From Candidatus Aminicenantes bacterium (lineage in GTDB: Bacteria > Acidobacteriota > Aminicenantia > Aminicenantales > UBA8522), in the NCBI GenBank assembly GCA_037444845.1, contig JBBILQ010000007.1, positions 6,067-70,066 of the forward strand: a DNA stretch of 64,000 nt, in the 5' to 3' direction. Below the pieces are notes generated by a model. The model made no database searches. It had not been told where the DNA came from and worked only from the letters and a program-made list of their open reading frames with translations. Shown piece after piece: positions 1 through 64,000 of the stretch; within the stretch, counting starts at the first letter, position 1, and every line of letters begins with the position of its first letter. Both the position numbers and the translations under genes were made by a program.

Positions 1-635
1 CTCCGTATCAGACGGTGATTTATTTCCCTGGCCAGACTTCTGCGGAAACAGAATCGAGTCAAAATCTGGCAGACCATTTCGATTTTAGAAATCTCTCATT
101 CCTTGTACGCAATGGCCGGGCGGCCGTTTTTCCCGTTTATAAAGGGACATTCGAACGGAAGTTGACGACTTCCTTCGCCGTCGATTCCTTCCAATTAGTC
201 GAGCAACGCATTCAACAGGTGAAGGATTTCAGGAGGTCTGTCGATTATCTCGAGACGCGTCCTGATATCGACACCGGTAAGCTCGCCTTTCTGGGCAATA
301 GTTGGGGCGGTCGCATGGCGCCTCTCATCCTCGCCGTGGAGGACCGCCTGCAAACGGGCATCGTGCTCATTGGTGGCTTGGAAACGGGCCGCAGGCCAGA
401 GGTCAATAATTCAGGTTACGTCAGGCGAGTGAAAATCCCTGTCCTGATGCTCAGCGGCCGGTACGATATGGCCTTCCCTTACGAGACATCCTCCAAGCCA
501 ATGTTCGATCTTTTGGGGACTTCGGCGAAGGAGAAGGTTCAAAAAGTTTACGAAACAGACCATTTCCTTCCCTTGAACGAGCAAATCAAAGAAACCCTGG
601 CCTGGCTCGATAAGTATCTCGGGCCAGTGAGATGA
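1..635 (+). CDS. C-terminal alpha/beta-hydrolase (dienelactone hydrolase/S9-like) domain, 5' part outside window
   Basis: Frame is open from the window edge (PYQTVIYFPG). Nucleophile elbow GNSWGG, Asp in GRYD and His in ETDH. Confidence 0.8.
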   Translation, partial: PYQTVIYFPGQTSAETESSQNLADHFDFRNLSFLVRNGRAAVFPVYKGTFERKLTTSFAVDSFQLVEQRIQQVKDFRRSVDYLETRPDIDTGKLAFLGNSWGGRMAPLILAVEDRLQTGIVLIGGLETGRRPEVNNSGYVRRVKIPVLMLSGRYDMAFPYETSSKPMFDLLGTSAKEKVQKVYETDHFLPLNEQIKETLAWLDKYLGPVR

Positions 636-697
636 TGATCCAGCGGATGACCGCCGGATCAAAAGATAAAAGCACTCAATTTTGCCCCGCTCCCTTT

Positions 698-727
698 TGA
701 ACCGCCCCGGTTTTTCTCTGAGAGCTG
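698..727 (+). mobile_element. Isolated IS3-family (IS51 group-like) terminal inverted repeat
   Basis: TGAACCGCCCCGG matches the recalled first 13 nt of IS629/IS6110-type ends. No transposase follows. Confidence 0.5.
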
Positions 728-754
728 CCGGCGGCCTGTCTCCACCTGAATGAT

Positions 755-793
755 CTCGACTGGCTTGATAAACACTGGGGGCCCGTGAAATAG
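755..793 (+). pseudogene. 3' end relic of a paralog of the upstream hydrolase
   Basis: Translates LDWLDKHWGPVK*, versus LAWLDKYLGPVR* at the end of 1..635. Confidence 0.7.
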
Positions 794-905
794 ACAAAAG
801 GTTTTTGTTGCCCTGTCAATAATTCATAGCATGTTTGATGTTTCTTTTAGGGGGCTCCGGCATAAACGCGCATTTGCTTCCCGGTTTGGGTTAAAATGGA
901 ACTAA

Positions 906-1059
906 CCTGATCTATTCACAAAATGATACGATAAAACGCCCCCTCCCCTGGCGGGAGGGGATAGAGGGGAGGGGGAATCTTTGAATGATCCCCCTCACCC
1001 CGACCCTCTCCCACATGGGGAGAGGGGATTTTTTCCTTTCATTTCGTGAATAGTCCAGG
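906..1059 (+). mobile_element. 154-bp MITE copy 1 (IS1380-like ends)
   Basis: Imperfect TIRs CCTGATCTATTCACAAAATGA / TCATTTCGTGAATAGTCCAGG; CTAA duplicated at 902-905 and 1060-1063; identical to copies at 27134 and 55056. Confidence 0.92.
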
Positions 1060-1089
1060 CTAATATAAGCGAAATAAACAATGTGACAT

Positions 1090-1139
1090 CACCCCCACCC
1101 TTACCCTCCCCCTTGAGGGGGAGGATGGAGGTGGGGGGT
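1090..1139. repeat. GC-rich REP-like palindrome
   Basis: CCCCCACCCTTACCCTCCCCC-TTGA-GGGGGAGG...GGTGGGGGG hairpin, same family as the palindromes inside the MITE. Confidence 0.6.
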
Positions 1140-1170
1140 AACAAAAAATGGTTCGTTTACATTAGCGGCA

Positions 1171-1725
1171 ATGATCGGTTATCCCAGCAATGTCCTGGTC
1201 GTGGCAGACTACGAGAATCCTCATTTCACGGAGAAATTCCAGAAGAGGGTGGACTTTGTCCTCTCCTGCGGGGATGTGGAATTCGCCATCCTCGAAGAGA
1301 TCTATGGACGCTTCAACAAGCCCATCTTCGCCGTCAAGGGGAATCATGACACCAGGAAGCCCTTTCCCCCTTTCGTCCAGGACATCCATCTGCGGATGGT
1401 GCAGCATCGCAACTGGCTCATCGGCGGGTTTGCCGGCGTTCCGGCTTTCAAGGAGGCCGGAACTTTCGAATGGGACGATTTGGCAGCCACCGACAAGCTC
1501 GGCAAATTTCCCTGCGTGGACATTTTTATCTGCCACGCTCCGCTTCTCAAAATCACCGACAAGGATGATTATGCCCACACCGGAAGCGAAGCCCTGCGCC
1601 GGTATGCCGAGGAAAAACAGCCCAAGTACATCTACCACGGACACGTCCACGCCAAGATGGGCGCCATGCTCGGCGAGACCGCCGTGGTGAGCGTTTACGG
1701 AGCGGAAATATTTACCCTGGGCTGA
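1171..1725 (+). CDS. Metallophosphoesterase (calcineurin-like)
   Basis: Motifs VAD, CGD, GNHD, CHAP and HGHVH. Confidence 0.85.
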   Translation: MIGYPSNVLVVADYENPHFTEKFQKRVDFVLSCGDVEFAILEEIYGRFNKPIFAVKGNHDTRKPFPPFVQDIHLRMVQHRNWLIGGFAGVPAFKEAGTFEWDDLAATDKLGKFPCVDIFICHAPLLKITDKDDYAHTGSEALRRYAEEKQPKYIYHGHVHAKMGAMLGETAVVSVYGAEIFTLG

Positions 1726-1785
1726 TCAGCGCCCGATTCATCGCGGCAGGGCATTCACCGATATGAAGAGGCTTAGACTCGTTGT

Positions 1786-2313
1786 TTATTGGCCGAGCTT
1801 GATGTCGAAGCGGGCGCGGAGATAGTCGGCCGTCGACTTAACGGTCCGCTTGAGTTCCTGGATTTCTTCTTCATAGGGGGCCTCGGCCTTTAGCAGGGCG
1901 GATTCCAGATAGGCCTGGGGCCGGGTGAATTCGAAGAGCCCGTTGAGGGGGGGCAGCTTTTCGGAGCGCGGGGTGAAAACCCAGATGAGGGAAATCCCGA
2001 CGGCCGCCAGCAACCCTGCCGCGGCCAGGATTGGTTTCAGGCGAGAGAACTCCCCCCTGGATGGAGCAGAGACCGCGACGCCGGGCTTCGCCGGAGCACT
2101 CACCGCCGGCATCGATTTTTTTCCGAGGTCGCCTCGGGCGCCCTGGATGAGCGTGACGGCGTCCTTGGTCAATCGCCGTTCCAGCTCCTTGCTGAGCCTG
2201 GCGAACTCGCGGCACGCGCCGCAGCTGCGGAGATGTTTTTCCACCCGCCCGGAGAGGGGCTTTCCGGAGTCCAGTGCCCGCGAGATCTTCCATCGGTTGT
2301 AGGTGCATCGCAT
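1786..2313 (-). CDS. Zinc-finger (zf-HC2/ZAS) membrane anti-sigma factor
   Basis: HLRSCGAC (HxxxCxxC) near the N-terminus, one TM helix, RBS AGGAG; lies directly downstream of an ECF sigma relic. Confidence 0.7.
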   Translation of the reverse strand: MRCTYNRWKISRALDSGKPLSGRVEKHLRSCGACREFARLSKELERRLTKDAVTLIQGARGDLGKKSMPAVSAPAKPGVAVSAPSRGEFSRLKPILAAAGLLAAVGISLIWVFTPRSEKLPPLNGLFEFTRPQAYLESALLKAEAPYEEEIQELKRTVKSTADYLRARFDIKLGQ

Positions 2314-2326
2314 TTCTCGTCTCCTT

Positions 2327-2461
2327 TCAGAGGATGGATAACTTCCGCTCCGCCGCGTCTGCTCCGGCCAATCCGGCGGCCTCGGCCGGTGACCTCAATC
2401 TTTTCCCCAGCTTCAGCCGGGACCTGTGGAGAATGGCGCGAACGCCGACCGGGGTTTTTTC
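2327..2461 (-). pseudogene. Truncated ECF sigma factor (region 4 C-terminus only)
   Basis: Translates EKTPVGVRAILHRSRLKLGKRL...LSIL*, resembling sigma-70 region 4.2; the 5' part is replaced by IS91 sequence. Confidence 0.6.
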
Positions 2462-2816
2462 CTTATCACCGATTTCTCCGTGGTCGATCGCATCATCCAC
2501 CACCTTAAGCTGACCTTTGTCGCGGACAAGCCTCCCCCGCCTCGTCTCGTCTATCAGGAAGTTCTGATGGATTCTGAGACAGGCGCAGAATATTTTTCAT
2601 GATTCCTTTCTTTGCCCAGAAGGAGAGGTCCGGCTGCGCTCCGGCGTTTTTTATCGTCTCTGCGGCTTTTGAGCCGCTTTGGCCCACCAGGAGAGACTTC
2701 CGATGACCCTTGACATCTTACTTTGTCATGATTTATATTTCCTGACGATGGTTGAAGGGGAAAATGAGGACAAAGATGCTCACCCAGCCAGCAAAGCTGA
2801 AAAGGAACTTCTTATC
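2462..2816 (+). mobile_element. IS91/ISCR-family 3' remnant (transposase tail plus oriIS-like end)
   Basis: LITDFSVVDRIIHHLKLTFVADKPPPP...AEYFS* (2462-2602) is typical of a Y2 transposase tail; ends GCTGAAAAGGAACTTCTTATC, resembling ISCR oriIS (AACTTCCTAT). Confidence 0.72.
2710..2739 (+). promoter_or_regulatory. Outward sigma70-type promoter inside IS91 end
   Basis: TTGACA-18 bp-TATATT; equivalent position is conserved in the second IS end at 31485. Confidence 0.6.
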
Positions 2817-3473
2817 TTTTTTAAACATTTTTTGCGGACTTGTGTCCTTGGTCTTATCTTAGTTCCGTTAATTGCTTCATCGTGGTCCCCAACTGGTTCG
2901 ATGCGATCTGCCCGATACGATTTTGGGGCCACTTTGCTCAGTAACGGTAAGGTTCTCGCGGCAGGTGGAAGCAGTGGCCCAGGAAATGTGTTGTCTTCAG
3001 CGGAGATTTACAATCCATCGACGGGATCATGGACGTCAACGGGTAGCATGCATGACGGGGTACACAGCGCAGGATTTGCTGTTCTCTCAAGCTCAAGTAG
3101 TGAAACGAAAGTCTTGAGGGCTGGCGGAACCGATGTGTATGGTGTCAATCTCAGCACAGCCGAGATTTTTACTGCAAGCACTGGGACGTGGGCTAGGACA
3201 GGTTCGTTAAATGGTGGTCGCGCTGGTTTCGGAATAGTCAAGCTTACAACCGCTAATATCTTCGTTGCAGGTGGAGTAGCGTCACACGGAAACGTAGTCC
3301 TTTCAACGGCGGAAGAGTATATAGTTTCGAGCGGGACCTGGCAGTCAAGACCTTCAATGCGCGATGCACGCTCCCGGTTTCGGTTGGTGCGACTAAGCAA
3401 TGGGGATGTTCTTGCCGCTGGGGGGATAAATCTCTATAGTCCTTTGAGCACTGCTGAGGTATATATACCCTAA
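2748..3473 (+). CDS. Kelch-repeat (galactose oxidase-like beta-propeller) secreted protein; start uncertain
   Basis: Repeats of W..TGSM..AR...ATLL.NGKVL.AGG....SAE.Y and a hydrophobic signal-like segment; AT-richer than flanks. Confidence 0.8.
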   Translation: MVEGENEDKDAHPASKAEKELLIFFKHFLRTCVLGLILVPLIASSWSPTGSMRSARYDFGATLLSNGKVLAAGGSSGPGNVLSSAEIYNPSTGSWTSTGSMHDGVHSAGFAVLSSSSSETKVLRAGGTDVYGVNLSTAEIFTASTGTWARTGSLNGGRAGFGIVKLTTANIFVAGGVASHGNVVLSTAEEYIVSSGTWQSRPSMRDARSRFRLVRLSNGDVLAAGGINLYSPLSTAEVYIP

Positions 3474-3974
3474 AAATGGCGTTTAGGCACATAACGAATC
3501 TGCGTCCGGACCAATGCCCTGGAATCGAGTCTCACCTTATAAGCAAGACTAACCCATAAAGTGCAGCACACAGCCGACGTTTTGCCTATGAAATAAAATT
3601 TTAGAGCTATATTACTGCCTCTTTTATAGAGACTCGGTAACCCTGGGGAATAGAATCCATAGGAGTGCAGTGAACAGCAGGAGGGCGGGAACGCTGAATC
3701 GTCTTTCTTCTATTTGCATGTCTGAAAGATTTATCTTCGCCATTGCATAAATAAATAAAGGACTAGGGGAAAGGTATCAAGGTCCGCCAAAGCTGTTAGA
3801 TACATTTGGTCCTTCTGTGCCCCTACCCAAACCACTCAGCTTGCTGCCTTGTATCTGCTTTTTGACCTGACTCTAAAATACTCCCGTGTGCATGTGTTTT
3901 AACCTCGAACTGCGCTGCTTACCTCCTTGATGCGCTCTAATCGATTGAGGGATGGAAGCTCAACTTCAGGCAGC

Positions 3975-4215
3975 GATGAAGAGTGGGGTGAGTGGATGCG
4001 GGAGACACTCCTCCTCAATGTCCCCCACCGTCAGGTCGTCTTTACTGTTCCCAAGATGCTGCGCATCTTCTTAAAGTACAAGCGCCCGCTTCTGGGGGAG
4101 CTCTGCGTGCAGCCTTCCGGTCCTTGACCCGTTATTTTGAGGTCTTAACCGGCAGCGAGCTTATGCCCGGAGTCATTGCCGCCATCCAGACCTTCGGCGA
4201 CCGCATCGATCTTCC
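3975..4215 (+). pseudogene. IS91-family (Y2) transposase internal fragment, frameshifted
   Basis: VPHRQVVFTVPKMLR, a 1-nt frameshift near 4106, then PGVIAAIQTFGDRI; truncated before the HUH motif. Confidence 0.8.
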
Positions 4216-4287
4216 TTCGTGTTTACACCAAGCATCAATTATGATAAAAATGAAGGGCTCTTAAATAATTCGCGAAAGGATTGATCG

Positions 4288-5481
4288 ATGTGTGAAAAAC
4301 GGGATGTTTTCATCGTGAGCGCCGCGCGGACGCCCATCGGAACCTTCCTGGGTGCGCTCAAGGATTTCACTGCGGCCGACCTGGGCGGGGTCGTCATCCG
4401 GGAAGCTCTCAGACGCGCAAACCTTCGCGGCGAGGATGTGGATGAGGTCATCATGGGAAGCGTCGTCTCGGCCGGCATCGGCCAGGCGCCGGCCAAACAG
4501 GCGGCCGTCAAGGGAGGAATCCCTTATTCGGTCAGCTGTTTTGCCGTGAACAAGGTCTGCGGATCGGCCTTGAAAGCTGTGGCCCTCGCCGCTCAGGCAA
4601 TCCAGGTCGAGGAGAAAGAGGTGGTCGTTGCCGGCGGAATGGAGAGCATGAGCCGGGCCCCGCATCTTGTCTGGGGGATGAGAGAGGGAGTCAAGTTTGG
4701 GGATGTCCAGGTCAAGGATGCCATGATCCTGGATGGCCTCTGGTGCGCTTTCGACAACGTCCACATGGGAATGACGGGAGAGGTTGTGGCCGAGAAGTTC
4801 GGCGCGACGAGGGAAGAGCAGGACCAGTATGCGCTGAGCAGCCAGCAGAAAGCCATCCATGCCATCGAGAAAGGGTATTTCAACGATGAGATTGTGCCCA
4901 TCACGATCCCCCAGAAAAAAGGCGACCCGGTCGTCTTTGCTGTCGATGAAGGGCCGCGTCGAGACACAACATTGGAGAAGCTTTCTAAGCTCAGGCCCGC
5001 TTTCAAAAAGGATGGCACGGTCACAGCCGGCAACGCCTCGACGTTGAATGACGGGGCGGCTGCGGTCGTTGTTGCCTCGGAGGAAGCGATCAAGAACCGG
5101 GGACTCAACCCGGCCATGGCTCGAATCCTGGGCTCTGCCACAAACGGGGTTGAACCATCGATGGTTATGTATGCTCCCAAAGGTGCGATAGAGAAGCTCC
5201 TGGCCAACGTCGGCTGGAAAATCGAGGAGGTCGATTTATTCGAAATCAACGAGGCCTTCTCGGCCCAGCTTGTTGTCCTGCTCAAGGAACTCAAACTCGA
5301 CCGCGAGAAAGTCAATGTCCACGGCGGGGCCGTCGCGCTGGGCCATCCGATCGGTGCCACAGGCGCCCGGATTCTTGCCACGCTTGTTTACGCACTCAAG
5401 CACCGCGGGCTCAAGAAAGGCATCGCTGCCCTCTGCCTGGGCGGCGGCGACGCGGTGGCCATGGCTGTGGAGATAGTCTGA
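4288..5481 (+). CDS. atoB: Acetyl-CoA C-acetyltransferase (thiolase)
   Basis: [18 protein letters not shown] and CLGGG motifs. Confidence 0.93.
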
Positions 5482-5500
5482 GCAAGGGAAAGGAGGGGAT

Positions 5501-6346
5501 ATGGACGTAAAAACGATCGGAATAATTGGAGCAGGGACCATGGGCAGCGGCATCGCCCAGGTAGCCGCCGCATCCGGATTTTCGGTCCTTCTCAACGATA
5601 TAGACCAGAGCTACCTTGACCGCGCCCTCAAGGGAATCGACAAGAGCCTGGCCAAGCTTATCGAGAAGGGAAAGATCACAGAGGACAAAGCAGCCATCCT
5701 GGGCCGCGTCAAACCCACGGCCGAGCTTGAGGACCTCAAGGCCGCGGATTTCGTTGTCGAAGCCGTGTTCGAGGATTTTGACGTTAAGAAAAAAGTCCTC
5801 ACGGCGCTCGATAAAATCCTGGCGCCTGAGATCATCCTGGCGTCTAACACCTCTTCGATCTCAATCACCCGGCTGGCTGCCCAGACCGCCCGGCCGTCTC
5901 AGTTCATGGGCATGCACTTCATGAACCCCGTGCCGCTGATGACGCTGGTCGAGCTCGTTCGCGGGCTGGCCACGTCCGAGGAGACGTTCGCTTCAGTCAA
6001 GGCCCTGGCCGAGAAAATGGGCAAGGTTCCGGTCGAGGCTAACGATTTTCCCGGGTTCATCGCCAACCGCATCCTGATGCCGATGATCAACGAGGCTGTC
6101 TACGCCCTGATGGAAGGCGTGGGCACGGCGGAGGCCATCGACACGGTCATGAAGCTCGGGATGAACCATCCGATGGGCCCGCTCACCTTGGCCGACCTCA
6201 TTGGCCTGGATGTTTGCCTCTCCATCATGGAAGTCCTTCATGAGGGGTTCAAAGACCCGAGGTATCGACCTTGCCCGCTTCTCAGGAAGATGGTGGATGC
6301 CGGGTATCTCGGGCGTAAGACAGGCCGCGGATTCTACACCTACTAA
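5501..6346 (+). CDS. hbd: 3-hydroxybutyryl-CoA dehydrogenase
   Basis: GAGTMG, SNTSS, GMHFMNP, GFIANR, HPMGP and [10 protein letters not shown]. Confidence 0.93.
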
Positions 6347-6388
6347 AATTATGAGGCCCCAGATTTGCCGTTAGGAAAAGGCTATCCC

Positions 6389-6542
6389 TGTCATCGCGAG
6401 CACTCATTGGGTGCGTGGCGATCCGACGGAGTCGTCGCGAGGAGCAAAGCGACGTGGCGATCTCAAGTTTATCTGATGAGATCCCTCGCCGGGCCCGGGA
6501 CGACCCAAAGGGCCGGATTGCTTCGCTTCGCTCGCAAAGACA
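6389..6542. repeat. Cluster of REP/RPE-like palindromic units
   Basis: GTCATCGCGAG...GTGGCGATCC, GTCGTCGCGAGGAGCAAAGCGACGTGGCGATCTC and the inverted GGATTGCTTCGCTTCGCTCGCAAAGAC. Confidence 0.7.
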
Positions 6543-6677
6543 ATTTTCTAACGCCAATTTTGGGTGGGGGCGGCCCTCCGTGAGGACCGTCCCGGTTTGT
6601 GATAAAATAAAAAAAGTATTTTGACCTTTTGATAGAAACTCCTGGGTGGATACGTCCCTTATGATGAGGAGGATAAG

Positions 6678-7745
6678 ATGAAAGGCGAAGACACAGAACA
6701 AAAGCAGGCCTCGCGGACCCGGGCCATCGAGGCAGCCGTCTCCCAGATAGAAAAACAGTTCGGCAAAGGCTCGGTGATGAAGCTCGGCCAGAAAGAAGCG
6801 GCCATCAAGGTCGAGGCCATCCCCACCGGATCGATTGCTTTTGACCTGGCCCTGGGGATCGGCGGGTTTCCTCGCGGCCGGGTCGTCGAAGTCTTTGGCC
6901 CGGAAGCCACCGGCAAGACGACGCTGGCGCTTCACGTCATCGCCGAAGCCCAGAAGCGGAGTGGCCAGGCAGCCTTCATCGACGCTGAGCATGCTCTTGA
7001 CCCGCGCTACGCGGCCAGCGTCGGCGTGGATGTGGATAACCTCCTCATCTCTCAGCCCGACTACGGCGAGCAGGGCCTGGAGATTGCCGAAGTCCTGGTC
7101 CGGAGCGGCGCTGTGGACGTCATCGTCGTTGACTCGGTAGCCGCCCTCGTGCCCAAGGCCGAGCTTGAAGGCGAGATGGGCGACGCCCACATGGGCCTCC
7201 AGGCCAGGCTGATGTCCCAGGCTCTGCGTAAGCTCACGGCTATCGTCAGCCGGTCCAAAACCTGCTTCATCTTTGTCAACCAGATGAGGGAGAAGATCGG
7301 CGTGTTTATCGGCAGCCCGGAGACGACAACAGGCGGCAGGGCGCTGAAGTTTTATGCCTCGATGCGCATCGACATCCGCCGGATAACCGCCCTGAGAGAG
7401 GGGGATAGCATTGTTGGCAACCGCGTCAAGGTGAAGATTGTCAAAAACAAGATGGCCCCGCCCTTCAAGGACGCGGAGTTTGACATCATTTACGGGCGCG
7501 GAATCTCCAGGGAAGGAGACCTCGTTGACTGCGGAGTGAACGTCGGGCTCATCGAGAAAACCGGCACATGGTACTCCTATAAAGGAGAAAGGCTTGGTCA
7601 GGGCCGCGACAACGTCAAGAAGCTGCTCAAAGAAAGCCCTGATCTGGCGGCGCAGATCGAGGCTGAAATCCGGAAAAAAGTCGGCCTTGCCCCTGAAGCG
7701 AAGGAAGAAAAAGAAATTAGAGAGGAGAAAGAGGCAAAAAGATAG
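6678..7745 (+). CDS. recA: Recombinase A
   Basis: [35 protein letters not shown] and [10 protein letters not shown]. Confidence 0.98.
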
Positions 7746-7748
7746 CTG

Positions 7749-8432
7749 ATGAAGCGTCGAGAGTTCGTGGCCACGGCAGGGGTAGGAGGGGTTGCCATGT
7801 TCTGGGGACTCGCGCTTCCCATAAGAGCCAATTTTAGAGAGGAGGAAAGGATGATGGCTTACACGGCAAAAGATTATTCTGGGCTCATCGGCATGCCTGG
7901 CTTTAGCGAAACCCTGCTGAAGAATCACTTCACCCTCTACCAGGGATATGTCACGAACACGAACAAAGTCCTCGAAGCTCTTGCGCAGATGTTGAGGGAC
8001 GGAAAAGCAGGCACGCCCGAGTTCGCCGAGCTCAAGCGAAGGCTGGGCTGGGAATTCAACGGCATGCGGCTGCATGAGTACTACTTTGAGAGCCTGGGGG
8101 GAAAAGAAGCTCCCAACCTTAACGGAAAACTCGGCCGAATGATCGCCGCGGATTTCGGAAGCTTTGATGCCTGGGAAAAGGATTTCAAGACCACGGGCGC
8201 CATGCGGGGTATCGGCTGGGCTGTCCTCTACCAGGATACAGCGAGCGGCAGGCTCATCAACTTCTGGATCAACGAGCACGATGTCGGGCATCCGGCTGGC
8301 TGCCTGCCTCTCCTGATCATGGACGTCTTCGAGCATGCTTTCATGATCGACTATGGATTGAAAAGAGCAGACTACATCGAGGCCTTTTTCAAGAACATCG
8401 ACTGGAAGATCGTCGAAGCGCGGCTCAAATGA
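7749..8432 (+). CDS. Fe/Mn superoxide dismutase; alternative start at 7851
   Basis: NHFTLYQGY, LHEYYF, GIGWA and DVFEHAF ligand motifs; N-terminal KRREF extension. Confidence 0.9.
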   Translation: MKRREFVATAGVGGVAMFWGLALPIRANFREEERMMAYTAKDYSGLIGMPGFSETLLKNHFTLYQGYVTNTNKVLEALAQMLRDGKAGTPEFAELKRRLGWEFNGMRLHEYYFESLGGKEAPNLNGKLGRMIAADFGSFDAWEKDFKTTGAMRGIGWAVLYQDTASGRLINFWINEHDVGHPAGCLPLLIMDVFEHAFMIDYGLKRADYIEAFFKNIDWKIVEARLK

Positions 8433-8492
8433 ACGGGAAAAACGGCCGGTTCGCGCTACCCTTGGGATAACCTGATTGGGAGGTGAAAAAGA

Positions 8493-9557
8493 ATGGCCCG
8501 TCATGTCCACAGACGATCGCGCAAGAGCGGCCTTCCGCCAGGGAGCCTCATCCACATCGGCGAGAAAAAGGCCGAAAGGACTAAGATCATTATCATCGAC
8601 TATGATGAGAAAAATTTCGAGGTAAAAGAGGCCAAGGCCGTTGAGGAGTGTTTCCCGTTCAAAGAAACGGCCACGGTCACCTGGATCAACGTTTACGGCG
8701 TCCATGACGGCGAAATCATCGGCAAGATGGGCGGGCATTTCGGCGTCCATCCTCTCATCCTCGAGGACATCATGAACACGGCCCAAAGACCCAAGCTTGA
8801 GGACATGGGCGATTATCTCTTCATCGTCGTGCGGATGCTCAGCTTTGAGCGGAAAAAGAAAGGCGTCCTGTCAGAGCAGGTGAGCCTGATCGTCGGGCCG
8901 AACTTCATCATTTCCTTCCAGGAGGGCGAGGGTGACGTGTTCGACCCTGTGAGAGAAAGAATAAGGTCGGGGAAAGGCCGGCTGCGGAAGATGGGGCCGG
9001 ACTATCTGGCTTACGCCCTGATCGATGCCATCGTCGATAACTATTTTCTCATCCTGGAAAAGTTCGGCGAACACGTGGAAGCCCTTGAAGAAGAACTCAT
9101 CAGCGACCCGGGCCGCAAGACCATCCAGGCGCTCCACACGCTGAAAAGAGAGATAATCTTTCTGCGCAAGTCGGTCTGGCCGTTGCGAGAAGTCATCAGC
9201 GGCCTGGAGCGCGCCGGCTCGCCCCTCATCAAGGAATCGACCGGCATCTTCCTTCGGGATGTCTACGACCACACCATCCAGGTGATCGATACTGTCGAAA
9301 CCTACAGGGACATGCTCTCCGGGATGCTGGATATCTACCTCTCCAGCGTCAGCAACCGGATGAACGAGATCATGAAGGTCCTGACCATCATCGCCACCAT
9401 TTTCATCCCCTTGACGTTCATCGCCGGCATCTACGGGATGAATTTCGACTTCATGCCGGAGCTGAATTGGCGGTGGGGGTATTTTGCGGTGCTCGCCCTG
9501 ATGGCGGCGGTTGGCGTTTTCATGTTATTTTACTTTTGGCGGAAAAAATGGCTGTAA
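8493..9557 (+). CDS. corA: Magnesium/cobalt transporter CorA
   Basis: GLPPG N-terminus, YGMNF, MPEL and two C-terminal TM helices. Confidence 0.95.
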   Translation: MARHVHRRSRKSGLPPGSLIHIGEKKAERTKIIIIDYDEKNFEVKEAKAVEECFPFKETATVTWINVYGVHDGEIIGKMGGHFGVHPLILEDIMNTAQRPKLEDMGDYLFIVVRMLSFERKKKGVLSEQVSLIVGPNFIISFQEGEGDVFDPVRERIRSGKGRLRKMGPDYLAYALIDAIVDNYFLILEKFGEHVEALEEELISDPGRKTIQALHTLKREIIFLRKSVWPLREVISGLERAGSPLIKESTGIFLRDVYDHTIQVIDTVETYRDMLSGMLDIYLSSVSNRMNEIMKVLTIIATIFIPLTFIAGIYGMNFDFMPELNWRWGYFAVLALMAAVGVFMLFYFWRKKWL

Positions 9558-9570
9558 AGGAGGTTTAGCC

Positions 9571-9771
9571 GTGAAGGCAAAGATTCTTCTCGTGCTCATT
9601 TTGCTCTCCCTCCTGGCGATCATCCTCCTCCAGAACACAGAAGAAGTCGTTTTCCGCATCTTCTTCTGGAGAATAGCCATGTCGCAGGTGATTTTGGTGC
9701 CCTTAGCGGTTGTGATTGGCTTTCTCTTCGGCTACTTCATCGCCAAGGGAGGGATGAAGAAGCTCAACTAA
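9571..9771 (+). CDS. LapA/DUF1049-like small membrane protein
   Basis: GTG start after GGAGG; two TM helices with LQNTEEV..RIFFW. Confidence 0.7.
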   Translation: MKAKILLVLILLSLLAIILLQNTEEVVFRIFFWRIAMSQVILVPLAVVIGFLFGYFIAKGGMKKLN

Positions 9772-9785
9772 GAGGGGAATTTTTC

Positions 9786-10379
9786 ATGAGAGACTTTTTT
9801 AAACACTTGAGAATCCATATCTTCAGAGGCTTCCTGGCCATCATCCCGTTGGGGCTTTCCTACCTCGTCATCCGTTTCCTTTACCTGGCCATCGACGCCC
9901 GCATCACCGGCCTGATAGACAGGTTTTTAGGGTTTAAAATCCCGGGACTCGGGTTCCTGCTGGTCCTCATCTTTCTTTATCTTCTCGGCCTGGCGGCCAG
10001 CAACTGGCTCGGCCGGAGGGCTTTTAGCCTGATTGAGGTTATCTCGACGCGCATCCCTTTAATCAAGACCATTTACACGCTCGGCAAGAAGCTGGCCGAC
10101 GCGATTTCCCTTCCCGAGAAGCAGGCTTTCAAGAGAGCTGTCATGGTGGAGCATTTCCGGCCCGGCCTGTGGTCGATCGGGTTTGTGACCGGAACCGTCA
10201 GTTCCGCTGAAGAGAGAACCGGCAAACTGCTCAAAGTCTTCATCCCCACCGCGCCCAACCCGACCTCGGGGTTCATGGTTATGGTCAAAGAATCACAGGT
10301 GAGGAGCCTGGATTGGACCGTGCCCGAGGCCATGAATACGATTATATCGGGCGGTATCGTTGGCCCGGAAAAAATCTGA
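9786..10379 (+). CDS. DUF502 family membrane protein
   Basis: RIPLIKTIY, IGFVTG, VFIPTAPNPTSGF and IISGG. Confidence 0.88.
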   Translation: MRDFFKHLRIHIFRGFLAIIPLGLSYLVIRFLYLAIDARITGLIDRFLGFKIPGLGFLLVLIFLYLLGLAASNWLGRRAFSLIEVISTRIPLIKTIYTLGKKLADAISLPEKQAFKRAVMVEHFRPGLWSIGFVTGTVSSAEERTGKLLKVFIPTAPNPTSGFMVMVKESQVRSLDWTVPEAMNTIISGGIVGPEKI

Positions 10380-10556
10380 TGGCGGTGGCGCACTCGCCCA
10401 GGGCCAGGCGCATGAACTTTTCGTTCCCGTCGCCGCCTTTTTCGTCTTCGGCCAGGAAAGTGCCTATTTAGCAGGAGAAAACAGATCGCCGCGCTTCACT
10501 CGCGACGACCATACAAGAATATTTGGGCATTTTTTTACAAGCAGATTGTGCACATT

Positions 10557-11723
10557 CTATGAGCTTTTTTTCCAGATGATTCGGTAGCGCTTGAGGAGGC
10601 GGAGGCCGGTCTCCTCGTCATCGGCCATGCGGTACATCTTGCCGGCGGCGAAGAGAGAAGGCCCCATATCCAGCCAGACTTTAGCTTCGTAGAATCCCTC
10701 GGGGTTGAAGATATCATAGGCCGTAAGGGTTTTCTCGCCTTCCTTTTTTCCCTCGTTCGTGTGCACCCAGAGATTTCCGTCGCTGTCGACAAGCATGCGT
10801 TCTGTTATAGTTTTGACCTCGGGAAATTCCATCTGCTCGCGGAGCTTGGCGACCAGACTGCCAGGCCTCACAGATGAGCTGGATTTGAACTTCTGGATAT
10901 CTTCGTCCGTTACGGCCATAGGCTTATAGGGTTTGTCGATTTTCCGGAAAAGCTTGCTCCATCCATCGAAGACTTCGATGACATATTTATCGTTCAGGCA
11001 ATGATAAAGCCATTGCCTTTTCTGGTCGCCCGTGAACACCGAGGCAGTGCCCCAGGGGACAGGCATGCCTACAGTTATTTCTCCCAGGCGGAGCTCCTTG
11101 AATTCCGGCAAAGTGAACCTCCCGAACGAGAACAACTCTTCGCCCGAGAAATCAAGCGCTTTCACCCAGAGTTCCCTCGACTCGCCGCTGTAGACTATTT
11201 CATTGACGATGAAAGAAGAAGCGGTAACCAGATAAACAGGGCCGTATAATTTTTTCCACGGGAAGCTCGACAGGAATTGCCCGTCCGGGCTGAAAAACGA
11301 GGTTCGCCGCTGCTGATCATCGGGCACTAAGAGCCGTCCGTCTGGAAGAAAAATCATGCTGCCGATGCTTTCAAACTCCCCAGGGCCATTTCCCTTCCTC
11401 CCGATTGTCTTCAAGTATTTCCCCTGCGGGTTAAAAACCTTAATTGACATGTCCGAGTTATCAGAGATATAGGCGTTGCCGGTCGCATCGATCGCAAACC
11501 AGGTGGGCCTGAAAAGACGGATTTCGCCCGTTTCATCCTTTTCCCGGAAAGTAAGTTCTTCTTCGAAAGCCACCGTTTTATCGGGATGAAGCGGGGTCGC
11601 CGGGTTGTGGATGTAAGTCACGCCGTCAAGCGTCTCGACCCTCGGCTTTTCGGCTGCTTTTTTCTTGCAGCCGGCGAACACAAAAAGAAAACAAAAACCG
11701 ATAAGGGCAAATTTTTTGCTCAC
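10557..11723 (-). CDS. 6-bladed beta-propeller (NHL-like) lipoprotein
   Basis: GTG start after GGAGG; lipobox FAG-C; IGRKGNGPGEF NHL motif. Confidence 0.8.
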   Translation of the reverse strand: MSKKFALIGFCFLFVFAGCKKKAAEKPRVETLDGVTYIHNPATPLHPDKTVAFEEELTFREKDETGEIRLFRPTWFAIDATGNAYISDNSDMSIKVFNPQGKYLKTIGRKGNGPGEFESIGSMIFLPDGRLLVPDDQQRRTSFFSPDGQFLSSFPWKKLYGPVYLVTASSFIVNEIVYSGESRELWVKALDFSGEELFSFGRFTLPEFKELRLGEITVGMPVPWGTASVFTGDQKRQWLYHCLNDKYVIEVFDGWSKLFRKIDKPYKPMAVTDEDIQKFKSSSSVRPGSLVAKLREQMEFPEVKTITERMLVDSDGNLWVHTNEGKKEGEKTLTAYDIFNPEGFYEAKVWLDMGPSLFAAGKMYRMADDEETGLRLLKRYRIIWKKSS

Positions 11724-11992
11724 TATATCCTCCCTTGCAGCTTTTCCCCTGATTTCCTGGTTTTTATTATAGCACAAAACTCTTAGCCGATGTTGAGTTT
11801 GAAGTAAATTCAAGGAAACGAAGACTCCGATTAAATATCTTTGGGAACCTTTCGGTAAGATTTTGCGTAGATAATATGTGAGTTAATTGATGGAGCGTAG
11901 ATAAATGGTTTTGAGCCCTAAAAAAATATAAGAATTACGAATCTCGCCTAATTAAGAAAATTAAGGTTCAAGATGGAACGGAGGTTAAAGGG

Positions 11993-14716
11993 ATGAGGTT
12001 TATTAACTTTTCACTGCGGTTATCGAGTTTCTCTTTTCGTGCTCACCTGCCCCTTTCTATAATCTATTCAACCTGCCTGGCGTTAGCCCTAAGTTCTCCA
12101 GGACTTTCATCCTTGCCCATTTCCAAATCATCCACTGAGTTTAAAGAAAAGGCGGTTAAGCCTGTCCGAATAGAAGAGCCAATAATTATCGACGGCCAGC
12201 TTAATGAAAGGGCATGGCAGGGTGAGCCAGCCAAGGGGTTTATCCAATCCGACCCCCAAGATGGAGCGCCAGCCTCAGAGAAAAGCGAGATCTGGGTGGC
12301 TTACGATGAACGGGCTATTTATTTCGCCGCCTTTTGCTATGATTCAAACCCTAAAGGAATTTCCCGGCTTCTTGGTCGACGCGACACCAAGCTTGATTCT
12401 GACTGGTTCTTTGTCTATATCGACCCTTATTTTGACCGTCAGAGTGGATATTTCTTCGGCGTCAACCCCACGGGCTCAATTCAAGACGGCATCCTCTATA
12501 ATGACGTCAATTCTGATAGCACCTGGGATGGGGTTTGGGAAGTAAAAGTAAGCTCCAATGAAGAGGGGTGGTGCGCCGAAATTAAGATTCCCTTTAATCA
12601 AATACGTTTCCCTAAAAAGGGAAGTTATGTCTGGGGCGTTAATTTCCGCCGCATCATTAAACGGAAAAATGAAATAGTTACTTTCTCCTGGGCCCCAAAA
12701 AACGTAAACGCCTTTGTCTCGCGTTTTGCTCGATTGGAAGGCCTGGCCGGGATATCTCCAGGCCGCCACATCGAGCTCTTCCCTTATGCGGTAGGCCAAT
12801 CTCAGTTTCAACCGGCTGAGCCAGGTAATCCCTTTGAGACTGGGTCAAAATACAAGGGAAACGGGGGTTTGGACTTTAAAATTGGGTTGAAAAGCAACTT
12901 GACTCTCGATGTTACCCTTAACCCAGATTTTGGTCAGGTCGAGGTTGACCCGGCGGTCATCAACCTTTCCGCCTATGAGACCTATTACCAGGAGAAAAGA
13001 CCCTTTTTTATTGAAGGAGCCTCCATCTTCAACAATTTCGGACGAGGAGGCATTTATATAGACGCTAATATTAACTGGCCAAATCCAAGATTTTTTTATA
13101 GCCGAAGAATAGGGAGAGCGCCTCAGGGCTCTCCTTTTCACGATGGTTATGCCAGCGTTCCAGACCGGACCACTATTCTGGGTGCTTTCAAATTGACAGG
13201 AAAAACTAACGGCTGGAATGTTGGCTTCATTAACGCCTTTACTGCCCGAGAATACGCTGACGTTGATTCATCGGGAGAAAGATTCAGGGATGAAGTGGAA
13301 CCCTTTTCTTATTACGGCATCTTTCGCTCTCTTTGGGATATCTCCCAAGGCCAGCGGGGCTTTGGTCTTATGGCTACCGCTGTTATCCGCGACCTGAATG
13401 ACGAAAACCTAAGTTCTATCCTCAACCGAAGGGCATTCAGCTTGGCGGCCGATGGCTGGAGTTTTCTGGATGAAAAGCGCCATTGGGTAGTGGGAGGCTG
13501 GCTGGGAGGCACTAAAGTTGAGGGAGACCCGGCTGATATCCTCAGACTGCAGCGTTCTTCCATGCATTATTTCCAAAGACCTGACGCCACTCATGTTCAT
13601 CTCAACCCACAAGCCACTTCTCTTTCTGGCTGGGGAGGTCGCTTCAATTTAGTCAAACAATCTGGCAATTTTCTCTGCTTCATTTCTGCAGGAGCCCTTT
13701 CCCCTGGTTTCAACCCCAATGATGTCGGGTATCAATCATCTGGCTCTGATGTGATTAATATAATGGCCATACCGGGATATATGTGGACCAAACCCAATCA
13801 AATTTTTCAGCAGTTTCTTATAGGCGGAGGATGGTTTAGAAACTACAATTTCGGAGGAGAGAAAACAGGTGACGGATTTTTTAGCCTTATTCAGGGAGTT
13901 TTTCGAAATTTCTGGCAGTTCAATCTCCAGATGGCCCTATTTCCATCCTTTCTTAGTCATACGCTGACTCGGGGAGGGCCGATGGCTCTCATCCCCTGGG
14001 GTTATAATCTCAGTTTATTCCTCGAATCTAACAGCCGCTTGCCCTTGGTCTTTTACCTTGAATCATATATCAGCCATCTTCCCAAGGATGGCCTCGACTG
14101 GATGGTCCAACCGGGGCTTCGCTGGAAACCGCGCTCCAATCTTAGCCTCTCCTTTGGCCCGATGCTATACCGGGAATCCACTAATATCCAGTGGGTCACA
14201 AGAGTTTCTGACCCTTTCATGGCCTCTACCTATGGCAAGCGCTATGTTTTTGCCCATCTGGATAGAAAAACTCTGGCGGCCGAAATAAGGCTTGATCTAA
14301 CCTTCTCCCCCCGCCTCACCCTGCAGGCCTATCTGCAACCTTTTTTGGCCGTCGGTGATTATTCGGCCTTCAGAGAATTAGCCCGGCCGCGAAGCTATGA
14401 ATATAACATATTCGGCCAAAATAGCTCGACTATCAAATTCGAGAATGAGAAATACATAGTTGACCCAGACGGCCAGGGGCCAGCCCAGCCTTTTAGTTTT
14501 AGCAACCCTGATTTCAATTTTAAATCGCTGCGGGGAACAGTAGTTCTGCGCTGGGAATATTTGCCCGGCTCCCTGCTATACTTCGTCTGGACCCAGAATC
14601 GTTATGATACGTCTCATCCAGGCGAATTGAGGTTAGGGCGCGACTTGGGCGACTTGATTACTGCGCCGGGCGATAACATTTTTCTCATCAAGATAAGCTA
14701 TCGCTGGTCTTTATGA
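11993..14716 (+). CDS. CBM9/DUF5916 outer-membrane beta-barrel protein
   Basis: IIIDGQLNE.AW (CBM9-like), TLNPDFGQVEVD, EKRPFFIEG, FYSRRIG and C-terminal FLIKISYRW. Confidence 0.85.
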   Translation: MRFINFSLRLSSFSFRAHLPLSIIYSTCLALALSSPGLSSLPISKSSTEFKEKAVKPVRIEEPIIIDGQLNERAWQGEPAKGFIQSDPQDGAPASEKSEIWVAYDERAIYFAAFCYDSNPKGISRLLGRRDTKLDSDWFFVYIDPYFDRQSGYFFGVNPTGSIQDGILYNDVNSDSTWDGVWEVKVSSNEEGWCAEIKIPFNQIRFPKKGSYVWGVNFRRIIKRKNEIVTFSWAPKNVNAFVSRFARLEGLAGISPGRHIELFPYAVGQSQFQPAEPGNPFETGSKYKGNGGLDFKIGLKSNLTLDVTLNPDFGQVEVDPAVINLSAYETYYQEKRPFFIEGASIFNNFGRGGIYIDANINWPNPRFFYSRRIGRAPQGSPFHDGYASVPDRTTILGAFKLTGKTNGWNVGFINAFTAREYADVDSSGERFRDEVEPFSYYGIFRSLWDISQGQRGFGLMATAVIRDLNDENLSSILNRRAFSLAADGWSFLDEKRHWVVGGWLGGTKVEGDPADILRLQRSSMHYFQRPDATHVHLNPQATSLSGWGGRFNLVKQSGNFLCFISAGALSPGFNPNDVGYQSSGSDVINIMAIPGYMWTKPNQIFQQFLIGGGWFRNYNFGGEKTGDGFFSLIQGVFRNFWQFNLQMALFPSFLSHTLTRGGPMALIPWGYNLSLFLESNSRLPLVFYLESYISHLPKDGLDWMVQPGLRWKPRSNLSLSFGPMLYRESTNIQWVTRVSDPFMASTYGKRYVFAHLDRKTLAAEIRLDLTFSPRLTLQAYLQPFLAVGDYSAFRELARPRSYEYNIFGQNSSTIKFENEKYIVDPDGQGPAQPFSFSNPDFNFKSLRGTVVLRWEYLPGSLLYFVWTQNRYDTSHPGELRLGRDLGDLITAPGDNIFLIKISYRWSL

Positions 14717-14873
14717 TTTTAAGCCAAATTTTATCCAGGGAAAAAATCAGTCGAGAATGATCGCCGCGCTTGGCCCAAGTCATTAACGAGGCATCCTGGC
14801 AAGATATACCGGGATCCGAATTTCGAGACCCCTTCGCTGAAGCTTTTGACGAAAGACCGGCCTGAAGCGGTGA

Positions 14874-15599
14874 TCAGGGACGGCCGACGCTCGTCAGGTA
14901 GATGATACTCTCTTCCTCCCCATCGACACCGATCAGGGCGTTCACCTCATCGTCATAGAGTGCCGCCACCTGACAGGAGCCGAGCCCGAGAGCCACCGCC
15001 GCCAGGGCCACATTCTGAGCGATATGGCCGGCGTCAAGATAAACATAGCGATAAGCCCTTTCTCTGTATTTCCATTTGGACCGGCCGAACACAGCCGTCC
15101 AGGCGAAGACGACGGCCGCCTCAGCCAGAAACTCCTGGTCCAGGGCTGCTTCTGCGAGGGCAGAACGGAAATCACCCTGACGAATGAGCTCAAGCGCGTG
15201 TTCCTTGACGCCGTAATGATAGATTCCTCTCTCTAAACCTTCGACATTCTGGATGAAAAAATACGTTTCCACCGGGTAGAGCGCTCCGGCTGACGGCGCG
15301 GCTCGAAGCTCATAGCCCGAAATTTTTTTTGTCACGCCCTGCCCGGCCCAGATAAGCTGGGAGAGTTCGGCCCTGGTCAGGGGAATGTTTTTGTATTCCC
15401 TGACGCTGCGGCGCCTGCCGACCGCTTCCCAGAGGGGAATGCCTCCTTCTCGCTCAGGCGGGTCTAACTTGAAGCGTGGCGCATCAGGATATCTCTTGGC
15501 GGGTTCAGGCCTTGCCCGCCAGTCCAGGTATCCGCCCTCCAGTCTTCCCCTGCCGTACTTTGTCTCCTCCTGAAACCGGTCGCCTATTCCCTGCTTCAT
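14874..15599 (-). CDS. SagB/ThcOx-family nitroreductase-like dehydrogenase
   Basis: RRSVREY, RAAPSAGALYP, KYRERAYRY and DAGHIAQN. Confidence 0.88.
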   Translation of the reverse strand: MKQGIGDRFQEETKYGRGRLEGGYLDWRARPEPAKRYPDAPRFKLDPPEREGGIPLWEAVGRRRSVREYKNIPLTRAELSQLIWAGQGVTKKISGYELRAAPSAGALYPVETYFFIQNVEGLERGIYHYGVKEHALELIRQGDFRSALAEAALDQEFLAEAAVVFAWTAVFGRSKWKYRERAYRYVYLDAGHIAQNVALAAVALGLGSCQVAALYDDEVNALIGVDGEEESIIYLTSVGRP

Positions 15600-15610
15600 T
15601 TTGTCCCCCT

Positions 15611-17737
15611 TTATTTTTCCAGGGCTTTGAGCTTCAGCCTGACGTTTTCATTCTTGGGGTCGATCTGGAGCGCCTTCCTCAGGTAGTCGGTAGCTCTGTC
15701 CTTCTGTCCAAGAATGACACAGAGGTCGCTGAGCTCGACGTAGAGGCGTGTCTCTTTTGGGTAAAATTTAAGGGCAATCCCTCCGAGTTCGAGGGCCTCC
15801 TTGGGCTTTTCCTCCCGCGCCAGCAACCTTCCCGAAGCGATATACCGTTCAACGCTTACTGCCGGGTGAGTGGAGTCGAATTCGTGAGCCTTTTTGTAGA
15901 ACGGGCGAGCTGTTTCCACGTCGCCCTTCCACAGATGAGCCAGGCCGAGCGATACGTTGAGCAAAGGAGAAGCCGGGTAGAGAGGCTGTCCGGACATCAG
16001 GATCGCCGCGGCCTTCTCAGGATTATTCTTCCTCAAGTAGTGCTCGGCCGCGCTGGATAAGGCGGCCGTGAAATCAGGGTAGAGGGCGGCGCCGTTAAAA
16101 TCCTGCTTGAGCCTGGCCATGATCCTGACGAAGTCAGAGCCGGGAGTTAGTGACAATTGCCTGATTTCGTCGGTGTAATTCCTTGTCCAATCCTTTTCCC
16201 AATCGGCCATGAGGCTCGTGAATTCAGGCTTGAAGCGAGGATGTCTTTTGGGTGCGCCATCAGAAGTTGTGAGCTTGATGTAGTCACTGAAGAAAGCCAC
16301 CGGACCTTGCCTGAGGTAGGTCAGGAGCTGATCTTTCCCCCACTCCTCCTTTAAAGCCATGGCCATGTAGCTTCCGATTTTGGTGAAGGCCTGGTTGGAA
16401 GCGGGATGAACGCCGGCAAGAATCTTTTCCTTCCTCGCCTCGAAATCCTTGCGGAGCGCCTTCTCGCTGACGTTTTCGTTGAAATAATCAAAAGCTTGCC
16501 GGATCTCATTTTGATTCTGCGAGAGAGGAAGCCTGTTCCACTGGTATTGGCTCATCCCGTGAGTGAAGGCGAGGTTGACGGCCGAATAAATAGATTGCAG
16601 AACCTTATCGGAAGCATACGCAGAGCCATCGATGTCGTCATCAAGGACGAGCTCTGTAAGCCGCCTGACGTAGGCGATGAGGTTCGATGCCTCGAGGTTC
16701 GAGGCGATGGCCACAGCAAACCTGTCGGCGGGAAAAATGAGAAGATGAGTTCGCGTCTCCTGCTGCGAGCCTCCGTGGCCCGCGGCAAAATAACCGTCCC
16801 ACGGCTCCACATCCCAGCCCATGCCATACCACGTGAAAAGACCGTTGCGCAGGGCCATCGACGAGAACATTTTTTTCCGGGCCGGCTCGCTGAGGAGCTC
16901 ACCGTTGATGATGCCGCGGGCATACTTGAGAAGGTCAACGACAGACGAGCGGAGGCCGCCGCTGGCGAACCGGCTCGAGACATCGACAAACTCGGAATTC
17001 TTGAGCCCGCCTTTGACAACCTGGTATCCGCGGACCCGGTCCGGGATAAGGTCGCGCGGATTATCCAGCCGGGAGCTCGCCATCCCGAGGGGCTCGAAGA
17101 TGCGTTTTGTGATGTATTCTCCGTAGGGAATGGCGCTTGCTCCCTCGACGGCAGCCCCTAACAGGTTAAAACCGTAGCTTGAGTAATTGTACCGCGTGCT
17201 CGGCTCTGCGACGAGGTCAAAGTTCTGAAAGATGGCCAGCGCCTCCCGCGTGTTTTTCGGCTCCTTGATGCGGCCCTCTATAGCGTAATCTCTGTAGTGA
17301 CTGATGCCGCCGATGTGTCCTAAGAGCTGGCGGACGGTCACCGGCCATTTTTTCCGCGGAAAATAGGGGACATAGGCCTGGATTTCAGCGTCGAGGTCGA
17401 TTTTTCCTTCCTCGGCGAGCTGAAGCACAGCGATGGCCGTGATTGTCTTGGTGATTGAGGCCAACCGGTAGGAGCTTTCTGCCTTGGCCGGGACTTTGTT
17501 CTCGAGGTCAGCGTAGCCGAAGCCCCTCGTCCAGGTGAAATCGTCCTTGATGAAGCCGACGGAGAGGCCGGGCATCCGGTCGAAAAACATCTGCTCGGAG
17601 ACAAATGCCTCAAAGGCTTTAATGGCCGCAGCAAACCTGGCAAGCCTGTCCTCTTGGGCCGCTGCCTGGAACAGGGCAACCCGGGTTGTGGCAAAAAGGA
17701 AAAAAAGAACGAAGCCGCGTCTGGCCAGACGGTTCAT
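15611..17737 (-). CDS. Serine hydrolase (beta-lactamase class C-like) with C-terminal TPRs
   Basis: SITK (SxxK), YSSYG, HGGS, signal peptide and TPR tail. Confidence 0.85.
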   Translation of the reverse strand: MNRLARRGFVLFFLFATTRVALFQAAAQEDRLARFAAAIKAFEAFVSEQMFFDRMPGLSVGFIKDDFTWTRGFGYADLENKVPAKAESSYRLASITKTITAIAVLQLAEEGKIDLDAEIQAYVPYFPRKKWPVTVRQLLGHIGGISHYRDYAIEGRIKEPKNTREALAIFQNFDLVAEPSTRYNYSSYGFNLLGAAVEGASAIPYGEYITKRIFEPLGMASSRLDNPRDLIPDRVRGYQVVKGGLKNSEFVDVSSRFASGGLRSSVVDLLKYARGIINGELLSEPARKKMFSSMALRNGLFTWYGMGWDVEPWDGYFAAGHGGSQQETRTHLLIFPADRFAVAIASNLEASNLIAYVRRLTELVLDDDIDGSAYASDKVLQSIYSAVNLAFTHGMSQYQWNRLPLSQNQNEIRQAFDYFNENVSEKALRKDFEARKEKILAGVHPASNQAFTKIGSYMAMALKEEWGKDQLLTYLRQGPVAFFSDYIKLTTSDGAPKRHPRFKPEFTSLMADWEKDWTRNYTDEIRQLSLTPGSDFVRIMARLKQDFNGAALYPDFTAALSSAAEHYLRKNNPEKAAAILMSGQPLYPASPLLNVSLGLAHLWKGDVETARPFYKKAHEFDSTHPAVSVERYIASGRLLAREEKPKEALELGGIALKFYPKETRLYVELSDLCVILGQKDRATDYLRKALQIDPKNENVRLKLKALEK

Positions 17738-17899
17738 TTTCCCTCCATTGTCGTACTCAATAATTTATATCACAGGACAAATTTTTGGGTCAAACTGGCT
17801 TGTTCCGATGAACGCTTGTTGACTCGTGTTTGATCGTGGGATTAAACTTAAATGAGAGCAAATGCAGGAAAAACATCAGATTGACACGGGTTCTGCATA

Positions 17900-19903
17900 A
17901 TGAATAAAGTTATTTGCGGCGTCGGCATGTTTTGCTTAACGTGGTTAAACGCGGTTGTCCCTCTTTGCGGCCTCGAAACGAGGCCCTTGACCCTTCTTGT
18001 CCTGGCGGATGAAGAATGCCGCCAGGATCCGGCCTGGAAGGAGAAAACCAAAGAGGTTGTGGACGCAGCCTCTAAGAGTTTCGAGAAGTCGTTCGGAATC
18101 AGGCTCGCTATCGCCGAGTTCAGCGAGTGGACAAGCTCTGATTATGTCTCCTCCCTTGACCTCCTGGCGGAGGACCTGGAGGCGCGCGTTGAAAAAGGCT
18201 TTCATGATATCGTCGTCGCCTTCACCGCCCAGAAAAGCCTGGACGAAAAATATTATGGATATTCGATTTTCAAGGAGGGAATTGTCGTCCTCAAAATGCC
18301 GGTGGATAGGCAAACGGGTGTTGGAAGTTTGCAGCACGAGATAGCCCACCTTTTCGGCGCTGTCCATGTGGATGATCCGGATTCGCTGATGGACATCTAC
18401 AGCCGGGGGAATGGGTTCGACAGGCTGAATGCCCGAATTATCCTGCTCAACAGAAACCGGTCTTTTCACGGGGCCCGCTTTCCGCTCCCGAAAGAAAGCT
18501 GGGAGGAAACGGCGGAGCTCTGCCGAAAGATAGCGGTTGCCATAAAGCGGGAGGAGATAAGAAGAAAGCTGGATAGGGGGATCGCCCGGCGCCAGAACTT
18601 AGAGGATGTTCACCTTCTCCTGGCGCAGATTTACCTGGAGCAGGAAAAGTATGATGAGGTCATCGCCGAGTGCCAGAAGGCGCTCCGGTTTGACCCGTCG
18701 AACCTGGAAGGCCTGAACCTCCACGGCATCGCCCTGCGGCGAAGCGGCCGCATCGACGAGGCCATCAGACAATACCAGACGATTCTGGAAAAGAAAGGCG
18801 AGCGTTCTCAAGTTCTCTACAACCTGGGGATTGCTTATGGCAAAAAGGGAGAGCTGGAAAGGGCCAGCGATTGCTACTTGAGAGCGATCGAACTGAAACC
18901 CAATTTCGCAGAAGCCCACTCCAATCTCGGAGAAATCCATCTTCGGCTGGACAGGCTCGAAGAATCTGAAACTTCTTTTCTCAAGGCCATCTCAGTTAGC
19001 CCGAGGTTTGCCCTGGCTTATGCCAACCTGGCTGAGCTGTGTCTCAGGAAAAAAGACGATGCGAGGGCTCTTGAACTGGCAGAAAAAGCTGTCGTCCTGG
19101 ACCCGGACCTATCAGCCGCATACGCCGTAAGGGGAAGGGTTCATCACAGGGCCGGAAAGACCGGAGCGGCCAAGAGCGATTTCATGAAAACCTTGGCCTT
19201 GAATTCAAGAGACGAAAAAGCGTGTTATAACCTGGGGAATTGCCATCTGGATGAAGGCCGGGTTGCCGAGGCAGCGGCCATGTTCTTGCGGGCGACCCAT
19301 CTCAACCCGCGGTTTGGCGAAGCTCGCGCCAGCCTCGGCTACTGTCTCCTTCTTGAGAATCGACCAGACGAAGCCATCCGGGAGCTTCATCTGGCCCTGG
19401 AATGCGGTTACGAAACTTCGAATGTTTATCTTAACATGAGTTCCTGTTATCTCAAGAAGAGACAATTTGACGAGGCCATCGCCATGGCCGAGAGAGCCAG
19501 GGTGCTCGACCCTGGCTCTTCGCTCGCCCACAACAACGCGGGGGTTGCCTATGCGGAAAAAGGGATGGTCAAGAGAGCGCTAACGGAGTTTGAGACAGCC
19601 CTCGCTTTGGACCCGAAGAACAAACAGGCCCTCCTCAACTTAGGCAATATCCGTCTTGGGCTTGGAGAACTGGAACGCGCGCTTGATTTCTACCTGAGAA
19701 TTTTGGCGCTCGATCCTTCAGCCGCCGCTGTCCACAACAACGTGGCGGTTATCTATTTCAAGAAGGGTAACTACGAGAAATCCTGGGAACATGCCCGGAG
19801 GGCCGAATCGCTCGGTTTTAAGCTCCATCCGGGTTTCTTGGAAGAGCTGAAAAAGAAGATCAACGTTTCTGTTCGAGATAAGGCCTCAGGTAGCGGCCGG
19901 TGA
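17900..19903 (+). CDS. Metzincin (M12/reprolysin-like) metallopeptidase with long TPR array
   Basis: HEIAHLFGAVH plus Met-turn SLMD, then about a dozen TPR motifs. Confidence 0.8.
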   Translation: MNKVICGVGMFCLTWLNAVVPLCGLETRPLTLLVLADEECRQDPAWKEKTKEVVDAASKSFEKSFGIRLAIAEFSEWTSSDYVSSLDLLAEDLEARVEKGFHDIVVAFTAQKSLDEKYYGYSIFKEGIVVLKMPVDRQTGVGSLQHEIAHLFGAVHVDDPDSLMDIYSRGNGFDRLNARIILLNRNRSFHGARFPLPKESWEETAELCRKIAVAIKREEIRRKLDRGIARRQNLEDVHLLLAQIYLEQEKYDEVIAECQKALRFDPSNLEGLNLHGIALRRSGRIDEAIRQYQTILEKKGERSQVLYNLGIAYGKKGELERASDCYLRAIELKPNFAEAHSNLGEIHLRLDRLEESETSFLKAISVSPRFALAYANLAELCLRKKDDARALELAEKAVVLDPDLSAAYAVRGRVHHRAGKTGAAKSDFMKTLALNSRDEKACYNLGNCHLDEGRVAEAAAMFLRATHLNPRFGEARASLGYCLLLENRPDEAIRELHLALECGYETSNVYLNMSSCYLKKRQFDEAIAMAERARVLDPGSSLAHNNAGVAYAEKGMVKRALTEFETALALDPKNKQALLNLGNIRLGLGELERALDFYLRILALDPSAAAVHNNVAVIYFKKGNYEKSWEHARRAESLGFKLHPGFLEELKKKINVSVRDKASGSGR

Positions 19904-22577
19904 TCGACTTTCTGGACCAGGCGACCGCCTCGGGAGTTCCTTCGGCGACGATCTCGCCTCCCCTGTCGCCTCCTTCAGGGCCGAGGTCGATGACGTTGTC
20001 GGCGCACTTGATGATGTCCAGGTTATGCTCGATGACGACGACCGTGTGTCCCTCGGAGACAAGCTTCTGGAAGCACCTGAGCAGGACCGAGACATCGTCA
20101 ACGTGAAGCCCGATGGTCGGCTCATCGAAAAGGTAAAGGATTCGCTTCTGTTTCTCATGGACGAGATGATAGGCTAACTTGATCCTCTGCAGCTCCCCGC
20201 CGGAGAGAGTCGTTGTCGGCTGGCCTAACCGGAGGTAGCCGAGCCCGACTTCCTCGAGCGGCGCCAGTCTGTTCCTGACATCGCCGCGGTCAGCGAAGAA
20301 GTCCCTCGCTTCGGTGACGCTCAGGGCCAGGACTTGGTCGATATTCAGGCCTCTGTACTTGACCTCGAGGATTTCCTTGCGGAAGCGCTTGCCTTTGCAG
20401 GCATCACAGGTGAGGACGACATCCGACAGGAACTGCATCTCGACAATCTGTTGACCTGCGCCCTTGCACTCCTCGCAGCGTCCTCCCGGCGTGTTGAAGG
20501 AGAAATAACCCGGCTTGTAGCCGAAGGCCTTAGCTTCGCGCGTCTGGCTGAAGAGATCCCGGATGCCGTCCATAGCCTTGGTATAAGTAGCGGGGATGGA
20601 GCGCGGAGAAGTACTGACCGGGGATTGGTCGACCATGATGACCTTGTCTACACGGTACTTCCCCTTGATCTCGCGGAACCCATCCTTTGCTTCGCCTCTC
20701 CAGCCGCGGAAGAGGACATCGTAAAGGAGAGTGCTCTTGCCCGAGCCCGAAACACCGGTAACGCAGGTGAAAATGCCGAGAGGAAGGCGGATATCGAGAT
20801 GCTTCAGGTTGTGCTTGGAGGCGTCCTTGATTTCGATGAGGCCGGTCGGACGCCGCCGGCGATCGGGCAGGTCGATTTTTTTTATTCCCTTCAAGTACTG
20901 AGCGGTGAGTGTGTTATGGTTTTTGAGGAATTCACGGAAAGGACCAGAGTAGAGGACCTCGCCCCCGGCTTCGCCCGCCCGCGGGCCCAGGTCGATGAGG
21001 TGCTCCGCTTGTCGGATGATTTCCGGGTCATGCTCGACAACAAGAACGGTGTTGCCGATGTCTTTGAGAGATTTAAGAATCTGGACAAGACGACGGTTGT
21101 CGCGGGCATGGAGGCCGATGCTCGGCTCATCCAGGACAAACAGGGTGCCGACAAGAGAAGCGCTCAGGGCGGCGGCGAGGTTGATCCGCTGGGCTTCACC
21201 GCCGCTAAGCGTGAAGGTCATCCGGTCGAGAGTGAGGTAATCGAGGCCGACTTCAAGGAGGAAGCGGAGCCTGTTTTGGACCTCGGCCATGAGTTTCTCG
21301 GCGACGCGCTGCTCGAAGGGCGTGAGGCTGAGACCCTGGAAAAAAGAAAAGGCTTCCTTGACCGTCATCCTGGCCACATCCCCGATCGACCGGCCTTTGA
21401 CCTTGACGCTCAGGGCCTGGGGGTTAAGCCGCGTGCCGCCGCAGGCCGCGCAGGGCACATACTTTCGGTAGCGGCTGAGAAAAACCCGGACCTGGACTTT
21501 GTATTTTTTTGTCTCTATCCAGTCGAAGAACCCCTTGACGCCTTCATAGCCGCCTCCTCCCTCCATGACGAATCGCTGCTGGTCAGGTTTAAGCTTCGAG
21601 TAGGACAGGCTCGTGGGGATGCCTTTTTTTCTGGCTTCGCGGATGAGCTCTTTCATCCACCAGTGCGAGCCCGCCTTTGTCCAGGGCTCGACAGCGCCAT
21701 CTTCAAGGCTCTTCGTTTTGTCCGGGATGATCTTGTCTTCGTCTAAGACAGCCAGGTCTCCGAACCCGTGGCAAACCGGGCAAGCTCCCTGGGGGCTGTT
21801 GAATGAAAAAAGGTTGGGAAAAGGCGCCTCGTAGAGAGCCCGGCATTCTTTGCACTCCAGGCGGTCGGAGAAGAGGAATTCTCTTCCCGCTTCAGCCCTG
21901 ACGGTCGCCCGGCCGTCGCCTTTTTTTAAGGCGATCTCGAGTGAATCGACCAGCCGCTCTCTATCCTCGGGGTCGAGGGCGAGCCTGTCGACGAGGACGT
22001 CGACCGCCGGTTTGTCGCCGGCATCAGCGTCTTCAAGGTTTTTAATCTGACCATCCTGGACGATCCTTGAAAACCCCTCTTTCTTGAGTGAGGCCAGTTT
22101 TTTATCGATCGGCCAGGAGAAAAGAATGAGCAGGCGCGTTCGAGGCGGAAGCTTAAAAAGCGTCTCCACCGCGCCGTCGATCGTATCGCGCCGGACCGGC
22201 CGGCCGCAGCGGAGGCAGTGGATGAGGCCGATGCGGGCGAAGAGGACGCGAAGGAAATCGTGGATTTCCGTGACTGTGGCCACGGTTGAGCGCGGGTTCT
22301 TGGTCGCTGCCTTCTGCTGGATGGCGATGGCCGGAGTGATGCCGTCGATGAGGTCGGCGTCGGGCTTGTCCATGCGCTCAAGGAACTGGCGGGCGTAAGA
22401 GGAGAGACTCTCGATGTAGCGGCGCTGGCCCTCAGCGTAGAGGGTGTCGAAAGCCAGGGAGGATTTCCCCGACCCGCTGACTCCTGTGACGACGATGAGC
22501 TTGTAGAGAGGAAGGTCAAGGTTGATATTCTTCAGGTTGTGGACTCTGACTCCTCGAAGAATGATTTTTTCTTCCAT
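19860..22577 (-). CDS. uvrA: Excinuclease ABC subunit UvrA
   Basis: Two GVSGSGKS Walker A motifs, LSGGE signatures, HNLK motifs and CxxC zinc fingers. Confidence 0.95.
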   Translation of the reverse strand: MEEKIILRGVRVHNLKNINLDLPLYKLIVVTGVSGSGKSSLAFDTLYAEGQRRYIESLSSYARQFLERMDKPDADLIDGITPAIAIQQKAATKNPRSTVATVTEIHDFLRVLFARIGLIHCLRCGRPVRRDTIDGAVETLFKLPPRTRLLILFSWPIDKKLASLKKEGFSRIVQDGQIKNLEDADAGDKPAVDVLVDRLALDPEDRERLVDSLEIALKKGDGRATVRAEAGREFLFSDRLECKECRALYEAPFPNLFSFNSPQGACPVCHGFGDLAVLDEDKIIPDKTKSLEDGAVEPWTKAGSHWWMKELIREARKKGIPTSLSYSKLKPDQQRFVMEGGGGYEGVKGFFDWIETKKYKVQVRVFLSRYRKYVPCAACGGTRLNPQALSVKVKGRSIGDVARMTVKEAFSFFQGLSLTPFEQRVAEKLMAEVQNRLRFLLEVGLDYLTLDRMTFTLSGGEAQRINLAAALSASLVGTLFVLDEPSIGLHARDNRRLVQILKSLKDIGNTVLVVEHDPEIIRQAEHLIDLGPRAGEAGGEVLYSGPFREFLKNHNTLTAQYLKGIKKIDLPDRRRRPTGLIEIKDASKHNLKHLDIRLPLGIFTCVTGVSGSGKSTLLYDVLFRGWRGEAKDGFREIKGKYRVDKVIMVDQSPVSTSPRSIPATYTKAMDGIRDLFSQTREAKAFGYKPGYFSFNTPGGRCEECKGAGQQIVEMQFLSDVVLTCDACKGKRFRKEILEVKYRGLNIDQVLALSVTEARDFFADRGDVRNRLAPLEEVGLGYLRLGQPTTTLSGGELQRIKLAYHLVHEKQKRILYLFDEPTIGLHVDDVSVLLRCFQKLVSEGHTVVVIEHNLDIIKCADNVIDLGPEGGDRGGEIVAEGTPEAVAWSRKSITGRYLRPYLEQKR

Positions 22578-22827
22578 GGCGCGCTGGTGAAGCATTTATT
22601 ATAAACCTAAATTGTGACAGCATACATAACCACCCCAATTTTTTTCATAAGATTACTTTTTTATTCAAAAATTATTCTCTTAGCTCCGGGGCCCAGGTTG
22701 TGATTACGTTCTTAGGCCATTGAACAGCTCCTTTCGATACCTCCCGGGGTGCTTTCTGGCGCAGAAAAATTGGGTAGACGAGTGAGATGTCCCCAATTTT
22801 AAATTTTATACGGAGCCTGCGATTTCC

Positions 22828-22856
22828 TTGAGAAGGCGCTGGCGTTTGCATATAAT
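22828..22856 (+). promoter_or_regulatory. Sigma70 promoter of the DUF3311-SSS operon
   Basis: TTGAGA-17 bp-TATAAT, about 30 nt upstream of the ATG with AGGAGG RBS. Confidence 0.6.
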
Positions 22857-22885
22857 GGGCGGAGCTTCAAGAAAGGAGGCCGCTC

Positions 22886-23107
22886 ATGCTAAAAGGGACA
22901 AAGCTGGCCCTCATCTTTGGTTCCATACCTTTCCTGACTCTCGTTTTTGCGCTGCCGCTTGTTAACAGAATTAAGCCCATCATCCTTGGCTTTCCGTTCG
23001 TCCTTTTCTGGGTCATCCTCTGGGTATTCCTGACGCCATTTATCTTGATGGCCGCCTACTGGGCGGAGAAGAAGTTCAATAAGAGCGACAGGACCGGCGA
23101 CTCATGA
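22886..23107 (+). CDS. DUF3311 small membrane partner of SSS transporter
   Basis: NRIKPIILGFPFVLFW; overlaps the SSS start. Confidence 0.8.
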   Translation: MLKGTKLALIFGSIPFLTLVFALPLVNRIKPIILGFPFVLFWVILWVFLTPFILMAAYWAEKKFNKSDRTGDS

Positions 23108-24519
23108 ACACGGCGCTCCTGATCATCTTCGCCACGATCGTCTTTTCGGCCGGCCTCGGCATCTTTGCCGGCCGGAAAGTCAAGATGAACTTAGAGAACT
23201 GGACCGTGGGCGGCCGCCGCTTCGGCGTCCTCCTGATCTGGCTCCTCATGGCCGGAGAAATCTACACGACCTTCACTTTCCTGGGGGCCAGCGGCTGGGC
23301 TTATTCCAGGGGCGCGCCGACGTTTTATATCCTGATCTACGGAACCCTGGCCTACACCGTCTCCTTTTTCATTTTGCCGGCGATATGGAAAGTGGGAAAG
23401 CGCTACGGGCTTCATACCCAGCCGGATTTTTTCATCAAGAGGTACGAAAGCCGCGGCCTGGGGGTTCTTGTGGCTGCCATTGGAGTTCTCTCCATCCTCC
23501 CTTATCTTCAGCTCCAGCTCGCCGGTCTCGGGCTCATCGTCGAGGTGGCGAGCAACGGCGCTATCCGACCCAATGCCGCGATCCTCGTCGGGTTTGTCCT
23601 GACCTGCGCCTTTGTCTACACGAGCGGCATCCGCGGGACGGCCTGGGTGTCCATCATCAAGGATGTCATGATGATTGCTGCCGTGGCGGTTGTCGGGATA
23701 GGGGTTCCGCACATTTACTTCGGAGGCTTCGATAAGATGTTCCGGGCTCTTCTGGAGGCGCATCCTGGACATCTTGTCTTCCCGGGCGCGGCGCCGGGTA
23801 TGGACGTCCTCTGGGTCATGTCAACGGTGTTATTGACCGGTCTCGGCTTTTACATGTGGCCGCACGTTTTCGGGTCGGCTTTCTCGGCCCGGAGCGCGGA
23901 GACGATCAAGAGGAACGCCGTCATCATGCCCTTCTATCAGATTCCGGTCCTGCTCGTTGTCATGGTCGGGTTCACGGCGCTTCTTGTCATCCCGGGGCTT
24001 AGGAACGGCGACCTGGCTTTCCTCGAACTCGTCAATAAAACGTATCCCTCGTGGTTCATGGGGTTTGTCGGAGCAGCCGGCGCAGTCACGGCCATGGTGC
24101 CATCCTCCGTCCTGGTGCTTTTTGCTTCCACGTTGCTCGCTAAGAATGTTTATCAGGCAGGCTTTGCGCCTAAAGCCAGCGAAGAGAAGGTTCTCGGCCT
24201 GTCGCGCCTCATGGTCCTCGTCATCATGGGGTTTGCCCTTCTTTTTGCCCTTTTCCTTCCTAATGCCCTGGTTAACCTTCTTCTCATCGGCTACAACGGC
24301 GTCAGCCAGTTTTTCCCGGGCGTTGTCCTGGGTTTGTTCTGGAAAGGAGTGAGCCGCCGGGGAGTCGTTTGGGGGCTGGTGACGGGGTTTGTCCTGGCGG
24401 CCGTCCTCGTCTTCAGCCGGCATGACCCGTTTCTGGGCTTGAACGCCGGGTTTGTGGCTCTGGTCGTGAATGCTGCCGTGACCGTGGCCGTCAGCCTATT
24501 CGGGGGGCATCGACAATGA
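23104..24519 (+). CDS. Sodium:solute symporter (YodF/YhjB-like)
   Basis: WTVGGRRFG, AGEIYTTFTFLG, SGIRG and about 13 TM helices. Confidence 0.9.
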   Translation: MNTALLIIFATIVFSAGLGIFAGRKVKMNLENWTVGGRRFGVLLIWLLMAGEIYTTFTFLGASGWAYSRGAPTFYILIYGTLAYTVSFFILPAIWKVGKRYGLHTQPDFFIKRYESRGLGVLVAAIGVLSILPYLQLQLAGLGLIVEVASNGAIRPNAAILVGFVLTCAFVYTSGIRGTAWVSIIKDVMMIAAVAVVGIGVPHIYFGGFDKMFRALLEAHPGHLVFPGAAPGMDVLWVMSTVLLTGLGFYMWPHVFGSAFSARSAETIKRNAVIMPFYQIPVLLVVMVGFTALLVIPGLRNGDLAFLELVNKTYPSWFMGFVGAAGAVTAMVPSSVLVLFASTLLAKNVYQAGFAPKASEEKVLGLSRLMVLVIMGFALLFALFLPNALVNLLLIGYNGVSQFFPGVVLGLFWKGVSRRGVVWGLVTGFVLAAVLVFSRHDPFLGLNAGFVALVVNAAVTVAVSLFGGHRQ

Positions 24520-24628
24520 CTTGTATCTCCTTCATAAAGATGAGGATTTCGACCGGATCAAGGAAGTTTCGCCCCTCAAGACATGGGGTTGAAAAAAATT
24601 AGGAATTTTGAAAGCGGGGAGGCAAGGA

Positions 24629-25831
24629 ATGAACAAATTTAGAAGTGATAATGGTGGAACGCTGGCTAATTTGAAGGGCGATATCAACGCCTTGGTGGGG
24701 GAGCTCGTTCGCTGGCGGCGCGATTTTCACCGGCATCCGGAGATCGCCAACGAGGAGAAGAGGACCTCAGATGTCATCCGTCGCTTCCTGGAAGACCTCG
24801 GGCTTCCGGTCCGGTCGGCTGCGGGGACTGGCCTTATCGCCGTGTTAGAAGGAGCCGGAAAGGGGAAGACCGTCGCTTTGCGCGCAGACATGGATGCGCT
24901 GCCTCTTCAAGAGGAGGGCGATAAGGAGTACAAATCCTTAAACGCAGGCGCCGCTCACGCCTGCGGCCACGACGGCCACATGGCGATTCTAATGGGCGTA
25001 GCGAAATTTCTGGCCGGAAGAAAAGACGGTTTTCCGGGCCGCGTCGTTTTCCTTTTCCAGCCGGCTGAAGAGAGGCCGCCCGGCGGGGCAAAAAGGATGA
25101 TCGAGGAGGGAGCGCTCGAAGGAGTTGATGCGGTCTTCGGCCTTCATCTCTGGCAGCCGCTCCCTACGGGCACGGTCGGCATCGTCAAGGGCGCGATGAT
25201 GGCTCAGTCGGATGAATTTTCCCTCGTCGTCAGGGGAAAAGGCGGCCACGGCTCGATGCCGCACACGGCCATTGACCCCATCCTCGCAGCCTCTCACATC
25301 GTCGTTAACGTCCAGACGATCGTCAGCCGGAACGTTGACCCGCTCAAACCGTGCGTCGTGTCCTTCGGCACGGTGAGCGGCGGAACGGTCTTCAACATCA
25401 TCCCGGCCGAGGTTTCGCTGAGCGGCACCGTGAGGAGCTTCGACGCATCTATCCAGGACCTGGCCCAGCGACGGCTGCAGGAAATCGCAGAGGAAACAGC
25501 CAGAGCCTTAGGTGCGTCGTGTAGCTTCAATTATGTCAAAGGTTATCCTGCTCTGGTGAATCACTCGGGGATGGTGGATTTCGTCACGGGCATGGCCGCG
25601 AAAGTTTTCGGAGAAAACTGCCTTAAACGCATCGACCCGATCATGGGCGGGGAAGATTTCGCTTATTATCTCCAGGAAGTTCCGGGCGCATTTTTCTTCT
25701 TCGGCGCTGGCGACGGCTGTCCCTTTCCGCACCATCACCCTGGTTTTGAAATCGACGAGAAGGCGCTGCCGCAGGCGGTCCTTCTGATGGCCTCTCTGGC
25801 CGTTGAATTTCTGGAGGGCCGTCAGCCGTGA
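24629..25831 (+). CDS. M20D amidohydrolase
   Basis: HRHPE, RADMDALP, HACGHDGH, FQPAEE, GGHGS, GEDF and HHP. Confidence 0.92.
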   Translation: MNKFRSDNGGTLANLKGDINALVGELVRWRRDFHRHPEIANEEKRTSDVIRRFLEDLGLPVRSAAGTGLIAVLEGAGKGKTVALRADMDALPLQEEGDKEYKSLNAGAAHACGHDGHMAILMGVAKFLAGRKDGFPGRVVFLFQPAEERPPGGAKRMIEEGALEGVDAVFGLHLWQPLPTGTVGIVKGAMMAQSDEFSLVVRGKGGHGSMPHTAIDPILAASHIVVNVQTIVSRNVDPLKPCVVSFGTVSGGTVFNIIPAEVSLSGTVRSFDASIQDLAQRRLQEIAEETARALGASCSFNYVKGYPALVNHSGMVDFVTGMAAKVFGENCLKRIDPIMGGEDFAYYLQEVPGAFFFFGAGDGCPFPHHHPGFEIDEKALPQAVLLMASLAVEFLEGRQP

Positions 25832-26388
25832 ATTTCCTGGTCGTCTTAGGTCTGGCTTTTGCCCTGGCCATGGACGCTTTCGCCGTTTCGCTCGGCCTCG
25901 GGCTGAACCTGGTCCGGGCGTCGATTAGCCAGACGTTCCGGCTTGCTTCTTCGTTCGGGCTTTTTCAGTTCATGATGCCGGTCATCGGCTGGAGCGCCGG
26001 GACGACAATTATCAGGTTTGTCGAACGCTTCGACCACTGGGTTGCCTTCGCTCTCCTTTTAGGTGTCGGCAGCAGAATGATTTTAGAGTCGTTCAAAGGC
26101 GGCGAAGACATCAGAGTTAAGAAATCTGACCCCACCAAGGGCTTTCCCCTTTTGGTCCTTTCTGTCGCGACAAGCCTCGATTCCTTAGCGGTAGGATTGA
26201 GCTTAGGTGCCCTGCGTGTGGCTGTCGTCTATCCCGCGGCGATCATCGGCATTGTCGCTTTTATGATGACGGTGGTCGGCATGAAGCTTGGCCCTCTCGC
26301 CGGGCGAGTCATCGGAAAACGCGCGGAGCTGGCCGGCGGGCTGATTCTCATCCTCATCGGCATCAAGATCCTGGCCGACCACCTGTGA
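25828..26388 (+). CDS. mntP: Manganese efflux pump MntP
   Basis: AMDAFAVS, FGLFQFMMP, DHWVAF, ATSLDSLAVG and AELAGGLILI. Confidence 0.88.
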   Translation: MNFLVVLGLAFALAMDAFAVSLGLGLNLVRASISQTFRLASSFGLFQFMMPVIGWSAGTTIIRFVERFDHWVAFALLLGVGSRMILESFKGGEDIRVKKSDPTKGFPLLVLSVATSLDSLAVGLSLGALRVAVVYPAAIIGIVAFMMTVVGMKLGPLAGRVIGKRAELAGGLILILIGIKILADHL

Positions 26389-26469
26389 ATTTCAACCGGA
26401 AGAATATCCCTTCATTGCGGTTGCATTGGTATTCCGTTCTTTCCCGAGAGATGCCGCCAGAACCAGAGT

Positions 26470-26898
26470 CTATTTCTCAGGCAGGATGAACTCGTAGTCG
26501 ACGAGGCAGTTATAGCTGTTGGAATAAACGAGAACGGCGTCGGGGCTTGTTCTGCCGATGCACAACCGATATGTTTTTCCGGGGATGAACTTTATCCCTT
26601 TTTTGGCTTTCATCTTGACCGAGTAAGCGTTTGTTGCCCCCAACCTGACCGTGGGAAACCACCCCTCCGCAATCGGCGCCTCCCCATCCAGGACGAGATG
26701 ATAGAGGTGAGACTCCATGAATTCCACCCTGATCTGGAATTCAATTTCATCTGGCGAGGAACGAATGACCCCGAAATACTCGCTTGGGGGTTGAGCGCCG
26801 CGGTAAAAACGCATTTTGCTCTTCTGCGGAGAAGCGCAGGATACGATAAGGACTCCCGCAGTTATCAAAACAAATATTTTTAATTTGATATGCCCCAT
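26470..26898 (-). CDS. Hypothetical lipoprotein
   Basis: ATG after GAGG; lipobox IVS-C. Confidence 0.6.
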   Translation of the reverse strand: MGHIKLKIFVLITAGVLIVSCASPQKSKMRFYRGAQPPSEYFGVIRSSPDEIEFQIRVEFMESHLYHLVLDGEAPIAEGWFPTVRLGATNAYSVKMKAKKGIKFIPGKTYRLCIGRTSPDAVLVYSNSYNCLVDYEFILPEK

Positions 26899-27133
26899 GT
26901 TTTCCTCTTTGTCTTTTATTATGCAAAAAAACGCCCGGCTTTCAAGACAGAGACAAGAATACCGGGATGACAGAAGAAGAGTTTTTCTCACTCCGGAAGC
27001 GCTTCACCGTTCGCTTCTCGGCGGCGATCTCCGGCCGGCTTTAAACAGATTTGTCGAAGATTCGCGGCTTCAAGGAAATCGAGTATAAAGCGATTGCCAA
27101 GGAACTGGGACAAAGAGGAGTGGTGACTACTAA

Positions 27134-27287
27134 CCTGGACTATTCACGAAATGAAAGGAAAAAATCCCCTCTCCCCATGTGGGAGAGGGTCGGGGTGAGG
27201 GGGATCATTCAAAGATTCCCCCTCCCCTCTATCCCCTCCCGCCAGGGGAGGGGGCGTTTTATCGTATCATTTTGTGAATAGATCAGG
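27134..27287 (-). mobile_element. 154-bp MITE copy 2 (inverted)
   Basis: Reverse complement of copy 1; CTAA duplicated at 27130-27133 and 27288-27291. Confidence 0.92.
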
Positions 27288-28439
27288 CTAATAGAAAATA
27301 AGATAGTCTCCCTTTTCCATGATTTTCTCTGGAGCTCTGTCCCCATATTCAATCATGACAGATAAGACCGTTACGCGGGGCTGGGTGGCCGGGATATAAA
27401 TGCGGTCGAGATGAATGACTTCGCCGGGCGATGAGAAAGCGGCCGGCCCGACCGATCCGCCGAAGTGGTCGCTCCTGCCAAAGGCGATGTGAAGGCCAAG
27501 CTTCTCGTCGAGGAGGATTTCGCCGATCGGTTGGAGGCCGAAATCAGCCAGCACTCCGAACCCGAGCTCGGCCATGTTCCCGTAAGCCGGTTCCCGTTTG
27601 AGATGGTCTGCCTCTGCCCTGGCTTGCGTTCCATCCCCTTGAACAGAGAAGGCTCTATTTTCCTTGATGTGGAAGAGCACAAGCTCCTGATTAACCTCCA
27701 CCGGCAGCGTTCCTTCTGTCCGGCTGGGCTCGGATCTTTCGCCTTCATAGGGGACGATGTAGGCTTCGCCGCTGGGCAGGTTGCCAGCCGTGGCCTTGTC
27801 GCGGAAACGGCCGTTGCTCGCGTGCGCGGTTCGCCAGCGAAGGTCGAATGTCATGCGATATTCCTTGCGGCCGTCCACAGCAAAACGGATTTCCGCGGCT
27901 TCCGCGCTGTCGAGCTTTTCTTTGAGCAACAAAACCCTGCGGCTTACTTCGTTGTAATCGATCCGGAGCGCGGGAATCATGGCGGGTGTAAACCCGGGCA
28001 TGGTGGCAGCCCTGAAGCCATGCTTTTTGGCGGCGTTCTTGAGGGGAGCTGTCGTCGAATACTCTGTCGGTGCCAGGAAGAGCTGCATGTCTTTAAATAT
28101 GTCCTCAAAGAGAAGCTGATCACCACACCAACTCAGGGCTTCCGCCACAGCGGGCAGAGGGGTTTCAACGAGAGTGGCCTGGGCTGGCAGGTCGGCGTTA
28201 TTCGAGCCTGTGTCAGGATAGGCGATGAGTTTCACCGTGTCGATGGGGATCTCAGCCGAATGTTTTTTAAGGGTTTTAAACCACTCCGATGCGAGCTTCC
28301 GCCTTTCCTTCCAGGCCGTGTTGTCGTTTTCTGGGCGGCGCGGGATATCAATAAGAATAGCGAGGCACCGGTCACCCGGATGGCGCGGAAAAACAGACCG
28401 GACCAGGCTGACGAGTTCAGCGGCTTTTAGCGTTGCCAT
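27288..28439 (-). CDS. M29/aminopeptidase T-like metallopeptidase
   Basis: GNLPSGEAY, AELGFG, LLDEK, HIAFG and HLD motifs. Confidence 0.7.
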   Translation of the reverse strand: MATLKAAELVSLVRSVFPRHPGDRCLAILIDIPRRPENDNTAWKERRKLASEWFKTLKKHSAEIPIDTVKLIAYPDTGSNNADLPAQATLVETPLPAVAEALSWCGDQLLFEDIFKDMQLFLAPTEYSTTAPLKNAAKKHGFRAATMPGFTPAMIPALRIDYNEVSRRVLLLKEKLDSAEAAEIRFAVDGRKEYRMTFDLRWRTAHASNGRFRDKATAGNLPSGEAYIVPYEGERSEPSRTEGTLPVEVNQELVLFHIKENRAFSVQGDGTQARAEADHLKREPAYGNMAELGFGVLADFGLQPIGEILLDEKLGLHIAFGRSDHFGGSVGPAAFSSPGEVIHLDRIYIPATQPRVTVLSVMIEYGDRAPEKIMEKGDYLIFY

Positions 28440-28657
28440 GATTCCTCCTTTCTTTTAGATTATCAAAAAATGGGGACAGTTTACATGTTTAGCGAATATT
28501 TTTCGCCTCCAGGAAAGAGGAATTTTGTTGTCTGTTGTGGTTGCCGCATGAGCCTGTTTGTGCCGGTTTCCCCTCCAACAATCGTGAATAAGTATAAGTC
28601 TCGGCTCGAAGAGAAGCTGCGCGGCAAATGTCGTGGCCAGCTCCGTGGAGGATAAAA

Positions 28658-29143
28658 TCAATCCACGGACCCCTTCCCGCTGAGCTTGAAAATTCCCAGG
28701 CCGGACGCATCCACCCCATCCTGGCGGGCCAAAAACTCTCCGGATATCGTATAGCCCTCGAAAGAACCTTTTCCTTTTCCTTGGAGGTCTATTTTGGCCG
28801 TGAGGTCGGCGACGATGTGCTGCCTGACCAGGATGGACACTTGATTCTCTTTGCTCTTCCAGCAAGCTTCGAAAAGAGGTTGAGATTTTTCATCTAAGAG
28901 AGTGATGGTCCCTCCGCCGGAGCAGCTGAGCCGGATTCCACCGTCCTCTTCCTGACCAACAACATCGATGCTTTGGATTTCAATGGAGACAGCGGGCTTC
29001 ACCCGCAGTGATTTTCCATTAGTAAAACGCAGCGGCGCCAATGTTCCTTCCGCAGAACCGGAGCGTGCTTCATAAACAGAGGCATCGAATGAGATGATCG
29101 TAGAATCCCCGAACGAAAATTCTCCCCAGACTTCATGTGTCAT
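28658..29143 (-). CDS. Hypothetical protein (beta-rich)
   Basis: ATG after GGAGGG, co-oriented downstream of the Gfo pair; no motif recognised. Confidence 0.55.
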   Translation of the reverse strand: MTHEVWGEFSFGDSTIISFDASVYEARSGSAEGTLAPLRFTNGKSLRVKPAVSIEIQSIDVVGQEEDGGIRLSCSGGGTITLLDEKSQPLFEACWKSKENQVSILVRQHIVADLTAKIDLQGKGKGSFEGYTISGEFLARQDGVDASGLGIFKLSGKGSVD

Positions 29144-29171
29144 GAGCATCCCTCCACGAGTGTATCGGTTC

Positions 29172-30134
29172 TCATAAATCGACGGCCCTTCCCGATTCAG
29201 CAGACTGGAAGGCCGCCTCGATAATACGGATGACAAGCTTCGATTCTTCAGGAGTCACTGCGACTTTGGCCTTTCCCTGGAGCGCTTGAGCGACATTGGT
29301 GTAGAAGCCCTCCTTAACCGCAGGGGCTGGCGCCAGTTCCTCCGGCCCGTTCTTTGTCCGGAGCAGAAATTTCCCCTTTTCGGAGACCAGGCTTCCCTGG
29401 GCGCCGAGGACATACCAGCGCGGCCTTGGGATCCAGGAATTGTGGCTGAGCTCGATGTCGACGCGCGAGCCGTCGGCAAACCTCAGAAGCACCCGCGCAT
29501 ATGTCTCTGATTCGACGTCCCACGCCCAGGTGCCGGCAAAAGCAAAAACAGATAGCGGAGGAGCGGACACAAGCTGGAGGGCTTGATCAATCAAATGCGA
29601 CCCGAGGTCATAAATGACTCCTCCCCCAGTGCCGCGTTGGGCTCTCCAGCCCGTTGGTTTGAGAAGGTCGGTATAGGCAATGTGGAGGAGAAAAACAGGG
29701 CTAATTTTTCTTTCGGAGAGGACCTTTTTAACCGTCAAAAAATCCGAGTCCCAGCGCCGGTTGTGTCGCGTGGTTAAGATCCGGCCTTTCTCGCGGGCGG
29801 CCTCAATCATGGCATCGGCTTCGGATACATGAAGGCACATCGGCTTTTCGACAGCGGCGTGTTTTCCGGCGTTTAAGGCCTGGATCGCCATCTCGGCATG
29901 ACAATAGCTCGGAGTGGAGATGGCCACAAGATCCACCTGCTCGTCCCCGAGGACTTCCGAGAAACTGGGAAAGATTTTCACTCCATAGGCTTTCCTGGCT
30001 TCTTCCTGAAATTGGGAATTTCGGGCACAAATTCCGTAGAGGTTGAGGCCTTCTGTGTTCTTGATGGCATCGCAATGAAATATCCGGGTATGGAGAGATC
30101 TCCCATAGCCTACCACGACCGCGTTGGCGTCCAT
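29172..30134 (-). CDS. Gfo/Idh/MocA oxidoreductase (IolW/YvaA-like)
   Basis: VVGYG, AVEKP, HNRRWDSD and DLGSHLID. Confidence 0.88.
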   Translation of the reverse strand: MDANAVVVGYGRSLHTRIFHCDAIKNTEGLNLYGICARNSQFQEEARKAYGVKIFPSFSEVLGDEQVDLVAISTPSYCHAEMAIQALNAGKHAAVEKPMCLHVSEADAMIEAAREKGRILTTRHNRRWDSDFLTVKKVLSERKISPVFLLHIAYTDLLKPTGWRAQRGTGGGVIYDLGSHLIDQALQLVSAPPLSVFAFAGTWAWDVESETYARVLLRFADGSRVDIELSHNSWIPRPRWYVLGAQGSLVSEKGKFLLRTKNGPEELAPAPAVKEGFYTNVAQALQGKAKVAVTPEESKLVIRIIEAAFQSAESGRAVDL

Positions 30135-30144
30135 ATTTTCCTCT

Positions 30145-31119
30145 TCAGGGCTGGGAAGCCAGCCTTACGGCTTGGCCCGTCTCCGCTGACCGGAAAGCGG
30201 CTTCTATCACGGCGATAACCTGCCTTGCCTGTTCCGGCTTGACGATAAGCTCTTTTCCTTCATTGATGGCGCCAGAAAAATTGGCATAAAACTCATGGTC
30301 TCTGCTTATCTGCGAGATGATTTCCTTTTCTTCAATCGCTGTCCGGAGAAGAAATTTCCCGCCGGAATAAACCAGGCTGCCCGTCTCTCCCAGGATATAC
30401 CAGCGCGGACGTGGAATCCAGGAGATATTGCTGGTCTCTATTTCGGAAATGATCCCGTTCTCGAACTGGAGCACGAGCCGGGCATATGTTTCGACTTCAA
30501 CCTGCCACCCCCGCGAGGCGATGACAGCAAAAACGCTTGCAGGAGAAGAGGGGATGAGGTCCAGAATCTGGTCAATCAAGTGACAGCCCCAATCGACAAA
30601 CCATCCTCCGCCCTGGCTTTTTTGCGACCGCCAGTTCGACGGCCGGATGTGAGCGCTCAAAGAAGAATCGACGACAAAAAGCGGCCCCAGGCTTCCTTCG
30701 TCGATCACATTCTTGACCGTAAGATAATCCCCATCCCAGCGGCGGTTGTGCCTGACCGCAAGAAGCCGCCGGTGCTTGCGGCTCGAGTCGATAAGAGCGT
30801 CGGCCTCAGCCGTTGAAAGACACATGGGTTTTTCCAGGATGACATGTTTTCCGGCTTCAAGGCAGCGCAGGGCGAGCCGGGCGTGGCTCTCGTTCGGCGT
30901 GGCAATGACAACGGCGTCAACGTGATCGTCGGTAACGACTTCTTCGATACCAGCATAGCCGCGGACGTTATAGAAACGGCAAGCTTCTTCCCGGCAAACC
31001 TCCACAGGCTCGCAAACGCCGTGGAAGTTTAGACCTTTGGTCTTGCGAATGACCTCGCAGTGCTCAAGCCTCTGATTCAGCCCCAAACCATACCCGACGA
31101 CAACCAGGTTCGCGCTCAT
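30145..31119 (-). CDS. Gfo/Idh/MocA oxidoreductase (IolW/YvaA-like), tandem paralog
   Basis: VVGYG, ILEKP, HNRRWDGD and DWGCHLID. Confidence 0.88.
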   Translation of the reverse strand: MSANLVVVGYGLGLNQRLEHCEVIRKTKGLNFHGVCEPVEVCREEACRFYNVRGYAGIEEVVTDDHVDAVVIATPNESHARLALRCLEAGKHVILEKPMCLSTAEADALIDSSRKHRRLLAVRHNRRWDGDYLTVKNVIDEGSLGPLFVVDSSLSAHIRPSNWRSQKSQGGGWFVDWGCHLIDQILDLIPSSPASVFAVIASRGWQVEVETYARLVLQFENGIISEIETSNISWIPRPRWYILGETGSLVYSGGKFLLRTAIEEKEIISQISRDHEFYANFSGAINEGKELIVKPEQARQVIAVIEAAFRSAETGQAVRLASQP

Positions 31120-31217
31120 TTTATCTGTTTTTCGTTCCTTATTTACAATTTATTGGCGTTCCTTGTCAAGAAACCCGTGGCGGGTTGTAAGCAGCTCCGA
31201 TTAGATATGCTCCAACC

Positions 31218-31340
31218 AAGCCGGCGAACATCATGTTGACGGAAAAGGGCCAGGCAAAGATCATGGATTTTGGCCTGGCCAAGCTGATTTCAGGCGCCGA
31301 CGTTACCAAAACTCTGACGGTCATGGGGACAATCGCCTAC
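31218..31340 (+). pseudogene. Hanks-type Ser/Thr kinase fragment (subdomains VIb-VIII)
   Basis: KPANIMLTEKGQAKIMDFGLAKLISGADVTKTLTVMGTIAY; no start codon and no remainder. Confidence 0.85.
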
Positions 31341-31590
31341 CAGGAACTCCTGAGGGCTGCTGAGTCGTCGGCCGAATATTTATCGTAATCTTCTCTTGCC
31401 CCGGGAGGAGAAGCCTGTCAGATTTCCGGCGCTTTTCGGCTCGTTCCCCGCTTCCTTGCTCCTTTCGGATGGTTTCAATCTAATTTGACACCCGATGAGG
31501 CTTCGATTTATCATGCCCAACAATAGGATGGAGCAAAACTGGCACTGGAGCGATCATTTAACCGGCGCAGCTGAAAACGAAATGCTTCTC
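31332..31590 (+). mobile_element. Second IS91/ISCR-family right-end remnant
   Basis: IAYQELLRAAESSAEYLS* parallels VYQEVLMDSETGAEYFS* at 2550-2602; ends GCTGAAAACGAAATGCTTCTC, like 2796-2816. Confidence 0.68.
31485..31514 (+). promoter_or_regulatory. Outward sigma70-type promoter facing hppA
   Basis: TTGACA-18 bp-TATCAT. Confidence 0.6.
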
Positions 31591-31759
31591 TTTTTTTATC
31601 AGAGGCTAACTTCACCATTGCCACAGTGGTTCCGCCTGTCGCGGAAGAGAAGAAAGCGGAGGAAGTGGCCGCAGAGGCTTTCAGGGGGATGTTTATGGAG
31701 GGATTGCAAACGGCGATGAACCGGTTTCAGAAAAAAATTAGAACGGAGGAGAGTTAATT

Positions 31760-33829
31760 ATGGTCTGGATTGGAGTTGCGGCACTCACGGGGATTATCGC
31801 TTTATCTTTTGTCCTTATTACGGCCAAAAGGGTCATGAAACAGGACCCCGGAAACGCCGAGATGGTTGCCATTTCAGAGGCCGTCCATGAAGGGGCAATG
31901 GCTTTTTTGAAAAGGGAATATAAGGCCATCTGCATCTTTGCGGCCATCGTGGCAATCCTCCTGGCCATAGGGTTAAAAGGCCAGGGATGGCATTTCTCCA
32001 TTCTCACAGCGTTCTCCTATCTAATAGGAGCGGCCTGTTCCATGGTGGCTGGTTATGTGGGATTGAGCATTGCCACGAGGGCGAACTCTCGAACGGCTCA
32101 GGGAGCCACCCGGGGATTTAACCAGGCCCTTTCTGTGGCCTTTCCGGGCGGCGCAGTGATGGGACTTACGGTTGTGGGATTGGGGCTTCTGGTCTTTTCA
32201 GTCGTTTTTATGGTTCTAAGTCAGCTTGCTCCCGGGGGATTGGTAGAAAAAATGACCGAAGCCGCAGGCATCATCGCCGGTTTCAGCATGGGCGCCAGTT
32301 CCGTCGCTCTTTTTGCAAGAGTGGGAGGGGGCATTTATACGAAAGCCGCCGATGTGGGCGCCGACCTTGTGGGAAAGGTCGAGGCCGGAATTCCGGAGGA
32401 TGATCCCCGGAATCCCGCAACGATTGCCGATAATGTGGGAGACAATGTAGGCGATGTGGCCGGGATGGGCGCGGATCTCTATGAGTCCTATATCGGTTCG
32501 CTCCTCTCCGGAGTGATCATCGCCATGACCACGCTTCCGACACCGGAACTCAAAATCAAGGGAGTGATTCTCTCCTTTCTTCTCTACGCCATCGGAATCA
32601 TCGCCTCCATCCTTGGAGTCTTCTTTGTTCGAACCGACGAGAAATCCGATCCGAGAAAGGCGCTCAACAACGGAACCCTTGCCAGTTCTGTCTTCTATTC
32701 GATCGGGGCGCTCATTCTGGTCTGGGTGATGTTCGACGGAAATCTCTCTTACTTCCTGGCCACCTTTGCGGGCATTGTGTCAGGAATGGTGATCGGATAT
32801 ACAGCTTACTACTATACCTCAGGGAAATCGGTTCAGGGTCTGGCCAAGGCGAGCATTACGGGATCAGCCACAACGATTATCCATGGATTTGCCTTGAGTT
32901 GCCGGAGCACGGTCACCCCTCTGGTGATCATCGGGATCGCCATTCTGACCTCCTTTAAGCTTGGCGGTTTCTTTGGCATTGCGCTGGCGGCCATCGGAAT
33001 GTTAGCCATTACAGGCATGGTTGTTTCCGTGGACGCCTACGGGCCCATTGCAGACAACTCCGGAGGCGTTGCGGAGATGGCCCGTATGGGCAAAGATATA
33101 CGGAAGATCACCGATTCTCTGGATGCCGCTGGAAACACAACCGCCGCTGTTGGAAAGGGTTTTGCCATCGGCTCCGCGGCATTGACTGCTCTGGCCCTTT
33201 TCCTCTCCTATACGCAGGTGATGGGTCTTTCAGCCATCGACATCATGAGCGCTGCAGGAGGCTATAAAATTGTGGCGGGTGTCTTCATCGGCGCCGTCAT
33301 TCCTTACTATTTTGCCGGAGCAACAATGATGGCTGTCGGAAGGGCGGCCTTCAGGGTGGTGGAGGAAGTTCGAAGGCAGTTCAGGGAGATCAAGGGATTG
33401 ATGGAAGGCACGGCACGCGCGGAATACGCAAGATGCGTTGACATCACCACCGCCGGCGCGCTCAAGGAGATGGTTGCGCCTGGAGTGGCGGCAGTAGCGA
33501 TTCCCATCGTTCTGGGAAGTCTCTTAGGTCCGGAAGCCCTGGCCGGAATGTTGTTAGGTTCTCTTGCCACGGGTGTTCCCCTTGCGCTCCAGATGGCCAA
33601 TGCCGGAGGAGCCTGGGACAATGCGAAGAAATGGATTGAGGAAGGGAATCTGGGTGGCAAGGGCTCTGATACTCACAAGGCCGCTGTCGTGGGAGACACC
33701 GTAGGCGATCCTTTCAAAGACACCTCCGGTCCTTCGATGAACATTCTCTTAAAATTGATGACCGTGGTCTCGTTGGTCTTTGGCCCGATGATCCTTGTCA
33801 TCCACCAGTGGATCATCTCACTGTTTTGA
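31760..33829 (+). CDS. hppA: Membrane-integral pyrophosphatase, K+-dependent type (probably Na+-translocating)
   Basis: [34 protein letters not shown] (Ala = K+-dependent) and [14 protein letters not shown]. Confidence 0.95.
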
Positions 33830-33909
33830 TCCTGTGTCCTCGCGTTGATATTGCGAGAAACAAGGTTGTAATGTAAAGAAACACCAATATCCAAACATCC
33901 GAAAACCGC

Positions 33910-34042
33910 TTGTATGAGAAAAAAGGCTTAAAAGAGAAAGCGGAAGAACATTATCGCAAGTTCCTCGACCTCTGGAAGGACGGCCGACCCGGGCTTGCCC
34001 GAGATCGAGCACGCCAGAAAACGCCTGGCCGCCATTTCGTAG
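33910..34042 (+). pseudogene. C-terminal TPR tail relic of a Ser/Thr kinase-TPR protein, frameshifted
   Basis: [24 protein letters not shown]/(+1)ADPGLPEIEHARKRLAAIS*. Confidence 0.7.
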
Positions 34043-34113
34043 GAAAATCTCTGCGTCATGGTTCGCCCCTTTCCTTGCAGATTTATGGAGATAATCCTTT
34101 GCGTTATTTGGAG

Positions 34114-34147
34114 TTGACAATTCCAAATAAATATGTAAATTGGAGTT
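34114..34147 (+). promoter_or_regulatory. Promoter/operator for a probably leaderless AAA ATPase gene
   Basis: TTGACA-16 bp-TAAATT ends 6 nt before the ATG; imperfect inverted repeat AATTCCAA...TTGGAGTT overlaps it. Confidence 0.5.
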
Positions 34148-35311
34148 ATGTATCCCAGATTGCTCAAGCCACCTGACGCTAAAAGCTTCTTTCTTTTCGG
34201 ACCGCGAGGGACCGGTAAAACCACGTGGGTTCACCGCACCTTTCCTGACGCGATTTACGTCGATCTCTTGGAGTCTGAACTCTTCACGCGGCTGGCGGCG
34301 AATCCCCAGCGCCTCGAAAGTCTGATTCCCCTTGACCACCGAGGCTGGGTTGTCATCGACGAGATTCAGAGAATACCGGATCTGCTTTCAGAGGTTCATC
34401 GTCTCATCGGGATGCGGAAGGGTAAGTTTGCCTTGACAGGTTCGAGCGCAAGGAAGCTCCGCCGCCGCGGCGTCAACTTGCTGGGGGGCCGGGCCCGAAC
34501 TCTGGCCATGCATCCGCTCACCTCTTCGGAGCTGGGCAATGACTTCAATCTGGAGAAATCGCAACGCATCGGCCATCTTCCGGCAGCGTATTCCGATCCC
34601 GATCCCGATAAGTACCTGGCAAGCTATGTGAAGACCTACCTGGAGGAAGAGGTTCGCCAGGAAGGATTGACGAGGAACCTCGGTGCTTTTGCGCGGTTTC
34701 TCGAGGCGGCCAGCTTCTCCCAGAGCGCGGTGCTCAACATTTCCGAAGTCGCCAGGGAATGTGGGGTCGAAAGAAAGGTCGTCGAGAATTATTTTGGAAT
34801 CCTTGAGGACCTCCTTATCGGCTACCGGCTTCCCGTTTTTTCGAAGCGGGCAAAACGCCGGCTCGTCGGCCACCCGAAATTCTATTTCTTCGATGCCGGC
34901 GTGTTTCGAGCGCTGCGGCCGAAAGGTCCTCTCGACAGGCCCGAAGAAATCGACGGAGCGGCTTGCGAAACACTGCTCTTTCAGGAGCTCTTGGCTACGA
35001 ATGATACCCTTGACCTCGGCTATAAGCTCTCGTTTTGGAGGTCGGCTGCCAACCAGGAGGTCGATTTTATCCTGTATGGAGCAAGGGGGCTATTCGCCTT
35101 TGAAATCAAGAGGACGGCTCGCGTGAGCGGTGTTCACTTGCGAGGTCTGCGGGCGTTCTTAAAAGATTATCCGATGGCGAAGGCCTATTTCCTCTACGGA
35201 GGCCGGCGCCGCCTGCATGAAGGCCCGATCGATTGCCTTCCGATGGAAGATGCCTTTCGGAAGCTGCCGGAGATCCTCTCCGGTTCCCCTGCGCGCGCGG
35301 AATTCGCGTGA
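34148..35311 (+). CDS. AAA_14 / DUF4143 ATPase
   Basis: GPRGTGKT, IDEIQ, LTGSS, PKFYFFDAG and EVDF...FEIK. Confidence 0.9.
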   Translation: MYPRLLKPPDAKSFFLFGPRGTGKTTWVHRTFPDAIYVDLLESELFTRLAANPQRLESLIPLDHRGWVVIDEIQRIPDLLSEVHRLIGMRKGKFALTGSSARKLRRRGVNLLGGRARTLAMHPLTSSELGNDFNLEKSQRIGHLPAAYSDPDPDKYLASYVKTYLEEEVRQEGLTRNLGAFARFLEAASFSQSAVLNISEVARECGVERKVVENYFGILEDLLIGYRLPVFSKRAKRRLVGHPKFYFFDAGVFRALRPKGPLDRPEEIDGAACETLLFQELLATNDTLDLGYKLSFWRSAANQEVDFILYGARGLFAFEIKRTARVSGVHLRGLRAFLKDYPMAKAYFLYGGRRRLHEGPIDCLPMEDAFRKLPEILSGSPARAEFA

Positions 35312-35474
35312 GGCAACATCCAGCGAATTCATATGGTCGGGGTCGAGCTCCAGGCCCTTAGCATAGGCAGCCATCGAGTCGTTCTGAATGTCTCCCATCG
35401 CCGCGGCAGAAAACGAACGCTTATCTTTTCTCGCGTACGCCAACGTCATGTAACTGGCAAAGAAAGGTACTGTA

Positions 35475-35503
35475 TTGACAAATGGCCGGTGCCCGAGTAA
35501 ATC
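35475..35503 (+). promoter_or_regulatory. Sigma70 promoter
   Basis: TTGACA-17 bp-TAAATC (TATAAT also at 35504); predicted start near 35511. Confidence 0.55.
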
Positions 35504-35510
35504 TATAATT

Positions 35511-35630
35511 GGTGAACGGTGAGGCTTGGGATTAAGTATCGGGTTCAGGTCTTCGTTCCGAAGCGTCAAATCACGATGCGGGATTCCGCAGCGCTCTGAC
35601 CTGCGTAAGCTCGCCGTTCACCGTTTTTTT
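35511..35630 (+). ncRNA. Candidate structured RNA / attenuator, family unknown
   Basis: 5' GGTGAACGGTGAGGCTT pairs with 3' AAGCTCGCCGTTCACC; inner CAGGTC/GACCTG stem and small hairpins; followed by T7. Confidence 0.5.
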
Positions 35631-35654
35631 GCCAAACGAAAAATGGGAGGAACG

Positions 35655-37022
35655 ATGGAAAAGCTCAAAACCATAACCCGGCGTGAATTCATAGGAAAAA
35701 CGGCCACGGGTGCGGCCGGCCTGATGATTGTGTCCAGGCATGTGCTCGGCGGCCGCGGCGTCCAGGCGCCCAGCGACACGCTCAACATCGGCTGTGTGGG
35801 CGTGTGGGGCAAAGGCGCTTCCGATATTGTCTCTGTGAGCACCGAGAACATCGTAGGGCTGTGCGAGGTGGATGATGAGATGATGGCCAAATTCCTGAAG
35901 AACGAGCGCCACACCGCCGAGCAGCAGGCCAAGTATGAGAAGGCAAACAAGTATAGAGATTTTCGCGAGATGTTAGACAAGGAAAAAAGCGTTGACGCCA
36001 TCGTCGTCAGCACCCCCGACCACACCCACGCCGTTATCGCCATGATGGCCATCAAGATGGGGAAGCACGTCTTCGTCCAGAAGCCGCTCACCCACACGGT
36101 TAACGAAGCGAGACTCCTGGCCCAGGAGGCGAAAAAGGCGGGCGTTGCCACCCAGATGGGGAATCAGGGACATGCTGGAGAAGGGGCGCGCCTGATCTGC
36201 GAGTGGATCTGGGATGGAGCCATTGGGCCGGTCGAGGAAGTTCATGTCTGGACCAACCGGCCCATCTGGCCGCAGGGTATTGACGCTCCTAAGGAGATAC
36301 CCTCCGTCCCGCCGACAATCGATTGGAACGTCTGGCTCGGTCCGGCGGCATGGCGGCCCTACCATCCGTCCTACCATCCTTTTGTCTGGCGCGGCTGGTG
36401 GGACTTCGGCACCGGAGCGTTAGGTGACATGGGTGCCCACCTCATCGATCAGCCATTCTGGGCGCTCGACCTCGGGCATCCTAAGTCCGTCCAGGCGAGC
36501 TCGACGAAATTCACCAGGGACTCCTATCCGATGGCTGAGATCGTCACTTACGAGTTCCCGGCCCGCGGCAAACTCCCGCCGGTTAAGCTTATCTGGTACG
36601 ACGGCGGGTTGATGCCGCCGAGACCCAAAGAGTTAGGAAGCGGCCGGATGATGGGCGACGAAGGCGGCGGCTGCCTTTTTGTGGGGAAGAAGGGACTGCT
36701 GATGTGCGGGACATACGGTGAGAATCCGCGTCTTGTTCCCGAAGATCTCATGCGAAGCTACAAGCGGCCGGCAAAGACCATCCCCCGTTCTCCCGGCATC
36801 CACGAGGAATGGGTCGCCGCCATCAAGGCAGGGAAAAAATCGACGACGGATTTCGAGTATTCAGGAAGATTGACCGAGGTCATGTTGTTAGCGAATATTG
36901 CCGTCCGGATGCAGGAGGCGAAGACAGTGCTCGAGTGGGATGGGGAGAAAATGGAGTTTACGAACCTCCCCGAGGCCAACAAGTTTCTGCACAAAGAGTA
37001 CCGGGCCGACTGGTCGTTGTAA
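35655..37022 (+). CDS. Tat-exported Gfo/Idh/MocA oxidoreductase
   Basis: TRREFIG Tat motif, TPDHTH, VQKPL, QMGNQ and GDMGAH. Confidence 0.9.
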   Translation: MEKLKTITRREFIGKTATGAAGLMIVSRHVLGGRGVQAPSDTLNIGCVGVWGKGASDIVSVSTENIVGLCEVDDEMMAKFLKNERHTAEQQAKYEKANKYRDFREMLDKEKSVDAIVVSTPDHTHAVIAMMAIKMGKHVFVQKPLTHTVNEARLLAQEAKKAGVATQMGNQGHAGEGARLICEWIWDGAIGPVEEVHVWTNRPIWPQGIDAPKEIPSVPPTIDWNVWLGPAAWRPYHPSYHPFVWRGWWDFGTGALGDMGAHLIDQPFWALDLGHPKSVQASSTKFTRDSYPMAEIVTYEFPARGKLPPVKLIWYDGGLMPPRPKELGSGRMMGDEGGGCLFVGKKGLLMCGTYGENPRLVPEDLMRSYKRPAKTIPRSPGIHEEWVAAIKAGKKSTTDFEYSGRLTEVMLLANIAVRMQEAKTVLEWDGEKMEFTNLPEANKFLHKEYRADWSL

Positions 37023-37035
37023 ACCCGAAGGAGAG

Positions 37036-37848
37036 ATGCAGATGCAGATGAAGGGAATGGGGACATTATATTCAATTTTCCTTCTTTTGCCCTGGTTTCT
37101 ATTTTTTTGCAGTCAGGGGAGCCAGACGAAAAAGGGGGGAGAGGAACAGCCTGCGCTGAGTGGGGTCCTTGGGTGGGCCATCCACGACCCGGCGAGACCC
37201 CTGCCTCCGGTCGTCGACCCCGGGCCAGGGGGGCCTCCAGCGCCGGCGCCGTCCGATGCGATCGTCCTTTTTAACGGCACTGATTTTTCTGAGTGGGAAG
37301 ACAGCAAAGGGGAACCGGTCAGATGGAAAGTTGAGGCTGGATGCATGGAAGTCGTGGCCAAGACGGGATCGATCCGGACGAAAAAAGCCTTCGGCGACAG
37401 TCAGGTTCATGTTGAGTGGGCGACGCCCGCAGCCGTCAGCGGCGAAGGCCAGGGGCGGGGAAACAGCGGCGTCTTCCTGATGAACACCTACGAGGTCCAG
37501 GTGTTAGATTCCTACGAGAACAGGACCTATGCCGACGGCATGGCTGGAGCCGTCTACGGTCAGTATCCGCCCCTGGTCAACGTCTGCAGGAAGCCCGGCG
37601 AATGGCAGACTTATGACGTTATTTTCAGGCGGCCGCGCTTTGATGCCGGGGGGAAGGTCATGAGCCCGGCGCGGATGACAGTATTTCACAACGGAATCCT
37701 TATCCATGACAATGTCGAACTCATTGGCCCGACGACGCACAAAATCCGGACGCCTTACATGCCGCATCCGGACAGGCTGCCGCTCTCTCTGCAGGAACAC
37801 GGCAACCCTGTCCGCTTCCGCAACATCTGGGTCCGCCCCCTCGAATAA
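37036..37848 (+). CDS. DUF1080 3-keto-disaccharide hydrolase/lyase domain lipoprotein
   Basis: PSDAIVLFNG, GNSGVFL, YEVQVLDS, PGEWQTYD and LQEHGNPVRFRNIW. Confidence 0.9.
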   Translation: MQMQMKGMGTLYSIFLLLPWFLFFCSQGSQTKKGGEEQPALSGVLGWAIHDPARPLPPVVDPGPGGPPAPAPSDAIVLFNGTDFSEWEDSKGEPVRWKVEAGCMEVVAKTGSIRTKKAFGDSQVHVEWATPAAVSGEGQGRGNSGVFLMNTYEVQVLDSYENRTYADGMAGAVYGQYPPLVNVCRKPGEWQTYDVIFRRPRFDAGGKVMSPARMTVFHNGILIHDNVELIGPTTHKIRTPYMPHPDRLPLSLQEHGNPVRFRNIWVRPLE

Positions 37849-38054
37849 TTCAGGGGACACTATATTATTTTTTATGGGCGACGGAAGGGCCACTTCTCGT
37901 GGCGATTTTGTCGAATCCCTTTGCTACCAAAAATCGCTTGCATGGTATTAAAAACAGCACATGACAATGAATTGCATTTGTAATCGTCAGAACGGATGAC
38001 CTCCTGGATAAGGGTGACTTGGCTGGCGAGCACGGTGTTTTGAAGGAGAAACGG

Positions 38055-38864
38055 ATGCAAAAAAAACATTTTCCATGGATCAGGTTCTGGGCTTTGGCCC
38101 AGGGGATTCTGATCTTATTGTCCTTCTCTTTAGCTCGGTTGTCTGCGTTAGGTTGGGCGGGAGAGCAACTCAAAAAGAAAGCGCTTTTTGTCTGGGGCGG
38201 CTGGGAAGGGCATGAGCCCAAGCAGTGCGTGGACATCTTTGCGCCCTGGCTGGCTGAACAGGGCTTTGAGGTGGAGATTTCGACAACCCTCGATTCCTAC
38301 TTGGACGAAAAGAAAATGAAGTCGCTCGACCTCGTCGTCCAGGTTTACACGATGTCCACGATCACTCCTCAACAGGAGAGGGGATTGCTCGAGGCCGTGA
38401 GGAGCGGAGTCGGACTGGCCGGCTGGCACGGCGGGCTGGCCGATGCCTTCCGAAGCAACACAGAATACCAGTTCATGGTCGGCGGCCAGTGGGTCGCTCA
38501 CCCGGGAGGCATCATCCCTTACGAGGTCAACATCATAGACCATAAGGACCCGATCACAGCCGGTCTCCGCGACTTTGCGATGAACTCCGAGCAGTACTAC
38601 ATGCACGTCGACCCGGCGAGCGAGGTGCTGGCCACGACGCGCTTTTCGGGAGAATACGCCCCGTGGATCAAGGGAGTTGTCATGCCGGTCGTCTGGAAGA
38701 AGATGTACGGACAAGGACGCGTTTTTTACACCTCGCTCGGCCACGTGGCCAAAGACTTTGACGTCCCAGAGGCGCGAGAAATCGTCAAGCGGGGAATGCT
38801 CTGGGCCGCCCGGGTCATTGGAGACGATGCACAACGTCATCCTGCGGGAAGGAAAGCCCTTTAA
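38055..38864 (+). CDS. ThuA-like (trehalose utilization) protein
   Basis: [29 protein letters not shown] and [10 protein letters not shown]. Confidence 0.88.
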
Positions 38865-38980
38865 TTTTCTGTTTTTTCCCTTCTTCTTTTTCTTCTCCTC
38901 CTCCGTTAGTTCCTCCTCTCGCTCTTCAGCCCCTCCAGACCGTTGCCGAAGTTGAGATTTTTTGCTAAACCCAATATTGC

Positions 38981-39010
38981 TTGACATTTACAATAGTTGT
39001 ATAATACAAT
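38981..39010 (+). promoter_or_regulatory. Promoter and MarR-type operator of marR-hgcAB
   Basis: TTGACA-18 bp-TACAAT; perfect inverted repeat TTGTA-TAA-TACAA (38997-39009) overlaps the -10. Confidence 0.65.
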
Positions 39011-39034
39011 GATATAAAGTTGAGGTGTTAGATA

Positions 39035-39514
39035 ATGGATATTCAGAAAATTCGCTGGCTGAGGGAAAAACTCAGACAGCTGGAAAGGGCAATAGACGGC
39101 TGTTTCAGGGCTGAGGGAGGCTGTTGCGGCCTGACTCTTTCTCAGTGCCATACCCTGATTGAGGTTGGGTACAAAGGTGAAGTCTCGCTCATAGACCTCG
39201 CCACAACCCTCAGCCTGGACCCGAGCACTCTCAGCCGGACAGTTAACGGCCTCGTCCTCGTCGGCCTGATCAGCAGGCTTACCAATGAAAAAGACAGGCG
39301 CTACGTGGTTATCTCGTTGACCGGGCAGGGGAAAAAGGTCTTTGAGGAGATTGAAGCCATTTTTAATCGCTACTATTCCGGAGTCCTTGGGCTTATCCCG
39401 GATGATAAAAAAGATCCGGTGGTCGATAGCATCGCTCTTTTTGCTGATGCAGTCAAAAAATATAACGACTCTGACGAAGGGTGCAAGAATGAACCTTCTG
39501 GGTGCGGAGGTTGA
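39035..39514 (+). CDS. MarR-family regulator, Cys-rich
   Basis: CCGLTLSQCH, DPSTLSRTV, DRRYVVISLT and C-terminal GC...GCGG. Confidence 0.88.
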   Translation: MDIQKIRWLREKLRQLERAIDGCFRAEGGCCGLTLSQCHTLIEVGYKGEVSLIDLATTLSLDPSTLSRTVNGLVLVGLISRLTNEKDRRYVVISLTGQGKKVFEEIEAIFNRYYSGVLGLIPDDKKDPVVDSIALFADAVKKYNDSDEGCKNEPSGCGG

Positions 39515-39519
39515 GCAGA

Positions 39520-40665
39520 ATGAGTAACGATAGTCAAGAGAAACGAGAGGTTGAGTGCTCTTGCGCCGATTGCTGCAGCGTTTCGGCCAGCAAGGACAGC
39601 GAGCAAAGCGATGAGCGATATGTCCATAAAAACGTCGGCTGGATAAAAAGCCAGCTTGAGACAGCATCCGGGCCGATTCCCGTCGTTTCCACACAGTTGA
39701 ACTGGAGAGACAGCTCAGGCTCTTTTGCCGTCCGCTTGGGCATAAAAAGGATGAATTATGCTGTCAGGCCGGGACTCTATGCCGTCGGTAATCCGAACTC
39801 GAGTTCATTCGTGTTTGTCTCGGCCAATTTCAAGTTGAGCTTTGACCGCTTGAGGAAAGAGCTCGACGGTGTCGATGGCTGGATTCTTGTCATCGATACA
39901 AAAGGCATCAACGTCTGGTGCGCTGCCGGGAAAGGGACTTTCGGGACCGGAGAAATTATAAGGAGGCTTGAGGCGACCGGCCTTCGGAGAGTCGTCTCTC
40001 ACCGGACGCTCATCCTGCCTCAGCTCGGGGCGCCGGGAGTTGCCGCTCATCAGGTGACAAAAGAGTCCGGGTTCAAAATTGTTTACGGGCCGGTGAGAGC
40101 CTCGGACATCAAGCTTTTTCTCGGCAAGGGCATGAAGGCTTCGGAAGAGATGAGGACGGTTCGTTTTAACCTGGCGGACAGGCTGAGCCTGACTCCGCTC
40201 GAGCTGGTCCTGACGCTAAAGTACGTGGGTGCAGCTGTTCTTATCCTTTTAATCCTTGACCTCCTCGGCCTCATTACCTTTTCCTGGAAAACAATCTATC
40301 CCTACCTTGGCGCTATCATTGCCGGCTGCGTTGGTGTGCCGGCGCTTCTGCCCTGGATTCCGGGCCCTGCCTTTGCCTGGAAAGGCTGGCTTTTAGGGAT
40401 GGCCTGGGCGCTGATTGTGAATGTTGAGCAGGGGTTGATTTTTTCAGGCTCTCCCGGCTGCGCGCAGGCCTGGCCGCGCGCAGCTTCCCATTTTCTCCTC
40501 CTGCCGGCTATCTCCGCCTTCCTGGCCATGAATTTTACGGGTTCATCCACATACACGTCTCTCTCGGGTGTTGTCCGGGAGATGAAGGCGGCTGTGCCAG
40601 CCATCCTTCTTTCGGCCGGACTGGGGCTCGCGTTTGTCGTCGCTTTGCTGGCTGGCGTTTTTTGA
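39520..40665 (+). CDS. hgcA: Mercury methylation corrinoid protein HgcA
   Basis: Cap-helix GINVWCAAGKGTFG, ILPQLGAPGV, YGPVRA, TM domain with NFTGSSTYTSLSGV; hgcB follows. Confidence 0.95.
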   Translation: MSNDSQEKREVECSCADCCSVSASKDSEQSDERYVHKNVGWIKSQLETASGPIPVVSTQLNWRDSSGSFAVRLGIKRMNYAVRPGLYAVGNPNSSSFVFVSANFKLSFDRLRKELDGVDGWILVIDTKGINVWCAAGKGTFGTGEIIRRLEATGLRRVVSHRTLILPQLGAPGVAAHQVTKESGFKIVYGPVRASDIKLFLGKGMKASEEMRTVRFNLADRLSLTPLELVLTLKYVGAAVLILLILDLLGLITFSWKTIYPYLGAIIAGCVGVPALLPWIPGPAFAWKGWLLGMAWALIVNVEQGLIFSGSPGCAQAWPRAASHFLLLPAISAFLAMNFTGSSTYTSLSGVVREMKAAVPAILLSAGLGLAFVVALLAGVF

Positions 40666-40678
40666 GGAGTCGCTTTCG

Positions 40679-40954
40679 ATGAGAGAACATCGCTATCTCA
40701 AGAATGTAACAACCCTGGCCTATGAACCGGCCAAGTGCACGGGTTGTGGTCTGTGCGAAGATGTCTGTCCGCATCGTGTATTCGGGCTTGAAAACGGCAA
40801 GGCCTGGGTCAGGGACCTCGACCTTTGCATGGAGTGCGGCGCCTGCTCTAAGAACTGTCCGTTTGCGGCGATCACTGTCCGCGCCGGAGTCGGGTGCGCC
40901 TGGGCGATCATGGCTTCTGAGCTCCGGGGAAAAAAAGAAGTCGCCTGCGGCTAA
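40679..40954 (+). CDS. hgcB: Mercury methylation 2[4Fe-4S] ferredoxin HgcB
   Basis: RYLKNVTTL, CTGCGLCEDVCPH, CMECGACSKNCP and GVGCA. Confidence 0.95.
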   Translation: MREHRYLKNVTTLAYEPAKCTGCGLCEDVCPHRVFGLENGKAWVRDLDLCMECGACSKNCPFAAITVRAGVGCAWAIMASELRGKKEVACG

Positions 40955-42261
40955 GAAAGGGTGCCCTTTTTAATGATGTCCTCCATGATGTCGGCGAAGG
41001 TGTCGATTTCCCTGACTGATAATGAGATGTTCACGACAATCCGTATCCCGTCGATCAACCCGTCCGGATGTTTTACCGTCGAAACGACAATCCCCCACTT
41101 GTCAAGCAGATGCTCGGCGAGCTTGTCCATGTCCAGGCCCTCAACGCCGAAGGTGGCGATAGCGCAAGATTCGGCCGGGTCAAGAGACGAGTAGAACCTC
41201 ACCCGCGGGTGCGCGCGAAGGCGGTTAGCCCAGCGCTCTTTCAGGTATTGAAGGCGCGCCGATTTCCGCTCGATGCCGATGCCCTCGTTGAAGGTGATCG
41301 CCTCGGCGATGGCGATGCGGTTCGCCGGTGTGCGTGTCCCCACGTCCTCGAAGCGGCGGATATCATTCGGCCTGTCCGTCCAGGGGGGCGTCAGCGGCCA
41401 AACCTTGGGGATTCTATCCCTGGGAATTCGCACGAACCCGTTTCCGGGCGGCGCCATCAGCCATTTATGCAGGCTTGCCGTGTAGTAGTCGCAGCCGAGG
41501 TCGGCGAGCTTGAAGGGCACGTGCATGAAGCCGTGGGCGCCGTCGCAGAGCACTTCGATGCCTCGCGAGTGGGCCATGTCCGAGAGCCGGCGGACAGGCG
41601 CCATCTGACCCGTCCAGTGAGTCATGTGGCAGAAATGAATCACCTTCGTCCGCGGCGTCACCTGCTCCGCCACCAGGTCGTAGAACTTGTCGAGCGGCAC
41701 GGGCGGAGATGGAAGAGGGACGATCTTGAGAACAATGCCCTCGCGCCTCTCGCGCTGCTTCCAGGAGCTGAGCAACCGCGGGTAGTCCTGGTTGGTGATG
41801 ACCACCTCGTCGCCCCGCTTCAGGTCGATTCCCATGATGGGAATTTGGCCTGCCTCTGTTCCACCGCGGCAAATGACGAGCTCTTCAGGATCGCAGCCCA
41901 GGTGGAATGCCAGCCGCCGCCGGCAGCTCTCGATTTCTTTGGCCAGGATGGCCATCGAGTGAGCGGCGGCGTTGCCCGAAAACGAGCTGTGCCGGATGAC
42001 AGCTTCCTGGACAATGCGGAGACCGGGCTGGATGGTGCCGTTGTTCAGGTTGATGATGTTGCGGTCTTCGGTGAAGGCCTGCAGGACTTGGAACCAGAAG
42101 TCTTCGTCCGAGGCGACCTCTTCGGGACTGAGATCGGCCCTATCACGGCCTGCCTCGAAAATGCGTTCGAGAACGCTGTGAGGAGTGCCGGCCAGCACGC
42201 CAACGCCGGCGGCACAGCTCAGGAGAAAATCCCTTCTGTTTAAATCACGTCCATTCCACAT
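40951..42261 (-). CDS. Tat-exported class V PLP aminotransferase (isopenicillin N epimerase-like)
   Basis: NRRDFL, LNNG, DGAH and SLHKWL. Confidence 0.85.
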   Translation of the reverse strand: MWNGRDLNRRDFLLSCAAGVGVLAGTPHSVLERIFEAGRDRADLSPEEVASDEDFWFQVLQAFTEDRNIINLNNGTIQPGLRIVQEAVIRHSSFSGNAAAHSMAILAKEIESCRRRLAFHLGCDPEELVICRGGTEAGQIPIMGIDLKRGDEVVITNQDYPRLLSSWKQRERREGIVLKIVPLPSPPVPLDKFYDLVAEQVTPRTKVIHFCHMTHWTGQMAPVRRLSDMAHSRGIEVLCDGAHGFMHVPFKLADLGCDYYTASLHKWLMAPPGNGFVRIPRDRIPKVWPLTPPWTDRPNDIRRFEDVGTRTPANRIAIAEAITFNEGIGIERKSARLQYLKERWANRLRAHPRVRFYSSLDPAESCAIATFGVEGLDMDKLAEHLLDKWGIVVSTVKHPDGLIDGIRIVVNISLSVREIDTFADIMEDIIKKGTLS

Positions 42262-42372
42262 ATCGCCCTCCTTAAAAATGAGTTAAAAGATGATACCATT
42301 TTTCTGGACCATGCCTCAACTTATGACAAATTGACCGGCATTCAGGAGAATAATGAGGAGAAACAGATGGGG

Positions 42373-44292
42373 CTACTTCTTCGGTTCGACCGCTTCCACC
42401 CGGCCGCCCAGATGTTTGCCCAAAAACTCCTCCATGGCCCGGTAGAAGTCAAACCGGTTTTCCTCGTTCCGGAACCCGTGACCTTCGTTATCCTTGACCA
42501 TGTAAACGACTTCGATGCCGCGTTTCTTCAAGGCTTCGACAATCTGGTCTGACTCGGCCTTGTTGACGCGCGGGTCGTTCGCTCCCTGTGCGACGAGCAC
42601 GGGGACCTTGATGTTGTCGGCATGGAAGACGGGGGAAACCTTCTCATAAAGCTCCTTATCCTTTTCCGGGTCGCCGATCATCTCGTAGAACATCTGCCGC
42701 ATGGGCTCCCAGTAGGGTGGAATGGTCTTGATCAAAGTAAAAAGGTTCGAGACGCCTACATAGTCAACGCCGCAGGCGTAGAGGTCAGGCGTAAAAGCCA
42801 GCCCGGCGAGCGTCGCATACCCGCCGAACGAACCGCCGTAGATCCCAATCCGGTCGGGGTCTGCGATGCCCTGGTCGATCAGCCATTTGACGCCGTCTGT
42901 GATGTCATCCTGGATTTTGAGGCCCCACTGCTTGAACCCGGCCTCCCAGAACTTGCGGCCATAGCCTGTTGAGGTCCGGAAATTCACCTGGAGCACGGCA
43001 TAGCCGCGGTTGGCCAGAAACTGGACTTCCGGGTTGTATTCCCAGACATCCCTGGCCCAGGGGCCGCCGTGAGGGTTGACCACAACCGGGAGTTTCTTTG
43101 GTTTCAGGCCCTGAGGGAGGGTGAGATAGCCGTGGATGGTCAAGCCGTCCCGGGAGGTGTAGGTGATGGGTTTCATCTCAGCGAGCTCCGTTTCGACCAG
43201 CCATGGCCCGACATCCGCGAGTTTCCGGAAATCCGAGGTCGTGCGGTCATAGAAATAATACGACCCAAGGGTTCTGTCGCTTCCCGCATAGACCAGGGTT
43301 TTCGTCTCATCCCTGCTCGTGTTGGTCAGGGTCACTTCATAGCCGGGAAGACGGGATTCGAGTTCCTGCTGAAGCTTGGCCCTCTCGTCGTCGAAAAAAT
43401 GATACTTCCGTTTGTCGGTGTAGAAAGAGACTCCAGTGATTATTTTTCGCTTGTCTGACCTGAGCAGGTTCTCGACATCCACATCAGGATGTTCATAAAG
43501 AAGCGTCGTCAGCTTCTTTTCCTTGACGTCGTATTCATAGACGGCCGTCTTGTCGCGGCCGATGTTCGAAGCCACGTAAAGATTCTTGTTGTCATAGGTA
43601 AAGAACAGGGGCGCCAGCGTCTCCTTGAAGCTCGTCGTTACCAGCACCTCGAAATCATCCTTTTCTGTGTCCCTGCAGAGGATGCTCCGGTTGACGCCAT
43701 CGGAGGTGACGGCCACACGGAGCTTTCCGGCATGATCTGTCTCCCAGCCGACGATATTTCCCGGATTCTGGGCGATCATCTCCATTTCACCCGTGAGCAC
43801 GTTAATCCGGTAAGCGTCGAAAAAGCGCGGATCCCTCTTGTTCATGCCGGCAAGGACATGGTCGTCGTCGTCCTTGAGGTCGTCAATGAGCTGCACCCGG
43901 ACTTTCTCGAACGGCGTCAGGTCCTTTTCCTCGGAGCCGTCGATGTTCACCGCGTAGAGCCTGAAGTTCTCGTCTCCGCCCTTGTCCTGGACATAGGCGA
44001 TCCGGCCGTTGCTGGCCCAGAAATAGCCGGCGATATCTCTCTCCGTGGCGCTGGTAATGCGCGTCACCTCGTCCTCTCCGATTTTCTGGACATGGACGTT
44101 CAGGCGCGCCTGCCAGGGTTTGAGAAACGCCAGGTACTGGCCATCGGGCGAGAGCCGGAAGGACACCGACTCCGGGTTTCGGAAAAAGTCCCTCATGGGG
44201 ATAATGCGCGGCAATTTCTCTCGAGGCGCGCAGGCCGTCAGGATCGCGATCAGACAGATTCCAACCGCCGCGACATAAAGGGATTTTCTCAT
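42373..44292 (-). CDS. S9 family peptidase lipoprotein
   Basis: Lipobox LTA-C, HGGPW, GGSFGGY, GANDPRV and EGHGF. Confidence 0.92.
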   Translation of the reverse strand: MRKSLYVAAVGICLIAILTACAPREKLPRIIPMRDFFRNPESVSFRLSPDGQYLAFLKPWQARLNVHVQKIGEDEVTRITSATERDIAGYFWASNGRIAYVQDKGGDENFRLYAVNIDGSEEKDLTPFEKVRVQLIDDLKDDDDHVLAGMNKRDPRFFDAYRINVLTGEMEMIAQNPGNIVGWETDHAGKLRVAVTSDGVNRSILCRDTEKDDFEVLVTTSFKETLAPLFFTYDNKNLYVASNIGRDKTAVYEYDVKEKKLTTLLYEHPDVDVENLLRSDKRKIITGVSFYTDKRKYHFFDDERAKLQQELESRLPGYEVTLTNTSRDETKTLVYAGSDRTLGSYYFYDRTTSDFRKLADVGPWLVETELAEMKPITYTSRDGLTIHGYLTLPQGLKPKKLPVVVNPHGGPWARDVWEYNPEVQFLANRGYAVLQVNFRTSTGYGRKFWEAGFKQWGLKIQDDITDGVKWLIDQGIADPDRIGIYGGSFGGYATLAGLAFTPDLYACGVDYVGVSNLFTLIKTIPPYWEPMRQMFYEMIGDPEKDKELYEKVSPVFHADNIKVPVLVAQGANDPRVNKAESDQIVEALKKRGIEVVYMVKDNEGHGFRNEENRFDFYRAMEEFLGKHLGGRVEAVEPKK

Positions 44293-44450
44293 GGATGACC
44301 TCCTTGATGAATTTGCCAAAAAGCGAAACAGCTAATCATCGGGTAATCTGATGTCATGTTGACCTAAAAGATAACTGAGAATAGCTGGGAAGTCAAAGGG
44401 AAACACGGCCGGGTTCCGCCCTTAATTTTACTGCGCATTCAATGAACCTG

Positions 44451-44789
44451 TCAGCGACGGAAGCGAGGAATCTCTGTCGGGATTCTGAACGAAATCTCGA
44501 CAAGACCGGCATACTGGCCGCCCATGTACCACGGCGCCTGATAGATGAGCCTCTTCACCCCGGCTTTCTCGATCGTGTAGACGTTCGTTTTCTGGTTGGT
44601 CAGGATGTCCTTGAGCTTAGATCTCGCCGGCTCGGGATGGCAGTCGAGGACGTTTTTCCCGAGGAGTTTTTCTCCGCCGTCTTTCTCGAAATCTCTCGCC
44701 GCCTGCGAGTTCATTTCAATGATCGTCCCGTCCGTCTCACAGACGACGTTGGCAGCAGGGAGTTCCTCGATCCACGAATGTTGTTTCAT
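44451..44789 (-). CDS. Stand-alone PAS-domain protein
   Basis: VCETDGTIIEMN and LLGKNVLDCHP. Confidence 0.75.
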   Translation of the reverse strand: MKQHSWIEELPAANVVCETDGTIIEMNSQAARDFEKDGGEKLLGKNVLDCHPEPARSKLKDILTNQKTNVYTIEKAGVKRLIYQAPWYMGGQYAGLVEISFRIPTEIPRFRR

Positions 44790-44935
44790 GCGCGATTCCG
44801 AGGCTCGTTTGGAATAAGCACGGCGTCCCCTGGATTATACCGCGAATTTTTCTGGAATGCTCTGCGGATTTTGAAAAAGTCGCCAATAATTTTTGTGCCT
44901 GAATTTGGATAGCCTGTTGAGGCCGGATCTTCCGG

Positions 44936-46561
44936 TCACATAGTCCGCGGCGTGCTCACTCCCGGGCGAGATTTGAGGAAATCCTCCCAGAGATCGCTGC
45001 GGACAAAAAGGACGAGAAGGACGTTCGGCCTTAATTCATAGTATTCCGGCCGATATACCGTATTTATAGACGGTTCGAGCGCCTTTGCTTCCTCGGCGGA
45101 GGCGATGACCAGCGCGGGCCTATCAGAAAGGGTGATTTCACCAGCGTTTTGCCAATAACCCACGCTTTCGAACTTCCTTAGAGACCAGGGCAGGGGCCAG
45201 GTCTCATAGGGGCCGGCGACCACCTTGATCGGCATTTTCTTGCCTTCGGGCCGCGCAGAGGCGATGCCTTCAACCCTCTCAACAAGCTTCATGTAACCAA
45301 AGCTGGTCTGGGCGTAAACATAGGGATTTCGGGGGTCAGCAGGGAAGACGAAATTGGCCCTGTAACTCTGCCAGCCTAAGTGGGAAAACCCCGCCGCTAA
45401 AAGAAGGATTGAGATGATGCGCCAGCCCTTCTTCTGGAAGATATCAAGTATCACGGCCGCTCCAGCGCCGGCGAGGAGAATGAACCCGAGATGGAAGGAA
45501 AGAACGTTCCAGGGAGTCTTGTACGGAATAAAAGAGAACAGGGCCGTTGCGATAACCGTGTAAAAAAAGATGAACTTAAGGAAGGAACGGTCAGGATGGG
45601 AGCTCCGCCTGCGCCTGAAAGCGGCTGCGCTCCCTGCCAGAGCCAGGGCCAGAAGGAAAGCCTCGCTCCAGAGCGGTCCTCCCTTTAGCCTGGAAAAAGC
45701 GAGCGTCTTGAGATAGTAGGGCCATGGCTGAATATGGAAGGCGCTTTCTGTGGCCCGAACAAAATAAATCTTGAAGGAGAGAACAGAATCGATTACCCCT
45801 TTTGGGTTTTGAAAAAAGGACGAGAAAAGAAGGAAAATGACAAGGAGCGCTGCGCTGACGGCCAAAGCGAGATGGGAAAGACGTGGTCGATTTTCTTTCT
45901 TTCCTCGGTGTTCTTTTTCTGACTCTGGCGTGGAGATTTTTTTTATTCCCCCGTTTCTGTTCATTTTTTTCTGATGTATCGCCGTTATAAAGAATGCCGC
46001 GGCTGCGGTAGCGAAAGCGATGACCGAGGTTTCCTTGGTTGTGTACATCATCCCGGCGAAAAAGCCGGCGGCGAGCGCTGAGCCGACAGCGGGCCGCAGG
46101 ATATATTGCCAGAGCGAAGCGAGAAATCCGGTGAGGAAAAAGATGAGCAACGTTTCCTGGATGTAGAAGCGGCTAAAATAGACGAAGGCAGGCGAAACCG
46201 CCAGCCCGAGCGCACTCAACACGACAGCCGTCCGGCCGAGCGATGGCAAAAACAGAAGAAAAAGGAGCGTCATGCCGAGGCCAAAGCACGCGGGCACTAA
46301 ACGCATCGTTGTCTCGCTCTGGGAAGCCAGCGTTCCACCCGCTAAGAGGCGGGCAAAAGGCCAGGTCAGATAATACAGGCTGGGGCCATGATGATCTGTT
46401 CTGTCGTAGCGGTATTCTCCCTGCTCGAGGAGAGCGCCGAACTTAAGGGCCTGGTTGGCCTCGTCGTGGTGCATGGGCCTGAGCCCGAGAGCAGTTACCC
46501 GGAAGAGAAGCCCGGCCACAAACACCAGCGAGAAAAGCCAGAAAAAGGCCTTTTTGGTCAT
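44936..46561 (-). CDS. GT-C membrane glycosyltransferase-like (TIGR03663/Agl23 family)
   Basis: RPMHHDEA, DHHGP, YFSRFYIQE, TKET, YKTPW, NPYVYAQT and WPLPW. Confidence 0.8.
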   Translation of the reverse strand: MTKKAFFWLFSLVFVAGLLFRVTALGLRPMHHDEANQALKFGALLEQGEYRYDRTDHHGPSLYYLTWPFARLLAGGTLASQSETTMRLVPACFGLGMTLLFLLFLPSLGRTAVVLSALGLAVSPAFVYFSRFYIQETLLIFFLTGFLASLWQYILRPAVGSALAAGFFAGMMYTTKETSVIAFATAAAAFFITAIHQKKMNRNGGIKKISTPESEKEHRGKKENRPRLSHLALAVSAALLVIFLLFSSFFQNPKGVIDSVLSFKIYFVRATESAFHIQPWPYYLKTLAFSRLKGGPLWSEAFLLALALAGSAAAFRRRRSSHPDRSFLKFIFFYTVIATALFSFIPYKTPWNVLSFHLGFILLAGAGAAVILDIFQKKGWRIISILLLAAGFSHLGWQSYRANFVFPADPRNPYVYAQTSFGYMKLVERVEGIASARPEGKKMPIKVVAGPYETWPLPWSLRKFESVGYWQNAGEITLSDRPALVIASAEEAKALEPSINTVYRPEYYELRPNVLLVLFVRSDLWEDFLKSRPGVSTPRTM

Positions 46562-47244
46562 CTCGATGGAGTGCCGTAAACCTCCACCTCGACGTAGTGG
46601 TTCATGTCGTTGGCCGTATTCCCGTTTGACCAGAGCCGGACGTAGCGGGCCCTGACGCCTTTCGGGTCGAAAAGCTTTCCCTCATAAGTTTCGATGTATT
46701 CTTTATCCCGGCCGACGCCCAGCCCGGAGCTGTTGTCGTGGTCGTTGTTGAACACGGTGATAACGCCGCTGATGAAGTCTTTATCATCGGACACAAGGAC
46801 GATGATGTCGCGGTAGACGCGGGCCTGGGTGTGGTAATGCCAGACGAGGATGGCGTGGAGGGGACAAGAATCCTTGAGGTCGATCTGGACGAACTGCTTC
46901 CCGGGGCCGAGCTCAACGAAATAGCCGTCCTCCCCTGATTTTTCACCGTCGGTGACAAAAGAGATCTCTCCGATGACCGGCTGCATGTCGCTCGAGGACA
47001 CAGGCCTATTCAGGCTGAGGAGCTTTGTCCCGGCGGGAACAGAAAAAGGCCCTCTGGGTCTGCCGGTGATCCTTTCCAGGTTCGCGCTCTGGATGTTCCT
47101 GGGCGTTCCGATGAACATCGGCTTGGGAAGCTTGAGCTTGAGTTCTTCCTTCCCCAGGTCTTGAACGACAGGGGAGGAAGGGATCACGGCCGCGCTGATC
47201 AGCACAAAGGTAAGTCCGATGACAGGCGCGATTTTTCTTTTCAT
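46558..47244 (-). CDS. Secreted discoidin/F5-8 type C-like domain protein
   Basis: Signal peptide, LPKPMFIGTP, VTDGEK, VQIDL, ARYVRL and EVEVYG. Confidence 0.72.
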   Translation of the reverse strand: MKRKIAPVIGLTFVLISAAVIPSSPVVQDLGKEELKLKLPKPMFIGTPRNIQSANLERITGRPRGPFSVPAGTKLLSLNRPVSSSDMQPVIGEISFVTDGEKSGEDGYFVELGPGKQFVQIDLKDSCPLHAILVWHYHTQARVYRDIIVLVSDDKDFISGVITVFNNDHDNSSGLGVGRDKEYIETYEGKLFDPKGVRARYVRLWSNGNTANDMNHYVEVEVYGTPSR

Positions 47245-47333
47245 GGTTAACTCCTTTCCCATGAGTCCTGAGTGGGTGATGTCTGATTGCCTCTTTCCCA
47301 TTTTCACTCTCGATGGAGAAAAGACATAAGAAA

Positions 47334-48236
47334 TTATACAAGAATTTCTTTATTAAAAACACAGCAGGCCCGGGCATTTGTGATGACCAACGCCCAGACC
47401 TCGCGATGCCCGTTGCAGTACCGTCCGATCTCTTCCAGGCTCATGACCATAAAGGCTGTGGAGAGCGCATCCGCCGCGGCCGCCCGGGGATGGGAGACCC
47501 AGGCGGCCAAATACCGGTCGGCCGGATGGCCTGTCCTCGGGTCAACGATGTGAGCGCCCTTGACTTCTTTTCCTGAGCCGCTTAGGGCTCGATTCTTGAG
47601 GAAAAGGCGCATGTTCGGGCCGGCAAAACCCCGGGCCGCGCCAGCGCCGACCGGCCAGCCCTCCTCATCCGGCTTCAGGTCAGGAGCATCGCCGACAGCC
47701 AACACTGTGCTCGTGCCGCTGTGAAGGAGGACCCGGTCAATGTCCCAGTGGATGAGGGTCTCAACAGCCCGGTCAAGGGCATATCCCTTGCCGATGCCGC
47801 CGAGGTCAAGGTCGAACCAGGCCTCGCCTTGTTCGATTGGCGCCGGCTCTAAGGCCAGGTTGAAGCCGTTAGAGGAAGAGAATATCATTCTCGGCGCTTC
47901 TTCTTCGGTTTGCCTCCTTGATTTTAGTAGAGAGCGGAAGTTGATATCGAAAGCGCCGCCCGTCTCCAGGCGGATTTTTTCGGCGGCCGTCAAGCATTCG
48001 AACGTTTCGACGCCTATCCTCATTGATTCTCCGGGTTTGAGCCGGTTGATCTGGCTGACCTCGCTTGAGGCATTGAACCGGCTGAACAGGCCTTCCAGCC
48101 TTTCTACCTCGGCGAAAACAGCCTGGACGGCCTGCCGGGCATAACTCATTTCGCAGCCCGCGACCAGCGCCTCGAACGTCGTTCCCATGGCGTGGTGAGC
48201 AAAACGGCCGACGGCTGTTTCTTCTAAATCAGTCAC
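47334..48236 (-). CDS. apbE: FAD:protein FMN transferase ApbE-like, no signal peptide
   Basis: AMGT, FSRF..SSEVSQIN, GAFDI, DLGGIGKGYA.D, HIVDPRTG and ADALSTA. Confidence 0.88.
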   Translation of the reverse strand: MTDLEETAVGRFAHHAMGTTFEALVAGCEMSYARQAVQAVFAEVERLEGLFSRFNASSEVSQINRLKPGESMRIGVETFECLTAAEKIRLETGGAFDINFRSLLKSRRQTEEEAPRMIFSSSNGFNLALEPAPIEQGEAWFDLDLGGIGKGYALDRAVETLIHWDIDRVLLHSGTSTVLAVGDAPDLKPDEEGWPVGAGAARGFAGPNMRLFLKNRALSGSGKEVKGAHIVDPRTGHPADRYLAAWVSHPRAAAADALSTAFMVMSLEEIGRYCNGHREVWALVITNARACCVFNKEILV

Positions 48237-48910
48237 GATTTTTGCCGCGAAATTGCCTGATCCAGGAGAAGCATGGCCGAAAGAAGGGCGACAAGCCCGC
48301 TGTACCTGTGGACTCCGATGATGTCAACCTGCGCCTCGAACGCAAAATAGGGGAGCATAGAAAAGAGCGCCGTCAAACCGAGGGAGAGTCCGGATAAGAT
48401 AAAAAGCCAGAAAAGAAGCGACGTCAAGAGCGGGGATGGGATGTTTTTCATGGAGGAGCTCAGCGATCCGGCTGATTGTTCAGGCAAAACAAAGGGGATG
48501 TAGTCTTTGGCTCGCAGGACAGTCAGCACGGCCAGGCCGAGGACGAAGATTCCTCCGAGGCTGACATGGAGGAGAAGAGCCAGGCCGAAAAGGCCGCGCG
48601 GGCTGAGAAGAGAGAACCCAAACCCGCTGGCCGCAAGATAAATGAAGCTGAAGATAACACCGGACAGGGTCCATTTTTGCCAGGGCCGTGGATAGCAAAA
48701 CAGCCAGCCGAGATAAAACGACCGAGCTGCAACCCATCCCTCGCGCTTTAAGAACCTGGAGAAAGCCCGGCCGAGCCAGGAGAAGTAAGATGTTAGTCGA
48801 GGGAAAAACGGTTTGTTTTTTAGGCTGCCCGTTTCTTTGAAGCGGTTATAGGTCAAGAATGCCGCCAAACTCAAGCCGGCCGCAATCGAGATGATACGGA
48901 ATGCTGTCAT
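48233..48910 (-). CDS. Membrane protein, cytochrome b-like
   Basis: About 5 TM helices with His in LLHVSLG and GVHRYSG; translationally coupled to the multiheme cytochrome. Confidence 0.55.
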   Translation of the reverse strand: MTAFRIISIAAGLSLAAFLTYNRFKETGSLKNKPFFPRLTSYFSWLGRAFSRFLKREGWVAARSFYLGWLFCYPRPWQKWTLSGVIFSFIYLAASGFGFSLLSPRGLFGLALLLHVSLGGIFVLGLAVLTVLRAKDYIPFVLPEQSAGSLSSSMKNIPSPLLTSLLFWLFILSGLSLGLTALFSMLPYFAFEAQVDIIGVHRYSGLVALLSAMLLLDQAISRQKS

Positions 48911-51276
48911 TCTTGCTTGCTTCTTTCTATGAGTCCCGAGGCCCGGGCCATGCCGAGAAGGAACAAAAGCAGGACGACTGACCCAAGCACTAAGATAGAA
49001 ACGAAAAGAATTGCCTTGAATAGAGGCCGCACAGCGAATGATAAACCGAAAAACATCTGGTAAGCCCTGGCCAGGCCCGAGAAGGAGCCGGCAGAGACGA
49101 CTTTGACGCGGGATGTCTGGAGTGGCCCAGTCCCTCTGGCTTTGCGGAAAAGAAACGGAGAGTTAACCTTATGGCAGTCGCTGCATCCGTTGATGCCCAG
49201 GGATTGGCGGGCCGGCCTGACTTCGTGAGCCAGGGGCCAGGTCACGGCACTGGCCGCAGGATTATCGAAGGCGTCGAGCTTTCCGTCTTTATCGAGAGCG
49301 AACATCTTGCCGCCTGAAACGTAAACAAAGGCTGCTTTTTCACCGGGGTCTGATTGTCCTGTCTCCCGGGACAGGGCTTTGAGCACGAGCTCAACCTGTT
49401 CTTCAGTTAAGGTCTGCTCTGTTCCGACGAGTCGGCTGATTGTCCTCTGCTCAAGTTCCGGGATGAGGGGATGGAATTTTCCATCGACAAGCCAGACTAA
49501 CTGCGGCGCTGCCGTGGGCGGCCCCGGGTGGACTGATTTTTCAACGGATGTCTCAACAACCTGGTAAAGGGAGTCCCGGTTAAGGAGAGCCGGCTTACCC
49601 GGAGCATCGGGAAGGCCGGTCAGAACGTCAAGAACCCTGAAAATCCAGGCCTCGACATCTGGGTCGAGCGGCTCGGCCGCCGGGTCAAAATCAGGAACAA
49701 GAGGCGCGACCGATCCTTCTTTTTTGACCGCCCAGACAAGCTCTTTTGTCTGCAGACCAGCGGAGCTTTCGCTGAGGCTCAGGCCGCCGTCGAGGGTCAA
49801 TTCATAAATCTTACCTTCGAGGACGAGCACCGCTTTTTCATCCGGGTCGAGCTCAAGGGTCAGGGCGTTGAGGATTCTCGCCGCCCCGAGCTCTGGATGA
49901 AGGATTGCCCCTGCTGAAGCCAGAACCCTTTCAGGGTGGAGCGGTTGAAGCTTGCCGGCCTTTCGCTCCGCCCAGAAAGCCGGCCAGAACAGACGGCGCG
50001 GTGTGAGCTTGCCCCGCTCATCGCGGACATAGACCGGCTGAAGGATAGCCGGCAGGTCAGTGTGCCAGCGAGCGACACCGTAGATTCCCAGCCGGTTGGC
50101 CCGGGAAGTCCGGACCCGTGTGAGGTCGTTTTCCGGCCACGGCCCGGAATGGCAAACCGTGCAGGAGAGGCGTTTGAAATGGACGGCCGGAAACCCCTTG
50201 TGCCGCGGGAAGGGAGCGCCCAGCCGGCCGGCCAGCTTCTTTTTGCCTCCAGCCGGGTCGCCGCCCAGATGACAGCCGGAGCAGGTAAAAATGTCTTCGG
50301 AAAGGAGGGGGTTGTTGTCTTTCTCGCCCTCGTAGCCCCTGATCATGGCATGGCTGAGGTCATTGCGGTGACAGCTCACGCAGCGGAGACCCGCTGCCGT
50401 GTGGACATCGGCGTCGAATTCATATTTTTTCATCGCCGCCGGCGTCACCGAGTGACAGGAGAGGCAGCGTGAGTCGGCGGGCTCGCGCGTGATGTCGAGA
50501 AATGCCTGGTGTTTGCTGTCGAAAAGCGCGCGGTCATAGCGGACAAAAGGCGGCACAGCCCATTCCGTATCGTCAGGGTTTGGGCCGTCGATGATGTCCC
50601 AGGTCGGGCCGAGGCGCGAGGCCATTCCTCCGACCTCGCCCAGCCCGGCCGCTGCCGTGGCGGCCCAGCGGAAATTCTGGCGAAGGATCTGCTTGGCCCA
50701 CTCGCTCGGGCTTTGTTTGTTCGAGACGTTATGGCAACCCAAGCAATTGATTTCCACCTTGCCAGAGACATTCCATCGGGAGGGGGGGGTTACCTCGGCG
50801 TTAGGCGGCTCGGCGATACCGCCGCCAGTTAGGTGCCGGCCGAAAAGGAGCGTGAAATCCCAGGCGGAAAGCCCGATTTCTTCAGGATGCCATGTGCCCG
50901 GCCATTTATGGAATGAGAGAGGAAGGAGGGTTCCGGTTTTCTCGTTGACCCAGACCCAGGGCTCTCCCGGCCGGCCGGTTGCCGCCGGGCTGGCGGCCAT
51001 GAAATGGAGACCTTGACTGATGATGCTGTAGTCGTGGCAGGGAGCGCAGGTAAAACGCGAGGAGAAGGGCAACGGGTGGGATTCTGTGGGGACGATGACC
51101 TGGTCGAACTCATCCTTGAGCAGGATGAGATGGACAGGAGTCGCCCTGTTCCCATCCCAGGCCTGCTTCTTCTGTTCCTCAGCCAGAAGCATGGAACGAA
51201 CGGAAAAAACAAAACTTATTATAAATAGAGGAATAATAAGTTTGATAAACATTCTTCCGGAGGATTGCGATTTCAT
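48907..51276 (-). CDS. Heptaheme cytochrome c, OTR/MmcA-like, C-terminally membrane-anchored
   Basis: CAPCH, CLGCH, CLSCH, CVSCH, CSGCH, CTVCH and CSDCH; signal peptide; C-terminal TM helix. Confidence 0.88.
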   Translation of the reverse strand: MKSQSSGRMFIKLIIPLFIISFVFSVRSMLLAEEQKKQAWDGNRATPVHLILLKDEFDQVIVPTESHPLPFSSRFTCAPCHDYSIISQGLHFMAASPAATGRPGEPWVWVNEKTGTLLPLSFHKWPGTWHPEEIGLSAWDFTLLFGRHLTGGGIAEPPNAEVTPPSRWNVSGKVEINCLGCHNVSNKQSPSEWAKQILRQNFRWAATAAAGLGEVGGMASRLGPTWDIIDGPNPDDTEWAVPPFVRYDRALFDSKHQAFLDITREPADSRCLSCHSVTPAAMKKYEFDADVHTAAGLRCVSCHRNDLSHAMIRGYEGEKDNNPLLSEDIFTCSGCHLGGDPAGGKKKLAGRLGAPFPRHKGFPAVHFKRLSCTVCHSGPWPENDLTRVRTSRANRLGIYGVARWHTDLPAILQPVYVRDERGKLTPRRLFWPAFWAERKAGKLQPLHPERVLASAGAILHPELGAARILNALTLELDPDEKAVLVLEGKIYELTLDGGLSLSESSAGLQTKELVWAVKKEGSVAPLVPDFDPAAEPLDPDVEAWIFRVLDVLTGLPDAPGKPALLNRDSLYQVVETSVEKSVHPGPPTAAPQLVWLVDGKFHPLIPELEQRTISRLVGTEQTLTEEQVELVLKALSRETGQSDPGEKAAFVYVSGGKMFALDKDGKLDAFDNPAASAVTWPLAHEVRPARQSLGINGCSDCHKVNSPFLFRKARGTGPLQTSRVKVVSAGSFSGLARAYQMFFGLSFAVRPLFKAILFVSILVLGSVVLLLFLLGMARASGLIERSKQE

Positions 51277-52640
51277 GCGTTGAACTGTTCAGGGCGGAAA
51301 CGGAGGAGCTGGCGGGATTTGACCGCCTCGTTAACGCGCAGGACCGCCACCGCGCTTTCGTAAGCCAGCTCAGCCGGACAGGTCAGCGGCGTGCCATGGC
51401 GGATGGCATCGAAGAAGTTCTCCAGGTGGGGCTGGTGGGGCGGCTTGGCCAGCTCAACCGGCAGCGGCCAGCGGCCAGCCTCGGCCGTCACTCTGACGTC
51501 CAAGAAGATGTTGCGCGTGTCAACCTTCTGAATGGGCGGCTTTTCCGAAAGAAGAAGCCCGTCCTTAACAAGCGAATCCCACTCCGGCGCGTGCGCCTCG
51601 CGCATCGCCCAGTTTCCCCGTTCTGGAACCTCGGAGATAACCAGCGAGCCGTTTTCGCCCATGAAGGTCTCGAAAAAGCCGCCGTGCTTGGTCGTCGTCT
51701 GCACCTGGTAAAAGGCGCGTGCTGTGCCCTGCCCGGTTTCGTACTCGAAAACGGCCATGACGTTGTCGAACCATTCGCGCCCTTTGTAATAATCAGTGCC
51801 GCCGCTGGCCGAGACGGTGCTGGGGTTCGTGCCAAAAGCCCAGGAGAAGAGGTCGATCTGGTGCGACCCGAGGTCCACGATCGGTCCGCCGCCGAATTTC
51901 TTGAACCAGCGCCAGTTGCGGAACTCGAGCATCGAGCTGTAGCCGTACTTTTCGAGAGTGGCCGCGTCGATCGTGTATTTTTTGGGCCAGCCCAACATGT
52001 CGCTCCTGGCCCGATTCCATTGGGCGTAAGCTGCAGTCAGCCGGCCGAGGAGTTTTTTCTCTCGGATGAGGCGGTCGATGGCGTGGACGTAACGCGGGTT
52101 GCTCCTGCGCTGATGCCCGACCTGGAGGAGCTTCCCCGTGCGGCGGGCTGCGAGGACCATGCGCCGGGCTTGGTCGAGAGAATTGGACATCTCTTTCTCG
52201 CAGTAGACATGAAGCCCGGCCTCTAAACAGGCGATGGCCTGCTCGGCGTGCACCCAGTCGGGAGTGGCCACGATCGCGGCGTCGAGGCCTTTCTCTTTGG
52301 CCAGGAGTTCCCTGTAATCCATATAAACAGCGGGCTGCTGCCCGTACTTGTTGAGATAGCCCTTGGCGTATTCCCGGCTGTATTCCCAGATATCGCAGAC
52401 GCCGGCGAATCGGAGGCCAGGGATGCGCAGGCACGCCTCCATGAGCACGCGGCCCTGCTCTCCAGCCCCGATGAGGGCAAGGCGCAGGTCATCAGAGGGC
52501 CCGAGGGCGGTCTGGCGGCCGGCGGCGAGGGAGCCTTTCGGTAGACTTCCCTTGGCTAAAGCCAGGCCCAGGCCGGCGGAGGTCGTGGACTTCAGGAAGT
52601 CGCGGCGGCTAAGGATGTTCCTTTTTTTGGGTTTCGTCAT
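51273..52640 (-). CDS. Tat-exported Gfo/Idh/MocA oxidoreductase
   Basis: SRRDFLK, IGAGEQG, TPDWVH, YCEKEM, QVGHQRRS and DLGSHQID. Confidence 0.9.
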   Translation of the reverse strand: MTKPKKRNILSRRDFLKSTTSAGLGLALAKGSLPKGSLAAGRQTALGPSDDLRLALIGAGEQGRVLMEACLRIPGLRFAGVCDIWEYSREYAKGYLNKYGQQPAVYMDYRELLAKEKGLDAAIVATPDWVHAEQAIACLEAGLHVYCEKEMSNSLDQARRMVLAARRTGKLLQVGHQRRSNPRYVHAIDRLIREKKLLGRLTAAYAQWNRARSDMLGWPKKYTIDAATLEKYGYSSMLEFRNWRWFKKFGGGPIVDLGSHQIDLFSWAFGTNPSTVSASGGTDYYKGREWFDNVMAVFEYETGQGTARAFYQVQTTTKHGGFFETFMGENGSLVISEVPERGNWAMREAHAPEWDSLVKDGLLLSEKPPIQKVDTRNIFLDVRVTAEAGRWPLPVELAKPPHQPHLENFFDAIRHGTPLTCPAELAYESAVAVLRVNEAVKSRQLLRFRPEQFNA

Positions 52641-53629
52641 TTTGTCTCCATATCGCGGTCAAAAGCGATAACAGAGGCCGCAAAATCGATCGAGCGGACG
52701 AAATCGTGGGCTTCCTTTGCCCCATATTCCCGGTCCATGCCATTGTCCTCCCATTCGACGGAGAGCGGGCCGATGTAGTTGATGCTGTTGAGCTCGCGGA
52801 TGATCTCTTCGAAATTGACGTCGCCGTGGCCGAGGGAACGGAAGTTCCAGCCTCGTTTTAAATCCCCGAAAGGCAGATGAGACCCCAGGATGCCCGCCTT
52901 GCCGTCAAGCGTTACGGCCACATCTTTCATATGGACGTGGTAGATGCGATCGCTGAACTCGCGAATGAAGAGATGAGGCTCAAGGCCCTGCCAAGCGAGA
53001 TGGCTGGGGTCAAAATTGAACCCGAGCGTCGGGCGGTCGTTGAACTTCTCGAGAAGACGCTTGGCCGTATAGAGATCGAAAGCGATTTCGGTCGGATGGA
53101 CCTCCAGGGCAAACCGCACGCCGCAGCGGTCAAACTCATCGAGGATGGGTGTCCAGAGCTTGAAGATTTTTTCGAACCCCGCCTCGACCATCTCCTCGGC
53201 CGTCGGCGGGAAAGAATACCAGGCTTTCCAGATAGGCGACCCCATGAACCCGTTGACCACGGAGCAACCCATGGCCTTGGCCGCCCGGGCGGCGAACGTC
53301 ATCTCTTCAATCGCCCATTTTCGAATCTTTTCTGGTTTGCCCTTGACGTGGTCGGGCGCGAAAACATCTAGGCGAGCGTCGTAGCTGTCGCCGACGCACT
53401 GGCCGGCCAGATGGCTGCTGATAGCCCAGCATTTAAGGTTGTATTTCTTGAGAATCTGTTTTTTCTTCTGGACGTAGGCCGGGCTTGTGGCGGCCTTGCG
53501 GACCTCCATGTGATCGCCCCAGCATGCGACCTCAAGGCCGTCGTAGCCCCATCGGCTGGCCTTGCGGCAGATTTCCTCGAACGGCAAGTCAGCCCATTGC
53601 CCTGTGAATAAGGTTACAGGTCTTGGCAT
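52637..53629 (-). CDS. Sugar phosphate isomerase/epimerase (IolE-like TIM barrel)
   Basis: TLFTGQWADL, ALEVHP.EIA, NFDPSH, HVHMKD and SVEWED. Confidence 0.9.
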   Translation of the reverse strand: MPRPVTLFTGQWADLPFEEICRKASRWGYDGLEVACWGDHMEVRKAATSPAYVQKKKQILKKYNLKCWAISSHLAGQCVGDSYDARLDVFAPDHVKGKPEKIRKWAIEEMTFAARAAKAMGCSVVNGFMGSPIWKAWYSFPPTAEEMVEAGFEKIFKLWTPILDEFDRCGVRFALEVHPTEIAFDLYTAKRLLEKFNDRPTLGFNFDPSHLAWQGLEPHLFIREFSDRIYHVHMKDVAVTLDGKAGILGSHLPFGDLKRGWNFRSLGHGDVNFEEIIRELNSINYIGPLSVEWEDNGMDREYGAKEAHDFVRSIDFAASVIAFDRDMETK

Positions 53630-53640
53630 TTTTCCCTCCA

Positions 53641-54816
53641 TTAAAAATCAACCCACACAGCTCCTTTTCGGGAGCTTTCGACGCATTTTTCGATAAACGT
53701 CACGCCCCTCAGCCCCTCCTCGACGCCGGGAAAATCAACGTCATCGGCTGAAACGGGCTTACCAGAGAGGTGATCCCTTAGAGCTTCAATGTAGCTACTG
53801 TAAATATTGGCGAAAGCCTCGAAATAGCCCTCCGGGTGGCCGGAAGGGATCCGGCTGTATGCCTGGGCCTGCGGATACATCTTGTCCCGTCCGCGAGAGA
53901 TGACCTGGCTGGGCTGGTCGAGGTAGGAAACACGGCAGGAGTTCGGGTATTCCTGGCACCACTCGACCGAAGCCTTCGTTCCGTAAACACGGACGCGAAG
54001 CCCGTTGTCGTGGCCGATGGCGACCTGCGAGCTCCAGTACAGCCCCTTGGCGCCTCCTTTGTAGTTGACCATGATGGAAGCGTTGTCGTCGAGCTGGCGG
54101 CCCTCGACGAAGGCGTCGAGCCGGGCCAGGAGCGATTGTATTCTTAGCCCGCTCACATAGGAGACCATGTTTTCGATATGGCTGCCGATGTCGCCGACGC
54201 AGTTGGAGGCGCCTGCGTATTTCGGGTCGGTTCGCCAGGCCGCCTGCTTCTGGCCGGTTTTCTCAAGCGGCGTGGCCAGCCATTCCTGGGGATACTCGGC
54301 GCTGACAAAACGGATTTCGCCCAGGTCGCCGTTGCGGACCATCTGCCGCATGTGCTTGACGATCGGGTAGCCTGTGTACGCGTAGGTCACGCCAAAGAGG
54401 ATGCCCTTTTCCCTGGCCATACTGACGAGTTCCTCGGCGTCCCTGCTGGTCGTCGTCAGGGGCTTGTCGCAGACAACGTGGATGCCGTTTTCCATGGCCA
54501 GCCTGGCCATCGCGTAGTGTGTATTATTGGGCGTGACGATAATGACGAAATCTATTTTATCCTTGCGCCGGGCTTCAGCGGTGAGCATCTCCTCGAAATT
54601 TCTGTAGAGTCGCGATTTATCCGGGATGCCCAAGGCCTCGCCGGTGGCGAGCGTGTTTTCGTGGGATTGCGAAAAGCAGCCAGCGACGAGATCGGCCTTT
54701 CCATCCATAGCCACGGCCTTGCGATGGACATCGCCGATGAAAGCGCCCCTCCCTCCGCCGATCATCCCGTAGGTGAGCCGGCCCGCCTTCCCCAGGTTTT
54801 CTTTGCCCTCGATCAT
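53641..54816 (-). CDS. Cytoplasmic Gfo/Idh/MocA oxidoreductase
   Basis: GMIGGGRGAFIG.VH, TPN..H, CDKP, DIGSH and PSGHPEGYFEAFANIY. Confidence 0.9.
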   Translation of the reverse strand: MIEGKENLGKAGRLTYGMIGGGRGAFIGDVHRKAVAMDGKADLVAGCFSQSHENTLATGEALGIPDKSRLYRNFEEMLTAEARRKDKIDFVIIVTPNNTHYAMARLAMENGIHVVCDKPLTTTSRDAEELVSMAREKGILFGVTYAYTGYPIVKHMRQMVRNGDLGEIRFVSAEYPQEWLATPLEKTGQKQAAWRTDPKYAGASNCVGDIGSHIENMVSYVSGLRIQSLLARLDAFVEGRQLDDNASIMVNYKGGAKGLYWSSQVAIGHDNGLRVRVYGTKASVEWCQEYPNSCRVSYLDQPSQVISRGRDKMYPQAQAYSRIPSGHPEGYFEAFANIYSSYIEALRDHLSGKPVSADDVDFPGVEEGLRGVTFIEKCVESSRKGAVWVDF

Positions 54817-55055
54817 CTCCAAAACCTCCTTTCCGAATAGCGCCAGGAGGCAGTAATTCCTCAGGGTGCTTATATGATAATTAAGTCGCAAAGATTTTTC
54901 AAAAAAAGAAAGACGGAGACGGGCTTAAGGGCGGACCGTCCCCGTTAACTGTCGGCAATTCCGGGGCAAGACGAAAGGAAATGCTAAATGCGCGGAGGGT
55001 ACCTGAGTTCCTGGAACAATATCCAGAACTCAGTCCCTAGTGTCCCGTCTCATAA

Positions 55056-55209
55056 CCTGATCTATTCACAAAATGATACGATAAAACGCCCCCTCCCCTG
55101 GCGGGAGGGGATAGAGGGGAGGGGGAATCTTTGAATGATCCCCCTCACCCCGACCCTCTCCCACATGGGGAGAGGGGATTTTTTCCTTTCATTTCGTGAA
55201 TAGTCCAGG
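55056..55209 (+). mobile_element. 154-bp MITE copy 3
   Basis: Identical to copy 1; ATAA duplicated at 55052-55055 and 55210-55213. Confidence 0.92.
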
Positions 55210-55253
55210 ATAAATACCTTTCCAAAGTCATGCGCCAAGACGGGACACTTCCA

Positions 55254-55340
55254 TGGGGGAGTCAAGCTCCCCCCTCGGCGCTTCGCTTCACTCCGCTGAC
55301 CCCCTGAGGGGAACGACGCCGTCCCCCTCAAACTCCCCCG
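55254..55340. repeat. GC-rich palindromic element
   Basis: GGGGGAG-TCAAG-CTCCCCC and TGAGGGGAACG-ACGC-CGTCCCCTCA hairpins. Confidence 0.5.
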
Positions 55341-55548
55341 CGGTGGCGCGTCTTTGGTGATCGCAATTTATGTGATGTTATTTGTGAGACGCACCACTTG
55401 CTGCCGGGGGAGCTCGATCGTGCCGTCGAGCTGAATGGCAAGAAGAGTGACAATTTGCATGCCCAGGGTTTTTGTTTTATAGATGTCCAAGTCCTCCGGA
55501 AGCCTAACCCCATTGTCCCGGACTGAAAGAAGCCGGAGAAGTCTCGGG

Positions 55549-58500
55549 TCACGTCAGAGATTCAATTTCTTTGAGCTTAATGGCCAGGCGCTTAGGGGAT
55601 ACGGGCACCGAGGTTTTAAGCTCCGGCGCGAAAAGAGAAACCTTGAATTCCTCGACCAGCCAGCCGAACTCCTCGATGGCTGCTTTCTTTTCAGGTGAGG
55701 CCGCTTGCGACGTTTTCTTTTTCAAACGCTCGATAGCCTTGATGTACGGTCTAACCTGCTCCGCCTTACGACGATCCTTTTCCAGGTCGATCCTGGCGCG
55801 TTCGGCCCGGATCTCGAGTGCTTTTAGAAAACGCGGCAGGTGGATGAGACGGTCGAGGGTGCAAATCTCCAGAAAATTCGGCGGCGCCAGGGTTTCGAGG
55901 CTTTTTCTCATTTCTTCGGCCAGCGCGGACACGGCGGGGCCGGTGCGTTGGCTCGCCGCGATCGAACCGATTGCCTCTCTGGTTTTCCGGTGCTGAGCGA
56001 GGATGGCGAAGGTCGTCTCACGGAGGAGATGGCTCTTCTCGAAGAGGCCGCGAAGCACGGTCTCGGAATAGGTTTCGATCTCCTGCGGGCTGCGGAGGTC
56101 TCTCTGGAAAACTTCCTTCCTGATCGTTTCAAACATTCCCTTTTCGACGGCTCCTTTGCCGCCGAAAAACAGGGCTGCTTTCTCGTATTCCTCAAACAGG
56201 TTAAGATACCGGCGCAGGAACTCCAGGTCCTTGGCGAACCTCGCCTCTAACAGCGCCGCGACCCCCCTGACGTGACATGATAGAGCTTCTTCTTTTGTCC
56301 TGAAGAGACTGACGTTGACACCCTTTTCTGTTGCTTCAAGAGCTGGATAAGCGAGCATGAACGGTCCGACCTGGACGCTCTCCGGAAGGGGCTGGAAATT
56401 CGACGCGGTCACGCTTCCTTTTTCCCATGCGGCGCGGGCTTTTTGCCATTCAGGGGAATCCTCGGGAACAAACGGTGTTGAACTTTCCCGGCGCAACAAG
56501 TGCAGGTTTCGGCTGGCCGCCACTTCGCGGCCCCGGTCGTCAACGACCGCCAGCCGAATTTTCAAGTGAGCAGGAACCTCAGCCCTGGCCCATTCGGTCG
56601 CGGGAATGTCCACCTGGAACTTCTTCTTGACGAAGTTGGCTAATGTTTCATAAAGAGAAAGGTCGGTTCTTTTCATCTCGCGGACGATGATGTCAACCGT
56701 GTCGGAAATGGGCATGAGTCGCTTCCGGCAATTCTTGGGAAGCCCTCTGATGAGCGCCGCAATTTTTTCCCGGAAATATCCGGGCACGGCCCAGTCCAAG
56801 GTTGTCGCCGGAATAGTGGAAAGGCCAGAATAGGGAATACGGAGCGTCGCTCCGTCGTCGGCGTCGCCGGGCGCGAACCTGTAAGATAGCTGGAAGCTGC
56901 GTTCCCCGATGGCAAGCTCATCCGGATAGCCGGCGAGCTCCTCCTCGTCGGGAAAGTCAACGAGAAGGTCCTTTTCGTCGAGTCTCAAGAAAGAATCGCT
57001 CTTTGCTTGTTTGAGACGGTTTTCGAGCCCGCGGAGGTCGAAGATTCCGGACAAACGCCGGGAGTAAAAGTCGGCGATGGTCTGCTCGTCCACCATGATG
57101 TTTCGGCGCCTCAGCTTATCCTCCATCTTGAGGATTTTCTCCTGCAAGGCGAGATTGTGCTGGAGAAAGGAGGGCGGATCCTTGATTTGTCCCTCGAGCA
57201 GAGCGTCGTTGACAAAAATTTTGTGGGCTTCCTCCGGGTTTTTTGGGCCGTAGGCCACGTCGCGGCCGGAGACAATCTCGAGGCCATGGAGAGTTACGCG
57301 TTCTTTAGCCCGGACCTCGCCGCGGTCTTTATCCCAGCGGGGCTCTGAATAAGAATACCGGCACTGGCCGCCGGCCAGGTTTTCCAGCCAGTCGGGATCG
57401 ATCCTTGCGGCCGTGCGGGCGTACAACCTCGATGTTCGGACCATCTCGGCCGCGACGATCCAAGGACGGGATTTATTGAACAACGACGAACCGGGGAAGA
57501 TCATGACCTCCCGGCCTTTCGCGGCCTGGTAGATGTTTTTCTCCTTGTGGACGGCGATGTTGGAAAGGAAACCGCTCAGGATGGCCCGGTGGATTCCGGC
57601 GTAGAGCGCCGGCGACATTTCAACTTTGTGCGTGCGCCCGGGAGGAATCTTCTGTTCCCTCAGGATGAGGATGATCTGGTCATGGACAAAAGCCCACTCC
57701 CGCATCCGGGCGAAAGACAGAAAATGGTCACGGCAGAATTTCTTCCGCCGGCTTTGAGAGCTCAGGTTCTCTTCAGCGCTGTGGTAGCTGTCCCAGATGT
57801 TGAGGAAGACAAAGAAGTCAGAGTCAGGATGAGAGAAGGCAGCCTGGGCCTGGTCGGCCTGTCTTTCTTTTTCCGGAGGCCTTTCCCGCGGGTCGCGGAT
57901 GCTCAGGGCTGAAGCGATGACAGCCACCTCCCGGAGGCAGCCTTCCTCAACCGCCTCGAGGAGCATCCGGGAGATTCGCGGGTCGAGGGGCATGGCGGCC
58001 ATCCGGCGGCCGAGGTCGGTCAGCTCGTAATTACGGGCCCGGCCGGTTATGGCTCCGAGCTCAAGGAGCGTCTCGTAGCCGTCCTTGACGGCCTTGGGCA
58101 GAGGTCGATCCACGAAAGGAAATTCTTGTGGATGACCGAGGTCGAGATAGATCATCCGCAGGATGACTTCGGCCAGGTTGGAACGAAGAATCTCGGGCGG
58201 GGTGAAGACCGGCCGGGCTTCGTAATTCTCTTCCGAGTAAAGACGGATGCAGAGGCCCTCCTGGACGCGACCGCAGCGACCTTTGCGCTGATCAGCGCTG
58301 GCTTTTGAAATCTGGCTGATGGGCAAGCTGTTGATGCGGCTTCCGGGCTGATACTGCGAGATTCGAGCCAGACCCGTGTCGATGACATACTTGATACCCG
58401 GAATGGTGAGGGACGTTTCGGCGACGTTAGTGGCCACGACGATTTTCGGCCCGCTCACGGAATAGACCCGTCCCTGCTGGGAGGCCGGGAGCCTGGCGTA

Positions 58501-59523
58501 GAGAGGGAGGATGGTCGTGGCAGCGTAGCTTTTCCCTTCGAGCCGATCGCACGTCTCCAGGATGTCCTGCTCGGTCGGCATGAAGATGAGCATGTCTCCG
58601 CGCGAATGGCTTGATCTGAGACGGGCGACGGCCTCGACGGCCAGGTCGATATAATCGGCTTCATCGGGGTCGTTGGAGAAAGTCTCAGCAGGCATATACT
58701 CGACATGGACCGGATACAGTCGGCCGCCGACTTGGATAACGGGAGCGTCGCCGAAGGCCTGGGAGAACTTTTCTGTGTCCAGCGTGGCCGAAGTGATGAT
58801 GATTTTGAGCTCCGACCGCGAAGCCAGGACGGTCTTGACGATGCCTAACAGAAAATCGATGTTAAGGCTCCGTTCGTGGGCTTCGTCGATGATAAGTGTG
58901 TCGTACTCGTAGAGGCTGCGGTCTGATTGGGTTTCAGCCAGGAGCATGCCATCGGTCAGGATCTTGATGTAGGCCTCGGGCGGAGATTTGTCGTCGAAGC
59001 GGATTTTGTACCCGACAGAGCGACCCAGAGTCTCACCCATCTCTTCGGCGATGCGGTGGGCGATTGTGACAGCGGCGATCCGGCGGGGCTGGGTGCAGCC
59101 GATCCTGCCGGCGACCCCTCGGCCGGCCTCAAGGCACATCTTGGGAAGCTGGGTGCTCTTTCCGCAGCCGGTCTCTCCGGAGATGATGACGACCGGGTGG
59201 CGGTTGATAAGCTTGACGATTTCTCGAGCTTTCGCTGTGATGGGAAGAGCCGGCGGGTAGTGGACGACAGGCTTTCGCCTGAGACGCTCTTCTCTCTCCC
59301 TGACAGACTGCTCGAGTCCGCTTTCAAGAGCGCTGATCTCGCCTAACAGCCATCTCGGTAGCTGAGGCCCGGGTTGGCGGACTTCAGCCCGGCTTCTCTG
59401 GAGAATGCGGCGGAGCTTCTGACTTGCCCGCTCGCGATCTTTGAGCATGGCCAGGGGCAGGAGGCTCCGGATTCTGGCGAGAAGCGCAACGGACTGATTC
59501 TCCTCCTGGTTGGCTTTGCTCAT
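55549..59523 (-). CDS. hrpA: ATP-dependent RNA helicase HrpA (start 59523 or GTG 59535)
   Basis: GETGCGKST, TQPRRIAA, DEAHERS, SAT, QRKGRCGR and C-terminal EEFKVSLFAPEL. Confidence 0.95.
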   Translation of the reverse strand: MSKANQEENQSVALLARIRSLLPLAMLKDRERASQKLRRILQRSRAEVRQPGPQLPRWLLGEISALESGLEQSVREREERLRRKPVVHYPPALPITAKAREIVKLINRHPVVIISGETGCGKSTQLPKMCLEAGRGVAGRIGCTQPRRIAAVTIAHRIAEEMGETLGRSVGYKIRFDDKSPPEAYIKILTDGMLLAETQSDRSLYEYDTLIIDEAHERSLNIDFLLGIVKTVLASRSELKIIITSATLDTEKFSQAFGDAPVIQVGGRLYPVHVEYMPAETFSNDPDEADYIDLAVEAVARLRSSHSRGDMLIFMPTEQDILETCDRLEGKSYAATTILPLYARLPASQQGRVYSVSGPKIVVATNVAETSLTIPGIKYVIDTGLARISQYQPGSRINSLPISQISKASADQRKGRCGRVQEGLCIRLYSEENYEARPVFTPPEILRSNLAEVILRMIYLDLGHPQEFPFVDRPLPKAVKDGYETLLELGAITGRARNYELTDLGRRMAAMPLDPRISRMLLEAVEEGCLREVAVIASALSIRDPRERPPEKERQADQAQAAFSHPDSDFFVFLNIWDSYHSAEENLSSQSRRKKFCRDHFLSFARMREWAFVHDQIILILREQKIPPGRTHKVEMSPALYAGIHRAILSGFLSNIAVHKEKNIYQAAKGREVMIFPGSSLFNKSRPWIVAAEMVRTSRLYARTAARIDPDWLENLAGGQCRYSYSEPRWDKDRGEVRAKERVTLHGLEIVSGRDVAYGPKNPEEAHKIFVNDALLEGQIKDPPSFLQHNLALQEKILKMEDKLRRRNIMVDEQTIADFYSRRLSGIFDLRGLENRLKQAKSDSFLRLDEKDLLVDFPDEEELAGYPDELAIGERSFQLSYRFAPGDADDGATLRIPYSGLSTIPATTLDWAVPGYFREKIAALIRGLPKNCRKRLMPISDTVDIIVREMKRTDLSLYETLANFVKKKFQVDIPATEWARAEVPAHLKIRLAVVDDRGREVAASRNLHLLRRESSTPFVPEDSPEWQKARAAWEKGSVTASNFQPLPESVQVGPFMLAYPALEATEKGVNVSLFRTKEEALSCHVRGVAALLEARFAKDLEFLRRYLNLFEEYEKAALFFGGKGAVEKGMFETIRKEVFQRDLRSPQEIETYSETVLRGLFEKSHLLRETTFAILAQHRKTREAIGSIAASQRTGPAVSALAEEMRKSLETLAPPNFLEICTLDRLIHLPRFLKALEIRAERARIDLEKDRRKAEQVRPYIKAIERLKKKTSQAASPEKKAAIEEFGWLVEEFKVSLFAPELKTSVPVSPKRLAIKLKEIESLT

Positions 59524-59701
59524 GACCTTCGTCACGCTATTATACCATCCCTTTCCTTTTGTTTCTTAACCTCTCCTTCCCCTCTTGAGCAATAAAGAGG
59601 GGGCAAAAACCGGCAAGCGTCTCTGGCGCAGGCCGGGCCCCTTTCTTGATGGGTGCGGAGCGAGGACGGACGGGGAAGCGCCGTGACAGGACCCGTTCAA
59701 A

Positions 59702-59731
59702 TTGACACCCGAAGCGAAAGGAAGATATAAT
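59702..59731 (+). promoter_or_regulatory. Consensus sigma70 promoter of the surface-glycan cluster
   Basis: TTGACA-18 bp-TATAAT, 27 nt before ATG 59758. Confidence 0.65.
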
Positions 59732-59757
59732 TCCGAGCCGCGAGCTCATACCTTCAG

Positions 59758-60219
59758 ATGATAAGGGTATCGAGGAAGAAAGCCTGGGTCATTGGCATTC
59801 TCCTGTTTTTTGGCTTTCTTATCATTGGAATATATTGCCTCAGGAAGGAATCCTACCAGCTCAATAAAAATGTCCGCCTGGTCTGGATGCGCGTCCTGAC
59901 CTATAGAGAGCTTTCCCTCCATCGAGGCTGCGCGTACCGGATTCAGTTTAACAAAGGAAAGTACCAGGTGTCTGTCCTCCATCATGGTCCGGAGGGAAAA
60001 TGGCGGGATTATCTGAGTTTCCCCTATGTCGATGATATCGAGGTGGCGACGCCGGGGTTTACCGTCGTCTTCGACCGCGGCAACCTCGTCTCCTATTATA
60101 TCGGGAAAAAAACCGGGAAGCTCAGGGCCTCTCTCACCCTGTATTTTTTTCATTATAAAAATCCCGACCGTCGCCGAGGCATCCAGTTTATGCAAACCGG
60201 GGGATGGAAAGCGCTGTAG
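59758..60219 (+). CDS. Hypothetical single-TM protein (FimT/GspH-like body possible)
   Basis: N-terminal TM helix, then helix and beta strands (VVFDRG); no prepilin cleavage motif. Confidence 0.55.
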   Translation: MIRVSRKKAWVIGILLFFGFLIIGIYCLRKESYQLNKNVRLVWMRVLTYRELSLHRGCAYRIQFNKGKYQVSVLHHGPEGKWRDYLSFPYVDDIEVATPGFTVVFDRGNLVSYYIGKKTGKLRASLTLYFFHYKNPDRRRGIQFMQTGGWKAL

Positions 60220-60233
60220 GGAAGCGGTGGAGG

Positions 60234-61622
60234 ATGGGAAAAAGGCGCGGCACCAGATTTTTTAAAGACAAAATATGGCCCCTTATCCGCCGGCGTTGGC
60301 CTCTTTTAGTTTTTCTGGCATCCTCTCTCATCCTGAGGGTTTTTATTTTTCCAGGCATCGTCCCCCGGGCTCACATCGATTCCGTCACCTATCTCGTTTT
60401 TTCGGACCTGAACCCGGCCCGGACACCGGGGTATCCAGTTTTCATTGAAATCATCCAATTTTTTAATGACGTTTTTTCGATCACGCCCTTTTATCTCCAT
60501 GCGATCGTCTCTGTCCAGATGTTTTTCCTCGGGATGATCAACTGCTATTTGATTTATGCTCTCTCGAAAATTCTCACGAGGAGCGAAGCGTTCGCCGTGT
60601 TCATGGGATTGATCTATAACCTTGATTATTTCGTCGTCGGGTTCGAGTTTCTCATCCTGACCGAAACGCTCAGCTTGACTCTTTTAGGGTTGACGCTTCT
60701 GTTTTACCAGAAGATCTTTACGGGGAAAAAATCGGCTCCTTATCTGGCTGGGTTTTTTTCCGTCTGTTTGGTGCTGACGCGGCCAAGCTTCGCTGTCCTC
60801 TTTGTCTGCCTTGTGGGAATAACCGGGCTCGTTCATTTCCGCCCGAAAGACAGAAGGATCAGGCTCAAACGATTAGCCGGGCCCCTGGCGATTTTCTTTC
60901 TAATCAACGTCGCCGGCATTCTTTCCTGGTCCTGGCGGAATAAAGTTAAGCATGATTATTTCGGCCCGTCCACGCTCTTGCCTTTCCAGCTGGGCTATTT
61001 CACGCAGTATTTTTACTGGAAGTACAAAATGGGGAGCGACGCGGAGCTGGATCCGTATGCAGCCATTCTCATCCAGGAAAAAGGCCAGCCTTTTCGGACG
61101 GCCTGGCGCTTTATCGAGGACTTGAAAATGTCGGATGCCGAGATCGCGCGGATTCTCTTCCGGCTCAACCTCAGGTTGATCAAAGAAAACCCCATGGATT
61201 ACCTGCGGTTGCTGCCCCGGGCAGCTTTAGATTATTACGGTTTCTCTTGGTACTGGACAGAGCTTCACAGCGGGAAGGTTTTCGGGCGCGCCAAATTCTT
61301 GGTAAAGCCATGGCTCTTCTTTTTTCACCTCTACAACTGGGTTTATCACCATCTTTTGGCTCTCCTCACTTTTGTCCTGATTGCTCCCGCTCTCTTCATC
61401 CTGGCAAGCCGAAAAAAGGAGGATGTTTTCCATCTCGCCTGTCTCATCGAAGGGGCGATTCATTATAATTTTCTCATTTCCGTTTTTTTCACTCCTGGCG
61501 GGGCAAACAACCTCAGGTACCGGCTTCCGGTCGAGCCCTATATTGTTCTTGTTTTCTTCGCCGCCCTTTTTCTCCTCGGCCGGGCCCTGTGGCGGCTCAT
61601 TCGCAAGCCACTGGCGGCCTGA
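60234..61622 (+). CDS. GT-C (ArnT/PMT-like) multi-TM glycosyltransferase
   Basis: DSVTY, RTPGYP, ILTETL, LTRP and RYRLP. Confidence 0.7.
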   Translation: MGKRRGTRFFKDKIWPLIRRRWPLLVFLASSLILRVFIFPGIVPRAHIDSVTYLVFSDLNPARTPGYPVFIEIIQFFNDVFSITPFYLHAIVSVQMFFLGMINCYLIYALSKILTRSEAFAVFMGLIYNLDYFVVGFEFLILTETLSLTLLGLTLLFYQKIFTGKKSAPYLAGFFSVCLVLTRPSFAVLFVCLVGITGLVHFRPKDRRIRLKRLAGPLAIFFLINVAGILSWSWRNKVKHDYFGPSTLLPFQLGYFTQYFYWKYKMGSDAELDPYAAILIQEKGQPFRTAWRFIEDLKMSDAEIARILFRLNLRLIKENPMDYLRLLPRAALDYYGFSWYWTELHSGKVFGRAKFLVKPWLFFFHLYNWVYHHLLALLTFVLIAPALFILASRKKEDVFHLACLIEGAIHYNFLISVFFTPGGANNLRYRLPVEPYIVLVFFAALFLLGRALWRLIRKPLAA

Positions 61623-61757
61623 AATAAGACGCCGCTGCTGACCGCCAGGTCGAAATGAACACGCTCAGGATCCGGCTCGTCACAGAAGCAGAGATGCAAC
61701 CTCAAGGAGGCGAGGGCTGGAATTTTTTTGCCTTTCAGAATATCATAGGTAACCTTT

Positions 61758-63194
61758 ATGACAAAACCCGGATATCGTTTTTTGATCATCGGCGCTGGCG
61801 TCAGCGGTTTGACGACCGCCCACGCACTCAGCAGGGAATTTCCGGGTGAAGTTCTGGCCCTGGAAAAGGAGTTAGAAGTCGGCGGTCTATTAAGGACGAT
61901 CCAGAGAAACAGCGCCCGTTACGATCTCGGTTCTCACAGGATTCATAAAGCACCTTCCGAGCCAGCTTTCCGGCTCATCCAGGAGGTCTGCCAGGACAGA
62001 CTCGTCAAAAATGAGCGCGGGGGCAAGCTTCGGCTCAAAAAATCCTATATTGACTACCCCATCACCTCATTCCAGATGTTCAGGGGGTTGGGGCTTCTCG
62101 AGTCAGCGCTCTGTGCCGTGTCTCTTCTCCGGCATCGGTTGGTTGCCCGTCTGAAAGACAAATCCAGCCTCAGGGAAAACGATAATTACGAGAGTTACCT
62201 TATTCGAAGGGCTGGGCAAAGAGCATACGGTCTGTTTTATGAGCCGTATGCAAGGAAAGTCTGGGGAGGCGAGCCGTCGCAGATTTCGACGACCGCCGTA
62301 AAAAAGCGGATCTCCATGCTCAGCCCTACTCTTTTTCTTAAAGACATGGTCGGCCATTATACCGGCCGGTCGAAAAACAACTTTTACTATTACCTCAAAG
62401 GCGGTATCAGCGGGCTGGTGGAGTCGCTGGCGCAACGAGTCCGGGAAAACGGCGGCGAAATCGTGACCGGCGTGGGTGATTTTTCTCTCAGCATTGAGCA
62501 CGGAACAAAGGAGTGCCGGTTCAGGGCTGATGGTCCGCAAACGGTGAGGTTCGACACCTTGATCTCGACGATTCCTCTCGATGAGTTGTTGATGAAGCTC
62601 GCTCCCCCCGAGCATATTCTCCAGCAGATCAAAGACATCAAATGGCGGGGGTTGAGGCTCGTTTTTCTCCATGTCCAGGGCGAGCCGTTGCTTGACGGCG
62701 AGTCGTTTTATTTTCCGGAACAGAAATACGTTTTCGGGCGTGTTTCTGTTCCCAAGCGGTTTGACTCGGCCATGCAGCCCGAAACCGGTGAAACGGCGAT
62801 CACCTGCGAAGTCCCCTGCTCTGAGAATGACGAGCTCTGGACCGCTCCAGATGAAAAGGTGTTTGACCTGTGTCTGGCGAGCCTCCGCCGGGCAGCGCTC
62901 GTAACAGAGCGGCAAAGGGCGCTGAAGGAAAAAAGCTTCATCATCAGCCTTCCCAAAGTCTACCCTGTTTACAGTGTCGGCTGGGAAGCGCTTGTCAAGG
63001 GCCTTCTCTTGTATTCGGCCCGCCGTTTTCCCTCCGTTTACTTCAGCGGGAAGCCCGGTTTGTTCCTTCATAACAATATCGACCAGAGCATGGAGATCGG
63101 GCTTTCGCTGGCCGAGGATATTCTTCGCGGAAAAACTCCTCAGGAATGGTTAACCAAGCTGGATATATTCTACAACATGAAGCTGCGGGATTAA
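61758..63194 (+). CDS. FAD-dependent oxidoreductase (HemY/UDP-galactopyranose mutase-like, glycan-cluster type)
   Basis: GAGVSG, GGL, DLGSHR, KVWG, YPVY and HNNIDQS. Confidence 0.8.
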   Translation: MTKPGYRFLIIGAGVSGLTTAHALSREFPGEVLALEKELEVGGLLRTIQRNSARYDLGSHRIHKAPSEPAFRLIQEVCQDRLVKNERGGKLRLKKSYIDYPITSFQMFRGLGLLESALCAVSLLRHRLVARLKDKSSLRENDNYESYLIRRAGQRAYGLFYEPYARKVWGGEPSQISTTAVKKRISMLSPTLFLKDMVGHYTGRSKNNFYYYLKGGISGLVESLAQRVRENGGEIVTGVGDFSLSIEHGTKECRFRADGPQTVRFDTLISTIPLDELLMKLAPPEHILQQIKDIKWRGLRLVFLHVQGEPLLDGESFYFPEQKYVFGRVSVPKRFDSAMQPETGETAITCEVPCSENDELWTAPDEKVFDLCLASLRRAALVTERQRALKEKSFIISLPKVYPVYSVGWEALVKGLLLYSARRFPSVYFSGKPGLFLHNNIDQSMEIGLSLAEDILRGKTPQEWLTKLDIFYNMKLRD

Positions 63195-63195
63195 C

Positions 63196-64000
63196 GTGTG
63201 CGGTTTTGTCGGGGTGTTAAACGGCGACCGGGAAAAACCGGCTGATGCCCGGGTCACCGGAAGACTCTCGGATTGTCTCAGGCACCGCGGCCCTGATGAT
63301 GCCGGTTCTTACGCGGACGGGCCTTATGCTGTCAGCCACCGAAGGCTGAACATCATCGACCTCACGGCCAGGGGCCGCCAGCCGATGCAGAACGCGGCCG
63401 GCACGATCTCGATCGCTTACAACGGCGAAGCCTACAATTTTCTCGAATTAAAAGAAAAGCATGCTCTGTCCCAACGATTTTCTTTCCGGTCGCGGACTGA
63501 CACCGAAGTGCTCCTTTATCTGTACGAACTCTTAGGCATCGATTTTGTTGACGAATTGAACGGCATGTTTGCCCTGGCCATCTGGGACGGCCGGAGAAAG
63601 AGCCTATATCTCATCCGCGACCGGTTCGGCATCAAGCCGCTTTTCTACGCCGTCAGCGACAATTCCGTCTGGTTTGCCTCGGAGATAAAAGCCATTGTTT
63701 CTTTACCCGGGTTTGAGAAAAAGCCCTGCCTGGAAGCCCTCCATCACTATTTCAGTTTTGATTATATTCCCGGAGAGATAACAGCCTTCGAAGGGATCAA
63801 AGAAGTGCGGCCCGGGCACTGGCTGGAGTTCCGTTCCGGAGCGACGCTTTCGACGGATGAGAAGCAGTACTGGAAGCCAAGATATGGGTCTGAAGTCCCC
63901 CGGGATGTCGGAGCGGCGGTCGAGCATATCCAGGAATTGCTCGAATCTTCGGTCAGGTCCCAGCTCATATCCGATGTGCCCATCGGCGTGATGCTGTCGG
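63196..64000 (+). CDS. asnB: Asparagine synthase (glutamine-hydrolysing)-like amidotransferase, partial
   Basis: GTG-CGFVG Ntn start, HRGPD, RRLNIID, QPM, NGE.YN, RDRFGIKPL, FASEIKA and SDVPIG; missing from the ORF track because it runs off the window. Confidence 0.9.
   Translation, partial: MCGFVGVLNGDREKPADARVTGRLSDCLRHRGPDDAGSYADGPYAVSHRRLNIIDLTARGRQPMQNAAGTISIAYNGEAYNFLELKEKHALSQRFSFRSRTDTEVLLYLYELLGIDFVDELNGMFALAIWDGRRKSLYLIRDRFGIKPLFYAVSDNSVWFASEIKAIVSLPGFEKKPCLEALHHYFSFDYIPGEITAFEGIKEVRPGHWLEFRSGATLSTDEKQYWKPRYGSEVPRDVGAAVEHIQELLESSVRSQLISDVPIGVMLS

Follow-up and report, generated by a model that had tools for sequence, protein, structure and literature searches.

The window, that is, the whole stretch of 64,000 nucleotides analyzed from a Candidatus Aminicenantes genome, contains three copies of a 154-bp element. 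The first copy is located between a hydrolase-like open reading frame (ORF) and a metallophosphoesterase ORF, the second adjoins an ORF of 383 amino acids, and the third is nested in another repeat. The positions of all features are listed in Table 1.

Table 1. Copies of the 154-bp MITE in the 64,000-nucleotide window, with their parts and neighboring features
Feature	Position	Strand	Remarks
Hydrolase-like ORF	15..635		Neighbor of MITE copy 1
MITE copy 1	906..1059	+	154 bp, intergenic
Copy 1, left target duplication	902..905	+	CTAA
Copy 1, right target duplication	1060..1063	+	CTAA
Copy 1, left terminal inverted repeat	906..926	+	18-19/21 identical to the right end of IS1380-family elements from same-family genomes
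Copy 1, right terminal inverted repeat	1039..1059	-	18/21 identical to the left one; at most 15-16/21 to IS1380 ends
TM1 in copy 1	940..973	+	Pyrimidine strand, Watson-Crick purine strand and exact mirror third strand; 8 triplets
TM2 in copy 1	992..1026	-	Exact match to the TMECO/BoxC consensus (PMC4666352); 9 triplets; inverted with respect to TM1
Free-standing TM-like hairpin	1090..1139	.	No IS ends; separated from the right-hand copy 1 duplication by 26 bases; outside the MITE
Metallophosphoesterase ORF	1171..1725		Neighbor of MITE copy 1
MITE copy 2	27134..27287	-	
Copy 2, target duplication	27130..27133	+	CTAA on the + strand (TTAG in element orientation)
Copy 2, target duplication	27288..27291	+	CTAA on the + strand (TTAG in element orientation)
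Host repeat of copy 3	55041..55396	+	MITE-like family of about 198 bp; CTAG on the left, CTTG on the right; split by copy 3
MITE copy 3	55056..55209	+	Nested in the second repeat family
Copy 3, left target duplication	55052..55055	+	ATAA
Copy 3, right target duplication	55210..55213	+	ATAA; uninterrupted host repeats have a single ATAA here

The initial annotation of this DNA had described three identical copies of a MITE, bounded by imperfect terminal inverted repeats (TIRs) of about 21 bp and by the 4-bp duplications CTAA, CTAA and ATAA. All of this was confirmed, since the three copies are 100% identical across their 154 bp and 18 of the first 21 bases of the two ends match each other. The annotation had also assigned no coding capacity to the element and had classified it as non-autonomous, in agreement with its length, the lack of a transposase and a longest internal ORF in copy 1 of only 34 amino acids. 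A scan of the whole window against Rfam gave no family at the gathering score. The predicted fold of the MITE as single-stranded DNA (-40.7 kcal/mol) consists of a long outer stem that encloses three hairpins. The 383-amino-acid ORF next to copy 2 (27288-28439, minus strand) keeps its stop because the stop codon is located within the duplicated target. Neither this ORF nor the one of 173 amino acids beside the same copy (26470-26991, minus strand) had a match in Pfam or NCBIfam.

The initial reading was nevertheless incomplete, as it missed both the nesting of copy 3 and the nature of the interior. Positions 35 to 121 of the element are an inverted pair of BoxC/TM motifs, here termed TM1 and TM2. 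On the minus strand, TM2 corresponds exactly to the TMECO consensus CCCTCNCCC N3-6 GGGNGAGGG N3 GGGNGAGGG, and one of its triplets has a T for an A. TM1 misses the strict consensus but possesses a pyrimidine strand, a purine strand and a mirror third strand. Judged from sequence, the geometry of both motifs is of the triplex type. An intrastrand triplex has been shown only for TMECO and in vitro, and is unsupported in vivo (PMC4666352). Caulobacter CIR had been considered as the identity of the interior and was replaced by BoxC/TM after the match to the TMECO consensus. TM-like motifs without IS ends also occur elsewhere in the genome (C35:15599-15643 and C65:8635-10512). These free motifs, including the one at 1090-1139 of the window, are fused or clustered, with one hairpin and a third strand on both sides.

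The prediction of a high copy number across the genome, made from the window, proved correct. The genome (2.75 Mb in 115 contigs, 54% GC) contains 63 full copies of the MITE and another 39 ends that are cut by contig breaks. The full copies comprise 8 variants: 27 are identical to the window copy, 13 differ from it by one base, 14 are of a 140-bp form without 14 bases in the third-strand region of TM1, and 9 are others. A stem mismatch in TM2 was present in 13 of the 63 copies. In addition, seven or so degenerate, older copies were detected.

A perfect 4-bp duplication flanks 57 of the 63 full copies, and in none of them does it extend to 5 bp, whereas in 5000 shuffles of the flanks the mean number of matching pairs was 8.1 and the maximum 19. 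The duplicated targets include 15 different tetramers. YTAR accounts for 40 and NTAN for 51 of the 57, compared to 0.47% and 2.6%, respectively, of the genomic tetramers. The target had been given as (C/A)TAA, which holds for the window copies but is too narrow for the genome, where YTAR prevails.

Copy 3 permitted an empty-site comparison. The uninterrupted 27-nt site of its host repeat is found exactly 7 times in the genome, each time with a single ATAA, and one uninterrupted host repeat, on C49, agrees with that of copy 3 at each of the 189 bases right of the insertion (100% identity). The duplication at copy 3 is thus 4 bp long and the insertion recent. Together with the 27 copies identical to the window copy, this bears out the recent activity proposed in the initial annotation. 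It had also suggested a search for empty sites in the reads; no empty allele was present among the Logan contigs of 4 runs, and it was the host repeat that provided the empty-site form, at the 7 places mentioned. Members of this second family measure about 198 bp, contain inner hairpins and have CTAG as their target. Across the genome there are about 16 long matches, besides many more that lie at contig ends; an uninterrupted example is located at C49:20545-20733.

The insertions avoid genes. Only 8 of the 63 sites are inside ORFs of at least 150 amino acids (control mean, 44.5) and 1 of the 63 inside ORFs of at least 250 amino acids (control mean, 38.2). Copies landing in genes may mostly have been purged. 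The single copy in the latter category (C1:35605-35758) interrupts a frame of 499 amino acids. Targeting of stop codons was also considered and is unsupported: it would apply to 7 of the 63 copies, and the controls averaged 3.3 and reached up to 12.

The ends of IS1380-family elements begin with CC(T/C)G..T(A/T)TTCA, and their insertion generates AT-rich duplications of 4-5 bp. On these grounds the MITE ends had been called IS1380-like, and a search for a transposase of the DDE type with the same TIRs had been proposed as a check. No intact IS1380 transposase is present in this assembly of 115 contigs, which breaks at repeats, and the search of this genome with PF13701 returned one sub-threshold match. 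With the transposase of a relative as the query, two IS1380 remnants (C14 and C66) were found that share 83-92% DNA identity with the clade. No cluster of contig ends of this genome carries IS1380 ends. On the other hand, 9 of the 19 other genomes of the bacterial family have a PF13701 match above the cut-off, and one of them (G009) contains a full IS1380 element of 1618 bp (L029), whose protein scores 403.9 bits with NF033539 (cut-off, 180) and 535.5 with PF13701. The right end of this element matches the left end of the MITE at 18 of 21 positions, and that of a second element (L032) at 19 of 21, so the assignment of the ends to IS1380 was upheld by the relatives. The left end of the MITE is closer to the right end (IRR) of the nearest IS1380 elements than to their left end (18 versus 14-15 of 21). 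As a separate observation, the remnant at C14:41670-41907 (L001) is internally deleted and is located about 80 bases from a MITE copy.

The comparison was extended to a set of 80 IS1380 loci, namely, L029 and 79 metagenomic loci, representing the best 80 of 544 confirmed stretches; 53 distinct elements among them had both ends and flanks. The mean identity of their ends with those of the MITE was 12.6-14.4 of 21, and the clade and the MITE have in common the end motif CC(T/C)G..(A/T)ATTCA(C/T)(A/G)A. Of the flanking tetramers in this clade, 93 of 106 were YTAR. Perfect 4-bp duplications were observed at 17 of the 53 elements, all of them YTAR, and 5-bp duplications at none. As 10.3 matching pairs were expected from shuffled flanks (P about 0.015), duplication by the autonomous elements is weakly shown. 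Matching flanks were seen in 7 of 14 elements with long flanks and in 10 of 39 with a short one; the flanks of L029 itself are unmatched. Chimeric assembly of multi-copy elements could be the cause of unmatched flanks. In run X1, from which this DNA may originate, IS1380 pieces of this clade had a depth of 27-57, compared to 7.7 for unique MITE flank; this agrees with an element in several copies that the assembly lacks, but the pieces could also stem from another organism.

The motif pair inside the MITE has a counterpart around genes for DUF559 (PF04480), a Vsr-like putative endonuclease. The only DUF559 gene of this genome (C18:38825 region) is bracketed by the same two TM halves. We inspected 87 DUF559 loci, consisting of that of this genome, the best 80 of 226 from a collection of genome contigs (genome_contigs), and 6 from the bacterial family; according to the record titles, they belong to Proteobacteria, Patescibacteria, Omnitrophota, Chloroflexi and others. 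By a stem test, 62 of the 87 genes have a pyrimidine-rich hairpin upstream, 70 have one downstream and 53 have both. The corresponding numbers for a relaxed TM pattern were 62, 64 and 52, against 1/87 and 3/87 in control windows, and the strict TMECO consensus was found in only 6/87 and 4/87 flanks. None of the 87 cassettes is enclosed by IS1380-type ends, so that the proposed precursor, a DUF559 cassette with such ends, is unseen in this set. A plasmid search with the DUF559 protein yielded 45 records, all with less than 60% identity. Three other genomes of the bacterial family (L132, L134 and L135) had weak DUF559 matches in frames of 1584-1758 amino acids, which are probably large fusion proteins. 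A further element, one end of which begins with GAGA(C/T)TGTGTC, interrupts a TM hairpin, either in its loop or in an arm, at four loci, two of them in the MITE and two upstream of DUF559 (L011, L025 in G008, L128 in G015 and L131 in G018); it may target TM hairpins.

Among relatives, 13 of the 19 further genomes in the family gave a DNA match to the MITE, in many cases to TM pieces only. Full-length forms with both ends and 74-83% identity are present in G001, G005 and G012, and degenerate ones in G015 and G016. In the genomes searched, we detected the MITE in this one bacterial family only: a DNA search of 21 genomes from eight other families of the order gave no match, and the composite pattern of ends plus TM had no hit in 300 other genomes of the phylum (a sample without other family members) or in viral contigs. 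Three variants of 190-203 bp in G012 (L223-L225) have an extra C-rich/G-rich hairpin inside TM1.

A different picture was obtained for G007, another genome of the family. There, the same end motif surrounds an unrelated interior of 181-185 bp (6 of the 8 regions fetched), and a bare shell of 75 bp with this end motif is also present. The interior of the six full elements (L216-L221) is GC-rich and folded, and their flanks are YTAR-like, none being perfectly duplicated. As these ends enclose other cargo or none, they do not need the TM pair.

Taken together, we consider it probable that the element is a young, high-copy MITE that is likely moved in trans by an IS1380 transposase, and that its TM pair was likely captured from a DUF559 cassette without its gene and travels as a passenger. 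In the general mechanism of DDE enzymes, the transposase binds both ends and cuts the target with a stagger, and repair of the gaps makes the duplication. An IS1380-family enzyme acting in trans would bind the two ends of the MITE and insert it at YTAR-like sites, with a stagger of 4 bases that would be converted by repair into the observed duplication. Mobilization in trans, already suggested in the initial annotation, is something that we infer, since no intact transposase is present in the assembly, from which an active copy may have been lost as a collapsed repeat. A single capture, in an ancestor of the bacterial family, would have placed a gene-less TM pair between IS1380-type ends. Enzymes of the IS1380 family are described as carrying neighboring DNA with the help of IR-like sequences (PMC9330008). 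A passenger role is likely because the same ends surround other cargo in a relative.

We next weigh the readings that depart from this one. It is possible, though rather unlikely, that IS1380 moves the MITE and the TM pair is a working part of it, either because its fold into hairpins or a triplex aids synapsis or excision, because it shields the host through termination of transcription in both directions, or because the DUF559 protein of the host binds to it. In an alignment of 19 family members (20 with one near-duplicate left out), the TM blocks were best conserved, with values of 0.92-0.94 compared to 0.85 for the ends and 0.64-0.76 for the spacers, and a neutral passenger does not predict blocks conserved above the ends. 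These sequences, however, were hand-picked, are of low complexity and were mostly found by BLAST through their similarity to the element, and for this reason the conservation is a lead and not proof of selection. The whole element is predicted to fold more stably than 200 shuffled versions (z = -6.2), both outer hairpins are followed by T-runs that face outwards, and this genome has one DUF559 gene with matching flanks. Against a transcriptional role, the promoter and terminator scan of the MITE was not above shuffles (2 terminator-like sites versus 1.1 ± 1.1), and PIT elements had no promoter or terminator activity in earlier work cited by PMC4666352. The 14 copies with a shortened TM1, the 13 with a mismatch in the TM2 stem and the G007 elements further argue against the pair as a working part.

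A related proposal, which we hold to be doubtful, is that two unrelated selfish systems have fused and that both still work. The TM pair would then be the cis-acting end structure of a widespread, undescribed DUF559-nuclease element, whose form without the gene was captured by IS1380 ends early in the bacterial family and kept intact, because the fold or the host DUF559 protein acting on it would raise the spread or the tolerance of the hybrid. If true, the MITE would document how BoxC/TM repeats can be carried about and could readily serve as a substrate for finding the role of DUF559.

Returning to IS1380 as the likely source of mobility, a different DDE family might instead move the MITE, its likeness to IS1380 ends being incidental. 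Targets of the YTAR or TA type are also preferred by IS5, IS701 and IS630, so that YTAR is not unique to IS1380. The IS1380 member IS1247, moreover, is tabled with a repeat of 5 bp (PMC3281130), as opposed to the 4 bp at the MITE. We judge this possibility very unlikely, as the end motif and the YTAR flanks go together with the IS1380 clade, the empty site gives a duplication of 4 bp and not 2, and none of the five PF01609 transposase loci of this genome, considered as a source, has a MITE-like end of 14/21 or more.

Even less probable is a scenario in which the whole 154-bp unit is spread by the DUF559 nuclease through its action on the TM pair, with the outer repeats as flanks that are carried along. 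The interior does equal a DUF559 cassette minus its gene, and the genome has an intact DUF559 gene and no intact IS1380 gene. However, the boundaries of all 63 copies coincide precisely with the IS-like ends, outside of which the 4-bp duplications are situated; the DUF559 cassette of this genome and its free TM motifs are without IS-like ends; and G012, which is 93% complete, contains many copies of the MITE and no DUF559 match.

The reads were inspected as Logan contigs, which drop rare variants and count as bridging a junction when they enter the element by 31 bases. No contig bridged a junction by this rule; one extends from unique flank into copy 2 by 25 bases, and the other flank of this copy was not covered among the records shown. 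In run X1, the contigs of the MITE core had a depth of 582-663 compared to 7.7 for unique flank, a ratio of about 76- to 86-fold that is not a copy number but is close to 63 + 39/2. A contig of run X6 contains the whole MITE with 0 differences. That the identical copies are an assembly artefact, with one consensus repeat pasted between unrelated flanks, is hardly conceivable, because, despite the 39 ends at contig breaks, a few mosaic copies at contig ends, the 6 of 63 copies with unmatched flanks and the lack of a formally bridged junction, random joining cannot account for 57 site-specific duplications of 15 different tetramers, and the depth in X1 and the intact element in X6 also speak against it.

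In an uncultured bacterium, a new MITE family is nothing unusual, and it is the cargo that lifts the interest of the present one. BoxC/TM repeats were already known in the 1990s, and we know of no explained route for their spread. One such route is plain from the MITE: enclosed by IS1380 ends, the repeats hitch-hiked some 80 times within a single small genome. BoxC in E. coli is not explained by the MITE. Since DUF559 genes from many phyla are bracketed by this motif pair, the MITE is a compact and naturally amplified substrate for testing both the nuclease and the IS1380 transposase. Our literature search, in which subscription journals were covered to a small extent, returned no paper on an IS1380 MITE with TM cargo and none on TM-flanked DUF559 genes, and the text available from a 2024 review of MITEs does not contain the terms IS1380, BoxC or triplex (PMC10969869).

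The element combines features of several known systems. With the IS1380 family (NF033539, PF13701; IS1247, ISPme1, ISEcp1), and in particular with the clade of about 1.6-1.8 kb, it shares the end motif, the YTAR-type flanks (40/57 versus 93/106) and, probably, the 4-bp duplication, and its left end matches the right ends of L029 and L032 at 18-19 of 21 positions, so that it is a derivative of the family by ends and target; unlike these elements, it has no transposase and a length of 154 bp. DUF559 cassettes have the same two inward-facing half-motifs in the same orientation, whereas the MITE has a 13-base spacer in place of the gene, and its pair is enclosed by IS ends. Because the gene is absent, the MITE is not a DUF559 cassette but at most a gene-less derivative of one.

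Inverted pairing as in the MITE is known for BoxC/PIT/TMECO motifs from 5 sites in E. coli MG1655, and the study of Holder et al. 2015 (PMC4666352) found no link of TMECO to transposons, phages or plasmids. The pair described here differs in being the cargo of an active transposon, which has spread at least 126 TM motifs (63 copies with two each, TM1 being shortened in the 140-bp form). Caulobacter CIRs, compared by description only, resemble the interior in being two-armed inverted repeats of about 110 bp, but are listed without TIRs in a review (PMC2229807), whereas the MITE has TIRs. The spacer of the window copy includes one GANTC site, which is found in the MITE copies of this genome and is not kept in relatives.

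Finally, the element is short, non-coding, bounded by TIRs, flanked by target duplications at 57 of 63 sites, and dispersed in high copy number, and by each of these features is a MITE. The prokaryotic MITEs RUP, Correia/NEMIS and ERIC (Delihas 2008, PMC2229807) are likewise short, TIR-bounded, non-coding and intergenic, with a target duplication, a stable fold and presumed mobilization by a related IS. The present element differs from these three in the transposase family with which it is associated and in its cargo, which comes from an unrelated repeat system.

Follow-up and report, generated by a model that had tools for sequence, protein, structure and literature searches.

The window, that is, the whole stretch of 64,000 nucleotides of Candidatus Aminicenantes DNA analysed here, carries the genes marR, hgcA and hgcB in series downstream of a sigma-70-like promoter (positions 38981-40954). 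The features of this segment are as follows.

38981..38986, + strand, -35 hexamer TTGACA (promoter scan; 18-nt spacer to the -10 hexamer)
38989..38993, + strand, extra half-site TACAA, which together with the TTGTA at 38997 forms a second, overlapping inverted repeat
38997..39009, + strand, predicted MarR dimer site, the perfect palindrome TTGTA-TAA-TACAA, sole exact match in the window
39005..39010, + strand, -10 hexamer TACAAT, coinciding with the right arm of the candidate operator (promoter scan)
39022..39027, + strand, Shine-Dalgarno sequence GAGGTG of marR, 7 nt ahead of the ATG at 39035 (read from the sequence)
39035..39514, + strand, marR, 159-aa MarR_ars-like putative repressor (Pfam PF01047)
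39122-39127 (C30/C31), 39146-39151 (C38-H39), 39482-39484 (C150) and 39503-39505 (C157), Cys codons of marR
39506..39510, + strand, Shine-Dalgarno sequence GGAGG of hgcA, within the 3' end of marR, 9 nt ahead of the ATG at 39520
39520..40665, + strand, hgcA, corrinoid protein of mercury methylation, 381 aa (NF040863)
40679..40954, + strand, hgcB, ferredoxin partner with two [4Fe-4S] clusters, 91 aa (NF040864)

The genes are separated by 5 nt (marR/hgcA) and 13 nt (hgcA/hgcB), and each gap comes with a Shine-Dalgarno sequence that reaches into the 3' end of the preceding gene. That of hgcA lies inside marR, which suggests translational coupling, and the GAGGAG ahead of hgcB (40664-40669) overlaps the hgcA stop codon. 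A search of sequencing runs for positions 38800-41100 listed a single DNA run, which may be the source sample, and no RNA run. Every element reported in a preliminary description of this DNA was found in its place, with the gene identities and the tight spacing given there. The lineage had been described as probably uncultured, in agreement with the nearest relatives, which are metagenome-assembled genomes of Candidatus Aminicenantes.

The HgcA protein matches NF040863 with 448.2 bits (cut-off 275) over profile positions 1-321 of 325, and a search of the genome with the hgcA profile yielded a single locus, the one in the window. The protein contains the Pfam CdhD domain. The cap helix of HgcA is characterized by the motif N(V/I)WCA(A/G)GK with the Co-ligating Cys; here, it reads NVWCAAGK (aa 131-138, DNA 39910-39933) and includes Cys134. 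Hydropathy of at least 1.5 was recorded, by a crude method, in windows covering aa 224-284, 321-339 and 355-381, and the C-terminal membrane domain (aa 224-381) comprises 4-5 hydrophobic segments. The N-terminal tail is Cys-rich, with at least two Cys in 50 of 65 HgcA proteins. HgcB scores 120.9 bits against NF040864 (cut-off 99) and contains two CX2CX2CX3C motifs, starting at aa 20 and 50, one of them CMECGAC, along with Cys73 and the C-terminal Cys90. The HgcB tail bears a single Cys in the window and CC or CxC in 39 of 69 relatives; a C-terminal Cys is present in 68 of the 69 HgcB proteins. Both proteins thus exceed the curated NCBIfam equivalog cut-offs, which bears out by HMM the identity proposed earlier, and hgcA and hgcB are confidently predicted to encode the mercury-methylating pair HgcA/HgcB.

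The product of marR matches Pfam PF01047 with 43.7 bits (cut-off 24.6) and contains five Cys and one His in each monomer, arranged as C30 C31 G32 ... Q37 C38 H39 followed by the tail EGCKNEPSGCGG. The residues C30, C31, G32, Q37, C38 and H39 are invariant among 27 homologs; among 38 cross-phylum homologs, the first five remain invariant and H39 is retained in at least 90%. Across phyla, D62, S64, T65 and R68 of the recognition helix do not vary either. In a set of 79 MarR ORFs, CCGx4QCH is found in 69 and CC-x6-C in 73; within the last 30 residues, 75 ORFs have at least one Cys, with a CC pair in 57, and four have none. The Cys-rich character ascribed to this MarR, consisting of CCGx4QCH and the tail Cys, is therefore conserved in its relatives. 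The AlphaFold model (pLDDT 82.4) shows the MarR topology with six helices and a wing. The Foldseek matches listed for this model are all MarR proteins (best TMq 0.74-0.77). Among solved structures, which include none from the Cys-rich MarR subfamily, the best match to the MarR is Rv1404 (E=3.6e-14).

The candidate operator and the marR-hgcAB cassette across genomes

The promoter agrees with the consensus at 11 of 12 positions of the two hexamers, with the 18-nt spacer. Taken alone, the palindrome is not significant in the window, with one match at up to one mismatch against 0.36 expected, and at least one match was obtained in 32 of 100 shuffles of the window. Its conservation is a different matter. 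In 79 regions upstream of marR (the window and 78 further loci), the palindrome occurs without mismatches in 25 and with one mismatch in 21, that is, in 46 of the 79 regions with at most one mismatch, compared to 0.02 (no mismatch) and 0.68 (one mismatch) expected from composition shuffles. Among 4200 control segments of 120 nt drawn from the same loci, only 0.14% match the palindrome equally well. In most of the related loci, the palindrome starts 15-16 nt after a TTGAC-like -35 hexamer, and in an anchored alignment of 33 loci, TACAAT and TTGTA half-sites alternate in arrays. The operator proposed earlier to lie over the -10 hexamer is an exact palindrome, fixed in position relative to the -35 hexamer in most of the related loci. 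A bound repressor would cover the -10 hexamer, as the latter coincides with the right arm; conservation of the operator is, in part, owed to this overlap.

A position weight matrix scan of the 2.75-Mb genome ranked the window palindrome as the top site (30.1 bits). The next two sites (23.9 and 21.8 bits) both lie within ORFs, and the scan gave no convincing further site that would point to a second regulon member. Mirror covariation between the operator arms is weak: A..T at positions 1 and 13 is observed in five sites, all derived from related genomes, against about 1.5 expected.

When one genome per species was scanned, 113 relatives of the MarR came to light, and 80 loci from several phyla were kept. 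A near-full-length hgcA lies directly downstream on the same strand in 71 of these loci, a partial hgcA in three, and none in six. Among 66 marR/hgcA ORF pairs, 49 overlap, 21 of these by exactly 4 nt, and 15 are separated by 0-60 nt. No flanking gene family is common to more than six of the 80 loci, and those six, closely related, have sugar-oxidoreductase genes in common, so that the marR-hgcAB cassette is the sole conserved unit. Recurrent ars genes are absent from these flanks, and the neighboring genes offered no clue to the ligand. The distances between MarR proteins correlate with those between the respective HgcA proteins (r=0.82), to be compared with 0.75 for HgcA and HgcB. In two loci (L026 and L028), hgcA is decayed and the MarR has no tail Cys. 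Judging from its genomic neighborhoods, this MarR subfamily is dedicated to hgcAB and is spread over several phyla rather than being peculiar to the Aminicenantes lineage. The regulator is present in only 11 of the 21 hgcA-bearing genomes sampled in the phylum of the window and hence is dispensable for hgcAB.

Other regulators with Cys pairs were also seen ahead of hgcAB, namely, one ArsR-like and one TetR-like protein.

Kinship with arsenic-linked MarR regulators

Searching 401 genomes of this phylum with a MarR profile produced 13 matches of at least 160 bits, 11 of which are linked to hgcAB, and, below a gap, a second tier at 85-107 bits. Matches of any kind were found in 130 of the 401 genomes, a raw tally that includes genome G152, the locus of which (L163) was excluded from all other analyses. 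Ten of the 16 second-tier loci examined adjoin an arsenite methyltransferase gene (arsM) at or above the NF008823 cut-off of 263 bits. The remainder consist of one locus adjoining a methyltransferase below the cut-off, two with a neighbor judged arsM-like by eye, one MarR-ArsN2 fusion, and two unrelated loci.

Twelve arsM-linked MarRs were aligned. In 11 of these, a Cys pair falls within one column of C30/C31, and the remaining one (L160) has a single Cys; tail Cys are present in 10 of the 12. The TTGTA-N3-TACAA palindrome is found upstream of the arsM-linked MarRs as well, exactly in six of the 12 and with one mismatch in two. The C38-H39 pair sets the two groups apart: C38 is replaced in five of the 12 arsM-linked proteins, and the position of H39 is occupied by Tyr, Gln, Ala or Met, never by His. 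In a quick tree, which contained no named MarR_ars sequence and in which both intended outgroups were long-branched and misplaced, the hgcAB-linked clade that includes the window protein is split from the arsM-linked MarRs (support 99), and a second hgcAB-linked clade joins the latter (support 89). Given the separate branch of the hgcAB clade and the absence of C38-H39 from many arsM-linked MarRs, the ligand may differ from arsenite. The comparison took in arsM-linked stand-ins in place of the MarR sequences of AdMarR_ars, Dethiobacter alkaliphilus and Geobacter daltonii, and through these stand-ins, the window MarR most likely belongs to, or branches beside, MarR_ars.

The founding and characterized member of MarR_ars is AdMarR_ars of Achromobacter deleyi As-55, with Cys36, Cys37 and Cys157 as conserved residues (Yu et al. 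2021, bioRxiv 10.1101/2021.08.12.456183). In EMSA, this protein leaves its own promoter and that of arsV on addition of As(III) or Sb(III); Cys-to-Ser variants are unresponsive, and deletion of the gene makes arsV expression constitutive (bioRxiv 10.1101/2021.08.12.456183).

A predicted mechanism and its alternatives

Synteny, the Cys layout, the operator and the arsM-linked kin together make repression of hgcAB by a thiol- or metal(loid)-sensing MarR, as put forward in the preliminary description, the best-supported reading of this locus. A MarR dimer would bind the TTGTA-N3-TACAA palindrome along with the flanking half-site and, with the right arm being the -10 hexamer, would block RNA polymerase. 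A thiolate site could be formed by C30/C31, which lie in the loop leading into helix 2, by C38-H39, with which this helix begins, and by one or both of C150 and C157 in the flexible tail. A soft trivalent metalloid, most likely As(III), Sb(III) or methylarsenite, and possibly Hg(II), would fill this site and distort the dimer, so that the DNA would be released and marR, hgcA and hgcB switched on together. We infer binding, repression, ligand and co-transcription from the sequence and its relatives, and consider it reasonably probable that marR-hgcAB forms an autorepressed operon and that a thiophilic metalloid opens it.

With the same repressor and operator, induction might instead be due to a soft metal ion such as Hg(II), the MarR_ars scaffold having been re-tuned by C38-H39, so that the operon would answer its own substrate. 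Such tuning would fit the (near-)invariance of C38 and H39 in the hgcAB clade, as against 12 arsM-linked proteins of which none has the His and five lack C38, and flexible Cys tails such as those of HgcA and HgcB would be apt for passing on Hg(II) in a thiol relay. Mer proteins, furthermore, typically handle Hg(II) by means of vicinal Cys pairs. We nevertheless regard Hg(II) as an unlikely inducer. The sole tested relative answers As(III)/Sb(III), in a study the available text of which reports no Hg test, and affinity alone seldom endows thiolate sites with discrimination. Another point against Hg(II) is the published view that Hg does not induce hgcAB, which, to our knowledge, comes from organisms without the present MarR. 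Alternatively, reversible disulfides between the Cys residues might serve to sense oxidants or the redox state, in the manner of 2-Cys OhrR, and thereby tie the oxygen-sensitive HgcAB to anoxia. The layout of 2-Cys OhrR, with an N-terminal Cys near helix 1/2 and a C-terminal Cys, is similar, comparisons of sequence and fold brought up OhrR and further thiol-switch MarRs as relatives, and the carriers all seem to be anaerobes, going by the titles of the genome records. Yet, in the available text on the tested MarR_ars, the combination of vicinal and tail Cys is the signature of a metalloid site, not of a peroxide sensor, and the same module drives the arsenic-specific arsM and ArsN2, which leaves the redox sensor distinctly improbable.

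A constitutively bound metal or Fe-S cluster, either structural or acting as a co-repressor in the style of Zn(II) in AdcR and ZitR, with ligand loss causing induction, is very unlikely in our estimate. The five Cys and one His of each monomer could certainly furnish ligands; AdcR and ZitR are fold neighbors, a ZitR mutant entry labelled 'C30A H42A' puts the ligands in the same region of the chain, and there is a weak match to an AdcR-family HMM (E=1.1e-4). However, the AdcR ligands are chiefly His and Glu, compared to mostly Cys here, and the variable number and position of the tail Cys are a better fit to a flexible sensor. The tested relative, moreover, is reported to be released, not activated, by its ligand. 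The explanation to which we give the least credence, as extremely unlikely, is that the palindrome is merely a conserved promoter and the MarR a neighbor without control over hgcAB. It would account for the identity of the right arm with the -10 hexamer, for the non-significance of the palindrome in the window alone, and for the lack of MarR at 10 of the 21 sampled hgcA loci of the phylum, but not for the left arm, which lies in unconstrained spacer and is conserved across phyla all the same. Furthermore, the operator accompanies the MarR before either arsM or hgcAB, start-stop overlaps tie marR to hgcA, and the tail Cys of the MarR are lost where hgcA has decayed (L026 and L028).

A further step may be considered, which we offer only tentatively. 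One MarR and operator module would serve interchangeably before arsM and hgcAB, and across most phyla, HgcAB would be treated as part of the response to arsenic- or antimony-type metalloids. HgcAB might then natively serve to methylate or handle a metalloid of this type or some kindred thiophile, and its methylation of Hg would be a side reaction. Unrelated Cys-rich regulators before hgcAB, such as ArsR2 of Desulfovibrionaceae and the ArsR-like and TetR-like proteins, point in the same direction.

The inducer of hgcAB and the function of HgcAB are described as open questions of mercury biogeochemistry (PMC10349881; bioRxiv 10.1101/2022.10.17.512643). The marR-hgcAB class is widespread, extending over several phyla and no fewer than 71 genomes at species level, and the regulator, the candidate ligand residues and the candidate operator can all be named from the sequence. 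For the characterized relative, a ready assay has been published, in which As(III)/Sb(III) are applied in EMSA and to a GFP reporter, so that the switching-on of methylmercury genes becomes testable at the bench, with arsenic-like metalloids as a testable signal. Control by marR could explain why methylation is poorly predicted by hgcA abundance. The arsenic link, so far drawn from one Desulfovibrionaceae strain, would gain independent support across phyla from the module that arsM and hgcAB share; should the arsenic-response reading hold, natural methylmercury production would be gated by arsenic-type signals.

Comparison with known regulators

The window MarR resembles AdMarR_ars in the MarR fold, the vicinal Cys pair near residues 30-37 and the C-terminal Cys, with C30/C31 equated with Cys36/Cys37 via the published residue numbering rather than by alignment. 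The layout is alike as well, AdMarR_ars being described as autoregulated from its own promoter and encoded directly before the regulated gene. Unlike MarR_ars, the window MarR precedes hgcAB, not arsV, arsN, arsP or arsM, and the hgcAB-linked clade forms its own branch with an invariant or near-invariant C38-H39 and, often, a pair of tail Cys. AdcR and ZitR, which sense metal, are fold neighbors of the window MarR, and their ligands, like its candidate ones, come from the region of helix 2 and of the loop that joins it to helix 1. Both differ in lacking a vicinal Cys pair and a Cys tail, in having mainly His/Glu ligands, and in employing Zn as a co-repressor. DNA binding of ZitR is activated by Zn (Yu et al. 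2021, bioRxiv 10.1101/2021.08.12.456183), and with Zn acting as a co-repressor in these two proteins, the sign of the MarR response cannot be read from the fold.

The adjacency of a regulator and hgcAB is already published (McDaniel et al. 2020; Zhang et al. 2023, PMC10349881). McDaniel et al. (2020) reported an unnamed 'conserved putative transcriptional regulator' immediately before hgcAB in 112 genomes, and MarR genes upstream of hgcA have been described from two isolates. The McDaniel regulator is like the window MarR in its position and in its cross-phylum spread with horizontally moving hgcAB. Two of our loci, L070 and L076, come from Acidobacteria MAGs with isolate names beginning with fen_, and the five example genomes of McDaniel et al. 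(2020) include two permafrost Acidobacteria; if, as we guess, L070 and L076 originate from that study, the regulator of the 112 genomes is probably the same protein. The available text of the McDaniel and Zhang papers neither analyzes the regulator at the family level nor describes a Cys motif, an operator or a relation to arsenic regulators, and in the published texts consulted, we found no MarR_ars link, Cys motif or operator for this regulator.

An independent precedent is found in Pseudodesulfovibrio mercurii ND132, in which hgcAB is under ArsR-like control and is induced by arsenic (Gionfriddo et al., bioRxiv 10.1101/2022.10.17.512643). ArsR2 of this strain (DND132_1054) is a member of the unrelated ArsR/SmtB family (PF01022) with a four-Cys CxC...CxC site and, according to the available text, is found only in Desulfovibrionaceae (bioRxiv 10.1101/2022.10.17.512643), whereas the window MarR is present in several phyla. 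As in the window, a gene for a Cys-rich winged-helix regulator, in ND132 reported to be co-transcribed with hgcAB, lies directly upstream of the latter. The two systems apparently share the same logic, a metalloid sensor placed before methylation genes, and in ND132, the hgcAB transcripts are reported to increase with arsenic.

The marR-hgcA-hgcB locus

The preliminary description of this locus called for a promoter with the palindrome TTGTA-TAA-TACAA over its -10 element, followed by tightly spaced marR, hgcA and hgcB genes within 38981-40954, and all these features were recovered:

38981-38986, + strand: -35 hexamer TTGACA, from a scan for sigma-70-like promoters
38989-38993, + strand: additional half-site TACAA, read in the window sequence
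38997-39009, + strand: perfect palindrome TTGTA-TAA-TACAA, the right arm of which is in the -10 hexamer
39005-39010, + strand: -10 hexamer TACAAT, 18-nt spacer from the -35; 11 of 12 consensus positions
39035-39514, + strand: marR, 159 aa (Pfam MarR PF01047, 43.7 bits, cut-off 24.6)
39520-40665, + strand: hgcA, 381 aa (NCBIfam NF040863, 448.2 bits, cut-off 275)
40679-40954, + strand: hgcB, 91 aa (NCBIfam NF040864, 120.9 bits, cut-off 99)

The genes are separated by 5 nt (marR-hgcA) and 13 nt (hgcA-hgcB); for both hgcA and hgcB, the ribosome-binding site overlaps the 3' end of the gene that comes before. The HMM check that had been proposed for hgcA supports its identity, and the preliminary description is correct in every detail. 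HgcA carries the cap-helix motif NVWCAAGK (aa 131-138), and HgcB two CX2CX2CX3C motifs, plus Cys73 and a C-terminal Cys. The C-terminal domain of HgcA is hydrophobic, and a genome search detected a single copy of hgcA. At 40951-40954, the stop codon of hgcB overlaps that of a convergent gene on the minus strand, which encodes a 436-aa class-V aminotransferase (cysteine-desulfurase-like); no intrinsic terminator was found between the two genes. The upstream region (35526-38864) is occupied by a sugar-oxidation cluster (GFO/IDH/MocA oxidoreductase with a twin-arginine-like leader, 3-keto-disaccharide hydrolase and ThuA-like protein) that has no evident tie to hgcAB. These same sugar-oxidation genes are also located 5' of marR in six related loci.

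Association of the MarR with hgcAB across phyla

A protein search identified 132 relatives of the window MarR, the named ones titled Candidatus Aminicenantes, Aminicenantales and Desulfaltia. When one genome per species was scanned, 113 MarR relatives emerged, and 80 loci were retained; the titles include Aminicenantes, other Acidobacteriota, Bacillota/Syntrophomonadaceae, Spirochaetota and Desulfovibrionaceae/delta-proteobacteria, along with others represented by single records. In 71 of the 80 loci, tblastn with the window proteins as queries detected a near-full-length hgcA directly 3' of marR, on the same strand. Three loci contain a partial hgcA (L013, where it runs off the contig; L026, a remnant; and L030, fragmented), and six lack this gene (L010, L011, L028, L050, L074 and L078), with the Cys pair of the MarR also missing in two of these. 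Among 66 marR/hgcA ORF pairs, with approximately chosen start codons, 49 overlap (21 by exactly 4 nt), 15 are separated by 0-60 nt, and 2 by a larger gap. Flanking gene families recur in at most 6 of the 80 loci, which leaves the marR-hgcAB cassette as the only conserved unit. The pairwise distances of MarR and HgcA are correlated (r=0.82), as are those of HgcA and HgcB (r=0.75), which is consistent with co-inheritance but not separable from species relatedness. Judging from gene order, the MarR is a dedicated partner of hgcAB across phyla.

Several loci depart from this arrangement. L010 (titled Aminicenantales) retains the upstream ThuA-like gene, marR and the operator, with no hgcAB in the available 1.5 kb downstream, and the MarRs of L026 and L028 have lost the tail Cys. 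Together with L030, which might be an assembly error, these loci look like stages of cassette decay. In L068 (titled Selenomonadales), a second, more divergent MarR-like gene is inserted between the Cys-rich marR and hgcA.

We also sampled hgcA loci independently of the MarR. HgcA scored above the cut-off in 21 of 401 genomes of the window's phylum, and in 11 of these 21, this MarR is encoded directly upstream. Among the other 10, an ArsR-like gene whose product has a CC...C motif was seen once, as was a TetR-like gene whose product has two Cys pairs; in the rest, no regulator was seen upstream of hgcA. These two assignments, from L097 and L100 (ArsR-like, GCCPESTVSAC; TetR-like, two CC pairs), are single examples judged by eye, and suggest convergent recruitment of thiol-rich regulators. 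In the phylum of L073 (a record titled delta proteobacterium), 119 of 401 genomes encode HgcA above the cut-off. The best-scoring 30 of the 119 loci include one with the canonical MarR, two with other Cys-bearing MarR-like genes, 19 with no adjacent MarR match, and eight with a sister MarR directly 5' of hgcA (L111, L112, L116, L120, L126, L128, L129 and L130). The sister MarR has the motif RCC[C/R]QD..FC[E/G]GVTFHQF, with the Cys residues shifted to helix 1 (RCC[C/R]QD..FC[E/G]G), and a CSCC-type tail. In seven of the eight loci, GTTGTA-N3-TACAAC is found 10-11 nt after TTGACA; in the eighth, L120, the upstream stretch was taken from a start codon set too far upstream. Between the MarR clades, the positions of the Cys residues differ, but Cys richness and the putative operator persist.

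The putative operator

Within the window, the palindrome by itself is not beyond chance: one match with at most one mismatch is present, against 0.36 expected, a number matched or exceeded in 32 of 100 shuffles. The weight comes from the relatives. In the 120 nt 5' of marR in 79 regions (the window and 78 loci), the site closest to TTGTA-N3-TACAA differs from it at 0 positions in 25 regions, 1 in 21, 2 in 25, 3 in 7 and 5 in 1, compared with composition-shuffle expectations of 0.02, 0.68 and 8.1 for 0, 1 and 2 mismatches; at most one mismatch is reached by only 0.14% of 4200 further stretches of these loci. A TTGAC-type -35 precedes the start of the palindrome by 15-16 nt in most loci. The consensus of the anchored alignment of 33 loci, TTGTATaATACAATTATTGTATaaTacAAT, consists of two palindromes with shared half-sites, spaced 16 bp apart.

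The left arm sits in the promoter spacer, a stretch whose sequence is not dictated by promoter function, and the fact that this arm is conserved is the chief indication that a protein binds; mirror-image covariation between the operator arms is weak. A scan of the whole genome with a weight matrix derived from these sites ranked the marR promoter first (30.1 bits). The next two sites (23.9 and 21.8 bits) lie inside ORFs, so the MarR looks like a local regulator.

Cysteine layout and the link to arsenic regulators

In 27 of the 132 relatives of the window MarR, C30, C31, G32, Q37, C38 and H39 are invariant, and the C-terminal Cys is nearly so. Among 79 MarR ORFs, 69 contain CCGx4QCH, and 73 contain CC-x6-C; one or more Cys occur within the last 30 residues in 75, and a vicinal Cys pair in 57. 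The AlphaFold model of the window MarR (pLDDT 82.4) has the usual MarR topology, with C30/C31 in a low-confidence loop between helices 1 and 2, C38-H39 at the start of helix 2, and the last nine residues disordered. D62, S64, T65 and R68 of the recognition helix are invariant across phyla. The Foldseek matches listed are all MarR proteins, including the Zn sensors AdcR and ZitR and the heme sensor PefR; a search of solved structures found the Cys motif of the window MarR in none.

HgcA itself starts with a Cys-rich tail (39520-39600, aa 1-27; CSCADCC), which takes the form SCECxxxCCG in Aminicenantes relatives. At least two Cys precede the conserved core in 50 of 65 MarR-linked HgcAs (loci L002-L081), and in spirochaete-titled loci the tail is nearly Cys-free (L052 has one). 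This tail may be a thiol relay or bind metal.

A profile of 38 hgcAB-linked MarRs, searched against the 401 genomes of the window's phylum, gave 13 matches of at least 160 bits, 11 of them hgcAB-linked and two 5' of a generic SAM methyltransferase. After a score gap, a second tier follows (17 loci, 85-107 bits); the 16 that come from published genomes were examined. In 10 of the 16, the MarR adjoins an arsenite methyltransferase above the NF008823 cut-off (272-334 bits; cut-off 263), and in one, such an enzyme below it (239.8 bits); two have an arsM-like neighbor or fusion, judged by eye, one encodes a MarR-ArsN2 fusion (147.6 bits; cut-off 125), and two have neither the Cys pair nor an ars gene. 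The fusion partner in L161, ArsN2, is an arsenic-resistance acetyltransferase. The MarRs of L157 and L165 adjoin, or are fused to, an arsM-like sequence; the L165 ORF passes through a stretch of X, so fusion is doubtful there. The MarRs of L151 (genome G047) and L152 (G013) score 162-165 bits, like the hgcAB-linked clade, carry CFCxGVSMAQCH, and precede a class-I SAM methyltransferase that is weakly DVU_1556-like (below cut-off), not hgcAB; in G013, hgcAB is on another contig, without a MarR.

In 12 aligned arsM-linked MarRs, the Cys pair occupies the C30/C31 columns or lies one column away (11 pairs; L160 has one Cys), with a Cys at C38 in 7 and a tail Cys in 10. Their promoters contain exact TTGTA-N3-TACAA in 6 of the 12 and a one-mismatch version in 2 more. 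In a quick tree with poor outgroups, the window's MarR clade is apart from the arsM-linked proteins (support 99), and the sister hgcAB-linked clade groups with them (support 89).

Proposed mechanism and comparison with known systems

The founding member of the MarR_ars subfamily is AdMarR_ars of Achromobacter deleyi As-55, with Cys36, Cys37 and Cys157 as conserved residues. It binds its own promoter and that of arsV, represses arsV in vivo, and is released by As(III) and Sb(III), a response lost in Cys-to-Ser variants (Yu et al. 2021, bioRxiv 10.1101/2021.08.12.456183). The best reading of the sequence comparisons is that the window MarR is a MarR_ars-like autorepressor of marR-hgcA-hgcB. The dimer would occupy the palindrome, covering the -10; binding of a thiophilic ligand at C30/C31 (with C38/H39) and the tail-Cys site would release the DNA, and the three genes would then be transcribed together. 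Among sequencing runs searched for this sequence, no RNA run was listed as containing it.

By analogy, the foremost candidate ligands are arsenic-type metalloids, because AdMarR_ars is the tested relative and arsenic has been reported to induce hgcAB in P. mercurii ND132. Because C38-H39 are invariant in the hgcAB-linked clade, its specificity may have shifted, for example to Hg(II). Sensing of redox state by the Cys residues, or a metal acting as co-repressor or structural element, are weaker rivals. The ND132 response is mediated by an ArsR-like regulator, from a family unrelated to that of the window MarR (bioRxiv 10.1101/2022.10.17.512643).

A 'putative transcriptional regulator' immediately 5' of hgcAB has been noted in 112 genomes, with transcripts tracking hgcAB in some groups; the accessible text names no family and describes no motifs (McDaniel et al. 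2020). MarR-family genes 5' of hgcA are likewise on record for two cultured methylators (Zhang et al. 2023, PMC10349881), and the accessible text of Yu et al. (2021; bioRxiv 10.1101/2021.08.12.456183), who defined MarR_ars, does not mention hgcAB. Our literature search, thin on subscription journals and thus no proof of absence, found no publication that joins MarR_ars with the regulators preceding hgcAB, and no description of the CCGx4QCH motif or the operator. We therefore view the locus as a variant in which a MarR_ars-type sensor module is apparently wired to hgcAB.

Follow-up and report, generated by a model that had tools for sequence, protein, structure and literature searches.

Gene content of the locus

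The window considered here is a 64,000-nt stretch of Candidatus Aminicenantes DNA (contig JBBILQ010000007.1), and all coordinates refer to it. At 44936-54816 lies an operon of eight co-oriented genes, all on the minus strand (Table 1). In operon order, from Gfo to GT-C, the junction gaps are -1, -4, -4, -4, -4, +26 and -4 bases, i.e. there is overlap at six of the seven junctions, and the description given by a previous sequence-only reading, a co-oriented eight-gene operon with mostly overlapping stop and start codons, is borne out. Family calls by Pfam and NCBIfam are GFO_IDH_MocA (twice), AP_endonuc_2, a Tat signal (TIGR01409), ApbE and TIGR03663. The start of gfoA was placed at the ATG at 54816 by alignment of 21 relatives, which begin 'MIEG'; this ATG coincides with the end coordinate given in the previous reading. 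The promoter listed is a consensus match only, with 6 such sites in the region against 3.3 expected.

Table 1. Positions of the operon genes and neighbouring features in the window
Feature	Position	Strand	Evidence or remark
Terminator-like hairpin	55089-55111		closes preceding HrpA gene
Sigma-70-like promoter match	54874..54902	-	TTGAAA-17-TATCAT, 10/12; just upstream of gfoA
gfoA	53641..54816 (ORF from TTG: 53641-54891)	-	PF01408, PF22725 and PF02894 above cut-off
TIM barrel, xylose-isomerase-like	52637..53641	-	PF01261 2.8e-42
Tat-Gfo, 455 aa	51273..52640	-	RRDFLK; TIGR01409; PF01408 and PF02894 above cut-off
CYT, heptaheme cytochrome c, 789 aa	48907..51276	-	seven CxxCH
MEMB, five-helix membrane protein	48233..48910	-	two invariant His; FdnI-like fold
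ApbE (FAD:protein FMN transferase family)	47334..48236	-	PF02424 1.5e-40
p249, 249 aa, F5/8-type-C-like domain	46558..47307	-	ESM-Atlas 0.98 to F5_F8_type_C clusters
GT-C membrane protein, Agl23 family	44936..46561	-	TIGR03663 184.6 bits; PF02366 3e-10
Second exported 3-keto-glycoside gene set	35655..38864	+	Tat-Gfo, 3-keto-disaccharide hydrolase lipoprotein, ThuA with signal peptide

The first two genes point to 3-keto-sugar chemistry. The gfoA product has no signal peptide, its PDB matches are 3v5n (1.9e-120) and 7d5m (6.4e-86), and by its sequence it is probably a cytoplasmic 3-keto-sugar reductase. The TIM barrel matches 2zds (4.9e-112) and 8ro4, a '2-hydroxy-3-keto-glucal hydratase' (1.1e-44); it is likely to be a cytoplasmic hydratase or lyase for 3-keto-sugar derivatives, and the 8ro4 match agrees with the role in 3-keto chemistry proposed for it earlier. 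At the other end of the operon, p249 had been called a discoidin protein. The likeness to F5/8-type-C clusters stands as a lead only, and no Pfam match was found at E <= 0.01. Its distant orthologs carry a lipobox or signal peptides, identity across Aminicenantes loci is 65-91% and its gene always adjoins that of GT-C; p249 is, to judge from these features, an exported or membrane-anchored protein. GT-C lies above the TIGR03663 cut-off of 126.25 bits, and its 'RPmHhDEAnqA' and 'hHGP' sequences are conserved in 23 sequences; the DE and HGP motifs fall in the first loop on the outward side.

The dehydrogenase and its cytochromes

Judged by its sequence, Tat-Gfo is a twin-arginine-exported, NAD-type Gfo/Idh/MocA dehydrogenase and a core subunit. 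The Tat signal scores 20.0 bits against a TIGR01409 cut-off of 16.7, and 42 orthologs all keep the GxGxxG motif and an Asp that follows strand 2. The best PDB match, DgpA (1.6e-19), covers the Rossmann part only, and GH109 chain 6t2b is matched weakly. Among NCBIfam models the best is NF058561 (BT_2158; 2.9e-23), but at 82 bits against an equivalog cut-off of 750 the protein is not a BT2158 equivalog. The Tat-Gfo next to CYT is a distinct and highly conserved ortholog, with HMM scores >450 versus 50-120 for neighbouring Gfo paralogs; an RR motif (by a loose regex) is present in all 61 of the latter whose N-termini are complete.

CYT had been proposed to be a seven-heme cytochrome, and seven CxxCH motifs are confirmed, at residues 77, 178, 271, 299, 332, 372 and 698; there is no CxxCK motif. 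Three of the four motif strings originally reported are literally present (INCLGCH, DVH.AAG..CxxCH...H.M.RG and H..RL.CxxCH). In the fourth, AHEV.P...L..CxxCH, the residues are correct and the spacing is not, one extra residue preceding L and two extra preceding C. Seven further His are invariant or near-invariant in 56 sequences (H49, H91, H292, H309, H359, H366 and H684). Together, the seven CxxCH motifs and the seven additional conserved His suit an electron wire better than a catalytic heme left open. The protein carries a signal peptide at its N-terminus and a membrane helix (residues 756-774) towards the C-terminus, and its heme core, similar to that of octaheme tetrathionate reductase (OTR), is split by a repeated alpha/beta insert (approximately residues 410-680). 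Relatives form 734 50%-identity clusters at E <= 1e-3.

The suggested likeness to OTR is sustained by fold comparison. With the AF2 model (pLDDT 85.4, pTM 0.84), the top VIA-align match is 1sp3_A, the Shewanella oneidensis OTR (Z 8.2, rmsd 4.4, 295 aligned), the sole chain at Z >= 8 among 48,161. The match takes in 295 of 436 residues and spans model residues 46-747. A faint NCBIfam match to TIGR04315 (E 0.0021, 17 bits versus a cut-off of 375) comes from the C-terminal heme motif. CYT differs from the Shewanella enzyme, however, in having seven hemes rather than eight, 19% identity and a score far under the TIGR04315 cut-off, as well as the insert of about 270 residues, the C-terminal membrane helix and the seven conserved distal His.

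MEMB has His at H115 and H201 only, both invariant in 32 sequences. PF01292 is detected in 30 of 32 relatives at E <= 1 (best 5.2e-8), whereas the window's own protein scores 14.3 bits, under the cut-off of 30.1. The top Foldseek match of the AF2 model (pLDDT 86.5) is FdnI, 1kqf_C (prob 1.00, TM 0.51, E 5.3e-3); others are 4gd3_A and 5oc0. The earlier call of a His-bearing, cytochrome-b-like membrane protein is thereby upheld, and MEMB is likely to be a divergent FdnI/HyaC-type cytochrome b. With two conserved His only it would have one His/His heme site, predicted near the periplasmic face. The FdnI/HyaC/CybB family (PF01292) shares with it the helical-bundle fold, His ligands in transmembrane helices and partnership with a periplasmic redox subunit, but has four His and two hemes; MEMB, below the Pfam cut-off, also has one more helix at its N-terminus and amphipathic helices on the cytoplasmic side.

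Do the dehydrogenase and CYT interact? Modelling had been proposed as a check, and for the ortholog pair of locus L036 a Tat-Gfo:CYT complex was predicted with a median of 0.78, the best control giving 0.00; orthologs were used in place of the window's own pair, and hemes and NAD were left out of the models. Of 80 solved complexes 58 attain that mark, as do 2 of 110 mismatched pairs; contacts agree between runs to >=94%, with a partner pLDDT of >=88. Tat-Gfo is a predicted docking partner of CYT. Conservation at the predicted interface does not exceed that of the remainder of either protein (CYT 0.40 versus 0.57; Tat-Gfo 0.74 versus 0.77).

Conservation of the module

A neighbourhood survey, another of the checks proposed, found CYT homologs beside Tat-Gfo, MEMB and ApbE far outside this lineage. 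All eight genes occur in identical order in 15 of 32 genome loci; a further 15 end at contig edges and show a contiguous subset in unchanged order, and two (L019, L028) deviate. L028, from a Sumerlaeota-labelled MAG, retains p249, GT-C and ApbE despite rearranged order. A Tat-Gfo ortholog lies upstream of CYT in all 27 genome loci with upstream sequence, and in these loci Tat-Gfo, CYT and MEMB adjoin one another. Among 80 distant metagenome loci, a set made up of the top tblastn hits from a single pattern scan and not an unbiased sample, an ortholog-grade Tat-Gfo precedes CYT in 54 of 55 testable loci and MEMB follows it in 62 of 66. In these metagenome loci CYT and Tat-Gfo are approximately 38% and 53% identical to the window proteins. 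The adjacency of Tat-Gfo and CYT, in which stop and start codons frequently overlap, extends over lineages that bear the labels Aminicenantes, Sumerlaeota, Calditrichota and KSB1. Of the looser neighbours, p249 occurs no more than 10 kb from CYT in 19, GT-C in 18 and ApbE in 17 of 25 distant loci.

The conserved unit is smaller than the operon: Tat-Gfo, CYT and MEMB, plus a looser trio of p249, GT-C and ApbE. In this unit p249 and GT-C are core members, and gfoA and the TIM barrel, counted earlier as parts of the module, are lineage-specific add-ons outside the conserved core, with orthologs in 2 of 21 distant loci.

Neighbouring genes are rich in 3-keto-glycoside functions. Genes for PF06439 3-keto-disaccharide hydrolases, checked against Pfam and in many cases fusions with TIM barrels, ThuA or HEAT repeats, occur near 36 and 39 of the 80 best-matching metagenome loci (two queries) and near 11 and 10 of the 32 genome loci (two queries). 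In the window, the PF06439 gene (36898-37848, 3.8e-43) belongs to the second exported set, 6-9 kb from the operon, together with PF01408/PF19051 and PF06283 (2e-50) genes.

The flavin question

Is flavin the link between NAD and heme? It is the chemically obvious mediator between two-electron NADH and one-electron hemes, and to our knowledge direct hydride-to-heme transfer has no precedent. Transfer "via flavin", as had been supposed, nevertheless finds no sequence support. An [S/T]G[A/G/S][S/T] flavinylation window is conserved in none of six core families, and the module has neither an FMN_bind domain nor an [S/T]GA[S/T] substrate motif. Classical ApbE acts in the periplasm; the ApbE here, and in the 21 distant orthologs read, has no signal peptide or hydrophobic N-terminus, and it therefore cannot act there in the classical manner. 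From these N-termini the module-specific ApbE is taken to be cytoplasmic. The genome encodes one more ApbE at another site (C9), where an FMN_bind gene is about 3.4 kb away.

ApbE-associated extracytosolic clusters (Meheust et al., 2021, preprint; Huang et al., 2024, PMC11334425) resemble the module in that an ApbE gene clusters with genes for redox proteins outside the cytoplasm and for a small b-type cytochrome spanning the membrane. That survey left out signal-less ApbE genes. The module differs in its signal-less ApbE, in having no [S/T]GA[S/T] substrate or FMN_bind, and in a b-type protein that is PF01292-like and not DUF4405, PepSY or MsrQ.

Relation to known glycoside-oxidising systems

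LacABC and ThuAB (described in PMC8121099) and the FAD-type GlycDH with its Tat partner (PMC10628242) convert a glycoside to a 3-keto-glycoside outside the cytoplasm and pass electrons to cytochrome c, as is proposed for the module, with 3-keto-glycoside hydrolase, eliminase, hydratase and reductase genes nearby. Those dehydrogenases, as described there, are FAD enzymes; that of the module is of the NAD-type Gfo/Idh/MocA family, and the module brings a membrane-anchored, OTR-like heptaheme cytochrome with its own b-type partner, as well as ApbE, GT-C and a discoidin lipoprotein. BT2158 of Bacteroides thetaiotaomicron (NF058561) shares with Tat-Gfo the Tat signal, the Gfo fold and the PF06439 association, but is without a cytochrome partner as described in PMC8121099, where its acceptor is stated to be unknown and another sugar is proposed. 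The TIM barrel adjoining a cytoplasmic Gfo has a counterpart in a pair of Agrobacterium tumefaciens enzymes, where, according to PMC10628242, AtHYD (8ro4) hydrates 2-hydroxy-3-keto-glucal and the Gfo enzyme reduces 3-keto-glucose with NADH, the pair yielding glucose. The window's TIM barrel, however, is closest to the uncharacterised 2zds, and its pair with gfoA lies outside the conserved core.

Proposed pathway and alternatives

The reading preferred here, with a probability of about one half, is that the module forms a membrane-attached, respiratory-type glycoside dehydrogenase complex. Already folded and with NAD bound, the Gfo enzyme would be exported by the Tat system. In the periplasm it would oxidise a sugar or glycoside, with C3 the most likely position, and is predicted to dock on CYT, which is anchored by its C-terminus, at the heme domain facing outwards. 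Reducing equivalents might then run through seven bis-His hemes to the membrane-proximal heme, and from there through the single periplasm-side heme b of MEMB to a membrane or external acceptor. In this lineage the cytoplasmic TIM hydratase and Gfo reductase may turn the 3-keto-sugar products back into ordinary sugar, on the model of AtHYD/Gfo. An onward path to the quinone pool, as first suggested, is not borne out: in the 94%-complete MAG, cytochrome bd, heme-copper oxidase, MqnA, MenB and MenA are all absent above cut-off, a MenA-like gene reaching 93.6 bits versus 102.15. Other multiheme cytochromes are present in the MAG.

Could electrons flow the other way? Electrons from the membrane or cytoplasm would then travel by way of the b protein and the seven hemes so that the NAD bound to Gfo stays reduced, and Tat-Gfo would reduce keto-sugars or another periplasmic oxidant, the module being a fermenter's electron sink. 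The sequence is silent on direction, and such a role would suit a MAG with other multiheme cytochromes, no oxidases and no proven quinone pathway; the nearby exported Gfo and ThuA genes could make the 3-keto-sugars. But the NAD+ potential is about -320 mV, and reduction by bis-His c hemes and a b heme would be uphill unless these have a very low potential; moreover, the cytoplasmic Gfo and TIM pair already gives a reductive route, and reverse flow seems rather unlikely. That CYT is itself a terminal reductase for tetrathionate, nitrite or hydroxylamine, fed by Gfo or MEMB, would accord with its best fold match, OTR, and with NrfA nitrite reductases appearing as faint hits in profile comparison (E 1.4e-4). 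With seven hemes rather than eight, seven conserved distal His and no obviously open heme, no CxxCK and so low a TIGR04315 score, this is very improbable.

Does Tat-Gfo feed the cytochromes at all? GH109 is a redox-neutral Gfo-fold enzyme, and Tat-Gfo might likewise be a redox-neutral, NAD-dependent glycosidase or transhydrogenase (GH109- or GFOR-like), the cytochrome pair being a separate respiratory unit, co-inherited by chance. GFOR, according to PMC8121099, is a redox-neutral, Tat-exported Gfo-fold enzyme, so that precedent exists, and the weak 6t2b match, the lack of a flavin site in the core families and an interface that is not specially conserved point the same way. The near-constant adjacency of Tat-Gfo and CYT across lineages (54/55 and 27/27 loci), often with stop/start overlap, the complex prediction against its controls and the distinctness of the adjacent ortholog argue for a wire, and its absence is judged unlikely. 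A further possibility is modification of envelope glycans or glycolipids, modelled on DprE1, which oxidises decaprenyl-phospho-ribose outside the cytoplasm: GT-C would handle a polyprenyl-phosphate-linked sugar, p249 would bind it, Gfo would oxidise it and the cytochromes would take the electrons. In its favour, p249, GT-C and ApbE are core and translationally coupled (-4 here), several distant loci show overlapping GT-C and ApbE genes by their coordinates, and TIGR03663 is above cut-off with the DE and HGP motifs. Neighbourhoods, however, are mostly catabolic (3-keto-disaccharide hydrolases, transporters, Tat-Gfo paralog arrays), nucleotide-sugar or polyprenyl-phosphate glycosyltransferase genes were not seen among 18 annotated distant-locus proteins, and envelope modification is considered quite improbable.

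Significance

Of the interpretation as originally put forward, the synteny, OTR likeness, cytochrome b likeness, TIM match and predicted Tat-Gfo:CYT complex stand and the flavin step lacks support. The module is real and apparently undescribed, and on the preferred reading it is respiratory-type and glycoside-oxidising. The gene set spans several uncultured sediment bacterial lineages, and it may be the electron disposal route of exported NAD-carrying sugar dehydrogenases of this kind.

Gene order and genomic setting

From 44936 to 54891 the minus strand carries eight open reading frames in head-to-tail order, and the gaps at their junctions, from gene 1 to gene 8, are -1, -4, -4, -4, -4, +26 and -4 bases. 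Pfam and NCBIfam assign a cytoplasmic Gfo/Idh/MocA protein, a xylose-isomerase-like TIM barrel, a Gfo/Idh/MocA protein with a Tat signal (Tat-Gfo), an ApbE protein and a GT-C protein of family TIGR03663; the same scan of the operon proteins gave no family match for the 225-aa membrane protein, which follows a heptaheme cytochrome c gene, or for the 249-aa protein (p249) between ApbE and GT-C. The sequence-only reading had described eight co-oriented genes, most with overlapping stop and start codons, and the reading of open reading frames, families, motifs and junctions agrees with it, small details excepted. For the first gene the most likely start is the ATG at 54816, the point at which its relatives begin.

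The DNA is from contig 7 of a 2.75-Mb metagenome-assembled genome (MAG), 94% complete. In the genome collection its nearest relatives bear the label Aminicenantes, apart from some with evidently loose labels ('Clostridiales', 'Eubacteriales'). No RNA run is among the sequencing runs that contain the stretch; the sole run is of subsurface metagenome DNA, possibly the origin of this DNA.

Positions of the two central genes of the operon and of other features in the window
Feature	Position	Strand	Remark
Second exported 3-keto-glycoside cluster	35655-38864	+	Tat-Gfo with 'TITRREFIGK', PF06439 protein with lipobox-like N-terminus, ThuA protein with signal peptide
Heptaheme cytochrome c	48907-51276	-	
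Tat-Gfo	51273-52640	-	
Promoter-like site	54874-54902	-	Upstream of first gene
Terminator-like hairpin	55089-55111		After upstream HrpA gene
H+-pyrophosphatase	31760-33829	+	Neighbour, appears unrelated to module
CdhD-like protein	39502-40665	+	Neighbour, appears unrelated to module
Class-V aminotransferase	40951-42261	-	Neighbour, appears unrelated to module
S9 prolyl oligopeptidase	42373-44319	-	Neighbour, appears unrelated to module
HrpA-like helicase	55549-59535	-	Neighbour, appears unrelated to module; HrpA assignment from reading of the translation only

Conservation of the gene cluster

How widely is the arrangement shared? In the genome set, 32 loci code for a cytochrome relative (43-86% identity). 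All eight genes are present in the window's order at 15 of these, and 15 others are truncated by contig ends and hold a contiguous subset in the same order. Two loci deviate. L019 has no match for the first two genes nor for the membrane protein, and L028, labelled Sumerlaeota, has no orthologs of these two genes but keeps Tat-Gfo, cytochrome, membrane protein, p249, GT-C and ApbE. The cytochrome match in L028 (7787-10174) is spread over two open reading frames, 7787-9559 and 9584-10174, maybe because of a frameshift, a stop or an assembly error.

The cytochrome family is much larger than this set. With clustering at 50% identity, a full HMMER scan gave at least 734 clusters when the limit was E <= 1e-3 and 330 when it was E <= 1e-30; many of the clusters are 600-690 residues long and are missing part of the central region, and these shorter forms carry the names Calditrichota and KSB1. 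The source labels for relatives of the module or the cytochrome are Aminicenantes, Sumerlaeota, Calditrichota and KSB1, and the label Verrucomicrobiota comes from ESM-Atlas look-alikes of p249 only. An alignment of 24 short forms was used to fetch 80 metagenome loci, whose open reading frames were scored with HMMs made from the Aminicenantes proteins; these loci are the best matches of a single pattern scan and do not make up an unbiased sample. Tat-Gfo was called ortholog-grade at an HMM score above 450, where neighbouring paralogs score 50-120.

Among the testable metagenome loci, an ortholog-grade Tat-Gfo stands directly upstream of the cytochrome in 54 of 55, and the membrane protein directly downstream in 62 of 66. 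Within 10 kb downstream are found p249 (19/25), GT-C (18/25) and ApbE (17/25), and orthologs of the cytoplasmic Gfo and of the TIM barrel each occur near the cytochrome at 2 of 21. The sequence-only reading had proposed a survey of whether homologs of the cytochrome keep Tat-Gfo, the membrane protein and ApbE as neighbours, and at most of the testable distant loci they do. Because of these counts, the conserved core is taken to be Tat-Gfo, the cytochrome and the membrane protein, together with p249, GT-C and ApbE; the first two genes are an addition of this lineage. The cluster is real, conserved and more specific than had been proposed. Within the window's phylum, a cytochrome match at E <= 1e-30 is present in 10 of 301 sampled genomes, the window's own MAG counted, and the families are scattered. 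This patchy distribution is as expected of an accessory function.

Two kinds of insertion occur. A membrane protein of 450-500 aa, as in L087 (13833-15245) and with relatives in 21 metagenome and three genome loci, lies between the membrane cytochrome and p249 in many distant loci. It is probably a transporter of the pathway; its strongest family signal is a faint cytosine/purine permease hit, at E 6.1e-7 for a single one of the five proteins scanned. In L050 (3984-8677), two proteins with type-IX-secretion C-terminal sorting domains, one BNR/sortilin-like and one beta-helix, occupy the same interval, which hints at an FCB-group host for that locus.

The heptaheme cytochrome

The cytochrome has 789 aa, an N-terminal signal peptide, seven CxxCH motifs and a C-terminal hydrophobic helix (756-774). 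Beyond the CxxCH motifs, five His residues are conserved across 56 diverse sequences (H49, H91, H292, H309, H366) and two are nearly invariant (H359, H684); the 24 short forms likewise have seven invariant extra His. Seven motifs with seven extra His fit seven bis-His hemes, and the protein would be an electron wire. The relatives that have a name are all annotated as 'hypothetical protein' or 'cytochrome c3 family protein'.

The confident AF2 model (pLDDT 85.4, pTM 0.84) gave nothing in a Foldseek search of the PDB at E <= 0.001, the top rows being PCNA/clamp chains with TM about 0.06. In a wide VIA-align search, independent of Foldseek, the first match was 1sp3_A, the octaheme tetrathionate reductase (OTR) of Shewanella oneidensis (Z 8.2, rmsd 4.4, 295 residues, model residues 46-747). 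It was the sole chain at Z >= 8 among 48,161, where the tool's note gives Z 7-8 as the typical best for models with no clear match, and the remaining rows matched the terminal helix only. A profile search of PDB sequences added faint matches to NrfA. The OTR fold match and the NrfA matches together point to an OTR/NrfA-like heme core in the model. Members of the OTR family carry eight hemes of the c type, of which one has Lys instead of His as distal ligand, whereas this cytochrome has seven CxxCH, no CxxCK and the seven conserved extra His. It falls below the cut-off of the OTR family model TIGR04315 (17.2 bits vs 375; E 0.0021, C-terminal heme motif only).

The heme core is interrupted by an insert at about 410-680, in which a unit of one four-strand meander and two helices recurs three to four times. 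The insert varies in length, being shorter in the short forms (about 620-650 aa) than in the long forms (about 780 aa), and the sole weak Foldseek matches were sliding-clamp chains.

The exported Gfo enzyme and its docking on the cytochrome

Tat-Gfo belongs to the Gfo/Idh/MocA family (PF01408, 68.4 bits, cut-off 24; PF02894, 54.7 bits, cut-off 22.9), and G50, G52 and G55 of its GxGxxG motif are invariant in 42 orthologs. The twin-arginine signal (RRDFLK) passes TIGR01409 (20.0 bits vs cut-off 16.7) and is under the cut-off of Pfam TAT_signal (18.2 vs 22.7); a regular expression finds RR in each of the 56 orthologs that are complete. By sequence comparison the protein has no close characterised relative. 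Its best NCBIfam match is NF058561, the equivalog of BT_2158 glycoside 3-dehydrogenase, whose cut-off it fails (82.2 bits vs 750, residues 11-279 only), and its best PDB match, DgpA, covers the Rossmann part only.

Does the enzyme contact the cytochrome? Complex prediction was run, with neither hemes nor NAD, on the orthologs from locus L036, both complete; there Tat-Gfo is 53% and the cytochrome 38% identical to the protein of the window. The runs scored a median of 0.78, against 0.00 for the highest of three controls; the 0.78 mark is reached by 58 of 80 solved complexes and by two of 110 mismatched pairs, a calibration that is only rough since our own alignments were used. The runs have at least 94% of contacts in common, with partner pLDDT of at least 88, and we know of no solved Gfo-cytochrome complex that the predictor could have memorised. 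In window numbering, the predicted interface comprises cytochrome residues 57-67, 160-169 and 224-238, near hemes 1 and 2, and Tat-Gfo residues 61-71, 91-99, 210-222 and 318-322. Of the complex envisaged in the sequence-only reading, the binding of Tat-Gfo to the cytochrome is thus predicted for the ortholog pair, but the interface is no more conserved than the rest (cytochrome 0.40 vs 0.57, Tat-Gfo 0.74 vs 0.77), which counts against it. Wiring of the Gfo enzyme to the cytochrome is supported by synteny and by the modelled complex.

The membrane protein and the electron sink

Relatives of the membrane protein number 39, and some carry PF01292. A PF01292 match at E <= 1 is seen in 30 of 32 aligned members (best 5.2e-8); the window's own protein fails the cut-off (14.3 bits vs 30.1). 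The model (pLDDT 86.5) has 1kqf_C, the FdnI chain, as top Foldseek match (probability 1.00, TM 0.51, E 5.3e-3), followed by HyaC and CybB chains, with every match above E 0.001. A DUF4405- or FezC-like dimeric cytochrome was considered as an alternative, and both the Pfam matches and the fold favour PF01292/FdnI instead. Proteins of PF01292 (cytochrome b561/FdnI/HyaC) have four His ligands and two b hemes. The membrane protein, in contrast, has two conserved His only, H115 and H201, which are invariant along with S95, G96, W168, M185, P187 and Q194. By the positive-inside rule and the model helices, both His lie at most about ten residues from periplasmic helix ends, and we infer that this FdnI-like protein may hold a single heme b near the outer face.

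As for where the electrons go, no cytochrome bd, heme-copper oxidase or MqnA gene was found in the MAG and no MenB above cut-off, absence being no proof in a genome 94% complete. A MenA-like gene is just below cut-off. The MAG also holds a cytochrome c assembly gene and three more multiheme cytochrome genes.

ApbE, p249 and GT-C

The sequence-only reading had electrons passing from sugar oxidation via flavin to the multiheme protein. ApbE passes PF02424 (139.8 bits vs 25.6), and 'KG.Hi.dP' is conserved in 27 sequences, in keeping with the conserved His of the family's 'H-I-x-D-P' stretch. No signal peptide or lipobox is present on the protein, whose first possible start reads 'MTDLEETAVGRF...', and a hydrophobic N-terminus is absent in all 21 distant orthologs examined. 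By sequence, then, ApbE lies across the membrane from a Sec-exported cytochrome, and it could reach only the Tat substrate or those loops of the membrane proteins that face the cytoplasm. Three separate looks for a canonical flavinylation site found none. In the six core families (47-111 sequences each) no [S/T]G[A/G/S][S/T] window has all four positions at 60% or more, and the ApbE neighbours have no FMN_bind domain or [S/T]GA[S/T]-like motif. The sole literal match, SGGT of Tat-Gfo (in the ortholog-specific stretch 'ASGG.DYY'), was rejected as a site, its last position being T or S in just 40 of 57 distant and five of 28 Aminicenantes sequences. The flavin step of the earlier proposal is therefore not borne out by the motif searches.

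A second ApbE gene in the MAG lies on contig 9 (26202-30505), about 3.4 kb from an FMN_bind-domain gene; the region probably represents a cluster of the Rnf or Nqr type that has a flavin transferase to itself. Given this second copy, the operon's ApbE is a dedicated paralog.

p249 is the most conserved accessory protein (65-91% identity in the genome loci), and its distant orthologs have a lipobox or signal peptides and Ser/Thr/Pro-rich linkers. It has no Pfam match to F5/8 type C (PF00754, PF22633) at E <= 0.01; its ESM-Atlas feature score to F5/8 type C is 0.98, and 27 of 30 matches are in clusters where 13-58% of members carry PF00754 or PF22633. GT-C passes the Agl23-type model TIGR03663 (184.6 bits vs 126.25). 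That family has a DE dipeptide and an HGP tripeptide near the N-terminus, and both are kept in the 'HhDEA' and 'hHGP' motifs conserved in 23 sequences. The trio of cytoplasmic ApbE, GT-C and discoidin-like lipoprotein is a second puzzle, independent of the wiring.

The 3-keto-glycoside context

The context points to 3-keto-glycosides as the substrate class. Among the genes between and around the core, distant loci have 3-keto-disaccharide hydrolases of PF06439, either by themselves or joined to a TIM barrel, ThuA or HEAT repeats, as well as MFS and other permeases and cytoplasmic Gfo enzymes. Of two such PF06439 hydrolase domains, one has relatives at 36 of the 80 metagenome loci and the other at 39; in the 32 genome loci the numbers are 11 and 10. 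Directly upstream of the Tat-Gfo gene in L044 (5218-8670), L038 (4043-7567) and L091 (1465-5550), and also in L045, L046, L054 and L069, are proteins of 1150-1360 aa with HEAT repeats and one or two 3-keto-disaccharide hydrolase domains, to which L091 adds a ThuA domain; we know of no other example of a HEAT-repeat and 3-keto-disaccharide hydrolase architecture.

By a loose regular expression the RR motif is found in 61 of 61 complete neighbouring Gfo paralogs. At four loci (L079, L082, L087, L089) four or five Gfo paralogs stand in a tandem array on the upstream side of the conserved Tat-Gfo, each with the RR motif by regular expression. These arrays suggest that several exported dehydrogenases may use one common cytochrome.

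The two lineage-specific enzymes have recognisable relatives. The TIM barrel passes PF01261 (145.6 bits vs 31.1) and matches 8ro4, the Agrobacterium 2-hydroxy-3-keto-glucal hydratase AtHYD (1.1e-44, residues 22-328); on family and structure-sequence match it is a predicted AtHYD-type hydratase. The cytoplasmic Gfo matches the uncharacterised 3v5n (1.9e-120). According to the available part of PMC10628242, AtHYD and a Gfo oxidoreductase turn the elimination product back into glucose with NADH.

Interpretation and significance

The module is read as a respiratory-type periplasmic glycoside dehydrogenase complex, a reading to which we give about an even chance (0.5). Because bound NADH gives a hydride and hemes take one electron, a flavin or similar mediator is called for. 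Could the signal-less ApbE provide this two-electron to one-electron converter? It might place FMN on a non-canonical site of the folded Gfo in the cytoplasm before Tat export, or, with GT-C and the discoidin-like lipoprotein, serve a lipid-linked flavin-phosphate route across the membrane to a periplasmic protein; we consider the idea speculative and rather improbable. If true, FMN on Gfo would be a first in two ways, as flavinylation in the Gfo family and as loading of an ApbE substrate before Tat transport, and either route would give an extracytoplasmic NAD-flavin-heme chain and explain why the trio travels with the cytochromes. There is also a small chance that ApbE, GT-C and p249 hide something categorically new. 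In the available part of the preprint by Meheust et al., ApbE genes without signal peptides were removed ahead of the survey, so the module would have escaped it.

Periplasmic sugar dehydrogenases that pass electrons to cytochrome c and Tat-exported Gfo proteins with bound cofactor are both known, as far as the available parts of PMC8121099 and PMC10628242 go, and for the acceptor of BT2158, the Tat-exported Gfo of Bacteroides thetaiotaomicron, the former could just propose 'another as yet unidentified sugar'. No description was found of a Gfo-type enzyme coupled to an OTR-like heptaheme cytochrome anchored in the membrane and to a one-heme protein resembling FdnI, nor of the cytoplasmic ApbE, Agl23-type GT-C and discoidin-like lipoprotein alongside. 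The library-limited literature search found no work on a multiheme cytochrome with Gfo/Idh/MocA; supplementary gene-cluster tables of flavinylation papers, outside the search, could bear on novelty. Library-limited searches, main texts only, gave nothing relevant on Aminicenantes multiheme cytochromes or glycoside 3-dehydrogenases, a library-limited search gave no paper on 2-hydroxy-3-keto-glucal hydratase, and the available part of the Caldithrix genome paper does not mention such a cluster.

For one large family, with at least 734 cytochrome clusters (50% identity), the module is a concrete candidate answer to how exported Gfo enzymes are re-oxidised outside the cytoplasm. Polysaccharide-degrading bacteria very commonly have exported dehydrogenases of the Gfo family that hold a bound nicotinamide cofactor. 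If sugars reduce the hemes, bio-electrochemical sugar sensing would gain a new type of enzyme-cytochrome pair, and anoxic sediments and the subsurface would harbour a new way in which glycan breakdown is coupled to electron acceptors in the membrane or beyond it.
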